Made by a program: the position numbers and the translations under genes. A stretch of DNA of 63,510 nucleotides, counting the filler, from Asterionella formosa (taxonomy: Eukaryota): assembly GCA_002256025.1 (NCBI GenBank). It is 29 parts of 29 records of this genome, joined end to end, with 100 filler letters (N's around TTAATTAATTAA, not from the genome) between each part and the next. Parts side by side here need not be neighbours in the genome. Positions count along the whole stretch, not along the records: positions 15,395 to 17,489 come from NKIB01000438.1; 28 more parts are not named here. One strand, written 5' to 3'. Under the pieces are notes generated by a model. That model searched no databases, was not told the origin of the DNA, and worked only from the letters and a program-made list of their open reading frames with translations. Positions 1 through 63,510 of the stretch are shown in pieces. The number at the start of each line of letters is the position of its first letter. The first letter of the stretch is position 1.

Positions 1-1895
1 GTAGCACGTTCAGCTATGTTTCGCTTCCATAGAGGACTTTCCGTTACAATTTCAATTTGCTCTTCATCATCGTAACTATCGTCAGACTCTCCCGAACTTG
101 AGTCATCGCTTGACACCCCTTCATCGCTTGAGTCGTCGTCATCTGCCTCCTCGACTACCATATTTTTGTCATCGTCAAAACGGGCTGCTCGTCGTTGAAA
201 TTTTGGTTCTTCAGCTAAGACTTCCTCTCCTTCTGACTCCTCTTCCTCTTCACTTTCTTCTTCACTCTCGTCATCAGATCCCGCTCGCACGGCCCTACTA
301 TTCTTGAAGAGTCTCAATGTGGAATTTTCCATCTTCTCGTCAACCCCAGCATCGACATCTTGTAGGCTTTTGAGCAGCGCAGCGGGCTCATTGGCATCAT
401 ACTCAACCTCTTCTATGTCCTCGTCGGCTTCACCACGATTTCCGACTTCAAGATTTTCTTTTTTCGTGTAGTTGACTCGACCAATGTCAATATAAACTGC
501 ATCTTTATCAAATGTGACTGCACCAACATTCGAAAGGGGGGCAAATAGCAAAGAGTCCTTCTTGTTCAAAGTTTGACGCTGACCATCCTTGCTTGGAAGT
601 GGACAAGGGTCAGGCAGTACACTAACTTCCTCCATGGAAAAGTCACCAACTCCAATCACATGAACCTGTTGACCAGGTTTCAAATTCGTTCCGCGGACAT
701 AGCCATAGAACGTGATGCTACGGTCGCAATTGGGATCGTCAGATATTTTGTTGGGATGTGTGATATCTTCATGGCGGTCGATCAAGCAGTACGGATGCGT
801 ATTTCTCCACACCAAGGGTCGGTACTGTAATTTTGTGCAAAAATGGAGTAGTGTTAAAAACGAATTTGCAAACCCACCAACACAATGATACCATGGTTGT
901 CAACATTCACGAGTATCACGGTAGTGAAAGTCCTCTTATCGTCAACTGTTATTCAGAAGAATTCACCAAAAGATTTTGTTTCGTCATAATGCTGAATTGA
1001 TAAATTCTTGCCACTTGGAAAGAAACGAAAAAACTTACCTTGGCTCGTCCAATGTACAGTGTGAGTTGGTTGACTTCATTTTTGAGGTACTTTCCGTTAA
1101 CAACTCCACTGAAATAAAACATTTTGGCACCCTCGTAAATCTCTGTCCAAAATCGATGCTTCAACAATTTTTTCGTTTTCCTCAAATTCTTGGCTGTCTT
1201 GAACTGATCCAAATGAGTAAACACACCCATAACTTTGGGGAATCCATGATTTTGCAAAATGTTTAGAAATTCAAATGTTTCCATTTCAAAACCGAACTTG
1301 GCATCTACACACAGCAAGACAAGGTCGGCAATCTTGGCACAGTCCAACATGGCAGCTGTGTCGTTGGGGCATTCGACAAACGTCACGCGCTTCTTGTTGT
1401 TTGTCACGACAGTGATGGGACCCGTAATTGTTGTCAGGTTATGGTTGGTATATATTTTGACCAGTGACCGAATGAGTGTGGACTGTCATTTAAGAAAAGA
1501 CAGAAAGTCAGCATTACGTACTGTCATGACTGTATTTTGCACAAACCCCATCCATGCTACGGGTAAACAACAAATATATACCGAAATGCATCGCTCACCT
1601 TCCCGACCCCTGGAGGGCCCATGACAACCACCACACTAGGCGGCGCCTCATTGCTGTCCTTGGCAGCTCTACGATCCTTCTGTGGAACGTACTCCTTCTG
1701 GTGCTTTCTGTCCGAGTTTCGTTGGAGAGTCCTCTGCGTTCGCACAATGTTTGCTACAGAAAAGGCTCGATTGTTGTGGCGCTCGACTCGAGTTCCTGCT
1801 ACCTTGGCCTTTTTATCTTTCTTGGCCTCCTTTGCACCACGCCCTTCCTTGCGGCCCTTGTGACCATGATTGCTTTGATCTGGCGGTGCATCCAT
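1..1895 (-). CDS. BMS1: Ribosome biogenesis GTPase BMS1, 5' part; exons 1895-1599, 1482-1039, 824-<1
   Basis: P-loop VVVMGPPGVGK|STLIRSLVK, FVECPND, DAKFGFEMETFEFLNILQNHGFPKVMGVFTHLD, YRPLVWRNTHPY, ITFYGYVRGT, then an acidic tract; GT-AG introns 1598-1483 and 1038-825 restore the frame. Confidence 0.95.
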
Positions 1896-2101
1896 TGTGC
1901 GTTGAATTGCAATTGCTGACCGACACTTGATTAAATATATAGAAAAACTGATGGCCTTGAAAGAATATACCGGTATACCCTACCGGGTATGTAGTTTCAA
2001 CCAAATCATCAAAACCTATTTATGTACTGTGCCAGTACCAGGGGCACTGGTACCCAAGAAGAATGACTACAGTGCAAAACACGGGTAAAGAAAAACTTGC
2101 T

Positions 2102-2201
2102 NNNNNNNNNNNNNNNNNNNNNNNNNNNNNNNNNNNNNNNNNNNNTTAATTAATTAANNNNNNNNNNNNNNNNNNNNNNNNNNNNNNNNNNNNNNNNNNN
2201 N
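2102..2201. other. Artificial contig spacer (N-run containing TTAATTAATTAA); first of 28 such spacers
   Basis: The same 100-nt N/TTAATTAATTAA/N block recurs every ~2.2 kb and puts stops in all six frames; the flanking contigs are unrelated and roughly length-sorted. Confidence 0.98.
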
Positions 2202-3120
2202 TCAGCGAGGCATCCCTTCGCGCAACGCTAAAGTCCCTCGGTATTGAACCTACGGGCAAGATTCAGTCGTGTGAAGGCTGCGCACTAGCTAAGGCAAAGG
2301 CCAAAGCGGTACCTAAAGTCACGACCCTAAAGACAACTACTCCTACTAAACCTTCCAACGCAATGCCTCCTGACGAACAAGGGGCTGATACGACACTACC
2401 AACGAAACCGGACGATCCAAGTACTCCCAAGGGAGTGAGCTTTGCAGATTCCGTCGCAGTTGGTATGATTACGAACGAGCATCGTACGAATTATGCTACG
2501 AAATCTACAAAGCTAGATCGAGAAATGAATAGGCTATCAACAGGCCTTGTGACCTCGCCTACACCTACTCGTGCAGGTACACATCAGCAATCATCCGCAG
2601 CACGCACGCTTATTTTGGATGACGACACGAATGAAAACCTCCAAGAGCACGAACCTAACGAGGAAGCACATTCAACAAGCCTAGCTTCCGACCCACTGGA
2701 ACCCAAGAGCTACAAGCAGGCACTACTAAGTAACGAAAAAGACGAATGGACCAAGGCAATCAAAGCTGAAATTGAAAACTTCTACTCCCGCAAAGTGTGG
2801 AAGCTACATCCTCGTAAGAATCTAAAGGGACGAAAGCCACTTGGAGCAAAATGGGTATTTAAAAAGAAGAATGAGCACGACAACACTACGCGCTACAAGG
2901 GCCACATCGTGGTAAAAGGCTACGTGCAGATACCAGGTGTCGACTTCACAGACTCATTTGCACCTGTTGTTACGGATACAGGCCTACGTATTGTGTTTGC
3001 GCTCACCCTACACGAGAAATGAATAGGCTATCAACAGGCCTTGTGACCTCGCCTACACCTACTCGTGCAGGTACACGTCAGCAATCATCCGCCGACACGA
3101 ATGAAAACCTCGAAGAGCAC
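2202..3120 (+). mobile_element. Rearranged Copia pol fragment (pre-integrase Zn region, linker, start of RT)
   Basis: CEGCALAKAK, EPKSYKQAL, KWVFKKK, VVKGYVQIPGVDFTDSFAPV; integrase core is missing; RT breaks at ~3020 into a copy of 2519-2650. Confidence 0.9.
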
Positions 3121-3527
3121 GTTGAAATAGTCCGTACTCCTTCCCGCGGGTTGGGTCTCTCTTCACGTAGACTCTTACGTGATCGTAGTACTACCTAGTA
3201 CCACTTACTTTCTCTCTTGTCTCTGCTTCTACTAGCCTTCCTGCTAGATAGACTAATTGACCTTACTGTCAATTAACACACTGTTTCCTCGGTTGATAAT
3301 CTAAATCTCAAATTAAATTATAAGCTAAACTAAATGTTTCCTTTCCATGCATCTTTGCTTCTGCAAAGTCATTCTAAGACTCTCTTCGAGTTTCCACTTA
3401 ACATTTCCTCAGAAATCTTCAATCTCTGATCTCGTTAGACAGCTGATTGACGTGGCAATGCAATATTCGACTCGTTCGATTACAATCGAGTCCACAATCC
3501 TTGTGACTCGGGCTAATATTCTTGACA
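3121..3527 (-). repeat. 3' LTR of minus-strand Copia
   Basis: On minus: PPT GGGGAGGA, then TGTCAAGAATAT...GGAAGGAGTACGGACTATTTCAAC; similar to LTRs at 16952 and 19093. Confidence 0.85.
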
Positions 3528-4301
3528 TCCTCCCCATTGCCACGCTCAAGAGGCTGTAACATCGTTCCACTCTGAACTGGTTCGGACAATCTCGTATGAA
3601 CCTGTTCCTTCACGTTCTTGGTCATAATGTCCGCAAAATTATCTTCCGACCTTATAAAAATGACTTCCAATTCTTCATCCTCAATCATGTCCTTTACATG
3701 ATGATACTTAATATCAATATGTTTTGTCCTGGTTCCGATTTGCTGATTCTTCGCGATAAAAATAGCTCCTGTATTGTCTTCTCGTAGGATACTTGGTAAC
3801 ATGACCTTACCACCAGTAACCTCATTCAGTAGCATTGCTATAAACTTGATCTCATGTCCAAACTGGGACATCGCCACATACTCGGCTTCCGTGCTGGACA
3901 GCGTAACCGTTTGTTGTCCCTTCGACTGCCAACTGATAAGTGCCCCGCCAATAGTAACAAGATAGCCAGTCGTGCTCTTCCTGTTAACCTTATTAGCAGC
4001 CCAGTCACTGTCCACGTAGGCAATGACTCTTAACTCTTTTGGCTTACGCAACTTGAGAACTCTATCCTCCATATTGGATAGGTAACCAATGACTCTTGCC
4101 ACTGCATGCCATTGTTCTTCACCTGGGCAACTTAAATGAGCCGATAGTTCCCGAACCGCATTCGCACAGTCCGGCGAATCCTTCTTTGTAGACCATAGTA
4201 ACTTGCCCACAATTTTTCGATATTCTCCTTCCATAATGACTTCACCGTCATTCTTGTTCAATGTCTTTCCTGGTACACCCGGCGTTGCGTACGACTTAAT
4301 T
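3419..4301 (-). mobile_element. Copia RT C-terminus and RNase H
   Basis: YRKIVGKLLW, AYVDSDWA, RKSTTGY, SWQSKGQQTVTLSSTEAEY, EDNTGAI, RTKHIDIKYH, ADIMTK. Confidence 0.95.
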
Positions 4302-4439
4302 NNNNNNNNNNNNNNNNNNNNNNNNNNNNNNNNNNNNNNNNNNNNTTAATTAATTAANNNNNNNNNNNNNNNNNNNNNNNNNNNNNNNNNNNNNNNNNNN
4401 NTCTCAAATAGAATAGACATATGTTAATATACTTAGCAT

Positions 4440-5160
4440 ACCAACTTGTGCTGCGTCATTCATGACTCCATGACAGGCTGCCATGTGATTGGATCCAAAT
4501 TCCATCATATTGTTTAGTATGAATCAATTCCACTAGTGGCAAACTTTCAACTGAATACTTGATTGTATATGTGACTTTCAAGGATAATGGATCATGAGGA
4601 GGCCATGTCATTATCGGGGAGGATGGTATTGCATTTTGGTATGAAATTGGAAATTCGTAGATCATGTCCTTTTCACTTGAAAAAAGAGTAATTTCGTCTG
4701 GGAAAATGGCAGTAAGTGCTTCAATTTCGTCTTATTGGGCCATTTGGCATTCTTCATCTGGCAAACCACAACATGATGTCGTTTCTGGTTTTTGTGATTG
4801 GTGCAGATGTAGTTGTATGGCACCATACTCTTCCATATGAATATCACAAGTATCAGCACTAGTACTATTGTTATTGTCCTTCATCAAAGATGTATCAATA
4901 AAAGAAAGATAGGCTGCTTGTATATTGGCAGCACACATTGGTACATGATGACCCCCATCATGTATGTGTGATTGTGGGTCTTGATAATATTTCATAACTG
5001 ATTCACTATTTGCTGGTGCAATGAGTTGATCGGTTTCACCCCATACATGCAATGTTGGTGTTGCAACCACCACGTCATTGCTTTGTATTAAAAGGGATAA
5101 TGGTAATGGAGCATCATACCCAGCCACCATTATTACAAATTGCAATCCTTGAATATCCCA
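4440..5160 (-). pseudogene. Degenerate FSH1-type serine hydrolase C-terminus followed by RWD-like domain
   Basis: FVIMVAGY...PTLHVWGETDQLI...HDGGHHVP, then MAQ*DEIEALTAIFPDE...WPP..LSLKVTY; stops and frameshifts. Confidence 0.6.
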
Positions 5161-5589
5161 TCATTAGTACTACTACTAGTGGTATCGTTACTATGACATG
5201 AATGCGGTGCATCGGGAGCAATGAGTGTCAATCCCCTACTTTGTAACTTTTTTCTCAGATTGTCCATTCGATTCAACAATAATTGACTCGTTTGACGATT
5301 GCCATGAAGGACAAGAATTCATTGTCTTTGTTTCATGTTGGATGCAGCAGCACCAACAGTATCATTGTTTGGTTTCAAAGATTGCATACTACTACCACCG
5401 GTGGTAGTACTATGGTTGATGTTGTTGTTTCTGGACCCGCTCACATCATTTTCTTTCATACTTAAAACTATAAGCGACAACAGTGATGGGATAGAAATTT
5501 CTTCGCCATTTTCTTTAGATGGCTGACACATCCCTTGCGCTATATAGGGTTAGGGATATACAAATAGTACTGATCATTACATGTGGCTG

Positions 5590-6010
5590 GTATCTGCATC
5601 CATCTGTGCATCCTTTGTTCATAGCCCAGATATGATCATTTGCAGAAATCCCATCGGTATTGAATTGTTGCAGGTTTTTCATGTCCATCATCATAGTATC
5701 CTTTCTTCCTTGGTGCATATCGGAATCCCAGCCAAGTCATCCAGGAGCAATAGACGGTAGAGGGCGGGCTAATGCAGGTAAGTCCATGTATGATTAGAAT
5801 TTGTTTCAACTTTGACTTTTACTCCTCAGAGTCCCAGTCTAAACCAACACTAACACTCTGCTCCTCGTCTTCCTCAACAGGTTCATTGAATGTCGAATGG
5901 ACCAGTGCTGGTAGGACCTTGTCATGTATATATTCCGAAAGCATTTCAATGGAAAGGGTATCCAAGTTTTCTTTGCCATATCGTTGAAGCAATGTTCATG
6001 CAGATGTTGG
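5590..6010 (-). mobile_element. Decayed DDE (IS630/Tc1-mariner-like) transposase fragment
   Basis: Across frameshifts: ENLDTLSIEMLSEYIHDKVLP...GLTCISP-STVY-WM-WLG-RYAPRKKGYYDDGHEKPATIQYRWDFCK...YEQRMHRWMQI. Confidence 0.6.
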
Positions 6011-6859
6011 GGTTGGCATGCAGGAAGGGTGACAGATCCTTGGAGTTTACTCTCAGTTGGAATTTGCGGTGTTTTCGTAAATTGCGGTACCACTTGGAGA
6101 CGATGTGTGCATGTGTGGCAAGTGTGAGTCCTGGGTTGGTTAATCTTTTAACAGCACTTTTAACAGCAGGTTGAAAAGATTCTTGGCTTCAGGGGAGTCT
6201 CAATATGTTGTGGTTGTGGTTGTTTGTTTCTGGACGTCGTTATTTTCGTTGCTAGGAGCAGACAATTACAGGGAAGATGATGACTCAAATGATGAGTCTA
6301 GTAGCTGGATGTCCTTTCTCAGTAATTGGGATAATGAAGCAGTGCGTAGCTGGTTCTGAAGAAGCATCAGTCCCTCCTTTAGCATTATAAATTTCCTACT
6401 AGTACTAGTAGTAATTGCTTCTTTCCCTTCTCCTTTGTCTTGAATTCAATTCTTCTCCTACTAGACTAGTCAAAATAGCTTTACTATTGGAATCAAAACT
6501 ANNNNNNNNNNNNNNNNNNNNNNNNNNNNNNNNNNNNNNNNNNNNTTAATTAATTAANNNNNNNNNNNNNNNNNNNNNNNNNNNNNNNNNNNNNNNNNNN
6601 NGTTCAAAATTCATTGTGAAAACTTCACATGAAACAGTTAAAACTTCACATGAAACCGTTAAAAGTAATCTTTTTTACGTGAAGAGTGGCATTAATGCAT
6701 GTGAAGTACCACATAATTAACACTCATACGTAGACGAAATTTCGAAAAGTGGCGTATTTCGCGGCTTAGATGCAAGGCATGAAATAGATCACAAGCTCGC
6801 TTAGCTCTCTGAAATTGATGTTCAGTGTAAAATGTTTTGTTTTCTTCAACTGTATTTAA

Positions 6860-8512
6860 CATTTAAGCATTCTTCGCTTTAATTGTTGTAATTGGTTTGA
6901 AAACAGATAAGTTCATCCCAATTCTTTCAAATCGAACTGGTTTGTCAGGCAAATGAACAATGAATGCATCTTCTTTCTCGGAGTTGTAGGTAATTCTGTA
7001 CCTATCTGCCATTTCGGCATAACTGAAGATGTTTGTGATTGCCTTTTCATAAAACCATACTTCTCCCCATTGTGGAAGATCAGCCTTCATATTAGTGACC
7101 ATGGATCCACCATTTGTGGCCAGGTGCATGCTTCCATTGGTTGACATTCAAATGTTTTCCACCATTTTTGGATTGCAAAAGACTGTGACACTTGATTGAT
7201 TATCCAATAGTATCCAGTCACGCATCTCAGATGATTGGTAAAATTGTAGTTTCATATGAGCTCCCGCCCATCCAAATTGATTGACATTTGCTTGTTGTGA
7301 AGCTTGTGATGATGGCGGGTTGTTGGGATTAACAGACGTAACTGTACTTGTGTCAGCTGTATTAGCCTGTGCCTGTGCATGGCTTTGGGCCCTGTTGATA
7401 GCCCATTCCTCTTTGGGTATATTCTTGTCTCAACACGAAGGGGATTTGTGACCTGCTTTTCCGCAGCAGTAACATTTTCCTTCTAACTGTGCAAACGACA
7501 AGTTCACATCTTCATCTTCCTTGCCTGCATCCTTTTGTTCTCTCTCTTTATTATTATCTCCTGGTTTATTGTGACTGTTGGGTTTATTTGTTACGTCAAA
7601 CCGATGGTTGCTGATAACATTATTTGATTCGGTGATGCTCTTCGGGTATTGATCGTTGCTGAGTGATTGTTGAGTGTTCAGCCCGGTCATAATTGATCCG
7701 TATTTGGCTTTATCGGCATTATCGAGATATAAATATGCCATAAATTGACTGAAAGCTTGTTCATGAAATTTATCTCGTTGCTTGATGTCGGTCTCTTTGT
7801 ATCCATCCATGGCTTCAATGAACTTGGTGAGGATAATGGGTCCTCCCATGTGTGACTTGAGGACATCTCGTGCCACACGGAATCTCTTGGTGTAGTCTTG
7901 TACACTTTCTCCTTCTTTTTGCTTTGTAAATAAAAGCGTTTTCATCGCATCTAAAATGATCGACATTGAATATCGATTTTCTTGAAAATTTAGTGCATGT
8001 TCTTTAATTGCCATAAGCAATGTTATTGGGTTATTTTCGATCCTATTGTAATCGGATCTTGCTTCGATCTTGTTCTTCATGGCTTTGTTGCATCTTTCCC
8101 AGAGCAACGCATATGCCTTGGTATTATTATTTTCGTAGGCCTGTACCCTTTTACTGTAGGTGTTATAGTCAGCCTTGAACTCAATCTCATATTGTTGATT
8201 CTCTGCAGCGTGATCTTCTTCTGTTGTTGCAATGCTCACTTGCATTCTTGGCTTCCATGCCAATTTGTTGATTGGTGCTAGCAACTTGAGCACGGTTCCT
8301 ATGTCATTGCCATAGTCGAACACTTTCTTGATATGATTGATGAGGTACTCATTAGTAGTCTCATAATCAGATGCCTGCTTCAATGATCCGAGATAGTAGT
8401 TATAGTCATTGACTGACTTCTTGATGGAGTGAGAAGCAATATTGCTTCCTCCCTTGGCTTGAAACTTGCCCTTGGCTTGAGCCTTCTTGGTAAACTTTCC
8501 TTTGCCACTCAT
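6860..8512 (-). mobile_element. CoDi-like Copia gag-protease, inactivated
   Basis: KAYALLWERC, CYCCGKAGHKSPSC knuckle, WILLDNQSSVTVFCN protease, TNGG, NIFSYAEM; in-frame TGA at 7430 and 7148. Confidence 0.9.
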
Positions 8513-10150
8513 GATGCGCCTTGTACGACTTCTTCAGACTCTGGATGGCCTGGTACCCTCATATCTTGTCTCCGGACTCTCAATGGTCTACCTGTTGTTG
8601 ATTGTGATATCACGGCTCTTCCTGGCCGGCTAATTCTATTAAAACTGTTGAAATTGCGTCCTGAAGCACTCTATGCTTTCTTGTATCCTGTAAGGACACG
8701 TNNNNNNNNNNNNNNNNNNNNNNNNNNNNNNNNNNNNNNNNNNNNTTAATTAATTAANNNNNNNNNNNNNNNNNNNNNNNNNNNNNNNNNNNNNNNNNNN
8801 NATTTAGTTTATTTAGATTTCCTCCTCATTATTATTATGGCCAACAACCTGAGCAGCATTTGTTTGGAGTTAGACAGATATTTGCAATTCTTTCTTATAT
8901 TTTATGTTAGCAAGATTGGGATAAAAAATTTATAGTATGATGACTTCTTGGAGAAAATGAGTGTGTTGGGTCGATTACAGAGAAAGAGACCCTGATGACG
9001 GTTGGAATGGCATCATAGGTATTCTGAATGTACGGGGTACCATGTAGTATACCATGGTTACATTCCACTATGGACAGTATATGCATGCTTTTGTTGTGAA
9101 CAAATCACCCATCAATTATGTAATTGCTGTAAGTCTTGCTTCTCTTTACCCAGGTTGAAGTACTACCGGTACTTCTCCAGAAGTGCTACTACAGTCAAAA
9201 TTGCCAGAAGACATTTCAAGACAAAAATCTTTGTTTCACAATTGTTTGATTGTGATTCATATACATGAATGCCCTCTGTCGAAAAATCATTTGAAATGTA
9301 GTTTGATTGAAACATGTAAACTCCAACTTGTTTCAGAAACGAATTGTTCTTTATTCCTTTAGGAGGTGAAGTGAACTAGATTCCATCCACTTGACTATTT
9401 ATATGCTAGTTAGCAAAGCCATCCAACTCAGTAGGTAGTTTCTATGACATTGAAATCTTTATTGAAGACTTCTTTCAGGTAAATCCAATAGAAAACAACA
9501 CATCTTCCTCGTAGGGTACTTTTAGACAGCTCAACTGTTCAATCAATCTCAGTTTAAGGTAAGGTCAACCTTCTAAGTCGAACAACAACCTCCTATCAAC
9601 ACCATCTATGGAGAGTTACTACCACCAGTAGTAACAGAAACTCTCTTTCCTTCATGGATTTTAACCTTCAGAATTGTTCTTTACCAAATATCTGAAGGTT
9701 AACAAACTAAAAAGTGCTTTGTCATTGGTCCAACACAATGCTACTAGGGAAAATTACAATGCTCACACACTCATAACCTAATTAGGAATTAGGAATCTCT
9801 GGTGCAATGTCACACTTTACCCGTATGTTGTACCCATCCACAGATGCTGACTCTCAGAGATACCATGAAGAAGGTAATCCTCCAGCCACCACATCACCAT
9901 GACTTTGTTGAGACTGTCATGGGACTGGCTGAGCATCTGGGTGTATTGCAATGCTCATCCATTCCGACAAGACAATATCTGTGAGTCACCTTTTTTAGCT
10001 AGGAGAACAAGCAAGGAATCTGCTGGACTGAAGGTACGTGTGTTAGCCATCATATCACAGTATTTACTGAAATCAATCAACAAGCTTCCACTCAGTGTTC
10101 ATTGATCATGTCTTCATTGAAAGATTCCAAACATCGACCTGGTAGGGATA

Positions 10151-10202
10151 CTGGGCGCGCTCTGATAATAAAAAATTATTATATCATGTGTGTATTATAA
10201 CA
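10151..10202 (+). repeat. Putative DNA-transposon terminus shared with 55659-55712
   Basis: CTGGGCGCGCTCTGATAA.AAAA...ATATCATGTG..TTATAACA in two unrelated contigs; flanks diverge upstream. Confidence 0.55.
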
Positions 10203-10391
10203 CAAATTATTCTGGTGATCTGCTACATAATATCGTCCTTGCGCTCTGATAATAGAGATATTTTAGATTACTTCTCTGACATTATATATATTTTTAACTT
10301 TAATTTTCAACAGTTAAATTTTCATATCGATGCATCCTCTTGTATGCTATGCCGCCTCTTGTTCATTATATGCATGTGTTCTATATATTCA

Positions 10392-10829
10392 TCATCGTCG
10401 GTCACTGACCATGTCGACTTTCATCTCATCTCCTGATGATGATGATGATGATGATGATGATGACATTATGATCGCATTGCTTCGGCGAGCTCTTGGAAAC
10501 GTTGGTGCTCGCCTGGCAGTTGCTGTTCTTGAAACTGAAATAGTAGGAGCACGTGAAAAATCGTTGTTGTTCCTTGATGGGGACTGAGTAACCCCAGAAA
10601 CACCAATCTGAGAAACACCTGGGACACCCATCCTACTGTCCTCATTGTCACTGGCAAACTCATCAGCACCAGTGTCATCTTCATTCTCGTCGTCGTCCTC
10701 CTCCTCTTCTTCTGGTTGAGTCTGTTCTTGTTGTTCTTGTTGCTGGTGACGGCGACGTTCAAGCAGCCTTGGAGAGGAAGGGAAGCCCTCCCTGGCTGCT
10801 CTCCTTTGACCAGAAGAAGATGAAGACAT
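10392..10829 (-). other. Low-complexity ORF (S/Q/E/D-rich) containing a (GAT)n microsatellite at ~10435-10462; possibly a first exon
   Basis: 145-aa ATG ORF with no recognisable domain. Confidence 0.3.
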
Positions 10830-11123
10830 GGCCGAAATCTAAAAGCGATGACGATCGAATTATTGAGGAGGTTGATTGATATGTAACGATATGCATATGT
10901 NNNNNNNNNNNNNNNNNNNNNNNNNNNNNNNNNNNNNNNNNNNNTTAATTAATTAANNNNNNNNNNNNNNNNNNNNNNNNNNNNNNNNNNNNNNNNNNNN
11001 GTACCTGGTATTGTCCCTAATGATGGTGTACCGGATTGGTGAAGTTTCTACATGCGATTTTTATGATCAAAAACTTGCTTCCAACAGGAGACCCACCCAT
11101 AGTCAGTATTACATGTATACTGG

Positions 11124-11252
11124 TGTTAAAGTATTACCTTTTTGTATAGATCTATATCGTTAGACAAAGAAGACTATAGTTAGAGACGTTCGTTTCTCTT
11201 TCCGTTTCTATATTCTTATTGTGAGTTTACTAATCTAGTTTAGGTTGTTTTG
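11124..11252 (-). repeat. 3' part of an LTR of the 49002-49422 family
   Basis: Near-identical reverse complement of ~49295-49422, including the terminal ACTTTAACA. Confidence 0.9.
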
Positions 11253-12457
11253 GTTTTACATTGGTGCTCCCCAACAAGCGAAACGAGCTGTTGAATGAGC
11301 ATCAACTGAGAAAAAAAGGAAATGTGGCTGCGTTTAGTTAACAATTTGTTGTTGTCCTGCCTGCCTCCCAACGATTGTCATCCAAGTACCACATTGATGG
11401 CTTCATTACCTTAAACATTCTCCATCCTTCGAAGGCGCAATGTGTCGAAGTCACAATGTTTTTCCTTATGTATTGCGTAAACTTTCTTTTCTTGTCATGT
11501 GCTTTACTACGACGTATCTTTTCATGAAGCAGCAGGCATTGTTTGTTAACATGACAGAACGATTTCAAAAAATATATGCCATGAATATAGTAATAAAATT
11601 TGTAAATATATATATATATAGTGTTATACATTCATAAAATTCAAAGGCGCTCTCGATATGGATGGAACATCTGATATGGTTGAGATGATCATACTTGCAT
11701 ATACATAATTCGAAAATACTCAATTCACTATATGTCCATTGTTTTCCACGACTACGTGTACCGGTATTATTTCTGAAATTTGTTTGCATCGATATTTTCT
11801 ACGTCCGTTGAAACTAATTATTTAGACCATTCAATTGGTGTAAGTCATAACCGCCAGGGTTTTGGTAGCAAATTGTTTAAGCCCCTTTTTTGGTTGGGGG
11901 CTCTTCATGTGTACCAGTACATCATATGACAATAACAATATATCATATATAAATACAGAGTACCAGTAGCAGGTAGTCAGTGATATACTGGGGGCAGTCG
12001 GAGTAGTAAACTAGCAACAGAACACCATATATTCAGGACTGTTGCTACTGCAGTGGGACAGTAAATCATCACAGTTTTAGGATCGTATGATCGTAAAACT
12101 AAAAACCAATAGTCGGAGTAATAAGCAAGCAACAGAACACCATATGTCTATGACTGCTGCTACTGCAGCGGGACAGTAAATCATCATAGTTTTAGGATTG
12201 CATGATTGTAAAACTAAAAACCAATAGTCAGAGTAATAAGCAAGCAACAGAACACCATATGTCTATGACTGCTGCTACTACTGCAGCAGGACAGTAAATC
12301 ATCATAGTTTTAGGATTGTATGATCGTAAAACTAAAAACCAATAGTCGGAGTAATAAGCAAGCAACAGAACACAATATGTCTATGACTGCTGCTACTGCA
12401 GTGGGACAGTAAATGAATTTAAGATCATCGAACTTTAAGGAAGACAACAACAACAGT
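11243..12457 (+). repeat. Interspersed repeat family A with internal ~115-bp tandem array (11997-12413, ~3.6 units)
   Basis: Collinear with 27148-28370; array unit also at 36935-37234 on minus. Confidence 0.9.
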
Positions 12458-12581
12458 TATCAAGTAGTACAATGTCTTCAAGAAACCATAAAGAGGTTCA
12501 TGGAAAAAACGACATGAGACAAATACTGCCGGTATGGAACAAAGAAGCAAGTTCCAAAATGAGTTTACAATAGCAAAATTA

Positions 12582-12675
12582 CCAGCAAGTTGAGGTCATT
12601 TTGTTTGAACACATTTTAATCTGGGATAAAGTGTGCTAAATCTTTAGTTTCAGCAAAATTACCGCAACTTGCAGC
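12582..12675. mobile_element. 94-bp Tc1/mariner-type MITE, TA-flanked
   Basis: TA|CCAGCAAGTTGAGGTCATTTTG...CAAAATTACCGCAACTTGCAGC|TA. Confidence 0.75.
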
Positions 12676-12984
12676 TACCTGGTACCAGGTACCAGGTACC
12701 ACAACTTGCAGCTAACAGGGTTCAGTACCTTTCACTGGTACCTGGTACCGGCGACCACGCACGTACGATCCTACCAGGGCGTACCGGAAGGGCAGTCTAG
12801 TGGTTTTCTGTGGTGCGCGAACAAAACCATAGCTCGTCCTTCGGCAGTCATACCAACATCTGCCTAATCACGTGCTGTCTGTGGGTCAATCTACTTCCAT
12901 CATTCACCAGCACATCTCCTCGTAGTTTTGCTGCTTAAGAATTCGAAACAACACACATCTTTGCAAAAAGTCAGCAGATTCACC

Positions 12985-13040
12985 ATGGATTTTCTCAAGG
13001 ATCTTTCGATTGATAGCATTCGTAATGCGGCCGAGGATGC
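12985..13040 (+). CDS. Probable first exon of an unknown gene (MDFLKDLSIDSIRNAAEDA)
   Basis: CACCATGG start context and GTAAGT donor at 13041; contig ends inside the intron. Confidence 0.4.
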
Positions 13041-13197
13041 GTAAGTAGGGATGATCTTAGCCCGGTTGACTAGTAACGAGCATACATCGGAAGCGCANNN
13101 NNNNNNNNNNNNNNNNNNNNNNNNNNNNNNNNNNNNNNNNNTTAATTAATTAANNNNNNNNNNNNNNNNNNNNNNNNNNNNNNNNNNNNNNNNNNNN

Positions 13198-13430
13198 GTG
13201 CCGCAAATGTGTTTGGAGACAACGCAAGTGTGGTAAAGAATGTGACTAGGCCTGAGTCAACGTTAAATAAAAGGCATAATGCGATTGCTTATCACAAGTG
13301 TCGTGAGGCTTGTGCATGCGGATCAGCGCGTGTTGCACATGAACCTGGTAAGGCTAACTGCTCTGATGGTCTAACGAAAATACTCACTGGGGTGCCGTTT
13401 TATCATTTTGCCAGGAATGTTTTACATTAA
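13198..13430 (+). mobile_element. CoDi-like Copia RNase H C-terminus
   Basis: FGDNASVV..PESTLNKRHNAIAYHKCREA..N.SDGLTK. Confidence 0.9.
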
Positions 13431-14221
13431 ATTGTTTCTGTTATATCTATTAGAACATTGCTTGAGAGCGATATTAAGTGATGTTTGATACAGAACAAGG
13501 TTCAATGACTACTGTTCTTTTCCAAAACGGAATAGGAAGACAGTGGGTTGCGAATCGGAATACATGGTACAGCCCAAAATGGACTGAGTGATGAAGATCA
13601 CTGGCAGAACCGGTCGTTATTGTTGCAATGGAGGAGCGTTTTCACGGTGGCATCTGGCATGGTTACCACCGTGGGGGGACTGGTAAATTCTGGGTATACG
13701 TCAGGGTGTCTCGGGCGTATGCTCAACGGGGAAACCGTTAGGTGTATTCCTGCGAGGTCTGTCTTGTGACATGCAGGCGCCTGGTACTAGCAGCCTGTAT
13801 GACCAGCATGAATCGGTACCAGGTACCATGCAAGATGTATGTACCGGTACTACGTCGTATGCCTATGTACGATGCATACAGGCACCGATATTTACCACAA
13901 CCACTGTTTGCACTTCTGTACATTCATGCCGGTAGAGAAAAGCATTTAAACTACCGGTAGGAGATTTCGGAATAAGGAGTCTTGAAACTCAAAAATTGCT
14001 CTTGGGAAAAAAAGAACAAATCGAAAACGCCCCAATCCAAAACCCCATAATCGTAGAAAGGCTCGGAAACTGGTTTTTTCAGAAAATTACTCTTTAAAAT
14101 TAGATTTTGGTAATAATGAAATTTATTGGCCAGCGCGAAACCGTTAGAATTTTCAAAATGTTTAAGTAATATTACCGGGGAGTCGAAAATGAGTGCTTGC
14201 CGGCGCCGCGTTCCATTTTCG

Positions 14222-14247
14222 GCAAAATGATGACCGCAACTTGCTGG
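14222..14247. repeat. Right TIR of the CCWG-ended Tc1/mariner family; another copy at 19031-19053
   Basis: GCAAAATGATGACCGCAACTTGCTGG|TA and GCAAAATCACCGCAACTTGCTGG. Confidence 0.65.
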
Positions 14248-15394
14248 TACCAGGTAGCCGACCTGAGCTATTGCTCCAGCAATGCTCTATCACAACTCCG
14301 GACATTCGGTTGACTTAGAGAAGTACATATGTTCGTACACCTGTAGTACAATTGGTTCGAATTAGTCGTTTCGCAATCGTGTGTCACGTCGCTCACATAA
14401 AAAATATTTGCCAGTATATCATCATCAGACATCTACCGGACACTTACGCTGATTTTCGTAGAAATGTTCGGACAGTAGGCCGGTTTTTCAGCCGAAGTCT
14501 GAACTTCCGTTCATTCCCATTTTATAATTTAACACGGTATATCTAGTACTACTATGTTGAACTTGGAGTGAAGTTTGATCATTTGAGGGAAATATCGGAC
14601 GAACGGCCGTTTTTTTCTGGTAGCTGTTTTCTCGTGGAATTTTACATATGTAGTAGTTGTCTTGATGGAATCTGTGTTTATGCACTTCGATGCAAATTAC
14701 GTAAGTATCATGTGTGAATGGGCAATTGTCAACTATCGTACTGGTATCTTAGGAACCAGCGTCACCAAGCAAAAAGGCAAGGACTTGACTGTGGTACATA
14801 CGTGGTCTCTCACGATAGGACCCCTGTTGTACCTGGTACCTGGTACCGTACCATACCATACCATACCATACCATGTACCTACCGGTACTAGGATACAGAA
14901 CTTCGATCCAAATTATGGCTTGGTGCCCCCCCCAAAGTACATCAGGTACACACCGGCCCATTGTACCAGTAGCTGGTTCTACATTTGTAAAATTTAGCAC
15001 AACCCAATATTTGTTTTGAATACATAAAAGTAGAGTCATCCTAGTTGATGTCATTCATTTCCTCTTCATTAAATATATGAATGAACATACCACTTGTAAA
15101 TAATAAACCATCATGAATCTCTTGACAAATACATGCCACATGCACTGAGGAGCCACAGCCTCACACTTGATTGCTACACTCACCATGATGATACCTCTGT
15201 TTGTCATTGTTTGATCTTCACCATCAACTCCTTGCTATAACTATGATCGACCAGCAATGCCATCCTCATTGAGTCTCAGATGTTCTTGGTGACANNNNNN
15301 NNNNNNNNNNNNNNNNNNNNNNNNNNNNNNNNNNNNNNTTAATTAATTAANNNNNNNNNNNNNNNNNNNNNNNNNNNNNNNNNNNNNNNNNNNN

Positions 15395-16372
15395 GATCTG
15401 GCGAGAAACTGCAGAAAGGAACTTCGGTTTTTTAACTATGCTGAAAATAGTGGATTTTACCGGGCTAACTCGTTTATTTGGCCTAGTAAAAAAACCGAAG
15501 TTCCTTTCTGCAGTTTCTCGCCGAAAGTTAACTTCTGGGGCTATATGAAGATTACCTATGTACTTAACTCTTCTTCAAACCCTGCCAACGTTGAGCTATC
15601 GTCGTCCAAAAATTCGACAATATCGGCCTTTTCAACGGTCACCCAAACGTCGGAATCAGAATCACTAATCGCCGAAACGTCATCATCGGAATGGTAGTCT
15701 TGTGCTAAAATTTGTAGTCGTAAAATCTCGTGTACAAAAAGTTCCAATGTAATTGCCCGCTGTAATAATCATATACTGATTGGTTATCCTTACATCCGTT
15801 CGATTGGCACGGTTTGCGAGGTCGTGCAATCCCACGCCGGCCACACTGGATACACATGAAGCATTTTCTTGGGTGTTGGCCGATCCTACCCGTATACCGG
15901 TATCCGTACGGAGTGGGAATATCGAGTACCGGGTAGGTTTACCCGTATACCGGAATCCGTACGGAGTAGGAATACCGAGTACCGGGTAGACCTACCGGTT
16001 CCAGGTAACTGATCATCATTCGTCATAGTAAATGGTAGTGCACGCTAACCAGTACCTTAGTACCGATAGTTTGCACATTCAAATATATATTGCAGCCGCC
16101 GGGTCGTGCATGTGAAACATAATTATGATACGAGTAGGTATACTTTCGGTAGAGTAGCAATATAAAACTTTCAGCGATGAAGAATCTATCTTTACATATT
16201 TTATGCATTTGAAATGGAATCTATATACGTGCGCAAATTTCCACTCATTTGAATTTTTCAAACGGAATCATTGATATTCAAATTAGCACATAAAAGTTCT
16301 TAGTTCCAGGGAATTTCGGCAACCCTAAGCAATTTTTTAATTTTTGCCTAGGGGTTCAAATGCAGGAACCTT
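15395..16372 (+). repeat. Interspersed repeat family B with long internal inverted repeat (15400-15522) and hairpin terminus
   Basis: Homologous to 28587-29520 and 62987-63510 (minus); terminus alone at 45355-45411. Confidence 0.85.
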
Positions 16373-16951
16373 AACAATGTACACTGTGCAACAATACAAG
16401 TACGGAAATATTTACTCGCTATAAAAATCTGACCAACTCGTTCGTCACAATAAATAGCGTATCTTGTATACTAAGTTCAAACCGTGCGTTTACTCCATTT
16501 GCGGTGGCTTACAGTTTTTAAGTGATAGCTAAATAGGATGTGACCAGCAGAAAGAATGCGAACAATTCCCCCTAATACACGCCCGAGGTGGTCTCTTCTT
16601 GCCTGCGAGTACACATGTATACGAGAAGGCAAGTAGCCGCCGAGAAGGGTTCTGTTGAGGCAATTCCTGCTCTATCTATCGTCGTGTCATTCGCTTACCT
16701 ACTGCCCACCAATAAAGTGTGTTACGCCCATATATATACCGGTAGGTATCCCAATGATGGGCATGATTAAAATAAAATTATTCGTGTACATACGTTAACA
16801 TACAAAAATATCTGTGCAACATATTGGTACTACGAACGTACCCGAAAAATAATCAACTCTCAGCGCAACCTTTTATGGCCATACATATAGTCGTAGCTGT
16901 GTGCTGCACTGGTAGTTAACTAGCACCTTCGACAAAGCTCGCGATGTACGT

Positions 16952-17330
16952 TGTCAAGAATATAGCATCAGTGGCTATAATGAGTCACAAGGACTGTGGA
17001 CTCGACTAAAGTCCAATGAGTCAAATGGTGCGTTCCCATGTCAAGAAGCTTGCTAACGAGATTGATGTCTTTGATCAATCAGAAGAAGGTTTACATCAAC
17101 GAAAAGGGAACACGAAGAACAGGTTCTCGAAGTGTGATGAATGGGATTGAAACTTAGTTTTAGTTTAATCTTATAATTAAGAAACAGTGAGAATTGACAG
17201 AGTAAGGTCAATAGCGAAAACTAGCACGAAGGCTAGCAGCAGAAAGAAGATAACAATACTAGTGGTATAGCAGGTAAGTTCTACGTAAGAGGAACCCGTC
17301 AGACGGGAAGGAGTACGAGACCTTTCAACA
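16952..17330 (+). repeat. 5' LTR of a Copia element
   Basis: TGTCAAGAA...TTTCAACA; boundaries supported by copies at 3121-3527 and 19093-19485; gag follows. Confidence 0.9.
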
Positions 17331-17374
17331 CGCTTTAAAGCGTCCACTTTAAGGCCACAGGCTACTCAGGAACG

Positions 17375-17489
17375 ATGGGAAGTGATGAAGACACGTCAGT
17401 GAGGTTGCCGACATTCGATGGGCAAGATGCTAAATGGCACATGTGGAAAGCGAAGTTTCTCGCATACGCGTGCTACAAGAACTTTCAAG
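17375..17489 (+). mobile_element. Copia gag N-terminus (partial)
   Basis: MGSDEDTSVRLPTFDGQDAKWHMWKAKFLAYA matches the Copia gag F.G..W..W pattern. Confidence 0.85.
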
Positions 17490-17589
17490 NNNNNNNNNNN
17501 NNNNNNNNNNNNNNNNNNNNNNNNNNNNNNNNNTTAATTAATTAANNNNNNNNNNNNNNNNNNNNNNNNNNNNNNNNNNNNNNNNNNNN

Positions 17590-18090
17590 CTTGCGATGCA
17601 ACGAATCTTCGACGATTTCGTTCATTCTTTGGTCTCAGTCCACTGAGTTGCATGAAGATTTTTTCTGCATTGGAGTCAATGGATCATATTGGTGCAGATC
17701 GAGTTAACAAGCCCGACCCTCTTTTCTTCTTGATCACAATGGAATGGTTGAGTACTAATAAGACTGAAGAGGAATTGGCCGGATCCTAAAACATGGTGGA
17801 GAAGACCATACGTAAGCGTATTTGGGAGTATGCACTTGCACTACAAGCGCTTAAGGCGGAAAAGGTAAGTGAACAACATGGACATTGACAACTATCAAAA
17901 GTTACTTCAACACATACTTACAATGGTTTTTGTTGGTTTTGAATCTTCTAGATTATTTGGGACTTCCATGCAGCTGATAATGATAGCGAGGAAATCTTTA
18001 TTATCTCTGTTGATGGAACACACTGTCTCATCAATGAGCCTAGGAACCACCCTAGCGCGTCATGGTACTCCAAGAAGTACAACAAGTCTG
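17590..18090 (+). mobile_element. Truncated PIF/Harbinger-type (DDE_Tnp_4-like) transposase with intron 17865-17951
   Basis: RRFRSFFG...FLITMEWL...EEELAG...TIRKRIWEY..ALQALKAEK|IIWD...FIISVDGTHCLINEP...WYSKKYNK; one in-frame stop; GTAAGT...TTCTAG intron. Confidence 0.75.
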
Positions 18091-19092
18091 TATGGGACCG
18101 CAACCGTAGATCTTCAATAAAGCTAGGACGGCCTATGAATCCGGTTGATTGGCAATAAGGCAAGAGTCTTGGTAATTGTCAGTCAGTCATACTAGTTTGG
18201 GCATGGTGGCATTTCCATTTATTGGATCATCAACCAGTGTTTGGATCAAGGGGAAGAATGTAAAAGGACTGATTTCCCTTGTTTGGATTCCCCCAGTCAA
18301 TACCAAAAACACTGAAGTACGACGAGCAATGCTCCATAGAAGGAGCCTAAGAAACCGACCACTGCACTAGATTTTTCTCGCCAATGTTCAAGTGTCGTCC
18401 TCTTTGCTCTCAATGGAAGCCTTGCAGATCAACGAAGCTGTCTTGGTTGCAGGTATTCCTTGCTCTGAGATTGGTGAAGGTCCCAAGGATGAATTACAAG
18501 ACATTGTGGCACGAGTCTTGTCCTTGCTTCTTGCTGCTTCAACAGACGCTGGAATTTGATAGAGACAACTGTTGGGAAAGGAATTGAAGCCGTAAGCCGA
18601 AGTTTCGAATTGCAATAGTGGTACCATAGCTGGTAAATTACTTTCCTTCTCTATTAGTGATGCAGGCAGCTATACCGGTATGTGCATAGGATATAAGGTT
18701 CACCGGTATACCGTTAGGTATGTTTGTCTACTGGTATATAGTTTTAACAGCCAGAATATGAAGTAAGGACTTCTACCAGTAGTTTAAGCAAAATATTGCT
18801 TAAAGTAGTAGAGCCCATTTGCTTTACCGAAAATAGTCCTTCAGTAGTACTCTAACCCGAAATGATGATTCGTCAAATCTGTTTTTTCTGAATTGTCTGA
18901 AAATATCGAATTTTGCATAGTCTTTATTTATTTCGGCCGGCGGTGCCAGCCATTATAAGTTTCGAACTTTGATTTCTCAATGGTTGCCGAGTTGGGACGC
19001 ATCTGTCAGGTTGGGGAATGACACGAAAAAGCAAAATCACCGCAACTTGCTGGTCTCGAGAATACACCCTGGCACCTGGTACTGGTACTAGG

Positions 19093-19485
19093 TAGCATCA
19101 ATGGCTATAATGATTAGTTGCAAGGTCTGTGGACTTGACTATAGTCCAATGAGTCAAATGGTGCGTTCCCGTCTCAAGAAGCTTCTTGCTAACGAGATTT
19201 GATGCTTTAGATCAATCAGCAGAAGAAGGTTTATATCAGAGAAAAGGGAACACAAACAACAGTTTCTCAAAGTGCGATAAATGGGATTGAAACTAGTTTT
19301 AGTTGAAGCTTATAATTAAGAAACAGTGAGAATTGACAGAGAAAGGTCAATAGCGAAAACTAGCACGAAGGCTAGCAGCAAACTATAACAGTATTAGTAC
19401 AGGTACCGGTAGTACAACAAGTAAGACCTACGTAAAAGGATACATACCCGTCAGACGGGAAGGAGGAGTACGTGACCTTTTAACA
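19093..19485 (+). repeat. Degenerate LTR copy (probably solo) of the 16952 family
   Basis: Collinear with ~16963-17330; no gag downstream; 5' end replaced by GGTAC-type motifs. Confidence 0.85.
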
Positions 19486-19785
19486 ACCTGGTACCAGGTA
19501 CCAGGTACACGACAATACACTTACATACATACACCATATTTCGTCTCTGCATCTACATATGATCTATCAAAATGATTTTCGGCCCTCATTATAACAAGCA
19601 AGCAATGCGCTTAGCAATGACATCATAAATTCATTCTCTTTCGATTGTTAAGGATCAGGAGTTGAATGGCTGTTTCTTTCAGGAGNNNNNNNNNNNNNNN
19701 NNNNNNNNNNNNNNNNNNNNNNNNNNNNNTTAATTAATTAANNNNNNNNNNNNNNNNNNNNNNNNNNNNNNNNNNNNNNNNNNNN

Positions 19786-21881
19786 GATATTGAATATTGT
19801 CTGTCAAGATGGGATGATTAAGGAAACATGTAAGCAGAGGTTCATCATCTAATTCAATTGAAAAAGTAGAAGTGGAAGTTGATGTTGGAGATTTCGGTCC
19901 AATATCAATATCATCCTCCACCAAAGACTCAAGCCTCGGGAGGCGAGAGATGGAATCTGCAATAGCATTGTCAGTCCCTTTCACATAATGAAAAGTAGGA
20001 TGGTATTCTTCAATGTAAAGTCGCCATCGTAGAACACGTTGTGTATGTAATGTATTATAAATAAGATTTCGATGATCAGTGTGAACATGTAGAACTGCGC
20101 CCAATAACATAGAGCGAAATTCTTTGAAAGTTTCTACCACAGAAAGTAATTCTTTTTCAATAGTAGTATAATTCTTTTGAGCAGCAGATAATTTGCGAGA
20201 ATAATAAGCAACTGGGAGATCATTTTGCATAATGACCGACCCTAATTGATAATCAGAGGCATCAGTAAAGATATGAAAAGGGAGATTATGGTCAGGATAA
20301 CGCATGAGTGTATCTGCAACTAACAATGCTTTCATTTCTTCAAAAGCTTGTTGATGGATAGGTAACCAGACAAAGGGACTAGTTCCAATTAAATCCGTAA
20401 GTGGTCCAAGAACATGCGATCGTCTAGGAAACATGTCTCGATAGTAAGTAACAGCACCGAGAAATGATCGAACTTGTTTAAGATTGGTAGGTGAAGACAT
20501 ATTAATCAATGCTCGGACTTTTTTAGACCAAGGTTTCAGTCCATTAGGAGTTAACCAATAGCCTAACCAATCTGTCTCTTGGACGGCCCATTCACACTTA
20601 GATGGATTAATTGTAAAACCATTTATCTGTAAACGATGTAAAATAGTGTCCAATAAATGAAGGTGATCTGAAAAATTCATTGAAAAACAACCCACATCAT
20701 CAATATAAATTTCCACATCATCTAAATCACTAAGGATCTGTTCCATAGTTTCTTGTGCAATGTCAGATGATTGTTTCACCCCCATAGGCAGGCGTAAATA
20801 TTTATATAAACCAAATGGAGTTGAAATAACACACAAGTTTTGACTCTCCACATCCAATGCAAAAGTATAGTATTGCATGGAAACATCCAATTTGGTGAAA
20901 AATACATATCCAGCACGTTTAGTGAGAATAGTTTGTATTCGAGGCAAAGGATATATATTGCGATTGATGACTTTATTAAGTTCACGAAAATCTGATACCC
21001 ATCGGACACTTCCATCCTTTTTTGGAATAATAAAAGTGGGAGATGCCCATTTAGAAGCACCACATTTTTGTAGGACTCCAATATCACATAATCGTTGTAA
21101 TTCAGTTTTGAAAACTTCTAAATGAATATGAGCGACCGGATATGCTCGTTGATGACGAGGGACAGCATTTGATAATAATTCCAAATGTACCTGTTTGTGA
21201 GGATAGACTTTTAATTTGCCATCAAATAATGTTTGATATTTAACCAATATAGATCGTAAACATGATCGTTGTATTGTTGTCAAATGTATTTGTTTATCCA
21301 CCACTGTATCAATATTTATATAATTATATTCAGCAGCTTTAATTTCCAGCGCATATGAAGATTCCACAATCATAGGTGCATCGAAATATAATAATACATC
21401 TTGTAAACGTTCTCTATCATCAAAGAATGTGAGCGGATGCATAGGAACGATCATATCCATACAGGACATGGTGTTATTTACGAAATCAATGGTTAAACCA
21501 ACTTGACGGAGCATAACCCGTTCATGTATTAAGGATAATGATCCTCCACTATCGAATAATACTCGTAGTATTTTATGTATCGGTATATTATCCACCAATT
21601 TTGGCGCTAAAAGGGACATCGGAATCAAATCAATTGATGTTAATATATCCTTAGAAGTAAAACAAGAAACCGGAATTGGTCCCTGATATGTATGTGGAAC
21701 ATCATGTCCATCAATACAGTTATATATATCCCGCGTTACATTAACAGCGGTATTCATAGTGTATTCAACCTGTAAATAAACAATATTATTCAGGTGATGA
21801 CTAACGTGAGATATACTCAACGAGTCATTATAAATAGCATCGCTATTATCGCACATACCTCTGTAATGGCGATCAGCAATC
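19786..21881 (-). mobile_element. Ty3/Gypsy pol (protease with deletion, RT, RNase H)
   Basis: LFDSGGS, WASPTFIIPKKDGSVRWVSDFRELNK, RLPMG, YIDD, FTDASDYQLG, YTTIEKELLS, HTDHRNL, ADSISRL. Confidence 0.95.
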
Positions 21882-22043
21882 NNNNNNNNNNNNNNNNNNN
21901 NNNNNNNNNNNNNNNNNNNNNNNNNTTAATTAATTAANNNNNNNNNNNNNNNNNNNNNNNNNNNNNNNNNNNNNNNNNNNNCGATGGTATCAAACCATCT
22001 GAATACGGTATGATGGTACCTGGTACATGGTCCCTACCAGGTA

Positions 22044-22684
22044 CCCCTCTGTCTAGTAACAGTTGCATCGATTCGCCGGCACCACCAGTGTCTTTACTGT
22101 TCGCATATCAAGGATTATGTAGCCAACATACCAAATTTCTATCGGCCGGCCAGTCAAATATTTGTGGGAAACCAAATACAATAAGCCACTATGTATCATA
22201 ACTATAACATGAATAGAATAATTGTCATTTGGTATGATACTTTCTACGGTTATTGCACCTACATGGACCATGCCACCGGATGATTAATGGTTACAATCCT
22301 CAGAACGAGCATACCATTGTTTTCTTCCTTCCCATCATCGCCACTTTTGGGGTTGCACATTCCATAATTGAACGCAAGTTGCAGTTGTTCTACTGTTATA
22401 TCATACTTTGTACGAATGTTGAGAATAGATGGTTCGAAGAAAAATGGGTCCTCATGCATCTGCATTTTGCTCGAGATAGCTAAAAGTGAAAATCAAAAAA
22501 TCCCAAAAACGTTTCTTTTCAAATGTAGTTGCCAATTTTAATCTTTCTATATATAATGTATAAATGATTCTGTAGCTTAGAACAAACCGCACAATAGGGC
22601 AATTGAGCCGGAGAAAATCGTAGGAGTCAAAATGGCCCCGGATAAATTTGAATTATCGATGCAACTGTTACTAGACAGAGGGAG
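22044..22684. mobile_element. 641-bp non-autonomous Tc1/mariner element with Stowaway-like TIRs
   Basis: TA|CCCCTCTGTCTAGTAACAGTTGCATCGAT...ATCGATGCAACTGTTACTAGACAGAGGGAG|TA. Confidence 0.85.
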
Positions 22685-22686
22685 TA

Positions 22687-23760
22687 CCAGTTATAAATGG
22701 CTTTGAGCCACGTTATTATATCGTTTTCCGACTAATTCTAGAAGTATGCTAAAATCGATCTCCTCTTTCGCCCTTTGGCACAATATTAGTTAGTTCATTA
22801 AGCTAGCTACATGAGAAATTGATCATCTCTTTACTTGAACATAGTATTTTAACTGAGATCTATCCATTTTAAAAGTGACAAAAACAATTTTACCATACAT
22901 GTAGTTATTTTTATAGGCGACGGTTAGAAAATATTATACTGTTTGCATGTTTTTTGGAAGTTGTTGCATCGTTTTTAGACTGATGGTGTTCTTGTTGGTC
23001 CTGTCTCCTCTTATTTTTTCGCAGTAGTTGTTGAATCATTCTTTGGAATTGTGGTCCTCCCATCATATCTTGTTGTGTAATAGGAGTGACCAAAGGGTGG
23101 TGAGGAAGTGGCACCGTTGCAGCAGTTGCAACTGGTGCTGCAGCATCACCACGCATCATGGTGTCATGGAATCTGGTAAGTAGTAGTTGTTTCGTTGTTG
23201 GTAATGGAAGATTGACTGCTCGCTTGTACCACATTGCCATTGTTTTCCTTTGTGATACTGTCCACTCAGCTGACTGTTTGTTAAGCAATCTGATTGCATA
23301 ACCTCGTTTGCAAGCGCCATGTGTGCATCTATTTTCCGATTCTCTCGCTCACTCTGCACTTCTTCCGCATACCTCTTCTTTTTTAGCTGGTCATCGACCA
23401 CTTCAGGACCCAACAAGTACTTGCCTGCAGCGACATGAAGACCAGATGAGTATCATTTATTGCTTTCAATCGCCATTAGTACTGTTTCTTTTCGTTGGCG
23501 GGCAAGTTTGTTGTCCAGATTTATTCCGTTTCTAGCGTCCTCACGATTGCGGTACTGTACGACCTGATCAACAAGGGTTGCAGTGATGCCTTGGTTCAAG
23601 TTTACTCTGGATCCCATGCTTTCGACACCAGGTCATCAATGTTTTCCTTTTCAACAGCAAATGCAGCATGGAGCCTTTCCTTTTGGGTGAGTATGTCTCT
23701 CATGCATTTCGTGATTAAACTTGAATTTATAGTCAGGGTGGAAATTGATGAGCTATGTCC
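22687..23760 (-). mobile_element. Decayed C-terminal part of a pogo-like (DDE_1-type) transposase and probable terminus
   Basis: KERL..FAVEKENIDDLVSKAW, LNQGITATLVDQVV, WTVSQRKTMAMWYKR...LPTTKQLLLTRF; stops and frameshifts; TA|CCAG at 22685. Confidence 0.5.
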
Positions 23761-24176
23761 TGCCAATGACTGTGAATCATTCATTGTCATAGTAGGATGT
23801 AATTACACTAGTGAATTAGTTGCCTTTCCCGCCTGATTTAGCTTCTACCAATGGTACTTGACTATAAGTTTTGTTTGCCAAGTCAGTGTAGCCGCTTTTT
23901 TTGGCAACAATATTCAATATTGCACCATATAGCTAGTAGTAGTTTGCCATTGTTATTTGCCTTTCAAGTTTCTAATTCCAAAACTATATAATTTTTAAAT
24001 GAGTGACGCTACAGTCTTATCCAAAGAAATGGGTATCACCTTGTACTTTTGGGGGGTTGAGGCTGTTTTCTTACTCNNNNNNNNNNNNNNNNNNNNNNNN
24101 NNNNNNNNNNNNNNNNNNNNTTAATTAATTAANNNNNNNNNNNNNNNNNNNNNNNNNNNNNNNNNNNNNNNNNNNN

Positions 24177-26271
24177 TAGCTGAATGGGTACGATATGTCT
24201 GCCAGAGTAAGACAAGTTTCTGACCAAAATCTCATGTCCACACCAAGTGCACACTTCGTCGACATGAGTATACAATGTTGGCAGTTTACGTGTGAGAGTG
24301 CTCGTCCTCACCATATCAGAAATCAATTTTGAGTCCTTATCGTTGCAGTCGTCTTCCGAATCGTTGTATGCGTCGTTTGAATAGATAAATACTTCTTTTG
24401 AATCTAGCGATTCTTCCGAGTCGTCGTATGTTTCTTAGGCGCAGCATGAAAAGCGTAATGTCACAGAGGAATAAAAAGGGGAAGCAAAATAGGAATTTGA
24501 CTGGGAACGGGGACCTGTTGTTATGAAAACTGTTTGACACTTTTATTTTTATGTACCTGTTGTAAGTTCAAAAAAGTATGTTCTTCCAACGAATCCCTCC
24601 TGCTGATTTTGAATTTGGTGTTGGGTCTGGTTTATTTTGCTCAGACATGTTGTTCTCCGTTCATAAAGGACCCAATTGTGAACATTGCTTTTATGAATAT
24701 ATACCGGTAATGATAAACATACATTGATTTTTATTATATCAGAGTATCATTTTTGATGGAGTCGGCTGGGCGATGCTGGTACGAGGACGAACTGATATGT
24801 ACTGGTACCAGTTTCTTTACTTCACGATTCGGCTCGATCCTCACAAGAATCAAATTCCGTGCTGGTACATATGGGTTCCCTGATGAGGAAGGCGGACCGA
24901 TCATACCAGCTTACTACCGGTAAGTATGTCCCGGTAGGTACCTGTGAAAGTTGCGGTCATTTTGCTTAATTAAATAGACAATTTCATTTAGGATAAAGGA
25001 AGATAAATCTTTTGTTCAGGAAAATTGCCGCAACATGCAGGTACCAGGTAACCCTGGTGTAATGCATACCCGGTATTCCGCTGGGCGAACACAATTGCGG
25101 GTACCTGGTACTGTTTATAATGCGGTAGGATTAATGGTACCTGGTACCTGGTACCAGACACCGGTACATAGCTTTGTACCCTTGTTCTAAAGCTACACAG
25201 GTATACCTGACTGTCTGGTACCCAGAAAGAACTCAAAATTTTAAGGGTTCATTCCCGTAACAGTAATTGCAGTCGTGACGTGACGGAATATCAGCTGAAA
25301 TGAGTACTTTGTACCAGTAGTACCAGGTAGTATGTATTGTTATGTCGACATAGGCATTCAGTCAATCCATGTCCGTACGAACACAGTGTACTTTTGATAC
25401 AAACGGAATTGTAAGACAGCTGCTGGAGTGTACCTGGTACCGAAATACGGGTTTGTAACTACCGCAAGTCCTATAGGTACCTGGTACCTGGTACCAGCAG
25501 GACCGGTACCGGTATCTGGTACCGTAGATGAAATTCATTTATTGGGCGGAACGAAATTCTATCGTCCTCGGACTCCTTCGACTTCAGTACATACATGCTC
25601 GATTGTTTGCTGTTCGCTCTTCGAAGGGCTTCTACCTTACATACCCACCGTAGGAAATCTACGGGGAGACTAATTTTCTACACTTCGATCTTCGTCGCCG
25701 CTGCATCATTGCTTGCTTGTCGTTTCTCAACGTTCAGAAGTTGGACAGGCTGCACGATACTCGTCATTTCGTTCATTTTAAATTTTAAGCATCCATTCAA
25801 TACCATTACCATGAACCCTGAATAGTGAGTCCAACCATGGCGTGCATGAACACTGGTGTTGTCCCGCTGAGGGAGAAAGAGAATCGGTGAAAGACAGGAA
25901 CCCATGGAAGCTGTGAGAACGAGAATTCGCAGGCAGTCTCGTTGCGAATTATTTAGCAGTCATTCGCAAGCAATCAACTTGCTCCAGGGTGGTTCCAGGC
26001 CATGGCGAAGTGGCCTGGACAAGTGGCCTGCGATTCTATTCGTTAGGAATTAGCCCTGGCAAAGCAAAGATAAGGACGCTCTTTCCCCCGATAGCCCTGC
26101 AATGACAAGGACGTGTGTATGTCTTGGAACGAGGGGTCGTAAGATGCAATCATGAGGCATGCAAAGATTTCTGGTTTGCACGTTTCTAACATTGTTTTTC
26201 TCCTTTTCTTGTTCCTTCTCCCCAAAACAGCGATTACCTCTTCAAGCTTCTGCTTATCGGAGACTCTGGTG
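24177..26271. repeat. Whole-contig near-duplicate of 41706-43798 (probable allelic haplotig)
   Basis: Identical first and last bases, collinear throughout with scattered SNPs and indels. Confidence 0.9.
24941..25041. mobile_element. 101-bp CCTG...CAGG MITE, TA-flanked
   Basis: TA|CCTGTGAAAGTTGCGGTCATTTTG...GAAAATTGCCGCAACATGCAGG|TA; same family as 12582. Confidence 0.75.
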
Positions 26272-26471
26272 NNNNNNNNNNNNNNNNNNNNNNNNNNNNN
26301 NNNNNNNNNNNNNNNTTAATTAATTAANNNNNNNNNNNNNNNNNNNNNNNNNNNNNNNNNNNNNNNNNNNNTTACTTGAATATATCTATATATTATCTGA
26401 ATACATCACGTTAATTATTTGATCAGAGTATCATGCATGCATTCCTGATCATCACTATATTACGTGATCAC

Positions 26472-26586
26472 CTTCACATAATTATTTGAAATACTTCATA
26501 TAATTATTTGAAATACTTCACATAATTATTTGAAATACTTCACATAATTATATGAAATACTTCACATAATTATTTGAAATACTTCA
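26472..26586. repeat. 22-bp tandem repeat x5 (CTTCACATAATTATTTGAAATA)
   Basis: Read directly from sequence. Confidence 0.95.
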
Positions 26587-27147
26587 ATTAATTCTGTAAT
26601 TCAGTTCACATTGTCTTAAATTTTTGTTCACGTAATTCTATAATATGGTTCACGTAATTTATTAAATTTTTACGTATTTTAAAAGTACTATCAAATAATG
26701 TTGATTACTAATTCAACAACCGGTATTTCACATTACATGGGAAACAAATCTCGATATGCAATCAAACAAAGCTGTTCTATCAGAATGGAATCTTCAGTCT
26801 TGAGAAGGCAGGCATTATGAGACATCTGTAAGGACATTGCAAGACAAGGAGAAGCCATTCATTCAGAAGGGGGAAATTATTCACTCTTGAACAGGCATCA
26901 TTCTACGAAGTTGCAACATGAATGCATCCTCACACACTGATTTCCTTCTTGCAACTGATGCATAAGTCTGTAATAGTAACTTGTCAGTAAATTCTTGAAT
27001 AAGTAAGTTTCGGGTATCCAATGTTGTTGAATAAACTTACCGGTACATTTTTGTCATCTTAACTTTGAGAGAAGGTAAACGTTTTGTCAGCTTTGTTCCA
27101 ACAGAAGTGAATAGGTCCAACGAGCGACAAGAGCACTTACGCAATTT

Positions 27148-28370
27148 GGTTTGGTTTTGTTTTACATTGGTGCTCCCTAACAAGCGAAACGAGCTGTTTA
27201 ATCAACTGAGAAAAAAGGAAATGTGGCTGCGTTTAGTTAACAATTTGTTGTTGTGCTGCCTGTCTCCCAACGATTGTCATCCAAGTAGCTACCACATTGA
27301 TGGCTTCATTACCTTAAACATTCTCCATCCTTCGAAGGCGCAATGTGTCGAAGTCACAATGTTTTTCGTTATGTATTGCAAAAAATTTCTTTTCTTGTCA
27401 TGTGCTTTACTACGACGTATCTTTTCATGAAGCAGCAGGCATTGTTTGTTAACATGACAGAACGATTTGAAAAATATATTTGCCATGAATATACTAATAA
27501 AATTTGTAAATATATATATATATATTAAGTGTTATACATTTTATAAAATTCAAAGGCGCTCTCGATATAGAACATCTGATATGGTTGAGATGGCCATACT
27601 CGCATATACATAATTCGAAAATACTCAATGCACTATATGTCCATTGTTTTCCACGACTACGTGTACCGGTATTTTTTCTGAAATTTGTTTGCATCGATAT
27701 TTTCTACGTCCGTTGAAACTAATTATTTAGACCGTTCAAATGCCGCAAGGGTTTTGGTAGCAAATTGTTTAAGCCCCTTTTTTGGGCGGGAGCTCTTCAT
27801 GTGTACCGGTACATCATATGACAATAACAATGTATCATTTATACATACAGGGTACCAGCAGCAGGTAGTAAGTGATATACTGGCTGGGGGTAGCCGGAGT
27901 AGTGCCGGTAAACTAGCAACAGAACACCATATGTTCAGGACTGTTGCTACTGCAGTGGGACAGTAAATCATCATAGTTTTAGGATCGTATGATCGTAAAA
28001 TTATGATCCAAAAGAACACCATATGTTCATGACTGTTGCTGCTGCAGTGGGACAGTAAATCATCATAGTTTTAGGATCGTATGATCATAAAACTAAAAAC
28101 AAATAGAACACCATATGTTCATGACTGTTGCAATTACAGTGGGACAGTAAATCATCATAGTTTTAGGATTGTATGATCGTGAAACTGAAAAGCGGTACCG
28201 GTAGTCGGAGTAATAAGCAAGCAATAGAACACCATAGTAAGTCATCATAGTTTTAGGATTGTATAAATAGAACACCATATACATATGTCTATGACTGCTG
28301 CTACTACAGCGGGACAGTACCGGTAAATGAATTTAAGATCATCGAACTTTAAGGAAGACAACGACAACAG
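27148..28370 (+). repeat. Repeat family A, copy 2
   Basis: Collinear with 11243-12457; array units are shorter variants. Confidence 0.9.
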
Positions 28371-28586
28371 CTGGTCGTGTGGCCGTTGCTGGTCCACTTT
28401 TAATGGCCGAAGAAGGAAGCGACGAAAAGATCACCATTACGAGCGGAACGAGAGAAATCGCTTACGNNNNNNNNNNNNNNNNNNNNNNNNNNNNNNNNNN
28501 NNNNNNNNNNTTAATTAATTAANNNNNNNNNNNNNNNNNNNNNNNNNNNNNNNNNNNNNNNNNNNNATATATCGTCAGTATATAGG

Positions 28587-29520
28587 ATCTGGTCAGAAAC
28601 TGCAGAAAGGAACTTCGGTTTTTTAGCTATGCTAAAAAGACTCGAAATTTCGGGGGAAATCTGTTTATTTGGCATAGTAAAAAAACCGAAGTTCCTTTCT
28701 GCAGTTTCTCGCCAGAAGTTATAAACTGGTGCTATTTAAAAGTTACCTATGTATCTAAATCGCCGTCAGACCCAGCAAACGTTTAGCTATCGTCGTCCAA
28801 AAACTCGACAAAATCGGCCTTTTCTACGGTCGCCAAAATATCGGAATCAGAATTATTAAGTGCCGAAACGTCATCATTGGAAAGGCAGTCGTGTGCCGGA
28901 ATTTTTAGTCCTAAAATCTCCTGTCCGAAAAATTCCATTGTAAGTACCCGCTTCCACATACATAATATGATTGGTGAGCATGAAGTACATTCCTCTGTTT
29001 GATTGGCCTGGTTTGCGAGGTCGTGCAAACCCACGCTGGCCACATTGGATTAACATGTAACATTTTCTTGGGTGTACTGACAGTCCGGTTCTATATTCAC
29101 GACGGGTACCAGTAGATGATCATCATTGGACATACGCGTACCGCTCCTTGGGTGCACTTTCAAATATTTGCCAACCCGCCTGGTTGTATACATGACCCAT
29201 ATTCGTCGATAGGAGTATACATTGTAGTACTGGTGTATGCACATGAAGCGATGTAGAACCTAAATATATATATATTTATATATGTGTATATTAAACGATT
29301 TGAATATGTCGAACGGATTCAATGCATAGCATATACAATCGTTAATCGGAGTATAGAGTGTCCATGCATACCTGTTGATCGTATTTTTAGCATATATATA
29401 CATTCAGCGACTGAGAGTGTCAATATATATATTTAGCGATTTTGACAAGGAATCTATGTACGTATTCGCAAATTTCCACTGATTCAAATATTTCAAATGG
29501 AATCACGTCATTCAAAAATA
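28587..29520 (+). repeat. Repeat family B, copy 2
   Basis: Same inverted repeat and body as 15395; right half near-identical to 63510-63075. Confidence 0.85.
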
Positions 29521-29846
29521 GCGAATTAAATTCTTCCTTAATCAAAATATACAAGGAGTACTGTCACATGCACACGTATTAGACATGTCTTTGTTCCAAA
29601 GTACTACCTGGTACCAGGTACTCTGGTACGGTAGACTACGTGGTACTGTTGAGTTGCAGATCATTTTTACCAGACGCTTCGAAATTTACGTATGTAGGTC
29701 AGATATGAACAGGCTACATACAATATATATATTCGACACACGAGTGTACCGGTACTACAGGACGGAATCCAGAATCCGTTGGTCTGGCCATACTTGATGT
29801 CGAAATCAACAGAAAGACATCATAAATCATATTTATTTTATTTTAT

Positions 29847-30520
29847 GGAAAAAGATATTTCGTCCCCCTATTTCGATATTTCGTCCCCCTCTTTTTATAA
29901 ACCCTTAAACCCTAGCCTACATAGCCTTCATATAAACCACCAATTAATTTTTCTAGTACACAAAAATCATTTGGCTTGATGACACTGCCATGACGGCTGC
30001 TACTCATACTACACATGCACATCATTGTGTTCAAATTGACTCTGATGGCCTCAACTAACGCAGTCAGAGCCTATTGAGGACAATACAGAGGAGGGACTGG
30101 ACGGCCCTGTACAGGCGTTCTACGGCGCTGTAATTCGAAGATACAGAACGCATTTGTGCACTTGAATGATCACCCCTCGACCCTCAGTCTACATGATGTC
30201 AAGGCGAGATGATTGTGGAGTTCATCATCTTTGCTGGCTTCCATTAAAAGATCAACAGAGGGAAAGCGACGTTACCTCCCAACGATGTTATGTCAACTCA
30301 AGGTGAATCTTTGGGAAGCAAATGCAACAAATGGAATCATCAATGGATCTGATGCTGCTCAGCTCGCAGTTCATTTGGAACAATTTTTGTAGTGTGATAT
30401 ACAGGAATATAGAGTGTATAAACTGCAATTGTTGAAAGCACAAAATCGGTTGGACGAACATGAACTGAAATCAGCAAAGCGCAACCTTAATGACTCTCTA
30501 AGTCAAATGATGAAGAACCG
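29847..30520 (+). repeat. Repeat family D with doubled GATATTTCGTCCCCCT motif and decayed ORF
   Basis: Homologous to 62290-62824 on minus; LHDVKAR..STEGKRRY.PTMLCQL.VNLWE..RLDEHEL.SAKRNLND in both. Confidence 0.85.
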
Positions 30521-30749
30521 ACGACCAGAAAAATTGCACAGATTGTGGATGCTTTGGAAAATGAAAGTGAAGATGGAACAGAAAGCAACAGCGAAAATGA
30601 GAATGACAGAAAACCTGATTATGACAATAATTTGAACAAGTCATTAGAANNNNNNNNNNNNNNNNNNNNNNNNNNNNNNNNNNNNNNNNNNNNTTAATTA
30701 ATTAANNNNNNNNNNNNNNNNNNNNNNNNNNNNNNNNNNNNNNNNNNNN

Positions 30750-32844
30750 TCGATTTCTGGGAATTGTGCTTCCAGTGTAGAGATCAGCTGGGCAAAGGGA
30801 ATGATTATTTGGGGTATGATTATAAAGGTGCACCGCGTAAGTAACTGCCATAGGCCAAAGTGTGCTGGCAATCCCTCCTTTCCAATGACTGGAAGCATGG
30901 AGAATCATTGAGCGTGCCATGTCAGATACTGTTCTAATAGCCCGTTCTGCTACACCATTTTGATAGTGTGCATTTGTTCCACAGTATTGAAGACGCTGAG
31001 TATGTTCTCGAATATGTTTAACAAGAGAGTTTGCTTTGAATGCTCCACTGTCAGTGAGATAGGATTGTATAATGACACCATTGTCCATTGCCTTTTGCTC
31101 ATAGTTTTGTTTTGCTCTGATGGTTTCAACAGCAGAGAATTCCAATTGGTGCTCCACTTGAATGTATCCGGTGCCATGATCCACAAATATGCAGCCCCCT
31201 TTGTAGGTGTCTGCTGATGGTTTTCCATAGGAGTCAAAGGTGCGTCCTAGAAGGCGAGATTCAAAGTGACCAACGGAAACTCTAACACCAGGTCCAAGAT
31301 GTTCAGCTGTCAGTGCACCAGTTCGTTCAGGATTTGCAGTGATTGTGGAAGAATTTGTTGAACAACGGTGTCCTTTAGAGTATTGACAGATTTCGCATTT
31401 TCGGTCCAATGCATTGCATTTGGATGCTGAGGCAAATCGATTGGCGGTGAATGGGAATGCACGCAGTATTCGTTGAACTGCTGGTAAGTTTAAGTGTCCG
31501 AAGCGAAAATGCCAATTTAAAAGAAGTTTTTGACCAGCACTATTGTTTTGATTTCCCTCGTTGGTTAGGGCAAAGTTCATCTGCGGTAACATTCCCGATA
31601 CAATCCTGGCTTGTCCAATTGGGAGGTGATATCTGGGGTCATACTCAACAATCAGACAAGGACACCCATCGAATTGAAGCCTGAATGATTCTTCATCACC
31701 CTTGTTGTACCATCCACTTACTCCTTTTTCTTTATTGAACAGACGTTGTGGACTAATCAGTCTCATTTTAGATTGAGGGACATAGTAGCATTAGCTGCGA
31801 ATCTGCACTTCTGTGCCATCTTTGTTGCTGAATGTCCATGTAACTGGTCCAACTCCCTCTAATTTTAATCCGTTGGCCATACACCCAAGTCGAAGTTCAT
31901 AGTCTGGAATGGTAAGTGGCCCATCAAAGTCTTGTATGTCATGTGTAACTCCCAATGATGCTCCTGTATCGAAGATTACTGCTGACGTTGTGTTTGCCAT
32001 TGTGAACAAAGAGTATGGGTCATGTGCTAAGATATCGATATCGGTAAGAACATCCATCACTTGGGTCGTTGAGTGGTTGCATGTTGGTTCCTCCTTAGTA
32101 TTTGTTAATACAGTTGCATTCGAGTCATGTATGCAGTCAACACAGTGGCGGGTAGCACAGAGGTCATGAAAGTGAAATGGATCATATGGTGTCTGAGGTG
32201 TTGACGCATTCACAGATGTGGATTCAAGAACACATGGGTTGAGATCATTGTGAATACTTTCCCATTTTATTTGGTTGAAGTTTCAAAGAGCTGTCCAATC
32301 CAGGTCAATCATCGTTTCAAGTTTTGTGATTCTGTCATACGTAGCAGCCGATTGAGTGTTGAAAAGATCCTTGACAGTGTGGAAGGTTGGAAGGTTCTTG
32401 TGACCATAAAATATCCCAGGCAAAAGTAGAATGGAATGAGTCAATATCATCCATGATGCTGGTGCAAAAATGAAAGGTATAGGAACATTCTTCTGTTTGC
32501 ATCGTTGCAGTGTGCGAGCAGGAGTATCAGATGGGGAAGAAAGGATAAAGTATGCTACTGTATCCCAGAATATCGCACTAAACCAAAATAGGATTTTCAT
32601 GATAAGGTATGTTGTGCTCTGGATCGAGTCACTTGGCAGTTTCAGGTCCTCCCCAGCAATTTCATTGTTTTTGCACTCCAGATTTGCATGTGTCTCACAA
32701 GCATTGTTATTTTTATTGGTCTTCTCCCTCTCAATGACAGAAGTGTGCACGTTTGTTTCGCTCTTTCTGAAGGTACTTGGAGTAGGAGTGTATCCGCAAA
32801 CCTACACATCGACATCAATTGGATAGATAACAGGAGCACACCAT
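30750..32844 (-). mobile_element. Defective CoDi-like Copia: spacer, protease, pre-integrase, integrase
   Basis: VIFDTGASLGVT, LISPQRL, LLLNWHFRFGH, CEICQYSK, VSVGHFES (expected Asp is Gly), LTDSGAF, QNGVAERAIR; in-frame stops. Confidence 0.92.
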
Positions 32845-32944
32845 NNNNNNNNNNNNNNNNNNNNNNNNNNNNNNNNNNNNNNNNNNNNTTAATTAATTAA
32901 NNNNNNNNNNNNNNNNNNNNNNNNNNNNNNNNNNNNNNNNNNNN

Positions 32945-33790
32945 ACCCCTTATCGCTCTGGCCTGGTCTATGACCGCATTGTGCCTGATGGTGCTGAACT
33001 TTCCCCCAAAGCTCGCGCGGCCATTATTACACAATACCAGTCACTCATTGGGGCTCTCAATTGGCTGGCTGTCAGCACACGTCCTGATGTCTCTGTGGCC
33101 CTCACTCTCCTGGCTCAGCACAACTCCTATGCCACCCCTGCTCACCTTTTAGGTGCCAAGTATGTGTTACGATACCTGGCTGGCTCTGCCGATCATGGCA
33201 TTGCCTTTACCTCGCAATTTGCTTCCTCATACCTCTCCACCACCTTTGGCTGGCCCAAGGACACTCCCACTCTCACCACTTACACCGATGCCAACTGGGG
33301 CCCCCAAGATGCTTCCAAACCCAACCCCACCGACATCATCTCTCTTGCCGAGTGTTGCTCCCTTCTTGGTTCCATCAGTACACGTACAGGTGGCCCCATT
33401 GCCTGGCATGTCATTCGTGAACCTCGTGTGAGCCGCAGTACCTGCGAATCTGAAATCAAATCTGCAGATGAGGGCACCAAGGTTACCCAATTCATCCGCC
33501 ATATCCTTAGTGACCTCCACATGCCTGATGTAACTCTCCCCACCCCTCTTTGGAATGACAACCGAGGTGCTGTGGACTGGTCCCACAACTGTGCTAACAA
33601 AAAGATGCGGCATATTAATATCCGCAACATGGCTGTGCGCGACGCTCACCGTTTTTCCGAAATCTTTGTCACCCACCTCCCAGGGGATACCAATGTTGCT
33701 GATCTGTTCACCAAAGAACATAAAGATGATGCCCATTTTCTCCGCCTCCGCAATATTATTGTCCCGTCTCATGGGAATTTTCTCACTTGA
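32945..33790 (+). mobile_element. Copia RT end and RNase H
   Basis: YQSLIGALNWLAVSTRPDV, YTDANWGPQDAS, SRSTCESEI, NDNRGAVDW, MRHINIR, NVADLFTKE. Confidence 0.95.
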
Positions 33791-33796
33791 GGGGGG

Positions 33797-33967
33797 TGTT
33801 GGTACCATATACCGGTTACTCCGTATATCCTACCAAGATTCCTGTAAGTGCTTAATTCCCGTGAGTACTGGTCCCTCTACAGATAGTTAAATACTACTTT
33901 AGAATCTCAGTTCCTTGTTAATGTAGCTGCCGCTGGCATCCGTTGCAAGCGTTTCTCCCTCTCAACA
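33797..33967 (+). repeat. Short 3' LTR (~171 bp)
   Basis: PPT GAGGGGGG, then TGTTGG...TCAACA. Confidence 0.75.
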
Positions 33968-33972
33968 CACAC

Positions 33973-35039
33973 AACTCTATCCTCCATATTGGATAGGTAA
34001 CCAATGACTCTTGCCACTGCATGCCATTGTTCTTCACCTGGGCAACTTAAATGAGCCGATAGTTCCCGAACCGCATTCGCACAGTCCGGCGAATCCTTCT
34101 TTGTAGACCATAGTAACTTGCCCACAATTTTTCGATATTCTCCTTCCATAATGACTTCACCGTCATTCTTGTTCAATGTCTTTCCTGGTACACCCGGCGT
34201 TGCGTACGACTTAATTATCATACCGGTCAACTTCTCGTATTCGCGTAGAAGTTGCATACGAAATTTCTGCATTTGCACCTCCCAGTATTCACCATACTTG
34301 TCCTCTTTCCAAGCATATTCCACTCCTAGGTGTTTCTGTAGAATACCCTGCTCGGTAATATTGAAATCTTCCTTGATAACATTTTTCATATACTCCACTG
34401 CACTTGGAGTCCCACATACAATACCGTCATCCACGTAATTAACAAGTAGACCATCAATTTGTCCATCCTTGTTCCGGTGCATAAATAACATAGGGTCGAT
34501 CTTGCTCTTCGTCATACCTGGTTTATTGGTGACACATTTCGCAAACGTCCTGGACCAGCATCGTGGAGCTTGTACTATCCCGTACATAGCCTTCACAAGC
34601 TTGCAAACATGTGTATCGGAATCGACTCCGATCAAACCTTGAGGGGGCTCAATATAAATGTCCTCATCGACGTCAGCATTTAGAAATGCTGCTTCCACAT
34701 CAATAGCCTCCGCTCGCCAACCGTTGTACATCGTCACTGCGAGTACCGTTTTGATTGTCGCATCGCTTGCAACTGGAGCAAATGTCTCAGTAAAATCGAC
34801 ACCTGGGATTTGCTCATATCCCTTCACGACCAATCTTGCCTTGTAAATGGTCTTCCCGGTTAACACATCTTCTTTAATTCGAAACACCCATCTCGTTTTT
34901 AGTGTTCGCTTCTTAACAGTATCACGTTTGATAACTTTCCACACTCCTCTCGACTGGAAGTTTTCATATTCTTTGTTGATCGCCTTGATCCACTCTTTCT
35001 TGTCTGGTCTTGCCATTGCTTCATCGTAGCTTGTTGGTA
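33973..35039 (-). mobile_element. Copia RT, same family as 3419-4301, interrupted at 33973
   Basis: YKARLVVKGYEQIPGVDF, DVEAAFLN, KAMYG, YVDDG; 33973-34215 matches 4058-4301. Confidence 0.95.
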
Positions 35040-35589
35040 NNNNNNNNNNNNNNNNNNNNNNNNNNNNNNNNNNNNNNNNNNNNTTAATTAATTAANNNNN
35101 NNNNNNNNNNNNNNNNNNNNNNNNNNNNNNNNNNNNNNNACGGTTGTACACATCACATGAAGAACTCACACTTACCGGTAAAAAAGCTCCCTCTTCCCAG
35201 TTTTCATGTTATGTAGGTTATTACCGGTACTAGGTAAATGTACTACTAGCCAGTGGTAGGCAACCCGTTCATAATCATTCAATTAAGAGTTTACAGGAGA
35301 GAAGAAACCATTCGAACTCGTAATGTTTCCGCACACAGCGCACAAAGTATATCCGTTTCGTCCACTTCAGCATGACAATCTCGCCAATCAACCCGTAAAC
35401 AAACACATTCTACTTGTTCTCCTTGACATTTTCAATTCTCACATGATACTACATCTACTATTGAGATTCAGCATAGAAGGAGATACGAAAATGTGCGTAA
35501 CAGACTACTGTCCACATAGCTATAGTTATAGAATGATTCTGATTAGAACGCATTTCATTTTCATATCGCTCGCTCGTTTCTGCATTTGG

Positions 35590-36012
35590 CATACTGTACT
35601 TGAATTAACTATTGAACTTGTCCGCATCTTTGATACCATTAACAGAGCGAAAGCAAGTGGCTCTTTTCATTGTTGTTTGCTCGTAGGAAGAATTTGATAT
35701 CTGTATCGTCATTTGCTTGTTGGAATGGTCCGTTGCCTCAAACTTGCTTGCCGTGTGCGTGCACACACTGTCGACTGGTTTTCAATGGTATGTTGTTCTT
35801 GTATTCACTGTTGAACTTGTCCGCATCTTTGTTACCATCAATAGAGCGACACGTGGCTCTCTTCATTGTTGTCTGCTCCTGGAAAAGTGGGTGTCCATGC
35901 CATCATCAATAGAGGGACAAGTGTCCTTCATCATTGTGGTTTGCCACTGGAAAAATTGGTACTCATGGTATCGTCATTCGCTCGTTGGAACCACTGTCCG
36001 TTGCCTCAAACC
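35590..36012. repeat. Imperfect local duplications; a second pair lies at ~36273-36495
   Basis: TTGAACTTGTCCGCATCTTTG, TCATTGTTGT.TGCTC and GTCCGTTGCCTCAAAC each occur twice. Confidence 0.7.
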
Positions 36013-36015
36013 TGA

Positions 36016-36147
36016 TTAGCGGTAGGACTGAAGCGCGTCCAGAAAGATACGCTGCTTTTCGGCTACTGTGAGACGAGTGAGTTCCCCACTTTCCGGATCG
36101 ACGACACAGTATTCCTTGTCAGGACTACTTTTGTTTTTGCTTGATTC
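36016..36147 (-). pseudogene. Isolated exon fragment resembling PGRL1-like plastid protein
   Basis: EYCVVDPESGELTRLTVAEKQRIFLDALQSY then R*; preceded by a pyrimidine tract and TAG acceptor. Confidence 0.6.
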
Positions 36148-36934
36148 CTATGGGGAAAGATGGAAGTAAGAATTTTTGTTTACTCATAAATAGTTACTAA
36201 CAAAATGGTTATTTGTTTTTAATCAAGTACAGCCATTTGCAAATAACCGGACGCTGGTGTCGTTTCTTTTGCTCCATCGACCGAGTCGGACAGAAGTGTC
36301 ATGTTTATGACAAGTCTCTTCGTTCCAACCACTCCTCATATTCAAAACCGTTTGATTCGACGTTGAGGCAAGTTTTGTTGCGCAGGAAGTCACAAATAGG
36401 CGGGAGACATCCATCGACCAAGTCAGACAGAAGTGTCAGGTCAGTTCTTGTCACATCTCTTCGTTCCAACTCCTCTTATTCGAAACCGTTTGATACAGCG
36501 GGATACAACCTTCCTCGCTGTTTCCCAAGTCCAATGGTACCACCAGAATGCAGCGAAGTTTTTTTCCCATTCATGATCCTTGGGACTTCGTCATGTTGTG
36601 GCGTTTTACCCCTGCTCCATAACCACAGCCACCCTGTTGCGGGCCGTTGCAACGCACGATAATGGGTGATGTACCAAATTTTTCCGGTATACCGGTAATA
36701 GAGGGGGGCGGGGGGCAGCGCTTTGACTTTCACAGCCTCTCTACAGAGCTGCGACAGAAAATAATAGGGAAAAACATAGTACCACCATAACCGTAGGTGC
36801 TACTTAAAGGTGCCGATAAAAGATATAGACGTACTACCTGGTACCAGTAGTAACTCGTCTGCCTGGCTCATTATCACGCCAGTTAAATTCATAAAAGCAA
36901 TATTATGATAACTACCGGGTAGGTATGCCAGAAC

Positions 36935-37234
36935 ATATGGTGTTCTGTTGCTCGCTTATTACTCCGACTATTGGTTTTTTGTTTTACGATCATACAATCC
37001 TAGAGCTATGATGATTTACTGTCCCACGGTAGTAGCAACAGTCCTGAATATATGGTGTTCTATTGGTTTTTAGTTTTACGATCATACGATCCTAAAATTA
37101 TGATGATTTACTGTCCCGCTGCAATAGCAGCAGTCATAGACATTTCGTGTTCTATTGGTTTTTAGTTTTACGATCATACGATCCTAAAACTATGATGATT
37201 TACTGTCCCACTGCAGTAGCAACAGTCCTGAACA
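36935..37234 (-). repeat. Family A tandem array, copy 3
   Basis: Reverse complement of the GGGACAGTAAATCATCATAGTTTTAGGATCGTATGATCGTAAAAC units. Confidence 0.9.
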
Positions 37235-37957
37235 NNNNNNNNNNNNNNNNNNNNNNNNNNNNNNNNNNNNNNNNNNNNTTAATTAATTAANNNNNNNNNN
37301 NNNNNNNNNNNNNNNNNNNNNNNNNNNNNNNNNNGCCGATAACAACATGAAGTCGCGTTTTTCTTGCGAGGTGAAGAACTCTCTCATTTTTCACAAGACG
37401 GAAATAATTGTCATATTAATACATCTTAGAAAAATGTGCGCTATCCTGTAGAACTAAAGAAGTTTACTTAGGTCCATTATAAGGGAAATCTCTTCATTGT
37501 CCTGGGCCCCCCTTAAGTAAAATCAGTCAAATTCAGTCACGGCAGTGTACATTGGGGGGTCCAGGACAATGAAGTATACGGTAGTTTCTTTGATAGAAGT
37601 AGGCGAGGAGACTTCCTTGTTGTAGATTCAGGAGTTAAGGGAGCTCCTTTTCTTTTCAAATACTTCGTCAATTCTTCGGATGAATTTTTGCTATACTCCA
37701 TCATGTCATGAAGATCAATAGTCTTTAACCAATTCTTAATGAGTGTAATACTGATCACCTTTCTTTTGTTTCTGTATCACTAAAAATATTGATCCTCAAC
37801 TCGCTAGGCTCCATATATTTCATTATAGAACTATATCTACCCTGTATCTTGCAAAAAATGGCGTTCAAAATATGCAATCACGATCATATAACAAGAAGCA
37901 AGGTCGGACCAAAAAAATTCTCGATGATCATTTTTTGCATGGCTATATACATATTTT

Positions 37958-38295
37958 TTAAAGTATTCTTACCTTTTTAGATAGATCTATATCATTTGAC
38001 AAAGGAGGCTATAGATAGAGGCGTTTGTTTCTCTTTCGTTTCTAAATTCTTATTGTGAGTTACTAAACTGGTTTAGGTTCTTCAGTTTAAATAAACAAAC
38101 GAATTATTCTCCAAATGCTGTTGTCATTTCTAGAATCATACATTCATGGATAGACCCATGTCCATCTCACACTTACTGATCATAGGTTTATTACCATTGA
38201 TCATTCAATTCAAATTATCGGTCTACCGAATGACATGTGGTTGATGAGAGCTTGTTGGTACATCAAAGTCGACTCATTTGACTATGAGTCATACT
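37958..38295 (-). repeat. Diverged LTR of the 49002 family
   Basis: Reverse-complement similarity to ~49050-49418. Confidence 0.8.
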
Positions 38296-38648
38296 AACTT
38301 CCTGGATAAGCTCACTTGACCACATATTCAGCTAAGTCATGATACATTATTTTCCTCATAGTGATGAAGTTCTGTATATAGGCAGTCTATGATGAATAAA
38401 AACGTGCTAATCTATATACCGGTGGGTATAGTCCCATATTGCAATACTGGTATTAGAAGTACTAGATTTGCGAAATGATCACGAAGAACGAGTGTTACAT
38501 GTGAATGCCTTGTTGTGAAAAGGGCACTATAATTGACATGTCGTTTTGTGCAATGTAGCTAACAGAAATAATAATGGCCTTGTAGACCTCTGGCAGAGAT
38601 TAGCATACTGCTACATTTTTACTGTAATTAGAGTGGATCATGCCACAG

Positions 38649-38956
38649 TGTTGCAAAATCTATTTTCCCCGACATACCATAGGCCCTGAACCTATGATTG
38701 TTTCAAGAATCGGTTATATTCGATTGAGTTGAAGGTAAGAAGAAAGTCGGATCAAACTTCGTTCTTACTAACTGGATTGTTTCGAGATAATGATCTTGAA
38801 ACAAATCTTATCTACTTCTGTGTGGTTGGTGTACCTCTACGCACCACCTCAGACCAAGTAAGTGGTACTGTCGAATCTTCTCTCCTTGTAACTAGTGTGC
38901 CAGTATCGGTACCCGGAGTTCCTGTCCCACAGTTATCAGGTCGCCATTTTTCAACA
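38649..38956 (-). repeat. 3' LTR related to 46284-46635
   Basis: On minus: GAGGAGCG|TGTTGAAAAA...CATTATCTCGAAACAATCCAGTTAGTAA...TAGGTTCAGGGCCTA...TTGCAACA. Confidence 0.85.
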
Positions 38957-39428
38957 CGCTCCTCGGCCGATGGCAGTGGGTTCATGGTCAGGGTGTCGAT
39001 GTGTTTGTACCCTAGGATCACGTCACGGAATTTTCGAAAAAGGGCTCCTTGCAATGGTTTTGTAAAAAAATCCGCTAGCATCCGCAAAGTTGGGCAGTGT
39101 CGTATGGTAATTTTGTTGTCCTTGATGCGGTCCTTAATCCAAAAATAACGTATGTCAATATGCCTAGATTTAGGTCCTGCCGACATTCTTCCATTCTTCT
39201 CAAGCTTGATGGCACTCTCGTTATCCTGTTCAAGGAAATTTTCAACAATCATATGTCCTTGTGCCATGAGGAACATCTTCACCCACATGACGTTAGGCAA
39301 GTAATCACTAGCTCCCACAAGTTCTGCCTCCGTCGAGCTTTTTGTATTGAGCTTTTGCTTACTTGACTTACATATGATGCCTCCAGTCCCAAAGGACATC
39401 ACTCCTCCTGTGTGGCTCTTCATGTCGG
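38812..39428 (-). mobile_element. CoDi-like Copia RNase H; ORF reads into the 3' LTR
   Basis: MKSHTGG, SSKQKLNTKSSTEAELVG, QDNESAIKLEKNG, SRHIDIRYFW, MLADFFTKPLQG. Confidence 0.95.
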
Positions 39429-40318
39429 NNNNNNNNNNNNNNNNNNNNNNNNNNNNNNNNNNNNNNNNNNNNTTAATTAATTAANNNNNNNNNNNNNNNN
39501 NNNNNNNNNNNNNNNNNNNNNNNNNNNNTCGCTGTTCAAAGTCTTCGGCAGGAGAAGATGGAGGAGATCCATCGTCCATGTCTTCTTCATTCGTCTCGGC
39601 AGGCGACAAAGCCCGATGATCCATCATGTTGTTAGAGTGTTGCTGTTGGCTGCGATACTCTGTCGGAGTATTTCGTAAGGACAACGCGATGATATTGTTA
39701 TCAAAAAAATCTGTTTGTTTTCGTACGGATGCTGATATTCGAATCAAAGGATGTTTGTTTAGGAGCCAAGTCTATGATGGAACAAAATCAAGACTTTATG
39801 AAAATACGGAAGATGGCGGAAATGGCGGAAAGGAGGATTTAGCACTTGTTGTTCGTTCCTCAATTCGGCGAGAATGACAAGGAAATGCATCCAGCTACCG
39901 GGGAGTTCCGTGTAAGTCCGAATATGGCGAATATTTGTCCGTAAATATTTTATCAAACCAGCCATACGTGAGCAAACCTTAAAAATGGCTTACCGTTATG
40001 TTCATTATGTAGCAGTACGGCGTAGTTGTACCGGTAGGTAACTTTTGTTCAAATTGTGTACATACCATCATACTGGGTACCAGGTGAGCAATCCTGCACA
40101 TCGATACAGATGTATTTAGGGTTAGGGTTATATCAAATATATCGGAATTGTATAATGAGAGAACTCGACTAACACCCATTCTATACTTTGATGTCAGTTC
40201 AGGAAATGAGTTGTACATAAGGATTAATTAATAAACTCATATATTCAACAAATACTACTACTTCTAGTTAGATACTTCACTTTGAATTCAAAAAGAGTCG
40301 AATTAGAAGACAACAAAC

Positions 40319-41605
40319 ATGGCAATGTATTCAAGGGTTCCTGTGATTCCTTTGATCAAAGACTACAATGTATTGACTATCAAAACTAAAACGTTCAGAG
40401 TTGCTTTAACCGGTGGAAGGTTTGAATCGTTTGATCAAGATATGATCGATGGAAGCTCAGTGGAAGCATTGTTAATTGGAGTGAGTCAATTTCGTGACAT
40501 GGCTAACACATGTGACTTTAGCCCTGCAGATACCTTTTCCTATTTTAAAAGGTGTTTGACAGACATTGCCTTATCGGATTGGTTGAATGTGGAAGTACAC
40601 CCAGAAGATCAATCTTACGATGGCTTTATGGTTAGACAATCGTTTACCAAATGAGAGTTTTCAACATCAACGACAATGGATGCTACGTTATTTATCTAAA
40701 CCCTTTTCCATCTTGGTAATGGATTACGGAGCTCGTATTAAAACTCTAAACAGGCTACTTCAACTAATGCCTCATCCAGAAGATCAAGTTGGATTGTCAA
40801 AAGAAGATATACGGATTATCATTATCCGTTCTATGCCCGATGAGTGGCAACAAGAGTTTGAATTAAATCATGCAAAGACTTCAGACCAATCGATTCGCTC
40901 GGTTCTCGCTTACTTCGAGAGTCAACAATCGTTTAAGGACCGAAACAAGCATCTTCCCAAGAACAGTTTTCAAACAATCGCACAGAACCGTCTTCGCATT
41001 GCTGAAGGCAATCGTGTGATGCGTCAAGAAAACGAGCGTGTCAGTCGTCAATTCTACAAGGATAATTTTACTCCAACCCTTGCTATTGTCAATGCAGCCG
41101 GACGCGCATGGGATCGTCAGGCAACTGTTCGTCATCAAGCTCTACAAGCCAGTCGTACGTACCATGATTATCGTGGTCCTTGCCCGGTACATCCTGAAGG
41201 TGTACATACTTGGGGCAATTGTTTCCAGAATCCTCGTACTCAAGGTGGTCGAGCAGGTCGTATGACTGGTCGTCATATTAATGGACGTGGCCGTTCCAGT
41301 TTTGGTAGACGAGGACATTTTGGTGGTCGTGGAGGCGGTGCACACAGCAATCCTACGGAAAGCTATCATACTGACACTGCTAACCCTGTGCCTGTTCCAC
41401 ATGCTCGTATGTTAAATGCATGGGGTCATAATACTCGTCCATCCGGTTGGGGTACCGTGCCACGTGCCGATCCTACCGAGAATACATCTGCCCAGGAAAT
41501 TTCAGTGGTCACGAACCCTCCTGCTGGCCAGATAGTGACTTTTGTCCCTACTATACAACAGCAGATTGCTGATCGCCATTACAGAGGTATGTGCGATAAT
41601 AGCGA
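40319..41605 (+). mobile_element. Gypsy gag with a frameshift near 40625; continues into pol at 21881-19786
   Basis: FKRCL, Q..WM..L.KP, RIKTLNRLL..MP, SMPDEWQ, CPVH....HTWGNC knuckle variant; last 42 nt overlap the start of the pol contig. Confidence 0.85.
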
Positions 41606-41705
41606 NNNNNNNNNNNNNNNNNNNNNNNNNNNNNNNNNNNNNNNNNNNNTTAATTAATTAANNNNNNNNNNNNNNNNNNNNNNNNNNNNNNNNNNNNNNN
41701 NNNNN

Positions 41706-43798
41706 TAGCTGAATGGGTACGATATGTCTGCCAGAGTAAGACAAGTTTCTGACCAAAATCTCATGTCCACACCAAGTGCACACTTCGTCGACATGAGTAT
41801 ACAATGTTGGCAGTTTACGTGTGAGAGTGCTCTTCCTCACCATATCAGAAATCAATTGAGTCCTCATCGTCGCAGTCGTCTTCCGAATCGTTGTATGCGT
41901 CGTTTGAATAGATAAAAACTTCTTTTGAATCTAGCGATTCTTCCGAGTCGTCGTATGTTTCTTAGGCGCAGCATGAAAAGCGTAATGTTAGAGAAATATA
42001 AAGGGGAAGCAAAATAGGAATTTGACTGGGGACGGGGACCTGTTGTTATGAAAACTGTTTGACACTTTTATTTTTATGTACCTGTAGTAAGTTCAAAAAA
42101 GCATGTTCTTCCAACGAATCCCTCCTGCTGATTTTGAATTTGGTGTTGGGTCTGGTTTATTTTGCTCAGACATGTTCTCCGTTCTTAAAGGACCCAATTG
42201 TGAACATTGCTTTTATGAATATAATAATCATAAATATACATTGAATTTTATTTTATCAGAGTATCATTTTTGATAGAGTCGGCTGGGCGATGCTGGTACG
42301 AGGACGAACTGATATGTATTGGAACCATTTACCTACTTTACTTTACGATTCGGCTCGATCCTCACAAGAATCAAATTCCTTGCTGATACATATGGGTTCC
42401 CTGAGGAAGGCGGACCGATCATACCAGCTTACTACCGGTAAGTATGTACCGGTACCTGTGAAAGTTGCGGTCATTTTGCTTAATTAAATAGACAATTTCA
42501 TTTAGGATAAAGTAAGATAAATCTTTTGTTGAGGAAAATTACCGCAACATGCAGGTACCAGGAAACCCTGGAATAATGCATACCCGGTATTCCGATGGGC
42601 GAAAACAATTGCGGGTACCTACCTGGTGCTGTATATAATACGGTAGGATTACTGGTGGTACCTGGTACCAGACACCGGTACATAGCTTTGTACCCTTGTT
42701 CTAAAGCTACACAGGTATACCTGTTAGTCTGGTACCCAGAAAGAACTCAAAATTTAAAGGGTTCATTCCCGTAACAGTAATTGCAGTCGTGACGTGACGG
42801 AATATCAGCTGAAATGAGTACTTTGTACCAGTACCAGGTAGTATGTATTGTTATGTCCACACAGGCATTCAGTCAATCCATGTCCGTACGAACACACTGT
42901 ACATTTGATACAAACGCAATTGTAAGACAGCTGCCGGAGTGTACCTGGTACCGAAATACGGGTTTGTACCTACCGCTAGTCCTATATGCACCGGTGTATA
43001 TATATTCATAGCACCTGGTACCAGTACCAGCAGGACCGCTATCTGGTACCGTAGATGAAATTCATTTATTGGGCGGAACGAAATTCTATCGTCCCCGGAC
43101 TCCTTCGACTTCAGTACATACATGCTTGATTGTTTGCTGTTCGCTCTTCGAAGGGCTTCTACCTTACATACCCACTGTAGGAAATCTACGGGGAGACTAA
43201 TTTTCTACACTTCGATCTTCGTCGCCGCTGCATCATTGCTTGCTTGTCGTTACTCAACGTTCAGAAGTTGGACAGGCTGCACGATACTCGTCATTTCGTT
43301 CATTTTAAATTTTAAGCATCCATTCAATACCATTACCATGAACCCTGAATAGTGAGTCCAACCATGGCGTACATGAACACTGGTGTTGTCCCGTTGAGGG
43401 AGAAAGAGAATCGGTGAAAGAGAGGAACCCATGGAAGCTGTGAGAACGAGAATTCGCAGGCAGTCTCTTTGCGAATTATTTAGCAGTCATTCGCAAGCAA
43501 TCAAGTTGCTCCAGGGTAGTTCCAGGCCATGGCGAAGTGGCCTGGACAAGTGGCCTGCGATTCTATTCGTTAGGAATTAGCCCTGGCAGAGCAAAGATAA
43601 GGACGCTTTTTCCCCCGATAGTCCTGCAATGACAAGGACGTGTGTATGTCTTGGAACGAGGGGTCGTAAGGTGCAATCATGAGGCATGCAAAGATTTCTG
43701 GTTTGCACGTTTCTAACATTGTTTTTCTCCTTTTCTTGTTCCTTCTCCCCAAAACAGCGATTACCTCTTCAAGCTTCTGCTTATCGGAGACTCTGGTG
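41706..43798. repeat. Near-duplicate of 24177-26271, containing the MITE copy at 42455-42555
   Basis: Same end points and collinear sequence. Confidence 0.9.
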
Positions 43799-43905
43799 NN
43801 NNNNNNNNNNNNNNNNNNNNNNNNNNNNNNNNNNNNNNNNNNTTAATTAATTAANNNNNNNNNNNNNNNNNNNNNNNNNNNNNNNNNNNNNNNNNNNNCC
43901 CCCCG

Positions 43906-43942
<37 letters not shown>

Positions 43943-44489
43943 CCTCTAGAGGCAGGAGGTCTAGCGTTAAATAGTATTTAACAAGCATAATTCGTACATT
44001 ACAATTTAATTAAATTCAGAATTTGCAATTGTATGATGGTTCAATATAAACATGATAAAAGTAAGGAATAATGATTTTGAAACCAACTAGCTTTATCCTG
44101 TTGACAAATACCATAGAGAGCTACTACAGATACATATTGTCTACCATGAGAAAAGGTAGCTTACTATCGTTCTTACTGGTGTGATACTTCCATTGTAAGT
44201 GTGGGTACTGTGGTACATATACCGGTATACCTATGATCTATGATAGGTGCAGGTTGTTGAGGGGAAACTTGTTATTAGTAGCGAAGGTGAGCTACAATAT
44301 TATGACTACTGGTACTATGTTCTATTGCTGTCGTTCGATTATTGCATTATTTAGTATCTGGTACCTGGTATCGTGGTACATCATTCCCAGTGATTAACAC
44401 AGGTCTCACATATACTATTGAGAGCGAGTCGTGCGAGGAAGGCTGGCACGATTCCGTTGAGGCTTGGCTTCTGCTCTTGACCCTTGCTA

Positions 44490-44722
44490 CTTAAGTTAAA
44501 AAAGAATAAGCATCTAGTGCTTGCTTAAATTAAAAGTAAATAAGCGTTTGGTGCTAAAGTTAGCTATAAGTAAATAAGCGTTTGGTGCTTAAGTTAAAAG
44601 TAAATAAGCGTTTGGTGCTTAAGTTATAAGTAAATAAGCATTTGGTGCTTCCTTAAGTTAAAATTTTATAAGCGTTTTGTGCTTAAGTTGAAAGTTAATT
44701 CTGGTAAGCATTTGGTACTTAA
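44490..44722. repeat. ~30-34-bp tandem repeat, ~7 units (AAGTAAATAAGCGTTTGGTGCTTAAGTTAW)
   Basis: Read directly; a TCAT-type microsatellite also lies at ~45070-45168. Confidence 0.9.
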
Positions 44723-45121
44723 GGCCGCTGCTAACCGTGGACAAAAACATCAAGCAAACAGTGTTTCGGTTTCTGTAACCCTAGAATGCGATGCTATATG
44801 TATAGGGAGTGAAAATCCGAAAGCAAAGGCGTTCTTCTTTGCACTACTGGTAGGAGATTCCGTGCCTAAATGCATCCCAATACATTTCACCTACAAAACG
44901 CATAATTACCACGTTGTTTATGTAACTTTTTCCAAAGTGGTTACCTATACGAAGTACCAGTAGAATTCCATTTTGACTACTGGTACTTAGAATGGAGCAA
45001 GCACAAACCCAATCATGACACGACTGATATTCTGCTTATCTTCGAGTCAATATGCCAGTATATTGCGTCCTTGTTCATTGTTCCTTGTTCATCGTTCATT
45101 GTTCATTGTTCATTGTTCATC

Positions 45122-45159
<38 letters not shown>

Positions 45160-46283
45160 CATCATCATTATGTCAGCAACAATTACAACAAATCGCTGAT
45201 AATTTGCCGACAGTGGTCATGACATCATTCCCTCAATTGCTATTGTATACTAATCAAATACATAGAATCGAATAGTCGTTAGCGTATTGCAAACGATTTT
45301 TATTGTAGCAACTACATTTCTTTGGAGGAATGGCTTAGTGGTTAGCACACCCACTTCGACAACCCTGAACAATATTTTATTTTTGCCTTAGGGTTGAAAT
45401 GCAGGAACCTTGAGTTATACGTTTCCTTGGTGGAAAGGCCGGCATGCATGCATTTTACCCCGCTGGCCCATCCCAAAGGAAGTCGACTTATAACGCTTTT
45501 AGTTTTGCGGCGAACCTTTTTAAACGTATGTCAACAATTCTCTTCAATGTGTGAAGGCACATTTTCCGTATGTCCCTGGTACCAGCTACTGGTATCTGGG
45601 GCGGAGTAACTGGTAACTACCGTTACAGGTACCAGGGAGTACTCCAAGGCAATGCTGGTATACTATTGGCCGAACATTATATACCGTTGCCGGTACATAT
45701 GTGCATACGACGACAAATGATTCACAGAACAGGATCAAACAAACATGCGGTTTGTACAAGCGTCGTCTGTTCTTGATAGTCCAATTTTTGGGGAGACAAA
45801 ACTCCCATTTTTCTGCCCTGATTAAGAAGCCTTTTTCTTTTACAGCTATTCCGTAGAACCTGGATGGTGTCTCGTACCCCTTTACTTAGAGGGGAGTACA
45901 AAACATTGGACCTTTTTTGATCGTCAGACATTATGAAAAAGCAAACTAAAACGTTTCTTCATTTTCTAACATTTTCTAAAACATAAATAGCNNNNNNNNN
46001 NNNNNNNNNNNNNNNNNNNNNNNNNNNNNNNNNNNTTAATTAATTAANNNNNNNNNNNNNNNNNNNNNNNNNNNNNNNNNNNNNNNNNNNNTTTGTGGAT
46101 GCGGATATCGGCGCCAACAACTGCTTGTGCTGTTTGTTCTTTGGCAGTCGATATCAAGGGAAAATGTGATAGAGGAAAAAATAATAATTGAATCGAAATT
46201 AGGTACTCTTTACTTAATTATGTGGTGAGACCAGCATAATATTGCCGTGAAGTGGCGTAATTTCGCCATTATACCGTTATGAG

Positions 46284-46635
46284 TGTTGAAAAAATTCGAG
46301 CTGACTGCCACAGGACAGGCGTGAAGGGTATAGTAGACACGAGAGAGTACAGTACTACAGTTAAAACCGTACAGCCGCTACCAAGAGTTACCTGGGCTGA
46401 CGTGGTAAAAGGCACCACGCAAGGAAAAGCAATCAGAGGTCAAGAAAAAATGTTAAAATGCAGTGTGAGTAATAAGAGTGTTTCGAGACCATTATCTCGA
46501 AACAATCCAGTTAGTAAAGTGAAAGTTTAAGTTTGACAACTTCTTCGTTGCTATCAATTTCATCAACTGTATTCGATTAACACAGTACTAGGTTCAAGGC
46601 CTACGATACGGTCGAATACGGTAGTTGTTACAACA
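46284..46635 (+). repeat. 5' LTR of CoDi-like Copia
   Basis: TGTTGAAAAA...TTACAACA; 3' boundary fixed by alignment with the 3' LTR at 38956-38649. Confidence 0.85.
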
Positions 46636-46649
46636 TTGTTTCGAGATAA
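46636..46649 (+). promoter_or_regulatory. Non-tRNA primer-binding site complementary to LTR 46492-46505
   Basis: TTGTTTCGAGATAA abuts the LTR end and is the exact reverse complement of TTATCTCGAAACAA. Confidence 0.75.
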
Positions 46650-46788
46650 AATAAAACAAAAGGAACAGCCATTCACATGGAAGGCTGGAGTTTCAACATT
46701 TTAATCTAATCAAGTTTTTTGAACACTTTATAGATTCGAGTAGCGCAGCTGAAGGCCGCAGCCACCAATCAAGGAACCAACAAACCCC

Positions 46789-48184
46789 ATGAGCGCCACC
46801 CCAGACGCAACGACAAGCGGCAGCTTAGCGAGTGGACGCGGCAGCACCGGTGGGAGAGGGCGAAGGGACAACCGTCCGCGCGGGAGCCGTGGCGGCCGGG
46901 CAAGGACACAAGCGACAAGCAACAACCGTGGCATTTTTAAGGGTAGCACAGAGGGCATGAACGGAAACGTATTTGAATGCTATGAAGAACAAAGCGACAG
47001 ACGCCAGTACGCCAAAACGTTAGAAGTTCTAGACGGATATGTGAGGAAAACACTGAAGTACTCTGAAGACCTTGCCCCTTTGTTTGCCGACACCATGGCG
47101 GTTCCCATGGTAGACATGCCAGATGACCTAGATGACGATGCAGGACTGACCATGAAAATGATTTTCGCAGAAGAAGTAAAAACGTATGTCAAGCGCAATC
47201 ATACCCTGAAGAGCAACCTAGCAACAGTGTATGCGGTGATTTGGGGCCAGTGTAGTGATGACATGAAGGCAAAGATCAAAACGCACGATGACTACAAGGA
47301 CAAGACTGTCAACAACGATTGTTTTTGGCTTCTAAAACAGATCAAGTCAATTACTCTACAGTTCGATCAGAGCAGGAATGGTTTCATTGCACTTTTGGAC
47401 GCCCAGACCAGCTTCCTCAATTGTCGTCAGTTACAAGGACAGTCTGCAGAAGACTACGTCGAGTGTTTGCGAGGATGGGCTGAGACCATCGAGTACCATG
47501 GTGGCACCGTGGCAGCAAATTACAAACTGGTACCCTTCCAGGATCAGGACGGGAATGGGCGTAGCACTGAAGAGCGAAAGGAGATCGCACGCGAACGCAC
47601 CCTTGCAATCGCTTTGATTCGAAGTGCTGACCCCACCAGGTATGGCACCCTCATTACTGACCTGTCGAACCAGTATGCAATGGGAATTGATCAGTACCCC
47701 ACCGATTTATTGTCAGCCCAAAGCCTTCTCGTCAACTACAGAACTCCAACGAACACCAGCGTCAGGACAGACACACCACGCTCCCAGCCGACTGGAAGCC
47801 CTGAGGCCAGTGCAATGACGTTTGCGCAACGTGGCGAAATCGCAGGAAACAATGGAGTGTTACATGATGGCATCATCTGTTACAACTGCCAGAGCCTAGG
47901 ACACTACGCGGGAGACTGCCCTGACAGGCAGGGATCGACGACCTCAGGCACTACATTGACGCAGTATGCATACATGCTTGCACAGACCGGCGACCCTGGG
48001 ATTGATCCCAAGTGGATCCTTCTCGACTCGCAGTCGACAATCTCCGTGTTCAAGAATGCCGACATGCTCAGCAACATCCGGCGTAGCCCTTACGTACTCA
48101 GGGCGCTCACAAATGGGGGCTACCAGGACTCCAACATGGTAGGAGATTTTCCCAATTTGGGTAAGGTTTGGTACAACCGTGAAT
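46789..48184 (+). mobile_element. CoDi-like Copia gag-protease, uninterrupted, 3' partial
   Basis: RGG-rich N-terminus, FKG..EGMNGNVF, YAVIWGQCS, CYNCQSLGHYAGDC, WILLDSQSTISVF, TNGG. Confidence 0.95.
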
Positions 48185-49001
48185 NNNNNNNNNNNNNNNN
48201 NNNNNNNNNNNNNNNNNNNNNNNNNNNNTTAATTAATTAANNNNNNNNNNNNNNNNNNNNNNNNNNNNNNNNNNNNNNNNNNNNGAAAAGCTGAACCCAA
48301 TCTTGACCTACATCGTTATGTAGCGTAAATGGTCTGGTTTCTGCAACCATGCGCATCGCTGTAGTAGCCTGACACCAGTAGCAGTATTTCCGCCACAGTC
48401 ATTCCTCTCCGTTGCCCACCAAACAAGCAACCCTGATCATTCCATTCTGAGCAAGCGTGATCGCCACGCTGCTCCAGAACTATTGACTCTCTCTAGCTGA
48501 GTATTCTTCATGTAGCTTCTGATACGAACTCGTGGTAGAATTGTAGCAAAGCGCGTTAGTACAAGAAATGCAGTGCTTGGCGGCAATATTGACATCATTG
48601 TCAACGACTATACAAATCAGCAAATACGATCAACAACGGCACAATACCACATCTTCAATGAGTAGTCATTGATAAATTCATTGGTTCTCATGTATATATG
48701 TACAATCGAAACAAAACGACAGTGCGTAACGACAAACAACGATGGAAGCGATCAAAACAAACCACGGAAGCAATCAAATCGGAAAGTCGATAAATACGAT
48801 CTACAATCCACATTCAGTATTTCACTGTTGTACTCACCGATCCGCTTCAACTGGCATAACAAGCAGCAGACGATGGGATTAAGGAAAGACGAACGTTGCC
48901 TATTGCAAGCCCGAATAGAGCAAAGGCAGGCAAGATAGAGTGAGAACTATATTTGTGAGGACGAAATCGGGCATACGGTACGTAAAATCAATGAATATGT
49001 G

Positions 49002-49422
49002 TGTTAAAGTGAGCTCATCTACGTAGTTAGGACTCGGAGTCAAACGAGTCAAACGATTCGAATGAGTCCACTTTGATGTACCAAGCTCTCATCAACCACA
49101 CATTATACTTTGCTACTCCGACTATAATGAGCCGGACAACATAAGCTATTTCGGAAGACCGATAGTTTGAAATGAATGATCATGGTTAAATACCTATGAT
49201 CAGTAAGTGTGAGATAGACATGGGTCTATCTATGATTGTATGTTCCTAGAAATGCAAACAGCATTTGGAGAATAGTTCGTTTGTTTTGTTCAAACAGAAC
49301 AACCTAAACTAGATTAGTAAACTCACAATAAGAATATAGAAACGGAAAGAGAAACGAACGTCTCTATCTATAGTCTTCTTTGTCTAACGATATAGATCTA
49401 TACAAAAAGTAATACTTTAACA
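49002..49422 (+). repeat. 5' LTR of a Copia element
   Basis: TGTTAAAGT...ACTTTAACA terminal inverted repeat; end confirmed by the copy at 11124. Confidence 0.9.
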
Positions 49423-49454
49423 CGTTTATAAACGGACTTAAGTGTTTAAACAGC

Positions 49455-50376
49455 ATGTCTACAGAAATGTCTGAAGAGAGCATGAGGCTCATCAAGTTTG
49501 ATGGCAACGAAACGACCTGGTACCAGTGGAGCGTTAAAACGCTCGCTCTGGCGAAGGCAAGAGGATTCCGAACGATGTAATCCAAGAACCACAACCCGTG
49601 TTCTGACGAAGAGTACGAAGTGGAAACAGACAAAGGAGTCAGGGCTATCTACGAGGCCAACGACAAGGCGTACCAGTTGCTCATCATGAGCTGCACCGGA
49701 ATCGCCTTCGGACTCGTAAACCAAGCCAAAACGAAAACGTTGATCGATGGCGATGCATACATGGCGTGGAAGAACCTCGAAGCGAGGTATGCCCCCCATT
49801 CTGTGTCGGACCTGATCCAGCTGGCAAGCGATTTCAACAAATGCAAGCTGAACGATAGCTCCTCTGATCCAGACGAATGGTTCATTGAGCTCGATCTAAT
49901 ACAAAGCAAGATGATGGCGATCGACCCGTCATTCGAGAAGAAAGAAATGGAAGTGATTGCGAACGTAATCGACAAGCTTCCAGTGGAGTACAGCGAGGTT
50001 GTTACAGTCGTCGAGGGCATGACAACAATCAGCCTCAACGAATTGAAAGGAAAGATCCGAGCATTCTACAAACGAAAGCTAAAGGGCACGAAGAGCACAA
50101 AGGAGATCGCCCTATTCACGCAGAAATACAGAGGTATCTGCAAGAACTGCGGAAAACAAGGGCACAAGGCCGACGTGTGCCGATCAAAAACGAACACAAG
50201 CGGAACGAATGCAAACGGTACGAACGAAAAAAATGAGATAAAGTGCTATAATTGCAATAAATATGTCGGGCATATTGCAAGAGACTGCCCGGAACCAAAA
50301 CGCGCACCACGCGGCGAGAAGAAAAAAGAAACCGGAATGTACGTGGGAATGTGCGAGGAGATTACTGGTATGGAGG
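49455..50376 (+). mobile_element. Copia gag with a premature TAA at 49578
   Basis: IKFDGNETTWYQW, DAYMAWKNLEARY, DPDEWF, KLPVEY, two CCHC knuckles. Confidence 0.92.
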
Positions 50377-50476
50377 NNNNNNNNNNNNNNNNNNNNNNNN
50401 NNNNNNNNNNNNNNNNNNNNTTAATTAATTAANNNNNNNNNNNNNNNNNNNNNNNNNNNNNNNNNNNNNNNNNNNN

Positions 50477-52568
50477 ACAGTCGACCGAGCGATGTACCGC
50501 CCATTCGCCTTAAGTACATAGTAACATAAAGCTTGCCCAACGCTCTTGGAGGGGCCAAGCCATCTCCCGAGTTTCCGTCGGGCCAGGCCACTCTCGTCCA
50601 TATCATTGGGATCATAGTAAATCACAAACTGATAGAAATCGAAATCTGTATACTCCGAAATATCAGGAGTCTCACCTGTCATTACTTCATATGGAGATCG
50701 ACCCTCAAGTGCAGGTCTAGACATGAGCTCACGGATGTTGGAGGTATATTCCGCTGCAAAACACCATAGCATGTCTGGACATCTGTACCTATTCATGATA
50801 CAACGCCAATGCGTCTTGAATTGTCCAATCTCGCTCTCAGCTCTGTTCATCCATGGGCTGTGAGGCTCTGTTGTTGTGCGAGGAACTAAGTGGATCTTCC
50901 GGACTCTCTCGAACTCTGTGAAGTCCCCTGTTTCCGCAGCTGCATTGTCTGAGTGGATACCTAGTTCTGGAATTCCATATTGCCGGATGGCCGCATTGAA
51001 TCTATCCCCACAATCTGCCTCAGAGCGCATTGGATACACCTTGGCCCAACACTGATCATTACAGAAAAGTTGTGCACATGTGTGTCCCCTCACCGACTTC
51101 ACCTTGTCCTTGGGAAACATGGTATCAGTATACCACCTAGTACGAAGGTGAGGGTATCGTAGCTGTCCTTGACGCGTACGAAACCGGTGGGAGAGCTCTT
51201 CCATTTGTGGGTAAAACCGTACTGCTCTTGTTGTAGATGCCTGCAGGGTACTCGCTGCAGTTGCCAAACTTGTCCCCCATCGTTGGGCCAGTGTGGCTGC
51301 ATCCACAGTTGAGCGGCGATCTGTGCTGGAAGTGGCTCCAACACAGTGCACAATGTCGCCATGTGTGCTAAAGAACTCCCCAGTTGTATCTCCACGAGCA
51401 ACATTTTCATAAACCTTCTCGAGGTTGGCAAAGGACTGCGAATAAGGGTCCCATGCTGCATCGGAAGTAAATGTGACGTGCCGACAGTTGACTAATTCAT
51501 CATCGGTAGGGAGGCGAGTAGTGAGATAGCTGATGCATCCATGCATCTTAAATGGGAAGAAAAGGTCTTGTTCTGGAACATAAATTCCATGCAAAGATTT
51601 TCCTTGGGAATATTGCTTGGGGCAGGTGTCGACTACAATACCATATGCTCGACACTGATTAGGGTTGAGGAGTGAATCGTCTAAACGCTTGCCAAAGTAA
51701 AGGCCTTCGTTCCAGACACCAATGATGGTTTCCTGTAGCCCTGTTAGGTCAATTGCTGTTGCACATGTGCCAATTGGAACATCTGAAAAGGATCCTAGCT
51801 CCCCAGAGAAGCCCTGAACATCTGCCACTCGATCGCTTTGCTCTAGTAGGCGGAATGTTTTCCCAAAACAACATGTGTCGGCTCTGGAATCCACTTCCAG
51901 ACGAGCTGTGACCTTAAAGTCATTAGGATGCTGTATGACTAGTGCCTTTCCAACCTTGTAGCCCACTTTACAGTGAGTCACCACACCAGCGAGCTCCCTA
52001 CGGGTGCTGCTTGTTGAGCTGACCTTTTGCTTTTTGGTTGGGTTCTCAGAATGCCTATTCCGAGAGTCGCGGCCGAATGATGCGGAAGCAGCGTCACTTG
52101 GCATGTGGCTGGGACCTTCAGTCGCATCATCTTCAGAATCGGCTCGCTCATTGTCATGTCCTTCACTCAATACCGATTTAACAACACGACCTTCCTCTTT
52201 ATTTCGACCCCTGAGCAGATAGCTCACATATTTGCTCCCGAATTTCCCTCCAGCTTTCTTCACTGCCTCAATTACATTATCTGGAATATAATTGTTCTCG
52301 CTCTGTTGTTTCTTATCGCCTATCCCTCTTCCTTTCTCGGAATCCTTTCTTTTCAATGCTTTGATTTTTGACTTTAGTTTCTTGATTTGCCGATTTGGAG
52401 TGCTATTTTGACCATCATCACCCGTCTGAGTTAATGTGCCAAGTAGCGCCATGCGTTCTCCAATCTTGGCCAAGGCATGACGAAGACTTTTCTTCGCCTT
52501 TTTGTCAGTAGCAACAATCTCAGCTGCTATGCCCTTGGTCTTTTCATGGAGGATCATGCTGACAAGAT
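50477..52568 (-). mobile_element. CoDi-like Copia gag end, protease and integrase; uninterrupted internal fragment
   Basis: LEVDSRADTCC, SLLNPNQCR, LAQRWG, YTDTMF, HSDNA, TEPHSPWMNRAE, GETPDISEY, LGRWLGPS. Confidence 0.95.
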
Positions 52569-53228
52569 NNNNNNNNNNNNNNNNNNNNNNNNNNNNNNNN
52601 NNNNNNNNNNNNTTAATTAATTAANNNNNNNNNNNNNNNNNNNNNNNNNNNNNNNNNNNNNNNNNNNNAATTTTTTCGCCCAGAGGGAGTGCGTTCGACC
52701 CTGTAAAACCATGGAGACAATGATATTTTTAGAGCTCTACATACAATAAAAGTATGAACATATTTTTTGGTCTAATTTACTACTTACGGTATATAATATC
52801 CCGACATGTGATGGTGTGTGCGTATAAGTACCGGAATAGTACCTGGTACCAGGGGTACCAGGTACTAGGTGCCGGTAGTATGATGTCTGAGTGTGTCTGT
52901 TAGGCTGTTGATGTCGACAGGTGTCCGAAGCTAGATGTAGTCTGAGGAATGTATAACGGAAATACCGGTAGACAGGATTGCTTTATATTCATGACCCTAT
53001 ATGTAGCAGAATAGTATGCAGACGAGCGTCGTGAGAAAGATCTTGACCGCCACATATTTCAACAGCATGATAGCCTTGCATTCAAAACGATTCGACCGCA
53101 AACTACCTCACACCGTTTCATGAATACAATAGCAAACATTATCGAATGCCAGCAATAAAGGTTACGATATCAAAACTATAGCTAAAGTTACATGCAGTCC
53201 ATACTCCATACGATAACCGTGAAAATGA

Positions 53229-54305
53229 TCAAAAATCCGCCTGCCTAGAACTGATTGGACGTCGTAGAGCTTCTGCAAGCTTTGCCTCGCGTTGATCTGT
53301 CAATGTGACTTTTTTGCCTTCCTTCTTTTTGAAGGCCATTGCACGTTGTTTTTGAAACCAATGAAGCAAAGAATTCCTTGTAGATTTCTGCTTTGGCCAA
53401 GCCCCATTATTGGCTTCAACGAAATCCTTAAGATCCTTGCAATTCTTGTCCCAGATCGCTTGGTGAACGTTCCAAACAAAATCTATACGTTCCAAAAGTT
53501 CGATACGGTCTTTTGTCATCGGAGAACTTCGCCCTCTCTTCAATAGCGAGTAATTTTGTCGCTGTCGGTTCACCCAAATGCTAAGTTCTGTGTACGTTGG
53601 ATCTTTGAAAGGCACAACAGTGTGCCCAAAAATCCTGATATACTCCTCAAGTTCTCTATATTTCTTTGTCCACATTTCATCAATTTGTTCTCCCCAAGTG
53701 AAGCCTATTTCGTCCAGTTTTTGTATCCTTTCTTGTGTCATTCCAGTGTGTTTCATCGACCTTTGATTAGCAATCCAATAGTAAAGCTGAGGATTATCTG
53801 CCTTCTTGACGTTGAAATGCCCGTTCTCTTCTAAAAATTGCTTCAGATTTTCGTAATTAGTCTCCCATTCGAATTGTATGGCATTCCACACCATTCCCAG
53901 CGAGTTCAGGGCTTGGATCCGGTCGTCAGTCATGGGCGTTACCTTACCACGCAACCTCTGCTGATAATTCCACCTTTGTGTAACAACCCATTGATATAGA
54001 TCACCTGCTTCAGTGTCAGAGTGTTCCACTTTGGTACGCCCATTGTGCTTCTCCACAAATGCACGAAAGGCTTGAAACTTGACCTCCCATTTTTTATGGG
54101 AACGCGTACAATGGCATTCTTCGTTCTGTAGTGTCGTTGGTATATCCTTGATATTCGCTGAGTTCGAAAAGGACCGCTGATAGTGTTGCGACAGTAGTTT
54201 GATGTTCATGTAGCGGTAGTTACGGGCTTTAGTACGAGCAGTACCTGTAGTTGCTTTACACCAAGCAACTCGTATCACATTTCGGGATGATACCGATAGA
54301 AGCAT
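53229..54305 (-). CDS. Helicase-associated (HA, PF03457-like) repeat protein, 4 repeats, putative mitochondrial presequence
   Basis: W...F..F....G...V...L..WV..QR...MT..RI..L..LG..W repeated four times; basic, acid-free N-terminus. Confidence 0.85.
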   Translation of the reverse strand: MLLSVSSRNVIRVAWCKATTGTARTKARNYRYMNIKLLSQHYQRSFSNSANIKDIPTTLQNEECHCTRSHKKWEVKFQAFRAFVEKHNGRTKVEHSDTEAGDLYQWVVTQRWNYQQRLRGKVTPMTDDRIQALNSLGMVWNAIQFEWETNYENLKQFLEENGHFNVKKADNPQLYYWIANQRSMKHTGMTQERIQKLDEIGFTWGEQIDEMWTKKYRELEEYIRIFGHTVVPFKDPTYTELSIWVNRQRQNYSLLKRGRSSPMTKDRIELLERIDFVWNVHQAIWDKNCKDLKDFVEANNGAWPKQKSTRNSLLHWFQKQRAMAFKKKEGKKVTLTDQREAKLAEALRRPISSRQADF

Positions 54306-55719
54306 TGTTCCGTTGAACAGATATTATATGACAATGAATTTGGAAAGTAACAGCAACATGTCATTGATTATGAATGAAAGACTCATAAATTCCTCTGCCT
54401 GATGATCTGCATTGAACAGTGCATCAAACTACTGAAGGAAAGACACGACCGACGGTTGGTGGCCGGGCGCCACTCGTTTGGTCAACCTGCTCGCGCCTCC
54501 CAAGCCTCGAACACAAGATTACGAGTAGGCAGACTCCTCCCGAGTACCGGTAGGGTCTTAACTAGGCAATTCCCGCTCCAGCTATCGTCTTGCCATTCGG
54601 GTACTTCTAAGTAATTTTTAGGCTCTAAGTAATCTCTTAAGTAATTGATTTTTAGGGGCAATATGGGGCATATCAATTTTTTCGACAGAATGAAAATTGC
54701 CGATTTTAGGATGACAGCCAGAATAACGGTAAAATACATAAAAAGGGTACAACAAGCGTNNNNNNNNNNNNNNNNNNNNNNNNNNNNNNNNNNNNNNNNN
54801 NNNTTAATTAATTAANNNNNNNNNNNNNNNNNNNNNNNNNNNNNNNNNNNNNNNNNNNNTGAAGAAGCGCAGCGGGGTGACAAGAGTAGATCAATGCAGC
54901 AGACGAAAGGCAACGCCACAAAGAAGAAGAAAAAGAGAAGCAATGTCATAGCACGTGGATTCAAATGAATGAGCTATATTTTCAGATTTTTGAGTACACA
55001 GAACAATAGGATAGGCTTTGATGACTCGTAGCCCTGGTTCAGTGCAGCAAGCAGTTACAGCATCGTTCACACTCTTTTCTCGGGTCGAAGCCGTACTATA
55101 TAATGTGCAGGCCATGTCCCGTTTTCGTGACAAGGAGCTGTCCTTATAATTCTTTATTATTGGGAATGCCATTATGGGTTGACAGGGAGAAGCTACATGG
55201 ACTTAAAAGTAGGTCAATCAGCATTCGTGTTCCAGTATGCATTTTCGTTGTTGTCCTTGAAAAGAGTGCTGATCAAATAACCCAAGAACTCAATGCAATA
55301 ATGTATCATCTATTGCAAGTTGTAATGAATGTTCAATCTTTTCACATCCATATATTCCTCGTCTTGAGGGAACAGTGAGGATTCTGAAGTAGTAAGGAAA
55401 TCAGTTGCCAAATATACAATGCATCTTGAACATACGAAAATGTTTTGTTTCTTTCATCTATACCTTCATACTATAGGTCCCCCCAATAAAATGTGTGACT
55501 TTTAATTTCAATGATGAGTTTAACTTTGACTGACAAACATTGAAATTGCACATCTGTTCAAATGTATTTAACAGTTGGCCCAACAGGCACAATCTGAAAT
55601 CACACAAAATGGGCCAATACTTTTTTGATGATTTGATATATAACATCGTCATTGCAAACTGGGCGCGCTCTGATAAGAAAAGAATATTGCATATCATGTG
55701 CATTATAACATTAATTCTT

Positions 55720-56063
55720 GAGGGAACGGCTTAGTTGGTTGCGCACATTGCCTTTGATCTGAAGTTGTGGGGTTCGATTCCCGCAATTATGTACCATTAG
55801 TCCCTTGGGTTCCAGGTGGTGAGACAGACAACAAGCAGGTCTAAGGCGGTATGCTACTAAACTGTGAAAGAACTGGAGGTTGCGCGTGATGTCGCACTCG
55901 GCCCCCCAATGGGCCTTAGACCTGCTTGTTGTCTGTCTCACCACCCGTAACCAAAGGGATTACCGGTACACAATCAAAGCAGGTGGAGACTCCGGGAATG
56001 ATCGAACCCGCCACCTGATCGGAAGGTGAGCTAAATAACCAACTACCCGTGATCTATTCCCCT
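55720..56063. mobile_element. Pair of convergent tRNA-derived (SINE-like) units forming an inverted repeat
   Basis: A box 55727-55738 and B box GGTTCGATTCC 55771-55781 on plus; mirror boxes at ~56037-56049 and ~55994-56008 on minus; perfect 33-bp arms 55815-55847 and 55913-55945. Confidence 0.65.
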
Positions 56064-57861
56064 ATATATATTTGATTTTAATATCACAAATACTGCCGTC
56101 ATTCTTGTTGCCTGCGAAAGAAATCTGCGATTTTATTGCCGAAAAATTAGATATTGCCCATGAGTAAAATTACTTAGAATTACCCGAAAATGGTCAAACG
56201 ATCATAGCTGGAGCGGGAATCGCTCGCAGATCTGTTGGATTTTGATCAATTTCCCATATACTATGTGTACTGTGTACCGGAATCCATAAAAGGAATGCAA
56301 AATCAAATTTTTGTTACATGCACACAACGAATAATAATACATAGGCGTTCGCCTGCAAAGCCTCGCTATGCGTTCTGAACACATCATATACATACTTTAA
56401 TAGGATCCAAAGAGCGACGGATGCTCATTTCGTTGATCACGAACAGCATCCCGAGAAAAGATAGGACAAACCATATTTCGGCGGGCTCGATCGTATCTAT
56501 GTTTCACATGTTGGTCAGCTCTCCTCGCAGACGAGCGAGCCTGTGTAGGACATTACATAATGACAGTCCTTCGATCACCGGCAGAGCCTCTTGAGCGTGT
56601 TATCTAAATAGAACTGCCAGGGTTTTGCGTGGTTGTCCCACCTCGCGTCGGATTTATGTTCCTCCGCCCACCAAACCCAATCGGTGTTGCTGGTGTTCAA
56701 GACTATTTCTTTGACGTTCTTCATTGCCGAGGACAAAAGTATGAATTGAAGAAGTTGAAGCTTTCCCTTCAAAAAATGGCAGCTTTGTTTCAGAACCATT
56801 CATTCATCCATGAATTAGTTGGTCAAAACCCGCTAGTTGAAGTGACACTGCAGGCTATCAGAGGTATCACCTTGCGTACTCGTGAAGATGGTACGAATAT
56901 AATAGGCCTTTGTCGCGGCGAAGAAATAAACGGGCGAGTACCAAGGNNNNNNNNNNNNNNNNNNNNNNNNNNNNNNNNNNNNNNNNNNNNTTAATTAATT
57001 AANNNNNNNNNNNNNNNNNNNNNNNNNNNNNNNNNNNNNNNNNNNNCAAAAAATCATTGCTGCATCCATTGTCATTGACAATTCCTGCAAAGAAATCCAG
57101 GATTGCTTCTCTTCTCATGCATACTTGCTATTACAAAATCTTTCTTAGAGCAGTTGATTTGTTAATTTTCTCTTCCGAAATTACAAGGAGCAGAAAAACT
57201 ATTTTTTGAGAGAAAAAGCACATCATCAAAGTTAGCATCAAATCATAAAGAAATCAAAAACAATGTAGATGACTGTAGAATTACTTGGCATGCAATGACT
57301 GACTGTTAACAATAATGCAAATTTGATGCTGAATGATTTTTGAGTATTGAGACTACCAAAATGATTTAGTGAATGACTTTAAGCGAAAATGCTATTTAAG
57401 GGAAGAAATGGCACAGTATGCATTCTTCAAAGCTACTGAGTGAGATTTGGATTTCTTTCTATTTTCTATTAGGTCTATAATAAAATGTATCTCCTTTTAA
57501 TTCATCTTAATTATATTTATCCAATTCGACGTCTTTTACTTTTGACAAGACAATTAGATCATATTGTTCCTTGCTCACCTGCAACTTGATAGCCTGATAT
57601 ATGTTTTTTGTAAGAGATGATACATTGATGCAATTGAATGATGATGTCACCACACACATCACACATACTGGTTGTCATCAATGTAGAATTGTATGCATCA
57701 CCAACTTTCACAACTTTGGCTACTTCAATTGCTTCAGTAATGGTTCCAACTGTGGTTTGTGGAATATGATCCTTGTATGCAGGTTTAGCTGTCAATTCAA
57801 ATTCAACTGTAGGTTTGATGACACTTTTTGCCTTCACTGCAGGCATCTCAGTAGCTGATGG

Positions 57862-58451
57862 TCAAGATGTCAAACCTTGATTAGAAATTTGCAATGCTAG
57901 ATAGTCGAAATTTGTTGTCAGATGCTGCTCAATGTTTGTTATGGTAATCATTTTCGAATTCAAACAGGTTAAGGAATCATCTACAACTTGCAGAATGATT
58001 GTTGATGTTTTGTTTGTCTTCAAAATGAGGGCTTCAATGCGCTTAACAACTAGCTTGATTCTTGAAAATCTTTTGCTTTCTGCTTGAGTGAAATTGAAAT
58101 GCCATTGGTTTTTGAATTTCGCTTCTAGCTGAAAAATGCCGCCCTGGAAACACCCTTGATTATTATTGTGATCAAAGAAGTGTGTACCAAACCATTCATG
58201 CCAAATCGACAGGCAGATCAAATGATTAGTTCATACCTTGGACATCCGTTTTCATTTTTCTGCATGTGAATGGCACTAACAGATGTTGAAACACTTTGAT
58301 CATTCAAAGATCTATTACTTTGTATTGATGATGAGGACTGTGCAGAGGATGAAAAATCGAAGGATGACAAATGATTCAAAAGAGACTGTAAGTGTTGTGG
58401 TCGAACTAAGCCATCAACTCTATCGTTCAATTGTGAAAAGTTTGCTCTCAC
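57862..58451 (-). mobile_element. GCR1_C-like domain relic (Crypton-like C-terminus), frameshifted
   Basis: SIWHEWFG...GGIFQLEAKFKNQW...ESKRFSRIKLVVKRIE. Confidence 0.6.
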
Positions 58452-58499
58452 ATCTAAGACGCCGTTTACGGCACTTTTTCGAATTTATGTGTAAAGTGA

Positions 58500-58582
58500 C
58501 GTATTTATGCTACTTTTTTAAAATATTATGTTACTTTTCTAAAATATTATGTTACTTTTTTGAAATATTATGCTACTTTTTC
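58500..58582. repeat. ~21-bp tandem repeat x4 (AAATATTATGYTACTTTTTT)
   Basis: Read directly from sequence. Confidence 0.85.
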
Positions 58583-59233
58583 CCTAATTTATTCCGGTTA
58601 AACAAAAATTTATTTCACTTATCGAATAATTATGTGATCACACCAATAATTATGTGTGTTCGTGACAATATATGTTGACCAACTAGCCATCGCAACAGTT
58701 TAAAAGCGAAATTATGCTGCTCTGCCGCAATATTATGCTGCTTTCACCATATAATGAACGAAAGAGTCGCCAATTCCGATTCACTTATTATTTTTTCCGC
58801 TCCGACATATTTCTTTGATCTGAACTGGCAAAGAATAACACATGCAAGAGGACGATTCACACTGTAGAATTCAGCACACGTAGTAGTAGTTGATGTTGTA
58901 GACACATAATTAAGTCATTGTTGATTGTAGAGATTACAATAGCCTGCCAGATTGGAAATAAAGCACCGTTGGTACTTGTTGAGCATCGTTGAGCATTGCA
59001 TGTCTCCGTAGTGAATCGAAATTGAGATGTGCCACAATGGCCTTCTCCGTCTCGGAGCAGCTACAAATAGTCTACAGCGATAACTCTAGCAAGTACAATA
59101 TAGAAAAAGAACCAGAGGATGAGTAGCTGACAANNNNNNNNNNNNNNNNNNNNNNNNNNNNNNNNNNNNNNNNNNNNTTAATTAATTAANNNNNNNNNNN
59201 NNNNNNNNNNNNNNNNNNNNNNNNNNNNNNNNN

Positions 59234-61319
59234 CATTATTGAACTCTTGGCTATCGTTTCTGGGAATGGAAGAATTCAACTTCTGGTATGGATTAACGAT
59301 TTCGTCAACCCCGAGTTTAAGCTCAGACGAGTTGACGTCAGAGTTGTATTTGTGTATACGACGTTTCTTTTGATTCTTTCGGACTATCATTAGTTCGATC
59401 AATCGTTGGTGTTTCGTTTCACTATTGACGCGATCCTCAGGGTCTCCACGAGCGCGCTTTCTCCACCCGGTATATGCACCCAACAAGAAATGAGGGGATG
59501 TATTCGAAGACGGGCTGTCTTCAGGGAGTCCTTTAAACAATGCCTCACGGCTTTGTAACTGGTCAAGCAATTGCTCGCAGAGAAATCGAGGACGGTGCGT
59601 TTCAAGGACGATGTTGCGCTTGGTGAGGCTCATACCTGCAGGATTGTGACCAATGGTGATTGATTCACAAGTGCCACCAAGGGATTGGATGCTGCTTGCC
59701 TGGTTAATGCTCAAACACACGGTCGCTTCTGATGATGTCAATGCCAGGAGACGACCGTCTGGTCGACCTGCCACCAAAAGAGACCCACGAACAACACGAT
59801 GAGTGTGGCGATGCACAAGATGGTCGGTTGGGTTACCATGAAGGACGTTGATGCCCGCGATGGAGTATGAACAGGCAAAAATCTTCGAGAGGAAGGCATC
59901 GCCTGCCTGCGCAACCCATGGGATATCTCCGATGACTACTGTTCTACCTACCATTCGATGCAACAAGTTCCGTCCTTGCAGCAAACGTAGAATGGTTATG
60001 TTGATCTGTGGAAGGAAGAAGTAGATCAATGCGTCTAAGCAACGGGTGATGTAAAACGTCCTCTCAGTATCTAGTCCGCTCACTTTTGCAAGTCCAGTCA
60101 CAATCGGGAAGCCACTTGTTACTGTCACCATTATGTAGATGAATGACATCACGTACGCTCGAGCATTCTCAAGAACGTGATCACTCCAAAGTCGTCCAGC
60201 ATCGCGAAGGCTTCGCTCGGTCTGCAAGCGGTCGCCTTGAAGTCGATTGCCCTCGCAGTCCACACCAACAATGTTCTCGAGAGCACGAATACAGTCTTGA
60301 TTGCAGCGTTCGAGAATCTGCAAGTCAGACTCGGTGATGAGAGCGCCGCTCAAATGGCGAAATTCCTTTGTGCTCAGAATGGTCAAGCAAATGTGTTCGA
60401 AAAGGAGAGTCAAAAGCTGCTGTGTAGCTGCTACACTGATGGAACAAGGCTCAGCTGGACGCAATCCGATATCTGTGGAAAAGATATGGCTTGCAGTCAT
60501 CTTATCATCTGCCATGCTGCGTAGCTGTTTTCCAATCTGAGTATCCCATTCGCTAGTAACAACAAAGATGTTCTTCGTCGATGCTTGCAACAGATTGGAG
60601 CAGGCCAAAGGAGCGAATGTTCCACCGCTATGAGAAACAATGATGACTATGGTATCATGCAGGTCAGGATTGTTTGTTGATATGGGGTATCCTACTGATG
60701 GGATGGCCATATCCTGACCAAACATTCCAAGAAGCTTGTTGCTGCTTACAGACTTGATGAACAGTCGCGGGAAGACCTTTTGTAAGTCACTTGCAAATTG
60801 TTCTGCCAACCATAGGGAAACTTCACACCCTGTCAGCAGTATATCAGCAGTGCCAGCATGAGATGGGATCTTTCCGCTGATTCTATCGTTCAAGCGACCC
60901 TTGAGACAGCGGCTAAGATTCCAGCCCGTCAGTCGATTGAGTCCAACATTGGCCCAGCTCTGTTGAATCGCCTTGCATGCTCGTGGAATATCCTGTATGT
61001 CGAAAAGAATCAAATCCTTTGCTATTTCTGGGAGAGCTTGCACGAATTCATTACCCTCGAGTAAGGTCATACGGCTATAGAGCTTGCCGTGTGGAGCCGC
61101 AATGCTCTCTTGATGTAGCACTAGGACGACACTTCCACGAAGGACCAAGTGTTGTTGAAGGTGTCTATTAGGAACACTTACTAAAGCCTCCCCCTCCCCC
61201 TCGTCCTGTCCCCAATCAATTAGACAAACCTCCCCACCAAGGTCATCGAGATCAAGGCGCAGAGTCTCGTCGTCGTGTGATGCGCCAGAGATAGGACGAG
61301 TCCACTCGTGTCCACCGGG
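59234..61319 (-). CDS. Internal fragment of a large GlmS-like SIS-domain protein with hydrophobic segments
   Basis: Open across the whole contig; DIQDIP, LLTGCEVSLW, IIVSHSGGTF, AEPCSISVAAT, hydrophobic YVMSFIYIMVTV and ALIYFFLP, HRHTHRVVRGSLLVAGRPDGR. Confidence 0.75.
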
Positions 61320-61599
61320 NNNNNNNNNNNNNNNNNNNNNNNNNNNNNNNNNNNNNNNNNNNNTTAATTAATTAANNNNNNNNNNNNNNNNNNNNNNNNN
61401 NNNNNNNNNNNNNNNNNNNGCAATCTATTTTCTTCAGCAGCAGTTTGTGCTGAAAGTCGAATGAATAGCTCAAGAGAGGAATTGTGGACTAGACTATCAG
61501 AAGTTGCTGATACACTGCTGTGTGATTTGGGTGGGCTATCTTTCCATCTTTGTAAAGAATGAGTCTCAAACCAGGTTTTCTTAACCATAGAAAATATCC

Positions 61600-62295
61600 C
61601 AAAGCAGTTCGGGATGTTGTAGGAGCTGAACTCGGGAATGGACTTGGATGTTCATCTACAAACTCATTTCTCAACGAGCTGGCTGTGCTTGTATCTATCG
61701 CAATGGAGTCGGGATTATTTCCTTAAATGTCTCGGGCGTTGAGGAACTCTGATGGAGTCTTTTGGAAAATTGTGTAAAAAACTGGAGGGGCGTCAAATGT
61801 GAACGTTCCATTGCTGTCTGTCACAGTGGTCATTGCAACGGTTACATTTGGATACTTAAGCTCAATGGACACACTTCTGATAGGAATGTCCCCGCTATCA
61901 TTGTTATCAATATCTTCGAGTACCTGCCTGGCAATGGTGCGTAGTTGTAGCAATGACATTGCTGGTATGGTCATATAGCGTCACAAGCACTCCGACTAAG
62001 TTGGTATCACCACTGTCATTGTTGTCTGTATCTTCCTTGACACAGCCGGAAATTGAGCCAAGTTTCTGTGCACTAGGAGCAGGACTGATGACGGGCTGAA
62101 GACCTGGACGTTTGTCTACAAACTCATTGTTAAACGAGCTGCCGGATCTAATGTCAATGTCGATTGAATTGACATCACTACCGACATTGTCCCAACGTTG
62201 ACGAATCCTGTCGTCGGGGTCTTCTGATCAATTGTGTATACACCTGGAGGGGCGTAAAAATGAACTTTCCAGCACAGTCCTTTAACGTCGTCATT
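61600..62295 (-). pseudogene. Decayed SdrD B/Cna-B-like repeat surface protein
   Basis: VLEDIDNNDSGDIPI..V.IEL....TTVTDSNGTFTFDAPP..Y, GSISGCVKEDTDNNDSGD, and NEFVD repeated; frameshifts. Confidence 0.65.
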
Positions 62296-62824
62296 GCAGG
62301 GTTGTTGTGCTGTTGACTTCTTTGTGGCTTCATCATTGGACTTAGAGTGTCATTCAGGTTGCGCTTTGCTGATTGCAGTTCATGCTCATCCAACCTTCCC
62401 AAAGATTGACCCTGAGTTGACACAACATCGTTGGGATGTACCGTCGCTTTCCCTCTGTTGCTCTTTTTATGGAAACCAGAGAAGATGATAAGGTCCACAA
62501 TAATCTCGCCTTGACATCATGTATACTGAGCGAAGGTCGATGGGTGATCATTCAAGTGCGCAAATGCGCTCTGTATCATCGAATTACAGCGCCGTAGAAC
62601 GCCGACAGCTTTGGTTGAGGCATCAGAGTGCGTTGATTCGAACAAAATAATGTGCATGTGTATGAGTAGCAGCCGTCACGGCAGTGTCAACGAGCCAACT
62701 GATTTCCGTGTAGCAAAAAATATTGGTGGTTTGTATGAAGGCTACGGTATGTAGGCTAGGGTTTCAGGGTTCATAAAAAGAGGGGGACGAAATATCGAAA
62801 TAGGGGGACGAAATATCTTTTTCC
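62290..62824 (-). repeat. Repeat family D, copy 2 (internally deleted)
   Basis: Reverse complement of 29847-30520 lacking ~30318-30447. Confidence 0.85.
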
Positions 62825-62986
62825 TATATATATAAAAGAAATAGAAATGTTATAATATGTGCCGGAGTAGTAAGACACGACCGAGGGTGGAGACTGCCTG
62901 CGAGTATACTTGTGTTCGAGGCAATTCACAAACTAACTGAGCATAGCTATCGGCGGGATTTTCGACACTACATCACCCTTTCTGTG

Positions 62987-63510
62987 AAGGTTGCTGCATT
63001 TGAACCCCTAGGCAAAAATTAAAATATTGCTTAGGGTTGCGAAAATTCCCTGGAATTAAGAATTTAATTAGCTATTTTTGAATGACGTGATTCCATTTGA
63101 AATATTTGAATCAGTGGAAATTTGCGAATACGTACATAGATTCCTTGTCAAAATCGCTAAATATATATATTGACACTCTCAGTCGCTGTATGTATATATA
63201 TGCTAAAAATACGATCAACAAGTATGCATGGACACTCTATACTCCGATTAACGATTTTATATGCTATGCATTGAATCCGTTCGACATATTCAAATCGTTT
63301 AATATACACATATATAAATAAATATATATATTTAGGTTCTACATCGCTTCATGTGCATACACAAGTACTACAATGTATACTCGTATCGACGAATATGGGT
63401 CATGTATACGACCCGGCGGCTCGGCAAATATTTGAAAGTGCACCCAAGGAGCGGTACGCGTACCGGTATGTCCAATGATGATCATCTACTGGTACCCGTC
63501 GTGAATATAG
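62987..63510 (-). repeat. Repeat family B, copy 3, including terminus
   Basis: Matches 29090-29520 and the 16300-16372 terminus. Confidence 0.88.

What the first reader, a model, noticed from the sequence alone, without database searches (positions are those of the whole stretch)
12582..12730. Ubiquitous TA-CC(W)GG-TA motifs look like stacked Tc1/mariner excision footprints, and the candidate element is present
Seen: non-coding DNA throughout the window is studded with TACCGGTA, TACCTGGTA and TACCAGGTA, often chained (12676-12700, ~14830-14890, ~19486-19508, ~25475-25525, ~52839-52870). Paired repeat copies show these are insertions at TA: CAGTA|AATGA (12407) vs CAGTA-CCGGTA-AATGA (28320-28325), and GCGTA|TGTCC (29128-29137, minus) vs GCGTA-CCGGTA-TGTCC (63463-63468). 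Similar gains occur at ~24702, ~27904 and in the LTR copy at ~19398. A TA-flanked MITE family with TIR CCWGCAAGTTGCGGTNATTTTG occurs at 12582-12675, 24941-25041 and 42455-42555, with lone TIRs at 14247 and 19053, usually abutting the chains. Known: Tc1/mariner duplicates TA and leaves terminal bases on excision. Inference: repeated insertion and excision, with each footprint making a new GTAC target, writes a pseudo-microsatellite across the genome.
Basis: partly seen in the sequence, partly recalled or inferred. Interest (0 to 1): 0.8.

Follow-up and report, generated by a model that had tools for sequence, protein, structure and literature searches.

The report
Transposon scars and a scar-targeting MITE
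The short palindromes TACCGGTA and TACC(A/T)GGTA that pepper this alga's non-coding DNA are most likely scars left when cut-and-paste jumping genes left, but the small element first blamed for them appears to land in such scars rather than make them.

Summary
TACC(N)GGTA occurs 57,976 times in the 68.4-Mb assembly (control 3,137), is about 9- to 40-fold rarer in long ORFs, and arises as 6- and 7-bp gains at TA. The chains are not slippage: 163 of 213 neighbouring units differ.

TACCGGTA fits pogo elements with TA|CCGT ends. One TA of a repeat family was seen empty, pogo-filled and as TACCGGTA.

Its W is the same base on the same strand at both ends (29 of 34), so it duplicates CWG inside TAC-CWG-GTA, a NuwaI/Harbinger-like trait. 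No donor of TA-CCWGG-TA and no transposase for the MITE was found.

In passing: the commonest small insertion is a 2-bp duplication around C, G or GC at any dinucleotide.

This scan noted both the footprint and the CWG readings before, on other pieces of this genome. The mechanism is known; the scale is unusual.

The parts
12586..12671 (.). 86-bp MITE, ends CAAGTTG(A/C)GG...CCGCAACTTG, non-coding
   Evidence: L121 copy; family of 418 exact TA+TIR hits
12583..12585 (+). left copy of the CAG direct repeat (inferred target duplication)
12672..12674 (+). right copy of the CAG direct repeat; restored target reads TAC-CAG-CTA (8 of 9 to TACCAGGTA)
12676..12700 (.). chain of three TA-bounded 7-bp units (CCTGG, CCAGG, CCAGG)
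12697..12714 (+). second copy (17 of 18) of the MITE right end 12660-12677
   Evidence: read from the sequence
11239..12574 (+). truncated piece of high-copy repeat F1, whose copies supplied many of the polarised insertions
   Evidence: 707 first-look candidates, 40 scored, 91-100% identity
14226..14247 (-). lone end of a longer subfamily of the same TIR family, followed by CTG-GTA
19032..19053 (-). lone end of another long subfamily; flank CTG-GTC, no TA
24947..25037 (.). 91-bp MITE copy, decayed left end
42461..42551 (.). same insertion in the 94%-identical sister contig
28318..28325 (.). TA-CCGG-TA gained at a TA of repeat F1
63461..63468 (.). TA-CCGG-TA gained relative to 29128-29137
24702..24709 (.). 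TA-CCGG-TA absent from the sister contig (about 42220)
27903..27910 (.). decayed TA-CCGG-TA (TG for TA), 6-bp gain
14830..14845 (.). chain of two CCTGG units
19486..19508 (.). chain CCTGG, CCAGG, CCAGG in an LTR-like repeat copy
25478..25514 (.). mixed chain (CCTGG, CCTGG, ... CCGG)
52840..52864 (.). mixed chain (CCTGG, CCAGGGG, CCAGG)
37492..37583 (-). end of a pogo P3 element (TA|CCGT...), a member of the candidate donor families of TACCGGTA

Best explanation
Three layers. (1) TA-CCGG-TA is the excision scar of pogo (DDE_1) transposons with TA|CCGT...ACGG|TA ends (families P1, P3, P4). Shown: the elements, their TA duplication, clean CCGGTA gains, and one TA in empty, filled and scar states. 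Inferred: the cut leaves CCG 3' tails (or CC tails) on both flanks, which are joined through the CG overlap, and later C-to-T decay of the CpG gives TA-CTGG-TA/TA-CCAG-TA. (2) TA-CCWGG-TA is also a TA-duplicating insertion (shown). It is most likely the scar of a separate Tc1/mariner-type element with CCAG...CTGG ends that prefers G|TA|C and GG|TA|CC sites, so each scar makes a better target and mixed chains grow (inferred; donor not found). (3) The MITE CAAG...CTTG duplicates CWG in the middle of TAC-CWG-GTA (duplication shown statistically). It behaves like a NuwaI/Harbinger element that lands in layer-2 scars and would restore them on leaving (inferred; no transposase found). Rough odds: layer 1 0.8, layer 2 0.55, layer 3 0.85.
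For: Enrichment and non-coding bias. 93 DDE_1 matches; eight top matches with the same score and the same printed protein. CCGT ends with TA flanks in 27 of 28 P1 ends, 15 of 16 P3 ends and 4 of 5 P4 ends. Series at one TA: empty L117, filled by a 2232-bp P3 with DDE_1 in L153, and scar at G000:C14159:765-785. 6 of 13 polarised 6-bp insertions are exact CCGGTA at TA. Neither CCGG scars nor pogo ends prefer GG|TA (10%; 1 of 46 ends next to an older unit), whereas CCWGG units and MITE ends do (about 60%; 25 of 77; Fisher p=2e-5). TACTGGTA 258 against 56 expected, while the other 11 single-change neighbours are at most 2.5-fold; CCGG and CTGG occur at the same F1 site. 7-bp gains unlike the neighbouring unit: CCAGG beside CCGG (L202/L117), CCTGG beside CCAGG (L076/L204), CCTGG at a plain TA (L205 vs F1). 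CCAGGG/CCCTGG 46 against CCCAGG/CCTGGG 2 fits a symmetric CCAG donor. W coupling. Filled/empty pair L008/L046 with empty TACCAGGTA.
Against: The empty/filled/scar series is one site, from paralogous copies, not alleles. The scar hit is 21 bases long and was 1 of 5 matches (reversed control 3). At a second pogo site the CCGG lay at the next TA, 3 bp away. About 135 exact P1 end matches (control 44) are few against tens of thousands of scars. No symmetric CCAG family was found among 20 listed TA-C end clusters in about 0.9 Mb. Mariner-type profile searches found nothing, though they are insensitive: P1 scores on PF13358, and nothing rang in the controls. No CCWGG filler appeared among 218 polarised insertions; the 7-bp gains come from unpolarised or few-copy pairs. 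L008/L046 fits a footprint reading equally, has only about 10 matching bases on one side before another insertion, and was not recovered by the stricter search of 55 excised sites. The CCSGG excess is no larger than that of other neighbours of TACCAGGTA. The commonest small insertion here duplicates any dinucleotide, so a general repair habit may contribute.
Confidence: 0.68

Rival explanations
1. One reading: the MITE has CCWG ends, duplicates TA, and its excisions write the CC(W)GG units.
For: It is the only family in the held DNA with TA-CC(A/T)G next to conserved sequence. 77 of 115 ends follow TA and 25 of 77 abut an older unit. L008/L046 reads as filled/footprint as well.
Against: W is a direct repeat in 29 of 34 copies and a 3-bp inverted match is seen in 1 of 39. 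It flips at both ends together between the closest copies and shows no subfamily signal (p 0.32 and 0.66). An asymmetric CCAG/CCTG element would give CCAGGG and CCCAGG alike, but they are 46 and 2. The flank habits of CCGG scars match pogo, not the MITE.
Confidence: 0.12
2. All these insertions are host repair scars: a 2-nt staggered break is filled in and C/G bases are added without a template; TA-CCGG-TA is one member of that class and no transposon is needed.
For: 72 of 168 polarised 3-12-bp insertions have exactly a 2-bp flank repeat (null 18.9) at any dinucleotide; 39 of 42 one-base fillers are C or G and 11 of 13 two-base fillers are GC.
Against: CCGG and CCWGG fillers are confined to TA: none among the non-TA fillers listed. 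They begin with C where the general two-base filler begins with G. They equal the ends of resident TA-duplicating elements, and one such TA is seen filled by one.
Confidence: 0.1
3. The words are selected protein-binding sites that spread by slippage or conversion.
For: Palindromic, non-coding and clustered. CCWGG neighbours are the same in 38 of 65 pairs, and some gains copy their neighbour (L203/L118, W12/W20). An earlier scan note (e1-7563664) preferred this; I did not test promoter position.
Against: 38 of 65 does not differ from chance (p=0.21), and 163 of 213 neighbouring units differ. The motifs arise as whole 6-bp gains inside dead repeats and even inside a MITE, and show CpG decay.
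Confidence: 0.07
4. Assembly or sequencing artefact.
For: The window is a concatenation of short contigs with artificial spacers.
Against: The same motifs and MITE occur in long contigs and in independent metagenome contigs, e.g. L225 with 5 and 16 motifs in 1.9 kb.
Confidence: 0.01

Closest known systems
Tc1/mariner excision footprints (Sleeping Beauty 'cag'/'ctg' between TAs, PMC5224488, passages read; Mariner/Stowaway cut inside the TIR, PMC4561436, abstract and Background read)
   Same: TA duplicated, with terminal bases of the element left between the two TAs.
   Different: The main scar here has four bases (CCGG), and scars number tens of thousands, about one TACC(N)GGTA per 1.2 kb.
Stowaway elements in the Triticeae beta-amylase intron (PMC1925063, passages read)
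   Same: Several footprints of 1-4 TIR bases inside TAs, and re-insertion at a TA beside an older footprint.
   Different: One locus across species; no chains of 3-5 units and no genome-wide load.
pogo-like Lemi1/Emigrant of Arabidopsis (PMC1636448, passages read)
   Same: A pogo-related family with TIR-derived extra bases at empty sites.
   Different: Two putative footprints only. P1 and P3 also carry a second, convergent ORF.
NuwaI group of PHIS (PIF/Harbinger) elements (PMC4482050, passages and the NuwaI section read); zebrafish Harbinger3_DR (lead from earlier scan notes and recalled; not retrieved)
   Same: 3-bp CWG duplication; extended palindromic target.
   Different: NuwaI TIRs usually begin GGG and were found only in animals; this MITE begins CAAG, and no DDE or Myb/SANT partner was found.
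mPing/Tourist MITEs (PMC4561436)
   Same: Model for the MITE: 3-bp duplication and precise excision that restores the target.
   Different: The target here is GC-centred and is itself probably another element's scar; mPing's own target was not checked in the passages read.

Membership tests
pogo (IS630-Tc1-mariner), families P1/P3 | DDE_1 transposase with DDxD triad | tested here: met
   PF03184 E=1e-21 (P1) and 8e-9 (P3); DD35D spacing read from motif positions; nearest atlas clusters are DDE_1
pogo (IS630-Tc1-mariner), families P1/P3 | Terminal inverted repeats around the ORF | tested here: met
   L071, L076, L151, L153, L170: 2.2-2.5 kb with CCGT ends
pogo (IS630-Tc1-mariner), families P1/P3 | TA target duplication | tested here: met
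   TA before 27 of 28 and 15 of 16 ends; empty site L117 against filled L153
pogo (IS630-Tc1-mariner), families P1/P3 | CENP-B-type HTH DNA-binding domain | tested here: inconclusive
   Only a sub-threshold HTH_Tnp_1 hit in P1
Tc1/mariner excision footprint (TACCGGTA) | TA-x-TA gained at a TA, with x made of the donor's end bases | tested here: met
   CC(G)+(C)GG from CCGT...ACGG
Tc1/mariner excision footprint (TACCGGTA) | Scar produced on observed excision | not testable with these tools
   Needs an assay or allele pairs; the laid contigs did not show the indel letters in unique DNA
Tc1/mariner excision footprint (TACCWGGTA) | A resident TA-duplicating donor with matching ends | tested here: inconclusive
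   None in about 0.9 Mb held; profile searches empty but insensitive
   W direct in 29 of 34; 3-bp direct repeat 22 of 39, inverted 1 of 39
NuwaI (PHIS) | CWG target duplication | tested here: met
   a 1-bp W duplication with G...C ends cannot be told apart
NuwaI (PHIS) | TIRs usually begin GGG | tested here: not met
   Ends are CAAG...CTTG
NuwaI (PHIS) | Autonomous form with DDE and Myb/SANT ORFs | tested here: inconclusive
   No TIR pair of this family was seen around the transposase in 50 DDE_Tnp_4 loci (of 150 scored, 423 candidates) or 50 of 93 DDE_1 loci; none in 18 metagenome loci
Slippage microsatellite | New units copy the adjacent unit | tested here: not met
   163 of 213 neighbours differ; gains unlike the neighbour

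The most novel reading that the evidence does not exclude
The genome is a running record of transposon excision. Most small insertions are scars (2-bp duplication plus element-end bases). One scar type makes its own next target and grows chains. A Harbinger-like MITE has specialised on that scar as a safe landing site, so one element's damage is another's target sequence.
Probability: 0.3. Interest if true: 0.8.

Novelty: new variant of a known kind. Interest (0 to 1): 0.55.

Why it matters
Excision rates of DNA transposons are hard to measure because scars are usually few and variable. Here about 55,000 excess stereotyped sites, with a CpG-decay product that could serve as a clock, would give a direct genome-wide count of past cut-and-paste events. 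They would also show transposon scars as a main source of small insertions in non-coding DNA. A CWG-duplicating MITE that lands in such scars would link target-site evolution to the mutational debris of another element. In practice these words will mislead motif-discovery and repeat annotation in this alga, and the MITE's ends are easily mis-parsed as a TA-duplicating element.

Tried and rejected
Search for the MITE's transposase: ORFs inward of 20 long ends, 50 DDE_1 loci and 50 DDE_Tnp_4 loci, relatives of the 1.3- and 1.4-kb members (a 3.5-kb version at G000:C6637 was not read) and 18 metagenome loci gave none.

The hAT-like ORF remnant near the L001 end is a separate 786-bp insertion with no Pfam hit, so it was rejected as partner. 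The active Harbinger family has AGGG ends and mostly TNA flanks, and the GGGCGC families have ANT duplications; they were rejected as scar donors.

PF13358 and PF01359 searches were empty and insensitive. Laying four public contig sets on L109 was swamped by repeats and the indel table was cut, so it was inconclusive. The alignment used the wrong stretch of L046 and was discarded. The split-alignment catalogue was noisy and partly cut from view. The excised-site search over 55 MITE queries found no clean new empty site.

A 4-bp GTAC duplication was rejected because many ends lack the G. A flank-hairpin (hAT-like) origin was considered and set aside because fillers do not mirror their flanks.

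Paper searches found no description of this motif or of genome-wide scar chains (listings only). The library lacks most subscription papers, and no supplements were read.

Full report
Setting. The window is 29 unrelated contigs of about 2.1 kb joined by artificial spacers. They come from a 68.4-Mb, 15,436-contig eukaryote assembly. The best-matching public runs are labelled algal or freshwater metagenome. I call it diatom-like from recalled protein types and earlier scan notes; I did not test the taxon. I held about 0.9 Mb of it (0.86 Mb after removing overlaps), mostly biased to repeats.

Observation. TACCGGTA and TACCWGGTA each occur 30 times against shuffle means of 0.43 and 0.30. Genome-wide there are 57,976 TACC(N)GGTA sites against 3,137 for the reversed control, one per 1.18 kb. 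They avoid long ORFs: 6 against 99, and 1 against 74, in 71 kb of ORF and 129 kb of other DNA. Slippage fails. Neighbouring units differ in 163 of 213 pairs, and CCWGG pairs share W in 38 of 65 (p=0.21). New 7-bp units appear beside unlike units or at a plain TA. Some other gains do copy their neighbour.

Two motif classes. TACCGGTA is mostly single (351 of 392) with little flank preference (GG before TA 10%). TACCWGGTA is mostly chained (189 of 328) and sits in G|TA...TA|C about 80% and GG|TA...TA|CC about 60% of the time. They therefore have different sources.

Layer 1, TACCGGTA. The genome has 93 DDE_1 matches. Three families end in TA|CCGT...ACGG|TA (P1, P3, P4), and a fourth in TA|CAGT. 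P1 has DD35D spacing, and eight top matches share one score and one printed protein. Their flanks, like those of the scar, show no GG|TA habit (1 of 46 ends next to an older unit). At one TA of a repeat family I found the empty state (L117), a 2232-bp P3 insertion with TA duplicated (L153), and TA-CCGG-TA (G000:C14159:765-785). This is one site, paralogous not allelic, and 1 of 5 pattern hits (control 3). A second site gave CCGG at the neighbouring TA. Six of 13 polarised 6-bp insertions are exact CCGGTA at TA. Mariner-type cutting leaves TIR bases on the flanks (PMC4561436, Background). I infer CCG tails joined through their CG overlap, or CC tails both kept. TA-CTGG-TA/TA-CCAG-TA (258 against 56 expected; other single-change neighbours at most 2.5-fold) is best read as CpG decay of this scar; both forms occur at one F1 site.

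Among 39 complete copies the W is the same base on the same strand at both ends in 29 of 34 informative cases (p=4e-5). A 3-bp direct repeat is intact in 22 of 39 and an inverted one in 1 of 39. Both internal orientations carry both W types. The closest pair (L008, L006; alignment distance 3) has A/A and T/T, and W shows no subfamily signal among 23 copies. Members of 0.45-1.4 kb show the same. The element is therefore CAAG...CTTG, with CWG (or W alone) duplicated in the target TAC-CWG-GTA. L008/L046 is then a filled/empty pair, although it fits the footprint view too. L216 shows CAG-C-CAG, a possible imprecise excision. CWG duplication defines NuwaI in PMC4482050, but GGG ends are not met and no partner transposase was found. 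So it works like a NuwaI/Harbinger MITE, and membership is open. I wrote this reading before opening earlier scan notes, which had reached it on other contigs. At the focal copy the restored target is TAC-CAG-CTA. The bases just left of it resemble the inner part of another MITE end, and the right end is partly repeated beyond the chain.

Layer 2, TACCWGGTA and the chains. These are TA-duplicating gains, but none appeared among 218 polarised insertions, and the donor is missing. The spectrum CCAGG/CCTGG 328, CCAGGG/CCCTGG 46 against CCCAGG/CCTGGG 2, and CCATGG 7 (14 counted on both strands, 5 expected) fits two equal CCAG tails joined with different overlaps. This points to a symmetric CCAG...CTGG donor, unlike the MITE. 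No such family was among the TA-C end clusters in the held DNA, and mariner profile searches were empty but weak. This layer is inference.

A wider pattern. Of 168 polarised 3-12-bp insertions, 72 have exactly a 2-bp flank repeat (null 18.9) and 7 have none (null 91.8). The repeated pair is any dinucleotide; 39 of 42 one-base fillers are C or G and 11 of 13 two-base fillers are GC. Deletions of that length are few (17) and 7 show a 2-bp repeat. This is the main rival for layer 1 (a host repair habit), but CCGG fillers occur only at TA. A candidate source is repeat F1, with CGTCT...AGACG ends and varied flank dinucleotides (TA in 8 of 27). Its C...G ends would predict CG rather than GC, and its ORF pieces have no Pfam name.

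Comparison and novelty. Footprints and re-insertion beside a footprint are known (PMC5224488, PMC1925063, PMC1636448; passages read). PMC4423477 (passages) treats excision as a source of genome-wide variation but with varied outcomes. My searches found no report of this motif, of stereotyped scars at this density, or of a MITE that targets another element's scar; the library is partial. The scan itself has noted these features many times in this genome. Interest 0.55.

Noticed in passing
polarised insertions across held loci: The dominant small insertion is a 2-bp duplication around C, G or GC at any dinucleotide (72 of 168 against 18.9 expected); source unknown.
   Followed up: partly
window 11239-12574; L116 3856-8114: High-copy element F1 (707 candidates) with CGTCT...AGACG ends, subterminal tandem repeats, loose 2-bp flanks and unnamed ORF remnants resembling fungal hypothetical proteins; a Plavaka/CMCT-like origin is a recalled guess.
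   Followed up: partly
L181-L200: Very young Harbinger family (AGGG end, mostly TNA flanks) with dozens of identical transposase matches at contig ends.
   Followed up: partly
L209, L220, L038: Harbinger-type elements with GGGCGC ends; L209 and L220 have AGT and AAT duplications, the ANT pattern of Pangu in PMC4482050.
   Followed up: no
L071 781-1215, L153 1380-1838: pogo P1 and P3 carry a second convergent ORF of about 145-150 aa with no Pfam hit; earlier notes call it HIRAN-like.
   Followed up: no
L117 4160-5364, L039, L025, L154: 1.2-kb family with TTAA-like flanks and GGTTGCGGCC ends, sharing GTTGCGG with the MITE's TIR.
   Followed up: no
window 24177-26271 and 41706-43798: Two contigs 94% identical end to end (alleles or a recent duplicate), differing by several 4-bp TACC/GGTA and 3-bp indels.
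   Followed up: partly
window 15400-15522, 26473-26578, 28576-28728, 55786-55974: Short palindromic repeats of other families.
   Followed up: no
window contigs at 2202-4301, 19786-21881, 30750-35039, 46092-52568: Retroelement-like ORFs (copia- and gypsy-like by reading, not scanned) nearly free of the motifs; a helicase-associated HA-domain ORF at 53232-54323.
   Followed up: no
L041 2924-3000: TTAGGG-type repeats inside a short inverted-repeat element.
   Followed up: no
L031 114-900: 786-bp insertion with a hAT-dimerisation-like remnant inside a long member of the MITE's TIR family.
   Followed up: partly

Follow-up and report, generated by a model that had tools for sequence, protein, structure and literature searches.

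How does a Ty1/copia retrotransposon begin minus-strand DNA synthesis when the place of its tRNA primer-binding site (PBS) is taken by a perfect palindrome? This question is raised by an element near the end of one contig of the Asterionella formosa assembly (element A), in which the 5′ long terminal repeat (LTR) is followed at once by a 12-nt self-complementary sequence. To our knowledge, the reverse transcription of LTR elements is thought to be primed almost always by a host tRNA, with self-priming of the Tf1 type as the sole proven exception. From the way reverse transcription proceeds, the primer should have its 3′ end at the inner edge of U5 (the first base after this edge is designated +1 below). 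The palindrome sits where minus-strand synthesis must start and is most likely a primer site that is independent of tRNA and works through the element's own RNA. The reading developed here is that minus-strand synthesis in a Ty1/copia lineage, probably one of diatoms, is primed without a tRNA at positions 17331-17342, a site in which the contact for RNA dimerisation and the site of priming are combined; the chances for and against this reading are regarded as about evenly balanced.

Element A and the Boundaries of Its LTR

The window, i.e., the whole stretch of DNA that was analysed, has 63,510 bases and consists of 29 contigs of about 2.1 kb each, not of a single locus; the joints between contigs are artificial linkers of the form N44-TTAATTAATTAA-N44. 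Pieces of retrotransposons are found on many of the contigs. Element A has the following layout:

15395-17489, contig holding element A, with the site near the 3′ end of the contig
16952..17330, + strand, 5′ LTR of element A (TGTCAAG...TTTCAACA, 379 nt, TG..CA ends), delimited by alignment to LTR copy B and the C-type LTR (see below)
17331..17342, + strand, palindrome A, CGCTTTAAAGCG, perfect over 12 nt and starting at +1 after U5; proposed tRNA-independent primer site
17375..17489, + strand, start of gag, 38 codons, open to the end of the contig

The LTR terminates with ...CCTTTCAACA at 17330, as read directly from the sequence, and the order across the junction is ...GACCTTTCAACA / CGCTTTAAAGCG / TCCACTTTAAGGCCACAGGCTACTCAGGAACG / ATG. 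The palindrome grows to 14 nt (ACGCTTTAAAGCGT, 17330-17343) by way of A17330/T17343. The inner edge of the LTR is marked by 20 contigs of sequencing run X1 that diverge just behind 17330, and the outer edge by 32 X1 contigs that diverge just before 16952 and show the purine-rich sequence ...GAGGAGGA at this point, a polypurine-tract-like stretch of the kind expected for 3′ LTR copies. An earlier reading made from the sequence alone (the sequence-only reading) had placed the LTR end at 17330, the palindrome with its 14-bp extension directly after it, and the start of gag at 17375, all of which is confirmed. Position 17344 is T in most X1 contigs.

The start of gag in element A has 45% identity over 31 amino acids (E 2e-8) to the N-terminus of a copia gag protein (P0001), and P0001 and its fellow copia gag proteins that align to element A carry PF14223. 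The TG...CA LTR, the leader, and the copia-type gag assign element A to Ty1/copia, its sequence stopping at 17489.

The stretch containing element A is present in 20 runs labelled as algae and freshwater metagenomes, and six of these are RNA libraries, which fits expression of the element, with carry-over of DNA also possible. Contigs of four runs were aligned to 16900-17489 at 80% likeness. No variant with a share of at least 5% was found within 17331-17342 among the contigs of these four runs; the rate in the flanks predicts about 0.9 variable places in 12 nt, and the invariance of the site within family A is thus uninformative. One contig of the RNA run X15 spans 16952-17342 and was considered as a product of strong-stop size; it was rejected because it most likely ends at a branch between A-type and C-type sequences in the assembly graph, and the ends of RNA molecules are not visible in contigs. 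Among the run contigs, no joint that changes strand at palindrome A is listed, a result that counts neither for nor against the reading, as contigs drop rare molecules.

Composition of the Leader and tRNA Priming

No TGG occurs in 17331-17374 of the leader, as the sequence-only reading had stated, and its observation that the LTR holds no long complement of the site also stands, the longest complement of 17331-17375 within 16952-17330 being 7 nt with G.U counted. The further proposal that the site takes the place of a tRNA or Tf1-type primer site is borne out by its position at the U5 edge. A search of 16900-17489 against Rfam gave only a chance-level snoRNA match (E 0.93), and the window and the 17 loci of relatives described below (about 120 kb in total) are free of tRNAs according to ARAGORN, a result that says little.

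The possibility that the palindrome is part of an ordinary tRNA site, or of a site for an internal tRNA fragment, is very improbable. Priming by internal fragments is common in Copia elements, and the half-tRNA sites of Drosophila copia and Ty5 are fixed complements of the initiator tRNA, without the TGG of the tRNA 3′ end. Element A resembles these in being of the Copia type and in having no TGG, a feature that counts against an ordinary tRNA site; unlike them, it has a palindrome that covaries among relatives (see below) and is not fixed to one tRNA. The loop of a canonical tRNA arm has 7 nt or, in the case of the D-loop, contains unpaired bases that are fixed, so that a perfect palindrome of even length (12 nt) would misfit such an arm. 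Half-tRNA priming, considered at the outset of the present analysis, was dropped after the survey of relatives.

Related LTRs in the Window

Three further features of the window bear on the junction:

19093..19485, + strand, LTR copy B, on the next contig, 5′-truncated, 82.7% identity to element A over 398 nt
3120..3527, − strand, C-type 3′ LTR, after a pol ORF (3419-4345, − strand) and the tract ...GGGGAGGA
49423..49434, + strand, palindrome D, CGTTTATAAACG, adjoining the LTR end ...CTTTAACA at 49422, with the gag ATG at 49455

The copy ending at 19485 had been cited in support of the LTR edge of element A. It does support this edge, the homology between copy B and element A ending after ...TTTTAACA at 19485, but the copy is on another contig, is truncated at its 5′ side, and is followed by a different palindrome (ACCTGGTACCAGGT) with no gag. 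As a second example of a palindromic junction, copy B is ambiguous and was set aside, since ACCTGGTACCAGGT is within a (CCAGGTA)n-like repeat that is found on both flanks.

The C-type LTR begins as the LTR of element A does, behind ...GGGGAGGA and the pol ORF, and has 69-79% identity to it. The C-type pol carries RVT_2, and its reverse transcriptase (RT) shares 42% identity with the RT of the L006 lineage described below. The C-type 3′ LTR at 3120..3527 runs into unrelated DNA without a palindrome. Runs X3, X2, and X15 each contain one contig in which a C-type 5′ LTR is followed by the identical 12-mer of element A; these contigs have the C-type LTR end, then 17304-17342 without substitution, then 78 unalignable letters, and rejoin gag at 17426. 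Families A and C share the 12-mer and do not share the sequence downstream of it.

Element D is a distant Copia element: its gag N-terminus is far removed from that of A, although homology between the two is clear. The order across its junction is ...AATACTTTAACA / CGTTTATAAACG / GACTTAAGTGTTTAAACAGC / ATG. Two other copies of the D-type LTR, both in minus orientation, end with ...TTTAA(C/A)A near 11112 and 37956, and an unrelated, non-palindromic flank comes after them. Since no palindrome follows 3′ or solo LTR copies, the palindrome belongs to the internal sequence and lies outside the LTR. In two of the three non-5′ copies of the D-type LTR, ...AACA is likewise followed by C, and the edge of the D-type LTR could sit one base further in.

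Palindromes at +1 in Relatives

The gag of element D, used as a query, yielded 28 gag homologues, nine of which were aligned with D. A search of this alignment against metagenome contigs gave 17 loci, and searches with the gag alignment found no relative in viral contigs or genome contigs. The start of gag and the sequence upstream of it are present in 11 of the 17 loci. A 12-nt palindrome or near-palindrome begins at +1 in all 11, in keeping with the expectation of the sequence-only reading that relatives would be palindromic at this position, and the LTR ends preceding it are ...TTTAACA or ...TTCAATA. The sequences at +1 are as follows:

CGTTTATAAACG, in L003, L004, and L016 (and in element D)
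CGTTTTAAAACG, in L005, L006, and L007
CGCTTGCAAGCG, in L002
TGCTAATTAGCG, in L013, with a terminal U.G pair
TGTTTATAAACT, in L001, with the outer pair broken
CGTTTATAAACA, in L012, with the outer pair broken
CGTCTATAAACG, in L015, with one inner mismatch

The spacing between U5 and the palindrome is zero in 13 of 13 junctions (A, D, and the 11 metagenome loci); the LTR edge was set in most loci by homology of the ...TTTAACA end and is confirmed by a second LTR copy in A, D, and L006. Identity of gag to the query is only 29-32% in L013, L015, and L016. The leader between the palindrome and the gag ATG has 17-45 nt in the 11 junctions with a visible ATG, and no shared block able to serve as a separate PBS was found in these leaders.

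L006 encodes a 1509-aa ORF in which gag, Pol_BBD (a protease-like barrel), integrase (rve), and RVT_2 are arranged as in copia. Its LTR parts share 99% identity, and CATACTG..., not the palindrome, comes after its 3′ LTR. Elements with such a site look replication-competent, as judged from the intact L006. The contigs of the L005-L007 family cover pol, a single LTR, and gag, in this order.

Two copies are not palindromic at the site: an older tandem copy in L002, which reads TACTTGCAAGCG, and a loose-end copy in run X3, which reads CACTATAAAGCA. Departures from palindromy are mostly located at the CpG ends and resemble what the decay of old copies would produce.

Covariation of the Site

The alignment of the site comprises 11 of the 13 junctions, with L006 and L007 excluded as identical to L005, and gives 10 distinct rows; the non-palindromic older copy of L002 and the loose-end copy of X3 were also excluded. 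Standard pairs occupy 57 of the 60 cells (10 distinct sequences × six pairs). Three of the six pairs have changed on both sides (seven cells in total), i.e., the compensatory changes for which the sequence-only reading had looked to relatives are present. The alternatives are U-A and C-G at pair 3/10 and U-A and A-U at pair 5/8, and the central pair, which is A-U, U-A, or G-C, is complementary in all 10 distinct sequences. The +2 G and the +11 C are invariant in the alignment, and the outer letters CG...CG are present in seven of the 10 distinct sequences.

The covariation score of the alignment is 0.419, compared with 0.170 ± 0.048 for shuffles, none of 500 of which scored as high. Kinship alone can beat shuffles without any structure; the changes on both sides and a slide control, in which shifting the partner by 1-3 columns brings pairing down to 27-47%, agree with the score. 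Because pairs have changed on both sides, pairing extends to 57 of 60 cells, and no shuffle reaches the score, the self-complementarity of the site is, on this pattern of substitution, under selection.

Chance, or an inherited sequence with no function, is hardly credible as an explanation. The window is rich in palindromes of at least 12 nt (73 observed vs. a shuffle mean of 16.5 per 63.5 kb), although these 73 include 28 artificial linkers and several AT or GGTACC-type repeats. The expected rate is about three palindromes in 10,000 positions, a figure to be read with the fact that the site at +1 was chosen after the event. Against chance stand the occupation of 13 of 13 junctions, the presence of five different palindromes at +1 (CGCTTTAAAGCG, CGTTTATAAACG, CGTTTTAAAACG, CGCTTGCAAGCG, and TGCTAATTAGCG), and the failure of every shuffle to reach the score.

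A dyad-symmetric site, located on DNA or RNA and recognised without any base pairing by a protein that acts as a dimer (integrase, Gag, or some factor of the host), would also yield this pattern, as symmetric changes in the half-sites would mimic covariation, and the invariant +2 G and +11 C and the frequent CG...CG ends would suit such a site. The two central letters are rarely read by dimeric proteins, however, and it is these that change while staying complementary in every distinct sequence; in addition, a protein site leaves the exact registry with the U5 edge unexplained. A protein site is therefore considered improbable, and selection on base pairing is the preferred reading.

Comparison with the Fungal Conserved Hairpin Site

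A palindrome located directly after the 5′ LTR has been described in fungal GalEa Copia elements, which have no PBS according to the sections of the report drawn on here (Donnart et al., 2017; PMC5445492). Termed the Conserved Hairpin Site (CHS), it consists of 9 nt (CTGATCAGT or CTAATTAGT) that are palindromic together with the A that ends the LTR, and a second sequence (CHSeq2), which is inverse complementary and has a fixed A/A mismatch, is located 12-41 nt downstream (PMC5445492). In the same sections, the authors report no U5 complement and propose no mechanism, and they place the diatom CoDi-like clades, GalEa, and Ty on one branch of Copia (PMC5445492). The sequence-only reading had proposed that priming here differs from both the tRNA and the Tf1 type; this is a fair description, but the site is not the first of its kind, the GalEa palindrome having been reported in 2017 (PMC5445492).

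Like the CHS, the site described here is a palindrome at +1 with symmetric variants and no U5 complement, a match made on the features of the site; moreover, the palindrome of element A takes in the terminal A of the LTR, and a hairpin can be formed with a complement downstream of it. In L013, the core CTAATTAG is identical to one fungal GalEa CHSeq1 core among those given in the consulted sections (PMC5445492). The sites also differ in several respects from the GalEa description in these sections. The palindrome has 12 nt with CG....CG as outer letters, in contrast to 9 nt plus the LTR's A, and the last A of the LTR joins it in three of the 10 distinct sequences (A, L015, and L016, with T at +13). 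The second arm is not conserved as CHSeq2 is, the complement in element A being 4 nt away, with G.U and without an A/A mismatch. Finally, the host is an alga and not a member of the Pezizomycotina (PMC5445492).

In the founding description of diatom Copia elements (PMC2806351), there is no mention of a primer-binding site, tRNA, palindrome, or hairpin, "PBS" there being a buffer. No published description of such a site in diatoms was found in the full-text literature searched, in which the matches for CHS-like Copia sites were the fungal GalEa paper and a bivalve TRIM paper that cites GalEa, others being unrelated.

Predicted Pairing of the RNA

The RNA of palindrome A has a predicted homodimer energy of −16.6 kcal/mol, as compared with −2.5 kcal/mol for the hairpin. 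The predicted homodimers of seven of the eight variants are at −10 to −21 kcal/mol and the mismatched L015 is at −5.0 kcal/mol, whereas the 4-bp hairpins predicted for the variants are at 0 to −2.5 kcal/mol. One further feature of element A enters at this point:

17347..17355, + strand, near-repeat CTTTAAGGC, pairing with 17332-17340 in a predicted 9-bp hairpin with the loop CGUCCA

This hairpin raises the possibility of fold-back priming of the fungal CHS type, in which 17332-17340 would pair with 17347-17355 and a cut behind the 3′ arm would prime synthesis on the same RNA. The layout resembles the two arms of the published CHS, as far as the consulted sections describe it (PMC5445492), and the predicted energy of the 9-bp hairpin is −9.0 kcal/mol, with none of 200 shuffles of the 35 nt folding as well (z −4.41). 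In a context of 55 nt, however, z is only −0.74, and in a test of duplexes with a downstream complement the shuffle fraction is 0.067 for element A and 0.17-0.97 for nine other relatives, so that none of the 10 sequences falls below 0.05. The 3′ arm ends opposite 17332 and not 17331, which would start synthesis one base inside the site, and the C-type family keeps the 12-mer while losing the sequence that follows it. Fold-back priming is thus considered quite unlikely, and pairing between two copies of the palindrome is preferred.

A Proposed Mechanism for Priming by Paired Genomic RNAs

In Tf1, a Ty3/gypsy element of fission yeast, the transcript's initial 11 bases pair with the PBS, and a cut by RNase H in this RNA duplex makes the primer with no tRNA, according to the part of the report drawn on here (PMC7175516). 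Tf1/Tf2 is most likely the working analogue of the site, for which annealing of RNA from the element itself and cutting of an RNA duplex are proposed as well. Unlike the Tf1 PBS, site A pairs with itself, the complement in its LTR being at most 7 nt, and the superfamily is different (PMC7175516).

In the proposed mechanism, the only RNA that would have to anneal is another copy of the same self-complementary site. Two packaged genomic RNAs would pair through the palindrome as a 12-bp duplex, and one RNA would be cut right after +12, most plausibly by the RNase H of the element, as in Tf1. The 3′-OH at the cut would face +1 of the partner RNA, and DNA synthesis would begin at the last base of U5. 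In the self-duplex +12 does face +1, as foreseen by the sequence-only reading, which had put the last base of the palindrome opposite the first base after the LTR. Dimerisation inside particles, cutting, priming, and the way in which second strand transfer is completed are all inferred. Cutting of both RNAs 3′ of the site would leave templates without the site for second strand transfer, and asymmetry or a further step would be required.

Retroviral dimerisation initiation sites (DIS), PAL1/PAL2 of Ty1, and the PBS-PAL of MMTV resemble the site in being leader palindromes that form an intermolecular duplex, predicted in the present case; these elements have a separate tRNA PBS, or a palindrome that is a short part of the PBS, for which there is no room here (PMC6844567, in the part consulted). 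By analogy, the palindrome may be a contact for dimerisation or packaging only, with a host RNA priming at or over the same site. Palindromes in the 5′ leader dimerise retroviruses and Ty1, that of MMTV is located inside the PBS (PMC6844567, same part), and the homodimer predicted for the site is strong. The site nevertheless adjoins the U5 edge in all 13 junctions, and the leaders hold no other conserved block; because synthesis starts at the U5 edge, any primer must then pair with the palindrome itself. Five palindromic host primers would be needed for the five sequences, of which two occur in one assembly, and the occurrence of both A and D in a single assembly contrasts with the single sequence that one host primer would fix. 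We consider a contact serving dimerisation only to be unlikely, if the most serious of the alternatives. Mutual priming of paired genomic RNAs is retained as the preferred mechanism. A wider form of it, in which the dimer contact is the primer site, one of two co-packaged and paired RNAs is cut and primes the other, and the scheme is common to algal Copia elements and perhaps to the GalEa CHS, is put forward tentatively and falls short of an even chance.

Implications for LTR Retrotransposons

The site is considered genuine and under selection, located where the primer would bind in a Copia lineage, and the mechanism of priming is a plausible proposal. The fungal CHS has been unexplained since 2017, and a second, independent set of Copia lineages is now seen to covary at the same position. 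The covariation indicates that self-pairing itself is selected, and the Tf1 scheme is ruled out for these elements. Algae offer intact, apparently expressed elements with a palindromic site. If the wider form of the proposed reading is true, it would constitute a third way to start the reverse transcription of LTR elements, beside tRNA priming and fold-back of the Tf1 type. If two genomic RNAs do prime each other, dimerisation and priming would be coupled in a manner undescribed for any retroelement.

Palindromes and Complementary Sequences Near Other LTR Elements

The window is a concatenation of 29 individual contigs, each about 2.1 kb long, with linkers of the form N44-TTAATTAATTAA-N44 between them; features that adjoin in the window but lie on different contigs are without physical linkage. 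The linker sequence TTAATTAATTAA itself counts 28 times as a 12-nt palindrome in the window.

Further features of the window
2102-2201, 4302-4401, ... 61320-61419: linkers, N44-TTAATTAATTAA-N44
2204-3527: nested insertion, 3′ LTR (- strand) of the C-type Copia against another Copia
5390-5409: perfect palindrome of 20 nt, TACTACCACCGGTGGTAGTA
19486-19499, 12676-12691, 29605-29620, 52842-52853, 25502-25513, 24801-24812: GGTACC-centred palindromes
40281-40292 and 40350-40361: palindromes of 12 nt each, TTTGAATTCAAA and CTTTGATCAAAG
46492-46506 and 46635-46649: complementary 15-nt stretches of a third Copia element
49058-49457: region of Copia element D, with its own 12-nt palindrome CGTTTATAAACG directly 3′ of the LTR
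63452-63465: palindrome of 14 nt, CGGTACGCGTACCG

Element D, a second and distant Copia, carries an additional palindrome (TGTTTAAACA) immediately upstream of the gag ATG, and its gag frame is interrupted by a stop at about 49579. In the third Copia element, the 15 nt immediately 3′ of the LTR end are the exact complement of a stretch within the LTR, a layout like that of Tf1 self-priming. A gypsy-type gag region has the palindromes TTTGAATTCAAA and CTTTGATCAAAG either 5′ of its start or within it; its ORF (40587-41657) carries on into the pol located at 19730-21925. The window yielded no second LTR copy that would fix the LTR edge of this element.

Palindromes centred on GGTACC, of which TACCTGGTACCAGGTA is an example, are repeatedly present in the window inside (CCAGGTA)n-like repeats that flip orientation, and one lies directly 3′ of LTR copy B, the copy of the element A LTR on the next contig. 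These palindromes may be satellite DNA, or else sites belonging to a different element family. In the nested insertion, the minus-strand 3′ LTR of the C-type element, a related Copia, lies directly against a different Copia, in antisense to it, at the point where the RT of that element (ORF 2150-3022, + strand) has a broken start.

Contig Layout and Leaders of the Metagenome Relatives

In several metagenome contigs, pol is followed by a single LTR and then by gag, and the pattern repeats about every 4.9 kb (L002, 986-1285 and 5890-6189; L003, 1-158 and 4907-5064; L005, 2599-3121). This order could reflect tandem elements with a shared LTR, circles with one LTR, or an assembly that ran through identical LTRs.

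The leaders of four loci (L004, L012, L015, and L016) share the sequence GATTACCAA(C/T)GC, 30-40 nt 3′ of the palindrome. It is common to two gag lineages with only about 30% identity, and could be a further conserved element of the leader.

Follow-up and report, generated by a model that had tools for sequence, protein, structure and literature searches.

Introduction

To our knowledge, self-priming of reverse transcription has been proven experimentally only for Tf1/sushi retrotransposons, and it has been predicted for a few other lineages. The 5' end of the Tf1 RNA folds back, RNase H cuts the resulting duplex after base 11, and the transcript's first 11 bases act as the primer (PMC7175516). 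The duplex that this primer forms with the primer binding site (PBS) is part of a larger 'pretzel' structure of the leader (bioRxiv 10.1101/2022.12.06.519325). Self-priming has also been predicted for the plant Copia lineage TAR (Houba, Osr-1), where 89% of 203 elements were predicted to be self-primed, the measure being complementarity over 10 bp or more that begins 0-5 bp past the LTR (PMC6317226). The initial annotation of the DNA analysed here had cited Tf1 as priming with the first bases of its transcript and TAR as a proposed case of self-priming, and it was correct on both. Two further kinds of Copia elements are relevant. The fungal GalEa elements carry a 'Conserved Hairpin Site' in place of a PBS; this site, a local palindrome of 9 bp, takes in the last A of the 5' LTR, and the authors found no complement to it in the LTR (PMC5445492). 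Drosophila copia and the plant elements Osser, Bryco and Bianca are half-tRNA-primed and have a PBS that does not match the 3' CCA end of a tRNA (PMC6317226).

Here we describe a Ty1/copia element of the diatom Asterionella formosa that most likely primes its minus strand with its own RNA, in the manner of Tf1. Like Tf1 and Tf2, which belong to the Tf1/sushi group of Ty3/gypsy chromoviruses, it has a PBS directly after the 5' LTR that is complementary to the start of R. Unlike Tf1, it has a reverse transcriptase of the Copia type (RVT_2), a duplex of 14-15 bp as opposed to 11, and an arm in U3 that is predicted to form a hairpin over the putative transcription start. Like the members of plant TAR, it belongs to Copia and has its predicted self-primer within the 5' LTR; unlike TAR, its host is a diatom and not a land plant, and neither covariation across families nor a U3 arm is mentioned for TAR in the accessible text of PMC6317226. 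As in GalEa, a tRNA-type PBS is apparently lacking and the conserved pairing element includes the final A of the LTR, but in the diatom elements the pairing partner is located within the LTR, 130-190 nt upstream, and the site is not a local palindrome. With the half-tRNA-primed Copia elements it shares a PBS that does not appear to match the tRNA 3' CCA end; unlike theirs, which is fixed by a host tRNA, the diatom PBS varies and tracks the element's own LTR.

In agreement with the initial annotation, no description of self-priming in a diatom Copia element was found in a full-text literature search with little cover of subscription journals. The main text of the founding CoDi paper (PMC2806351) does not contain the terms 'primer binding', 'tRNA', 'priming', 'PPT' or 'hairpin'. 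According to the same paper, diatom transposons are activated by stress and shape diatom genomes (PMC2806351), which makes their mechanism of replication a matter of practical interest.

Results and discussion

Sequences compared

The window is the whole stretch of DNA that was analysed, 63,510 nucleotides of the A. formosa assembly GCA_002256025.1. It is made up of about 29 contigs of about 2.1 kb each, separated by spacers of the form N44-TTAATTAATTAA-N44 (for example 2102-2201 and 4302-4401). The pieces are ordered by length, and those that adjoin in the window need not be neighbours in the genome. The predicted self-priming site lies within the piece 46092-48184 and the 3' LTR with which it was compared lies within the piece 37335-39428; since the two LTRs are on different contigs, they belong to two different elements. 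In order to compare the element with its relatives, we retrieved 79 metagenome loci by means of a gag alignment (A2), with gag identities ranging from 100% to about 29%. The window element and these loci together form a scan set of 80 sequences.

Anatomy of the element and the end of the LTR

The features of the element are collected in Table 1. The copy in the window is truncated at the contig end, and only its 5' LTR and gag are present. The LTR termini are of the TG...CA type.

Table 1. Features of the self-priming candidate and of the related element, in window coordinates.
Feature	Position	Strand	Remark
Flank	46092-46283		5' of the LTR
5' LTR, 352 nt, TGTTG...CAACA	46284-46635	+	Aligned with both LTRs of L001, which bear out both of its ends
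U3 arm TGTTTCGAGA, PBS-like	46479-46488	+	Pairs with 46495-46504, forming the U3/R hairpin
Conserved CA, putative initiator/transcription start	46490-46491	+	Directly 5' of the primer
Putative self-primer: 14 nt from the start of R (TTATCTCGAAACAA) and T46506	46492-46506	+
R/U5 stem-loop inside the primer:PBS helix	46566-46622	+	In MFE and centroid folds
Predicted primer binding site TTGTTTCGAGATAA	46636-46649	+	Adjoins the LTR end
A-rich leader	After 46649, before gag
gag ORF with CCHC zinc knuckle	46789-48184	+	Pfam zf-CCHC; runs off the contig end
3' LTR of related element, other contig	38649-38956	-	R-start block 38790-38777, U3 arm 38804-38795
C-terminal pol ORF of related element	38812-39428	-	Extends 144 nt into its own 3' LTR

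The position of the LTR end, which the initial annotation had placed at 46635, is borne out by the paired LTRs of four full-length relatives. In L001, whose gag is 100% identical to that of the window element, the 5' and 3' LTRs are 95% alike, both run to ...AACAACA and then diverge, and the 5' LTR is directly followed by TTGTTTCGAGATAA. The junction of LTR and PBS is the same in L015, L031 and L035. Because the paired LTRs of these relatives end at the equivalent of 46635, an alternative end at 46698 is rejected. The earlier observation of a block shared by the two LTRs in the window was likewise confirmed: 28 nt (CATTATCTCGAAACAATCCAGTTAGTAA) are identical between LTRs that are otherwise 74% alike. 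A purine-rich tract (GAGGAGCG) precedes the 3' LTR both in L001 and in the other LTR of the window.

Two observations concern the state of the assembled copies. No matching 5-bp target-site duplication is visible in L001 (94-98 and 5805-5807, with only 3 nt of 3' flank) or in L035; a chimeric assembly, recombination between copies, or decay are possible explanations. Several contigs (L002, L025, L030, L071 and L075; L034, L041, L044, L047 and L053) show the order pol-LTR-PBS-gag or have exact terminal overlaps of 119-127 nt. These contigs are circular permutations, as expected from LTR- or R-mediated assembly, or from tandem or one-LTR-circle forms.

The window gag is 99-100% identical to the full-length polyproteins P0001 and L001, in which the Copia-type reverse transcriptase domain RVT_2 was identified at residues 1072-1306 (E 8.5e-19), and the longer gag-containing proteins in general are polyproteins of 1600-1800 amino acids with RVT_2. 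The domain is RVT_2 and not RVT_1, so that the reverse transcriptase is not of the gypsy type. No integrase was found by Pfam (E up to 1, three sub-regions of L001) or by a PDB profile search with the A2 alignment. The interval of about 750 amino acids between the zinc knuckle and the reverse transcriptase contains, in the A2 consensus, a D..D..E-like motif ending in ERSIRT, which may be integrase-like. The assignment to Copia is based on RVT_2 and on the presence of these 750 or so residues between knuckle and reverse transcriptase. By its predicted mechanism the element is Tf1-like, and it is outside the Tf1/sushi group. The only organism name among 93 protein matches to gag is that of another diatom, Fragilaria crotonensis.

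In the intact relatives a single gag-pol ORF (603-5699 in L001; also L015, L016, L021 and L049) spans the polypurine tract (PPT) and the whole U3 of the 3' LTR, and its stop codon lies -15 to +38 nt from the R start in all five. In the 3' copy, U3 and with it the hairpin arm described below thus seem to be coding sequence. The pol ORF of the related element in the window, which runs into its U3, has the same layout.

The PBS is complementary to the start of R and covaries with it

The initial annotation had noted that the 14 nt following the LTR are the perfect reverse complement of a segment within it. The present analysis bears this out: TTGTTTCGAGATAA has its exact reverse complement at 46492-46505 and again at 38777-38790 in the other LTR, and the helix reaches 15 bp if the pair T46506:A46635 is counted. 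The partner in the LTR ends 130 nt before the LTR end, and the offset of the PBS from the LTR is zero. By the measure applied to plant elements, namely at least 10 nt of self-complementarity starting 0-5 bp after the LTR, the element has 14-15 nt at offset 0.

The same arrangement was found in the relatives. Of 41 upstream regions examined, 26 have, directly behind ...ACA, 14 nt that can pair with a 14-mer located 131-193 nt upstream (start to start), and this 14-mer is flanked by a conserved (T/C)CA before and T(C/A)C after it. The pairing is perfect in 21 of the 26 regions, and the other five have two G:U pairs or one mismatch. Primer and PBS differ between families, for example TTATCTCGAAACAA/TTGTTTCGAGATAA in the window element, TTAAATCGTTTGAA/TTCAAACGATTTAA in L015, TTCTTTTTGATTAA/TTAATCAAAAAGAA in L049 and CTTTAAAAAACTAA/TTAGTTTTTTAAAG in L033. 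Additionally, we scanned whole contigs, irrespective of position, for exact 14-nt inverted pairs 80-300 nt apart. An exact 14/14 pair with CA before both halves, in corresponding positions, is present in 28 of the 80 sequences, with 18 distinct primer 14-mers among them, and in none of the 80 in each of five shuffles of the complete set.

In order to measure covariation, 25 sequences (24 distinct) were aligned with MAFFT over the 15-pair helix (alignment A4, 360 cells). In the 24 distinct sequences, 99.7% of the 360 cells are paired, as opposed to at most 51% when the register is slid. Compensatory double changes occur at 11 of the 15 pairs, with 24 further pair types, and the covariation score of 0.703 compares with 0.173 after shuffling and was reached in none of 500 shuffles. 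The covariation between R start and PBS that the initial annotation had proposed as a check is therefore present, both in A4 and in the scan, and the pairing pattern holds down to a gag identity of about 29%. Among the four pairs that do not vary is T46506:A46635, and covariation therefore does not settle where the duplex ends on its 3' side. The A of the CA is invariant in the 25 sequences and the C is at least 90% conserved; no conserved sequence was found in A4 after the PBS 14-mer.

Several loci do not show the full pattern. In six of them the ACA/TT junction is present and the contig starts too near to it to include the partner, and most of the remaining loci are without one or both regions. 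L053 pairs along no more than 12 nt, and the copies L020 and L048 have decayed. The LTR-end/PBS-like junction of L061 is without a partner in the 646 nt upstream of it, and the 436 nt upstream in L032 show no LTR. The G:U pairs of the old copies L031 and L035, whose LTRs are 85% and 90% identical, correspond to C-to-T changes at CpG; selection for RNA pairing was considered as their cause and dropped, since C-to-T at CpG always gives G:U. A scan of the 1.3 kb upstream of gag in another Copia gag contig of the window (48285-50376) gave no inverted pair of 12 nt, and the exact 21-nt R-start pattern had no matches among the genome contigs searched.

Probable priming from the element's own RNA

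The variability of the PBS bears directly on the nature of the primer. A PBS that adjoins the LTR end, varies at 11 of 15 positions and tracks its own LTR argues against a host tRNA as the primer and is what a mechanism like that of Tf1 calls for. As the initial annotation had observed for the element in the window, the PBS lacks the TGG with which a tRNA-type PBS starts, and this is true of all 18 PBS versions. The initial annotation's proposal of tRNA-independent self-priming is strongly supported in silico, since 18 PBS 14-mers each match a site in their own LTR with no gap between LTR and PBS. A scan of the window and of 18 of the 79 loci gave no tRNA genes with which the PBS could be compared; it is the argument from the PBS sequences that speaks against complementarity to a host tRNA or tRNA fragment.

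We propose the following sequence of events. Transcription would start at or beside the conserved CA (46490-46491), and the first 14-15 bases of R would fold back onto the PBS (from 46635 or 46636 to 46649), so that the R-U5 leader would form a closed stem around the U5 stem-loop; the covariation demonstrates this pairing. By analogy with Tf1, RNase H of the element would then cut the RNA duplex at its 3' end, after base 14 or 15, and reverse transcriptase would extend the short RNA into U5. The plus strand would later copy the primer, remaking the PBS to match R in each cycle. Such resetting would explain why pairing is perfect in every intact copy.

Structure predictions of the leader independently recover the fold-back helix. 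RNAfold of the window leader from A46491 places the 15-bp helix in both the MFE and the centroid structures (z -4.76), and RNAalifold, applied to three clades separately, returned the helix between R start and PBS as the closing stem each time. Homologues of the stem-loop at 46566-46622 were found by RNAalifold in all three clades with compensatory changes. Besides the closing helix and this stem-loop there is only an extension of 3-4 bp, in clades A and B, and a 'pretzel' of three duplexes as in Tf1 was not clearly found in the predicted folds of the three clades. We also observed that the top of the conserved R/U5 stem-loop is GGTTnAAG-like. In Rfam, the sole match of the region 46092-46900 was a sub-threshold snoRNA in the 5' flank (E 0.36).

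Retroviruses have leader helices that enclose U5. The helix could by this precedent be a leader structure only, with a role in packaging, dimerisation or control of translation, while a host tRNA, half-tRNA or tRNA fragment acts as the primer. We consider this very improbable. The helix starts precisely where the LTR stops, which is where a primer has to have its 3' end, and no other conserved block is found near the LTR end. A host primer would hold the PBS constant, but its 14 nt vary among the relatives as described above, and the consistent lack of an initial TGG also speaks against such a primer.

The transcription start

Self-priming with the first bases of the RNA would place the transcription start next to the conserved CA. 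A different start would change the role of the U3 arm listed in Table 1. If the element is self-primed and transcription begins upstream of this arm, the hairpin (46479-46504) would be present at the 5' end of the RNA as well and compete with the PBS for the primer. Its role would then go beyond masking the 3' copy to that of a conformational switch between translation or packaging and priming. At -14.1 kcal/mol, the arm:R duplex is nearly as stable as the R:PBS duplex (-18.1 kcal/mol), and there is no consistent TATA-like motif to fix the start. However, in 24 distinct sequences the complementarity begins right after the invariant CA, which fits a primer that starts where the RNA starts, as in Tf1. 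The hairpin loop contains this CA in clades A and B1, and in clade C the CA falls inside the 3' arm of a longer U3 hairpin; overlap with the CA is thus the only fixed relation between hairpin and primer. Additionally, pairing between U3 and primer is slight in 11 of 23 LTRs (see below). Both an upstream start and a switch of this kind therefore seem unlikely.

Sequence from part of the element is present in 18 of the 21 listed sequencing runs, and 12 of these are recorded as RNA. These data are assembled contigs, from which 5' ends cannot be read and for which no joints or poly(A) ends were noted. In two runs, the RNA contigs that span the end of pol, the PPT, U3 and R break off at 46586 and 46594. 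These points lie within the stem-loop 46566-46622 and some 45 nt short of the LTR end, and the same two runs have low cover of U5, PBS and leader. This gives a weak hint that the border of R and U5 lies near 46586-46594. A contig with the order PPT-LTR-PBS-gag (X1) was considered as evidence for the start site and set aside, since assembly through R gives the same order.

The U3/R hairpin

The arm at 46479-46488 folds with 46495-46504 at -14.0 kcal/mol (z -5.97), and none of 200 shuffles was as good. That both LTRs carry such a PBS-like arm, as the initial annotation had stated, holds; the other LTR has TGTTTCAAGA, with one mismatch. Because the stems are in different registers and therefore do not fit a single alignment, we assessed the hairpin by folding each sequence and by comparing matched with mismatched duplexes. 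The arm covaries with the R start in the clade of the window element (L008, L009, L012, L013, L035) and in L015, L067 and L021, all with the conserved CA in the loop and with arm pairs such as CGAGA/TCTCG in one case and CAAGAGA/TCTCTTG in another. The family's own U3 is the best partner, equalled by no more than one U3 from another family, for 8 of 23 R starts. The duplex of U3 and primer reaches -11 kcal/mol or lower in 12 of the 23 LTRs and is weak or absent in the other 11 (L041, L019, L077 and L059 among them), which indicates that the hairpin is not a general requirement. Its cover of the primer varies from 0 to 13 nt and its register differs between families. Judged on these comparisons of sequences, the hairpin is real and selected in some clades and is not universal to the mechanism.

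The initial annotation had proposed that the hairpin masks the 3' copy of the primer. As the arm lies upstream of the presumed start, it would be present in the RNA only at the 3' U3-R. The existence of the hairpin and the tracking of the R start by its arm, in the clade of the window element and in several others, stand, but as a mask of general effect the hairpin falls short, with a strong duplex in barely more than half of the LTRs. In the clade of the window element, where the arm is identical to part of the PBS, the hairpin may keep the second primer copy off the PBS, a plausible role that we hold to be less likely than not. The wider reading, that a whole clade of diatom Copia elements gave up tRNA priming and that, in part of it, the U3 copy of the PBS is a selected decoy over the 3' copy of the self-primer, leaving just the 5' copy free to reach the PBS, is similarly tentative. 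A pairing of the U3 arm that would counter fold-back of plus-strand strong-stop DNA was also considered and dropped, since this DNA is duplexed with its template over R.

We give about even chances to the view that the hairpin is no decoy at all, and is instead a palindrome centred on the start that acts at the level of DNA, an element with another role in the 3' RNA, or a side product of a PBS-like U3. The variable register and cover and the 11 weak LTRs fit such explanations, as does the frequent mismatching of the arms (L009, L012, L013 and the other LTR of the window) where the PBS pairs perfectly. That the PBS pairs are perfect and the U3 arms imperfect also fits recopying of the PBS from the primer. 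Another role in the 3' RNA is conceivable because pol ends at the U3/R border in all five intact elements. On the other hand, the arm tracks the R start in clade A, L015, L067 and L021, and the preference of 8 of 23 R starts for their own U3 also speaks against this view. The fact that arm and R start change together points to pairing of nucleic acids, and not to a fixed binding site for a protein.

Implications

Self-priming as predicted here would add a widespread clade of diatom Copia elements to the self-primed retrotransposons, with comparative evidence from 18 different primer/PBS pairs. Annotation tools that seek a tRNA-type PBS will misjudge these elements. Host defences aimed at a tRNA-type PBS, such as tRNA fragments, would not see them. 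If the PBS is recopied from the primer, it should follow changes in the R start of the 3' LTR within two rounds of retrotransposition. The decoy, if true, would be a cis-regulatory layer that is not described for Tf1 or TAR. If the clade and plant TAR turn out to be sister groups, self-priming would date far back in Copia and would not have been invented repeatedly.

Other features of the window

Many pieces of the window are fragments of transposons, including a gypsy reverse transcriptase/RNase H at 19733-21880, a Copia reverse transcriptase at 33910-35037, and Copia gag sequences at 49581-50375 and 30705-31790. The 5' flank of the LTR (46134-46278) is 77% complementary over 145 nt to 58694-58838 in another piece, which suggests that the element was inserted into a different repeat. 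The flank is also represented in one RNA run. The pieces 24177-26271 and 41706-43798 have identical 20-mers at both ends and look duplicate or allelic. Outside the transposons, a protein with four repeats of the helicase-associated (HA) domain is encoded at 53232-54323 (-), and a weak chitinase-like ORF is found at 40587-41603 (+). Tandem repeats are present at 36968-37243 (three copies of a 92-nt unit) and at 44488-44699 (an array of 30/34-nt units).
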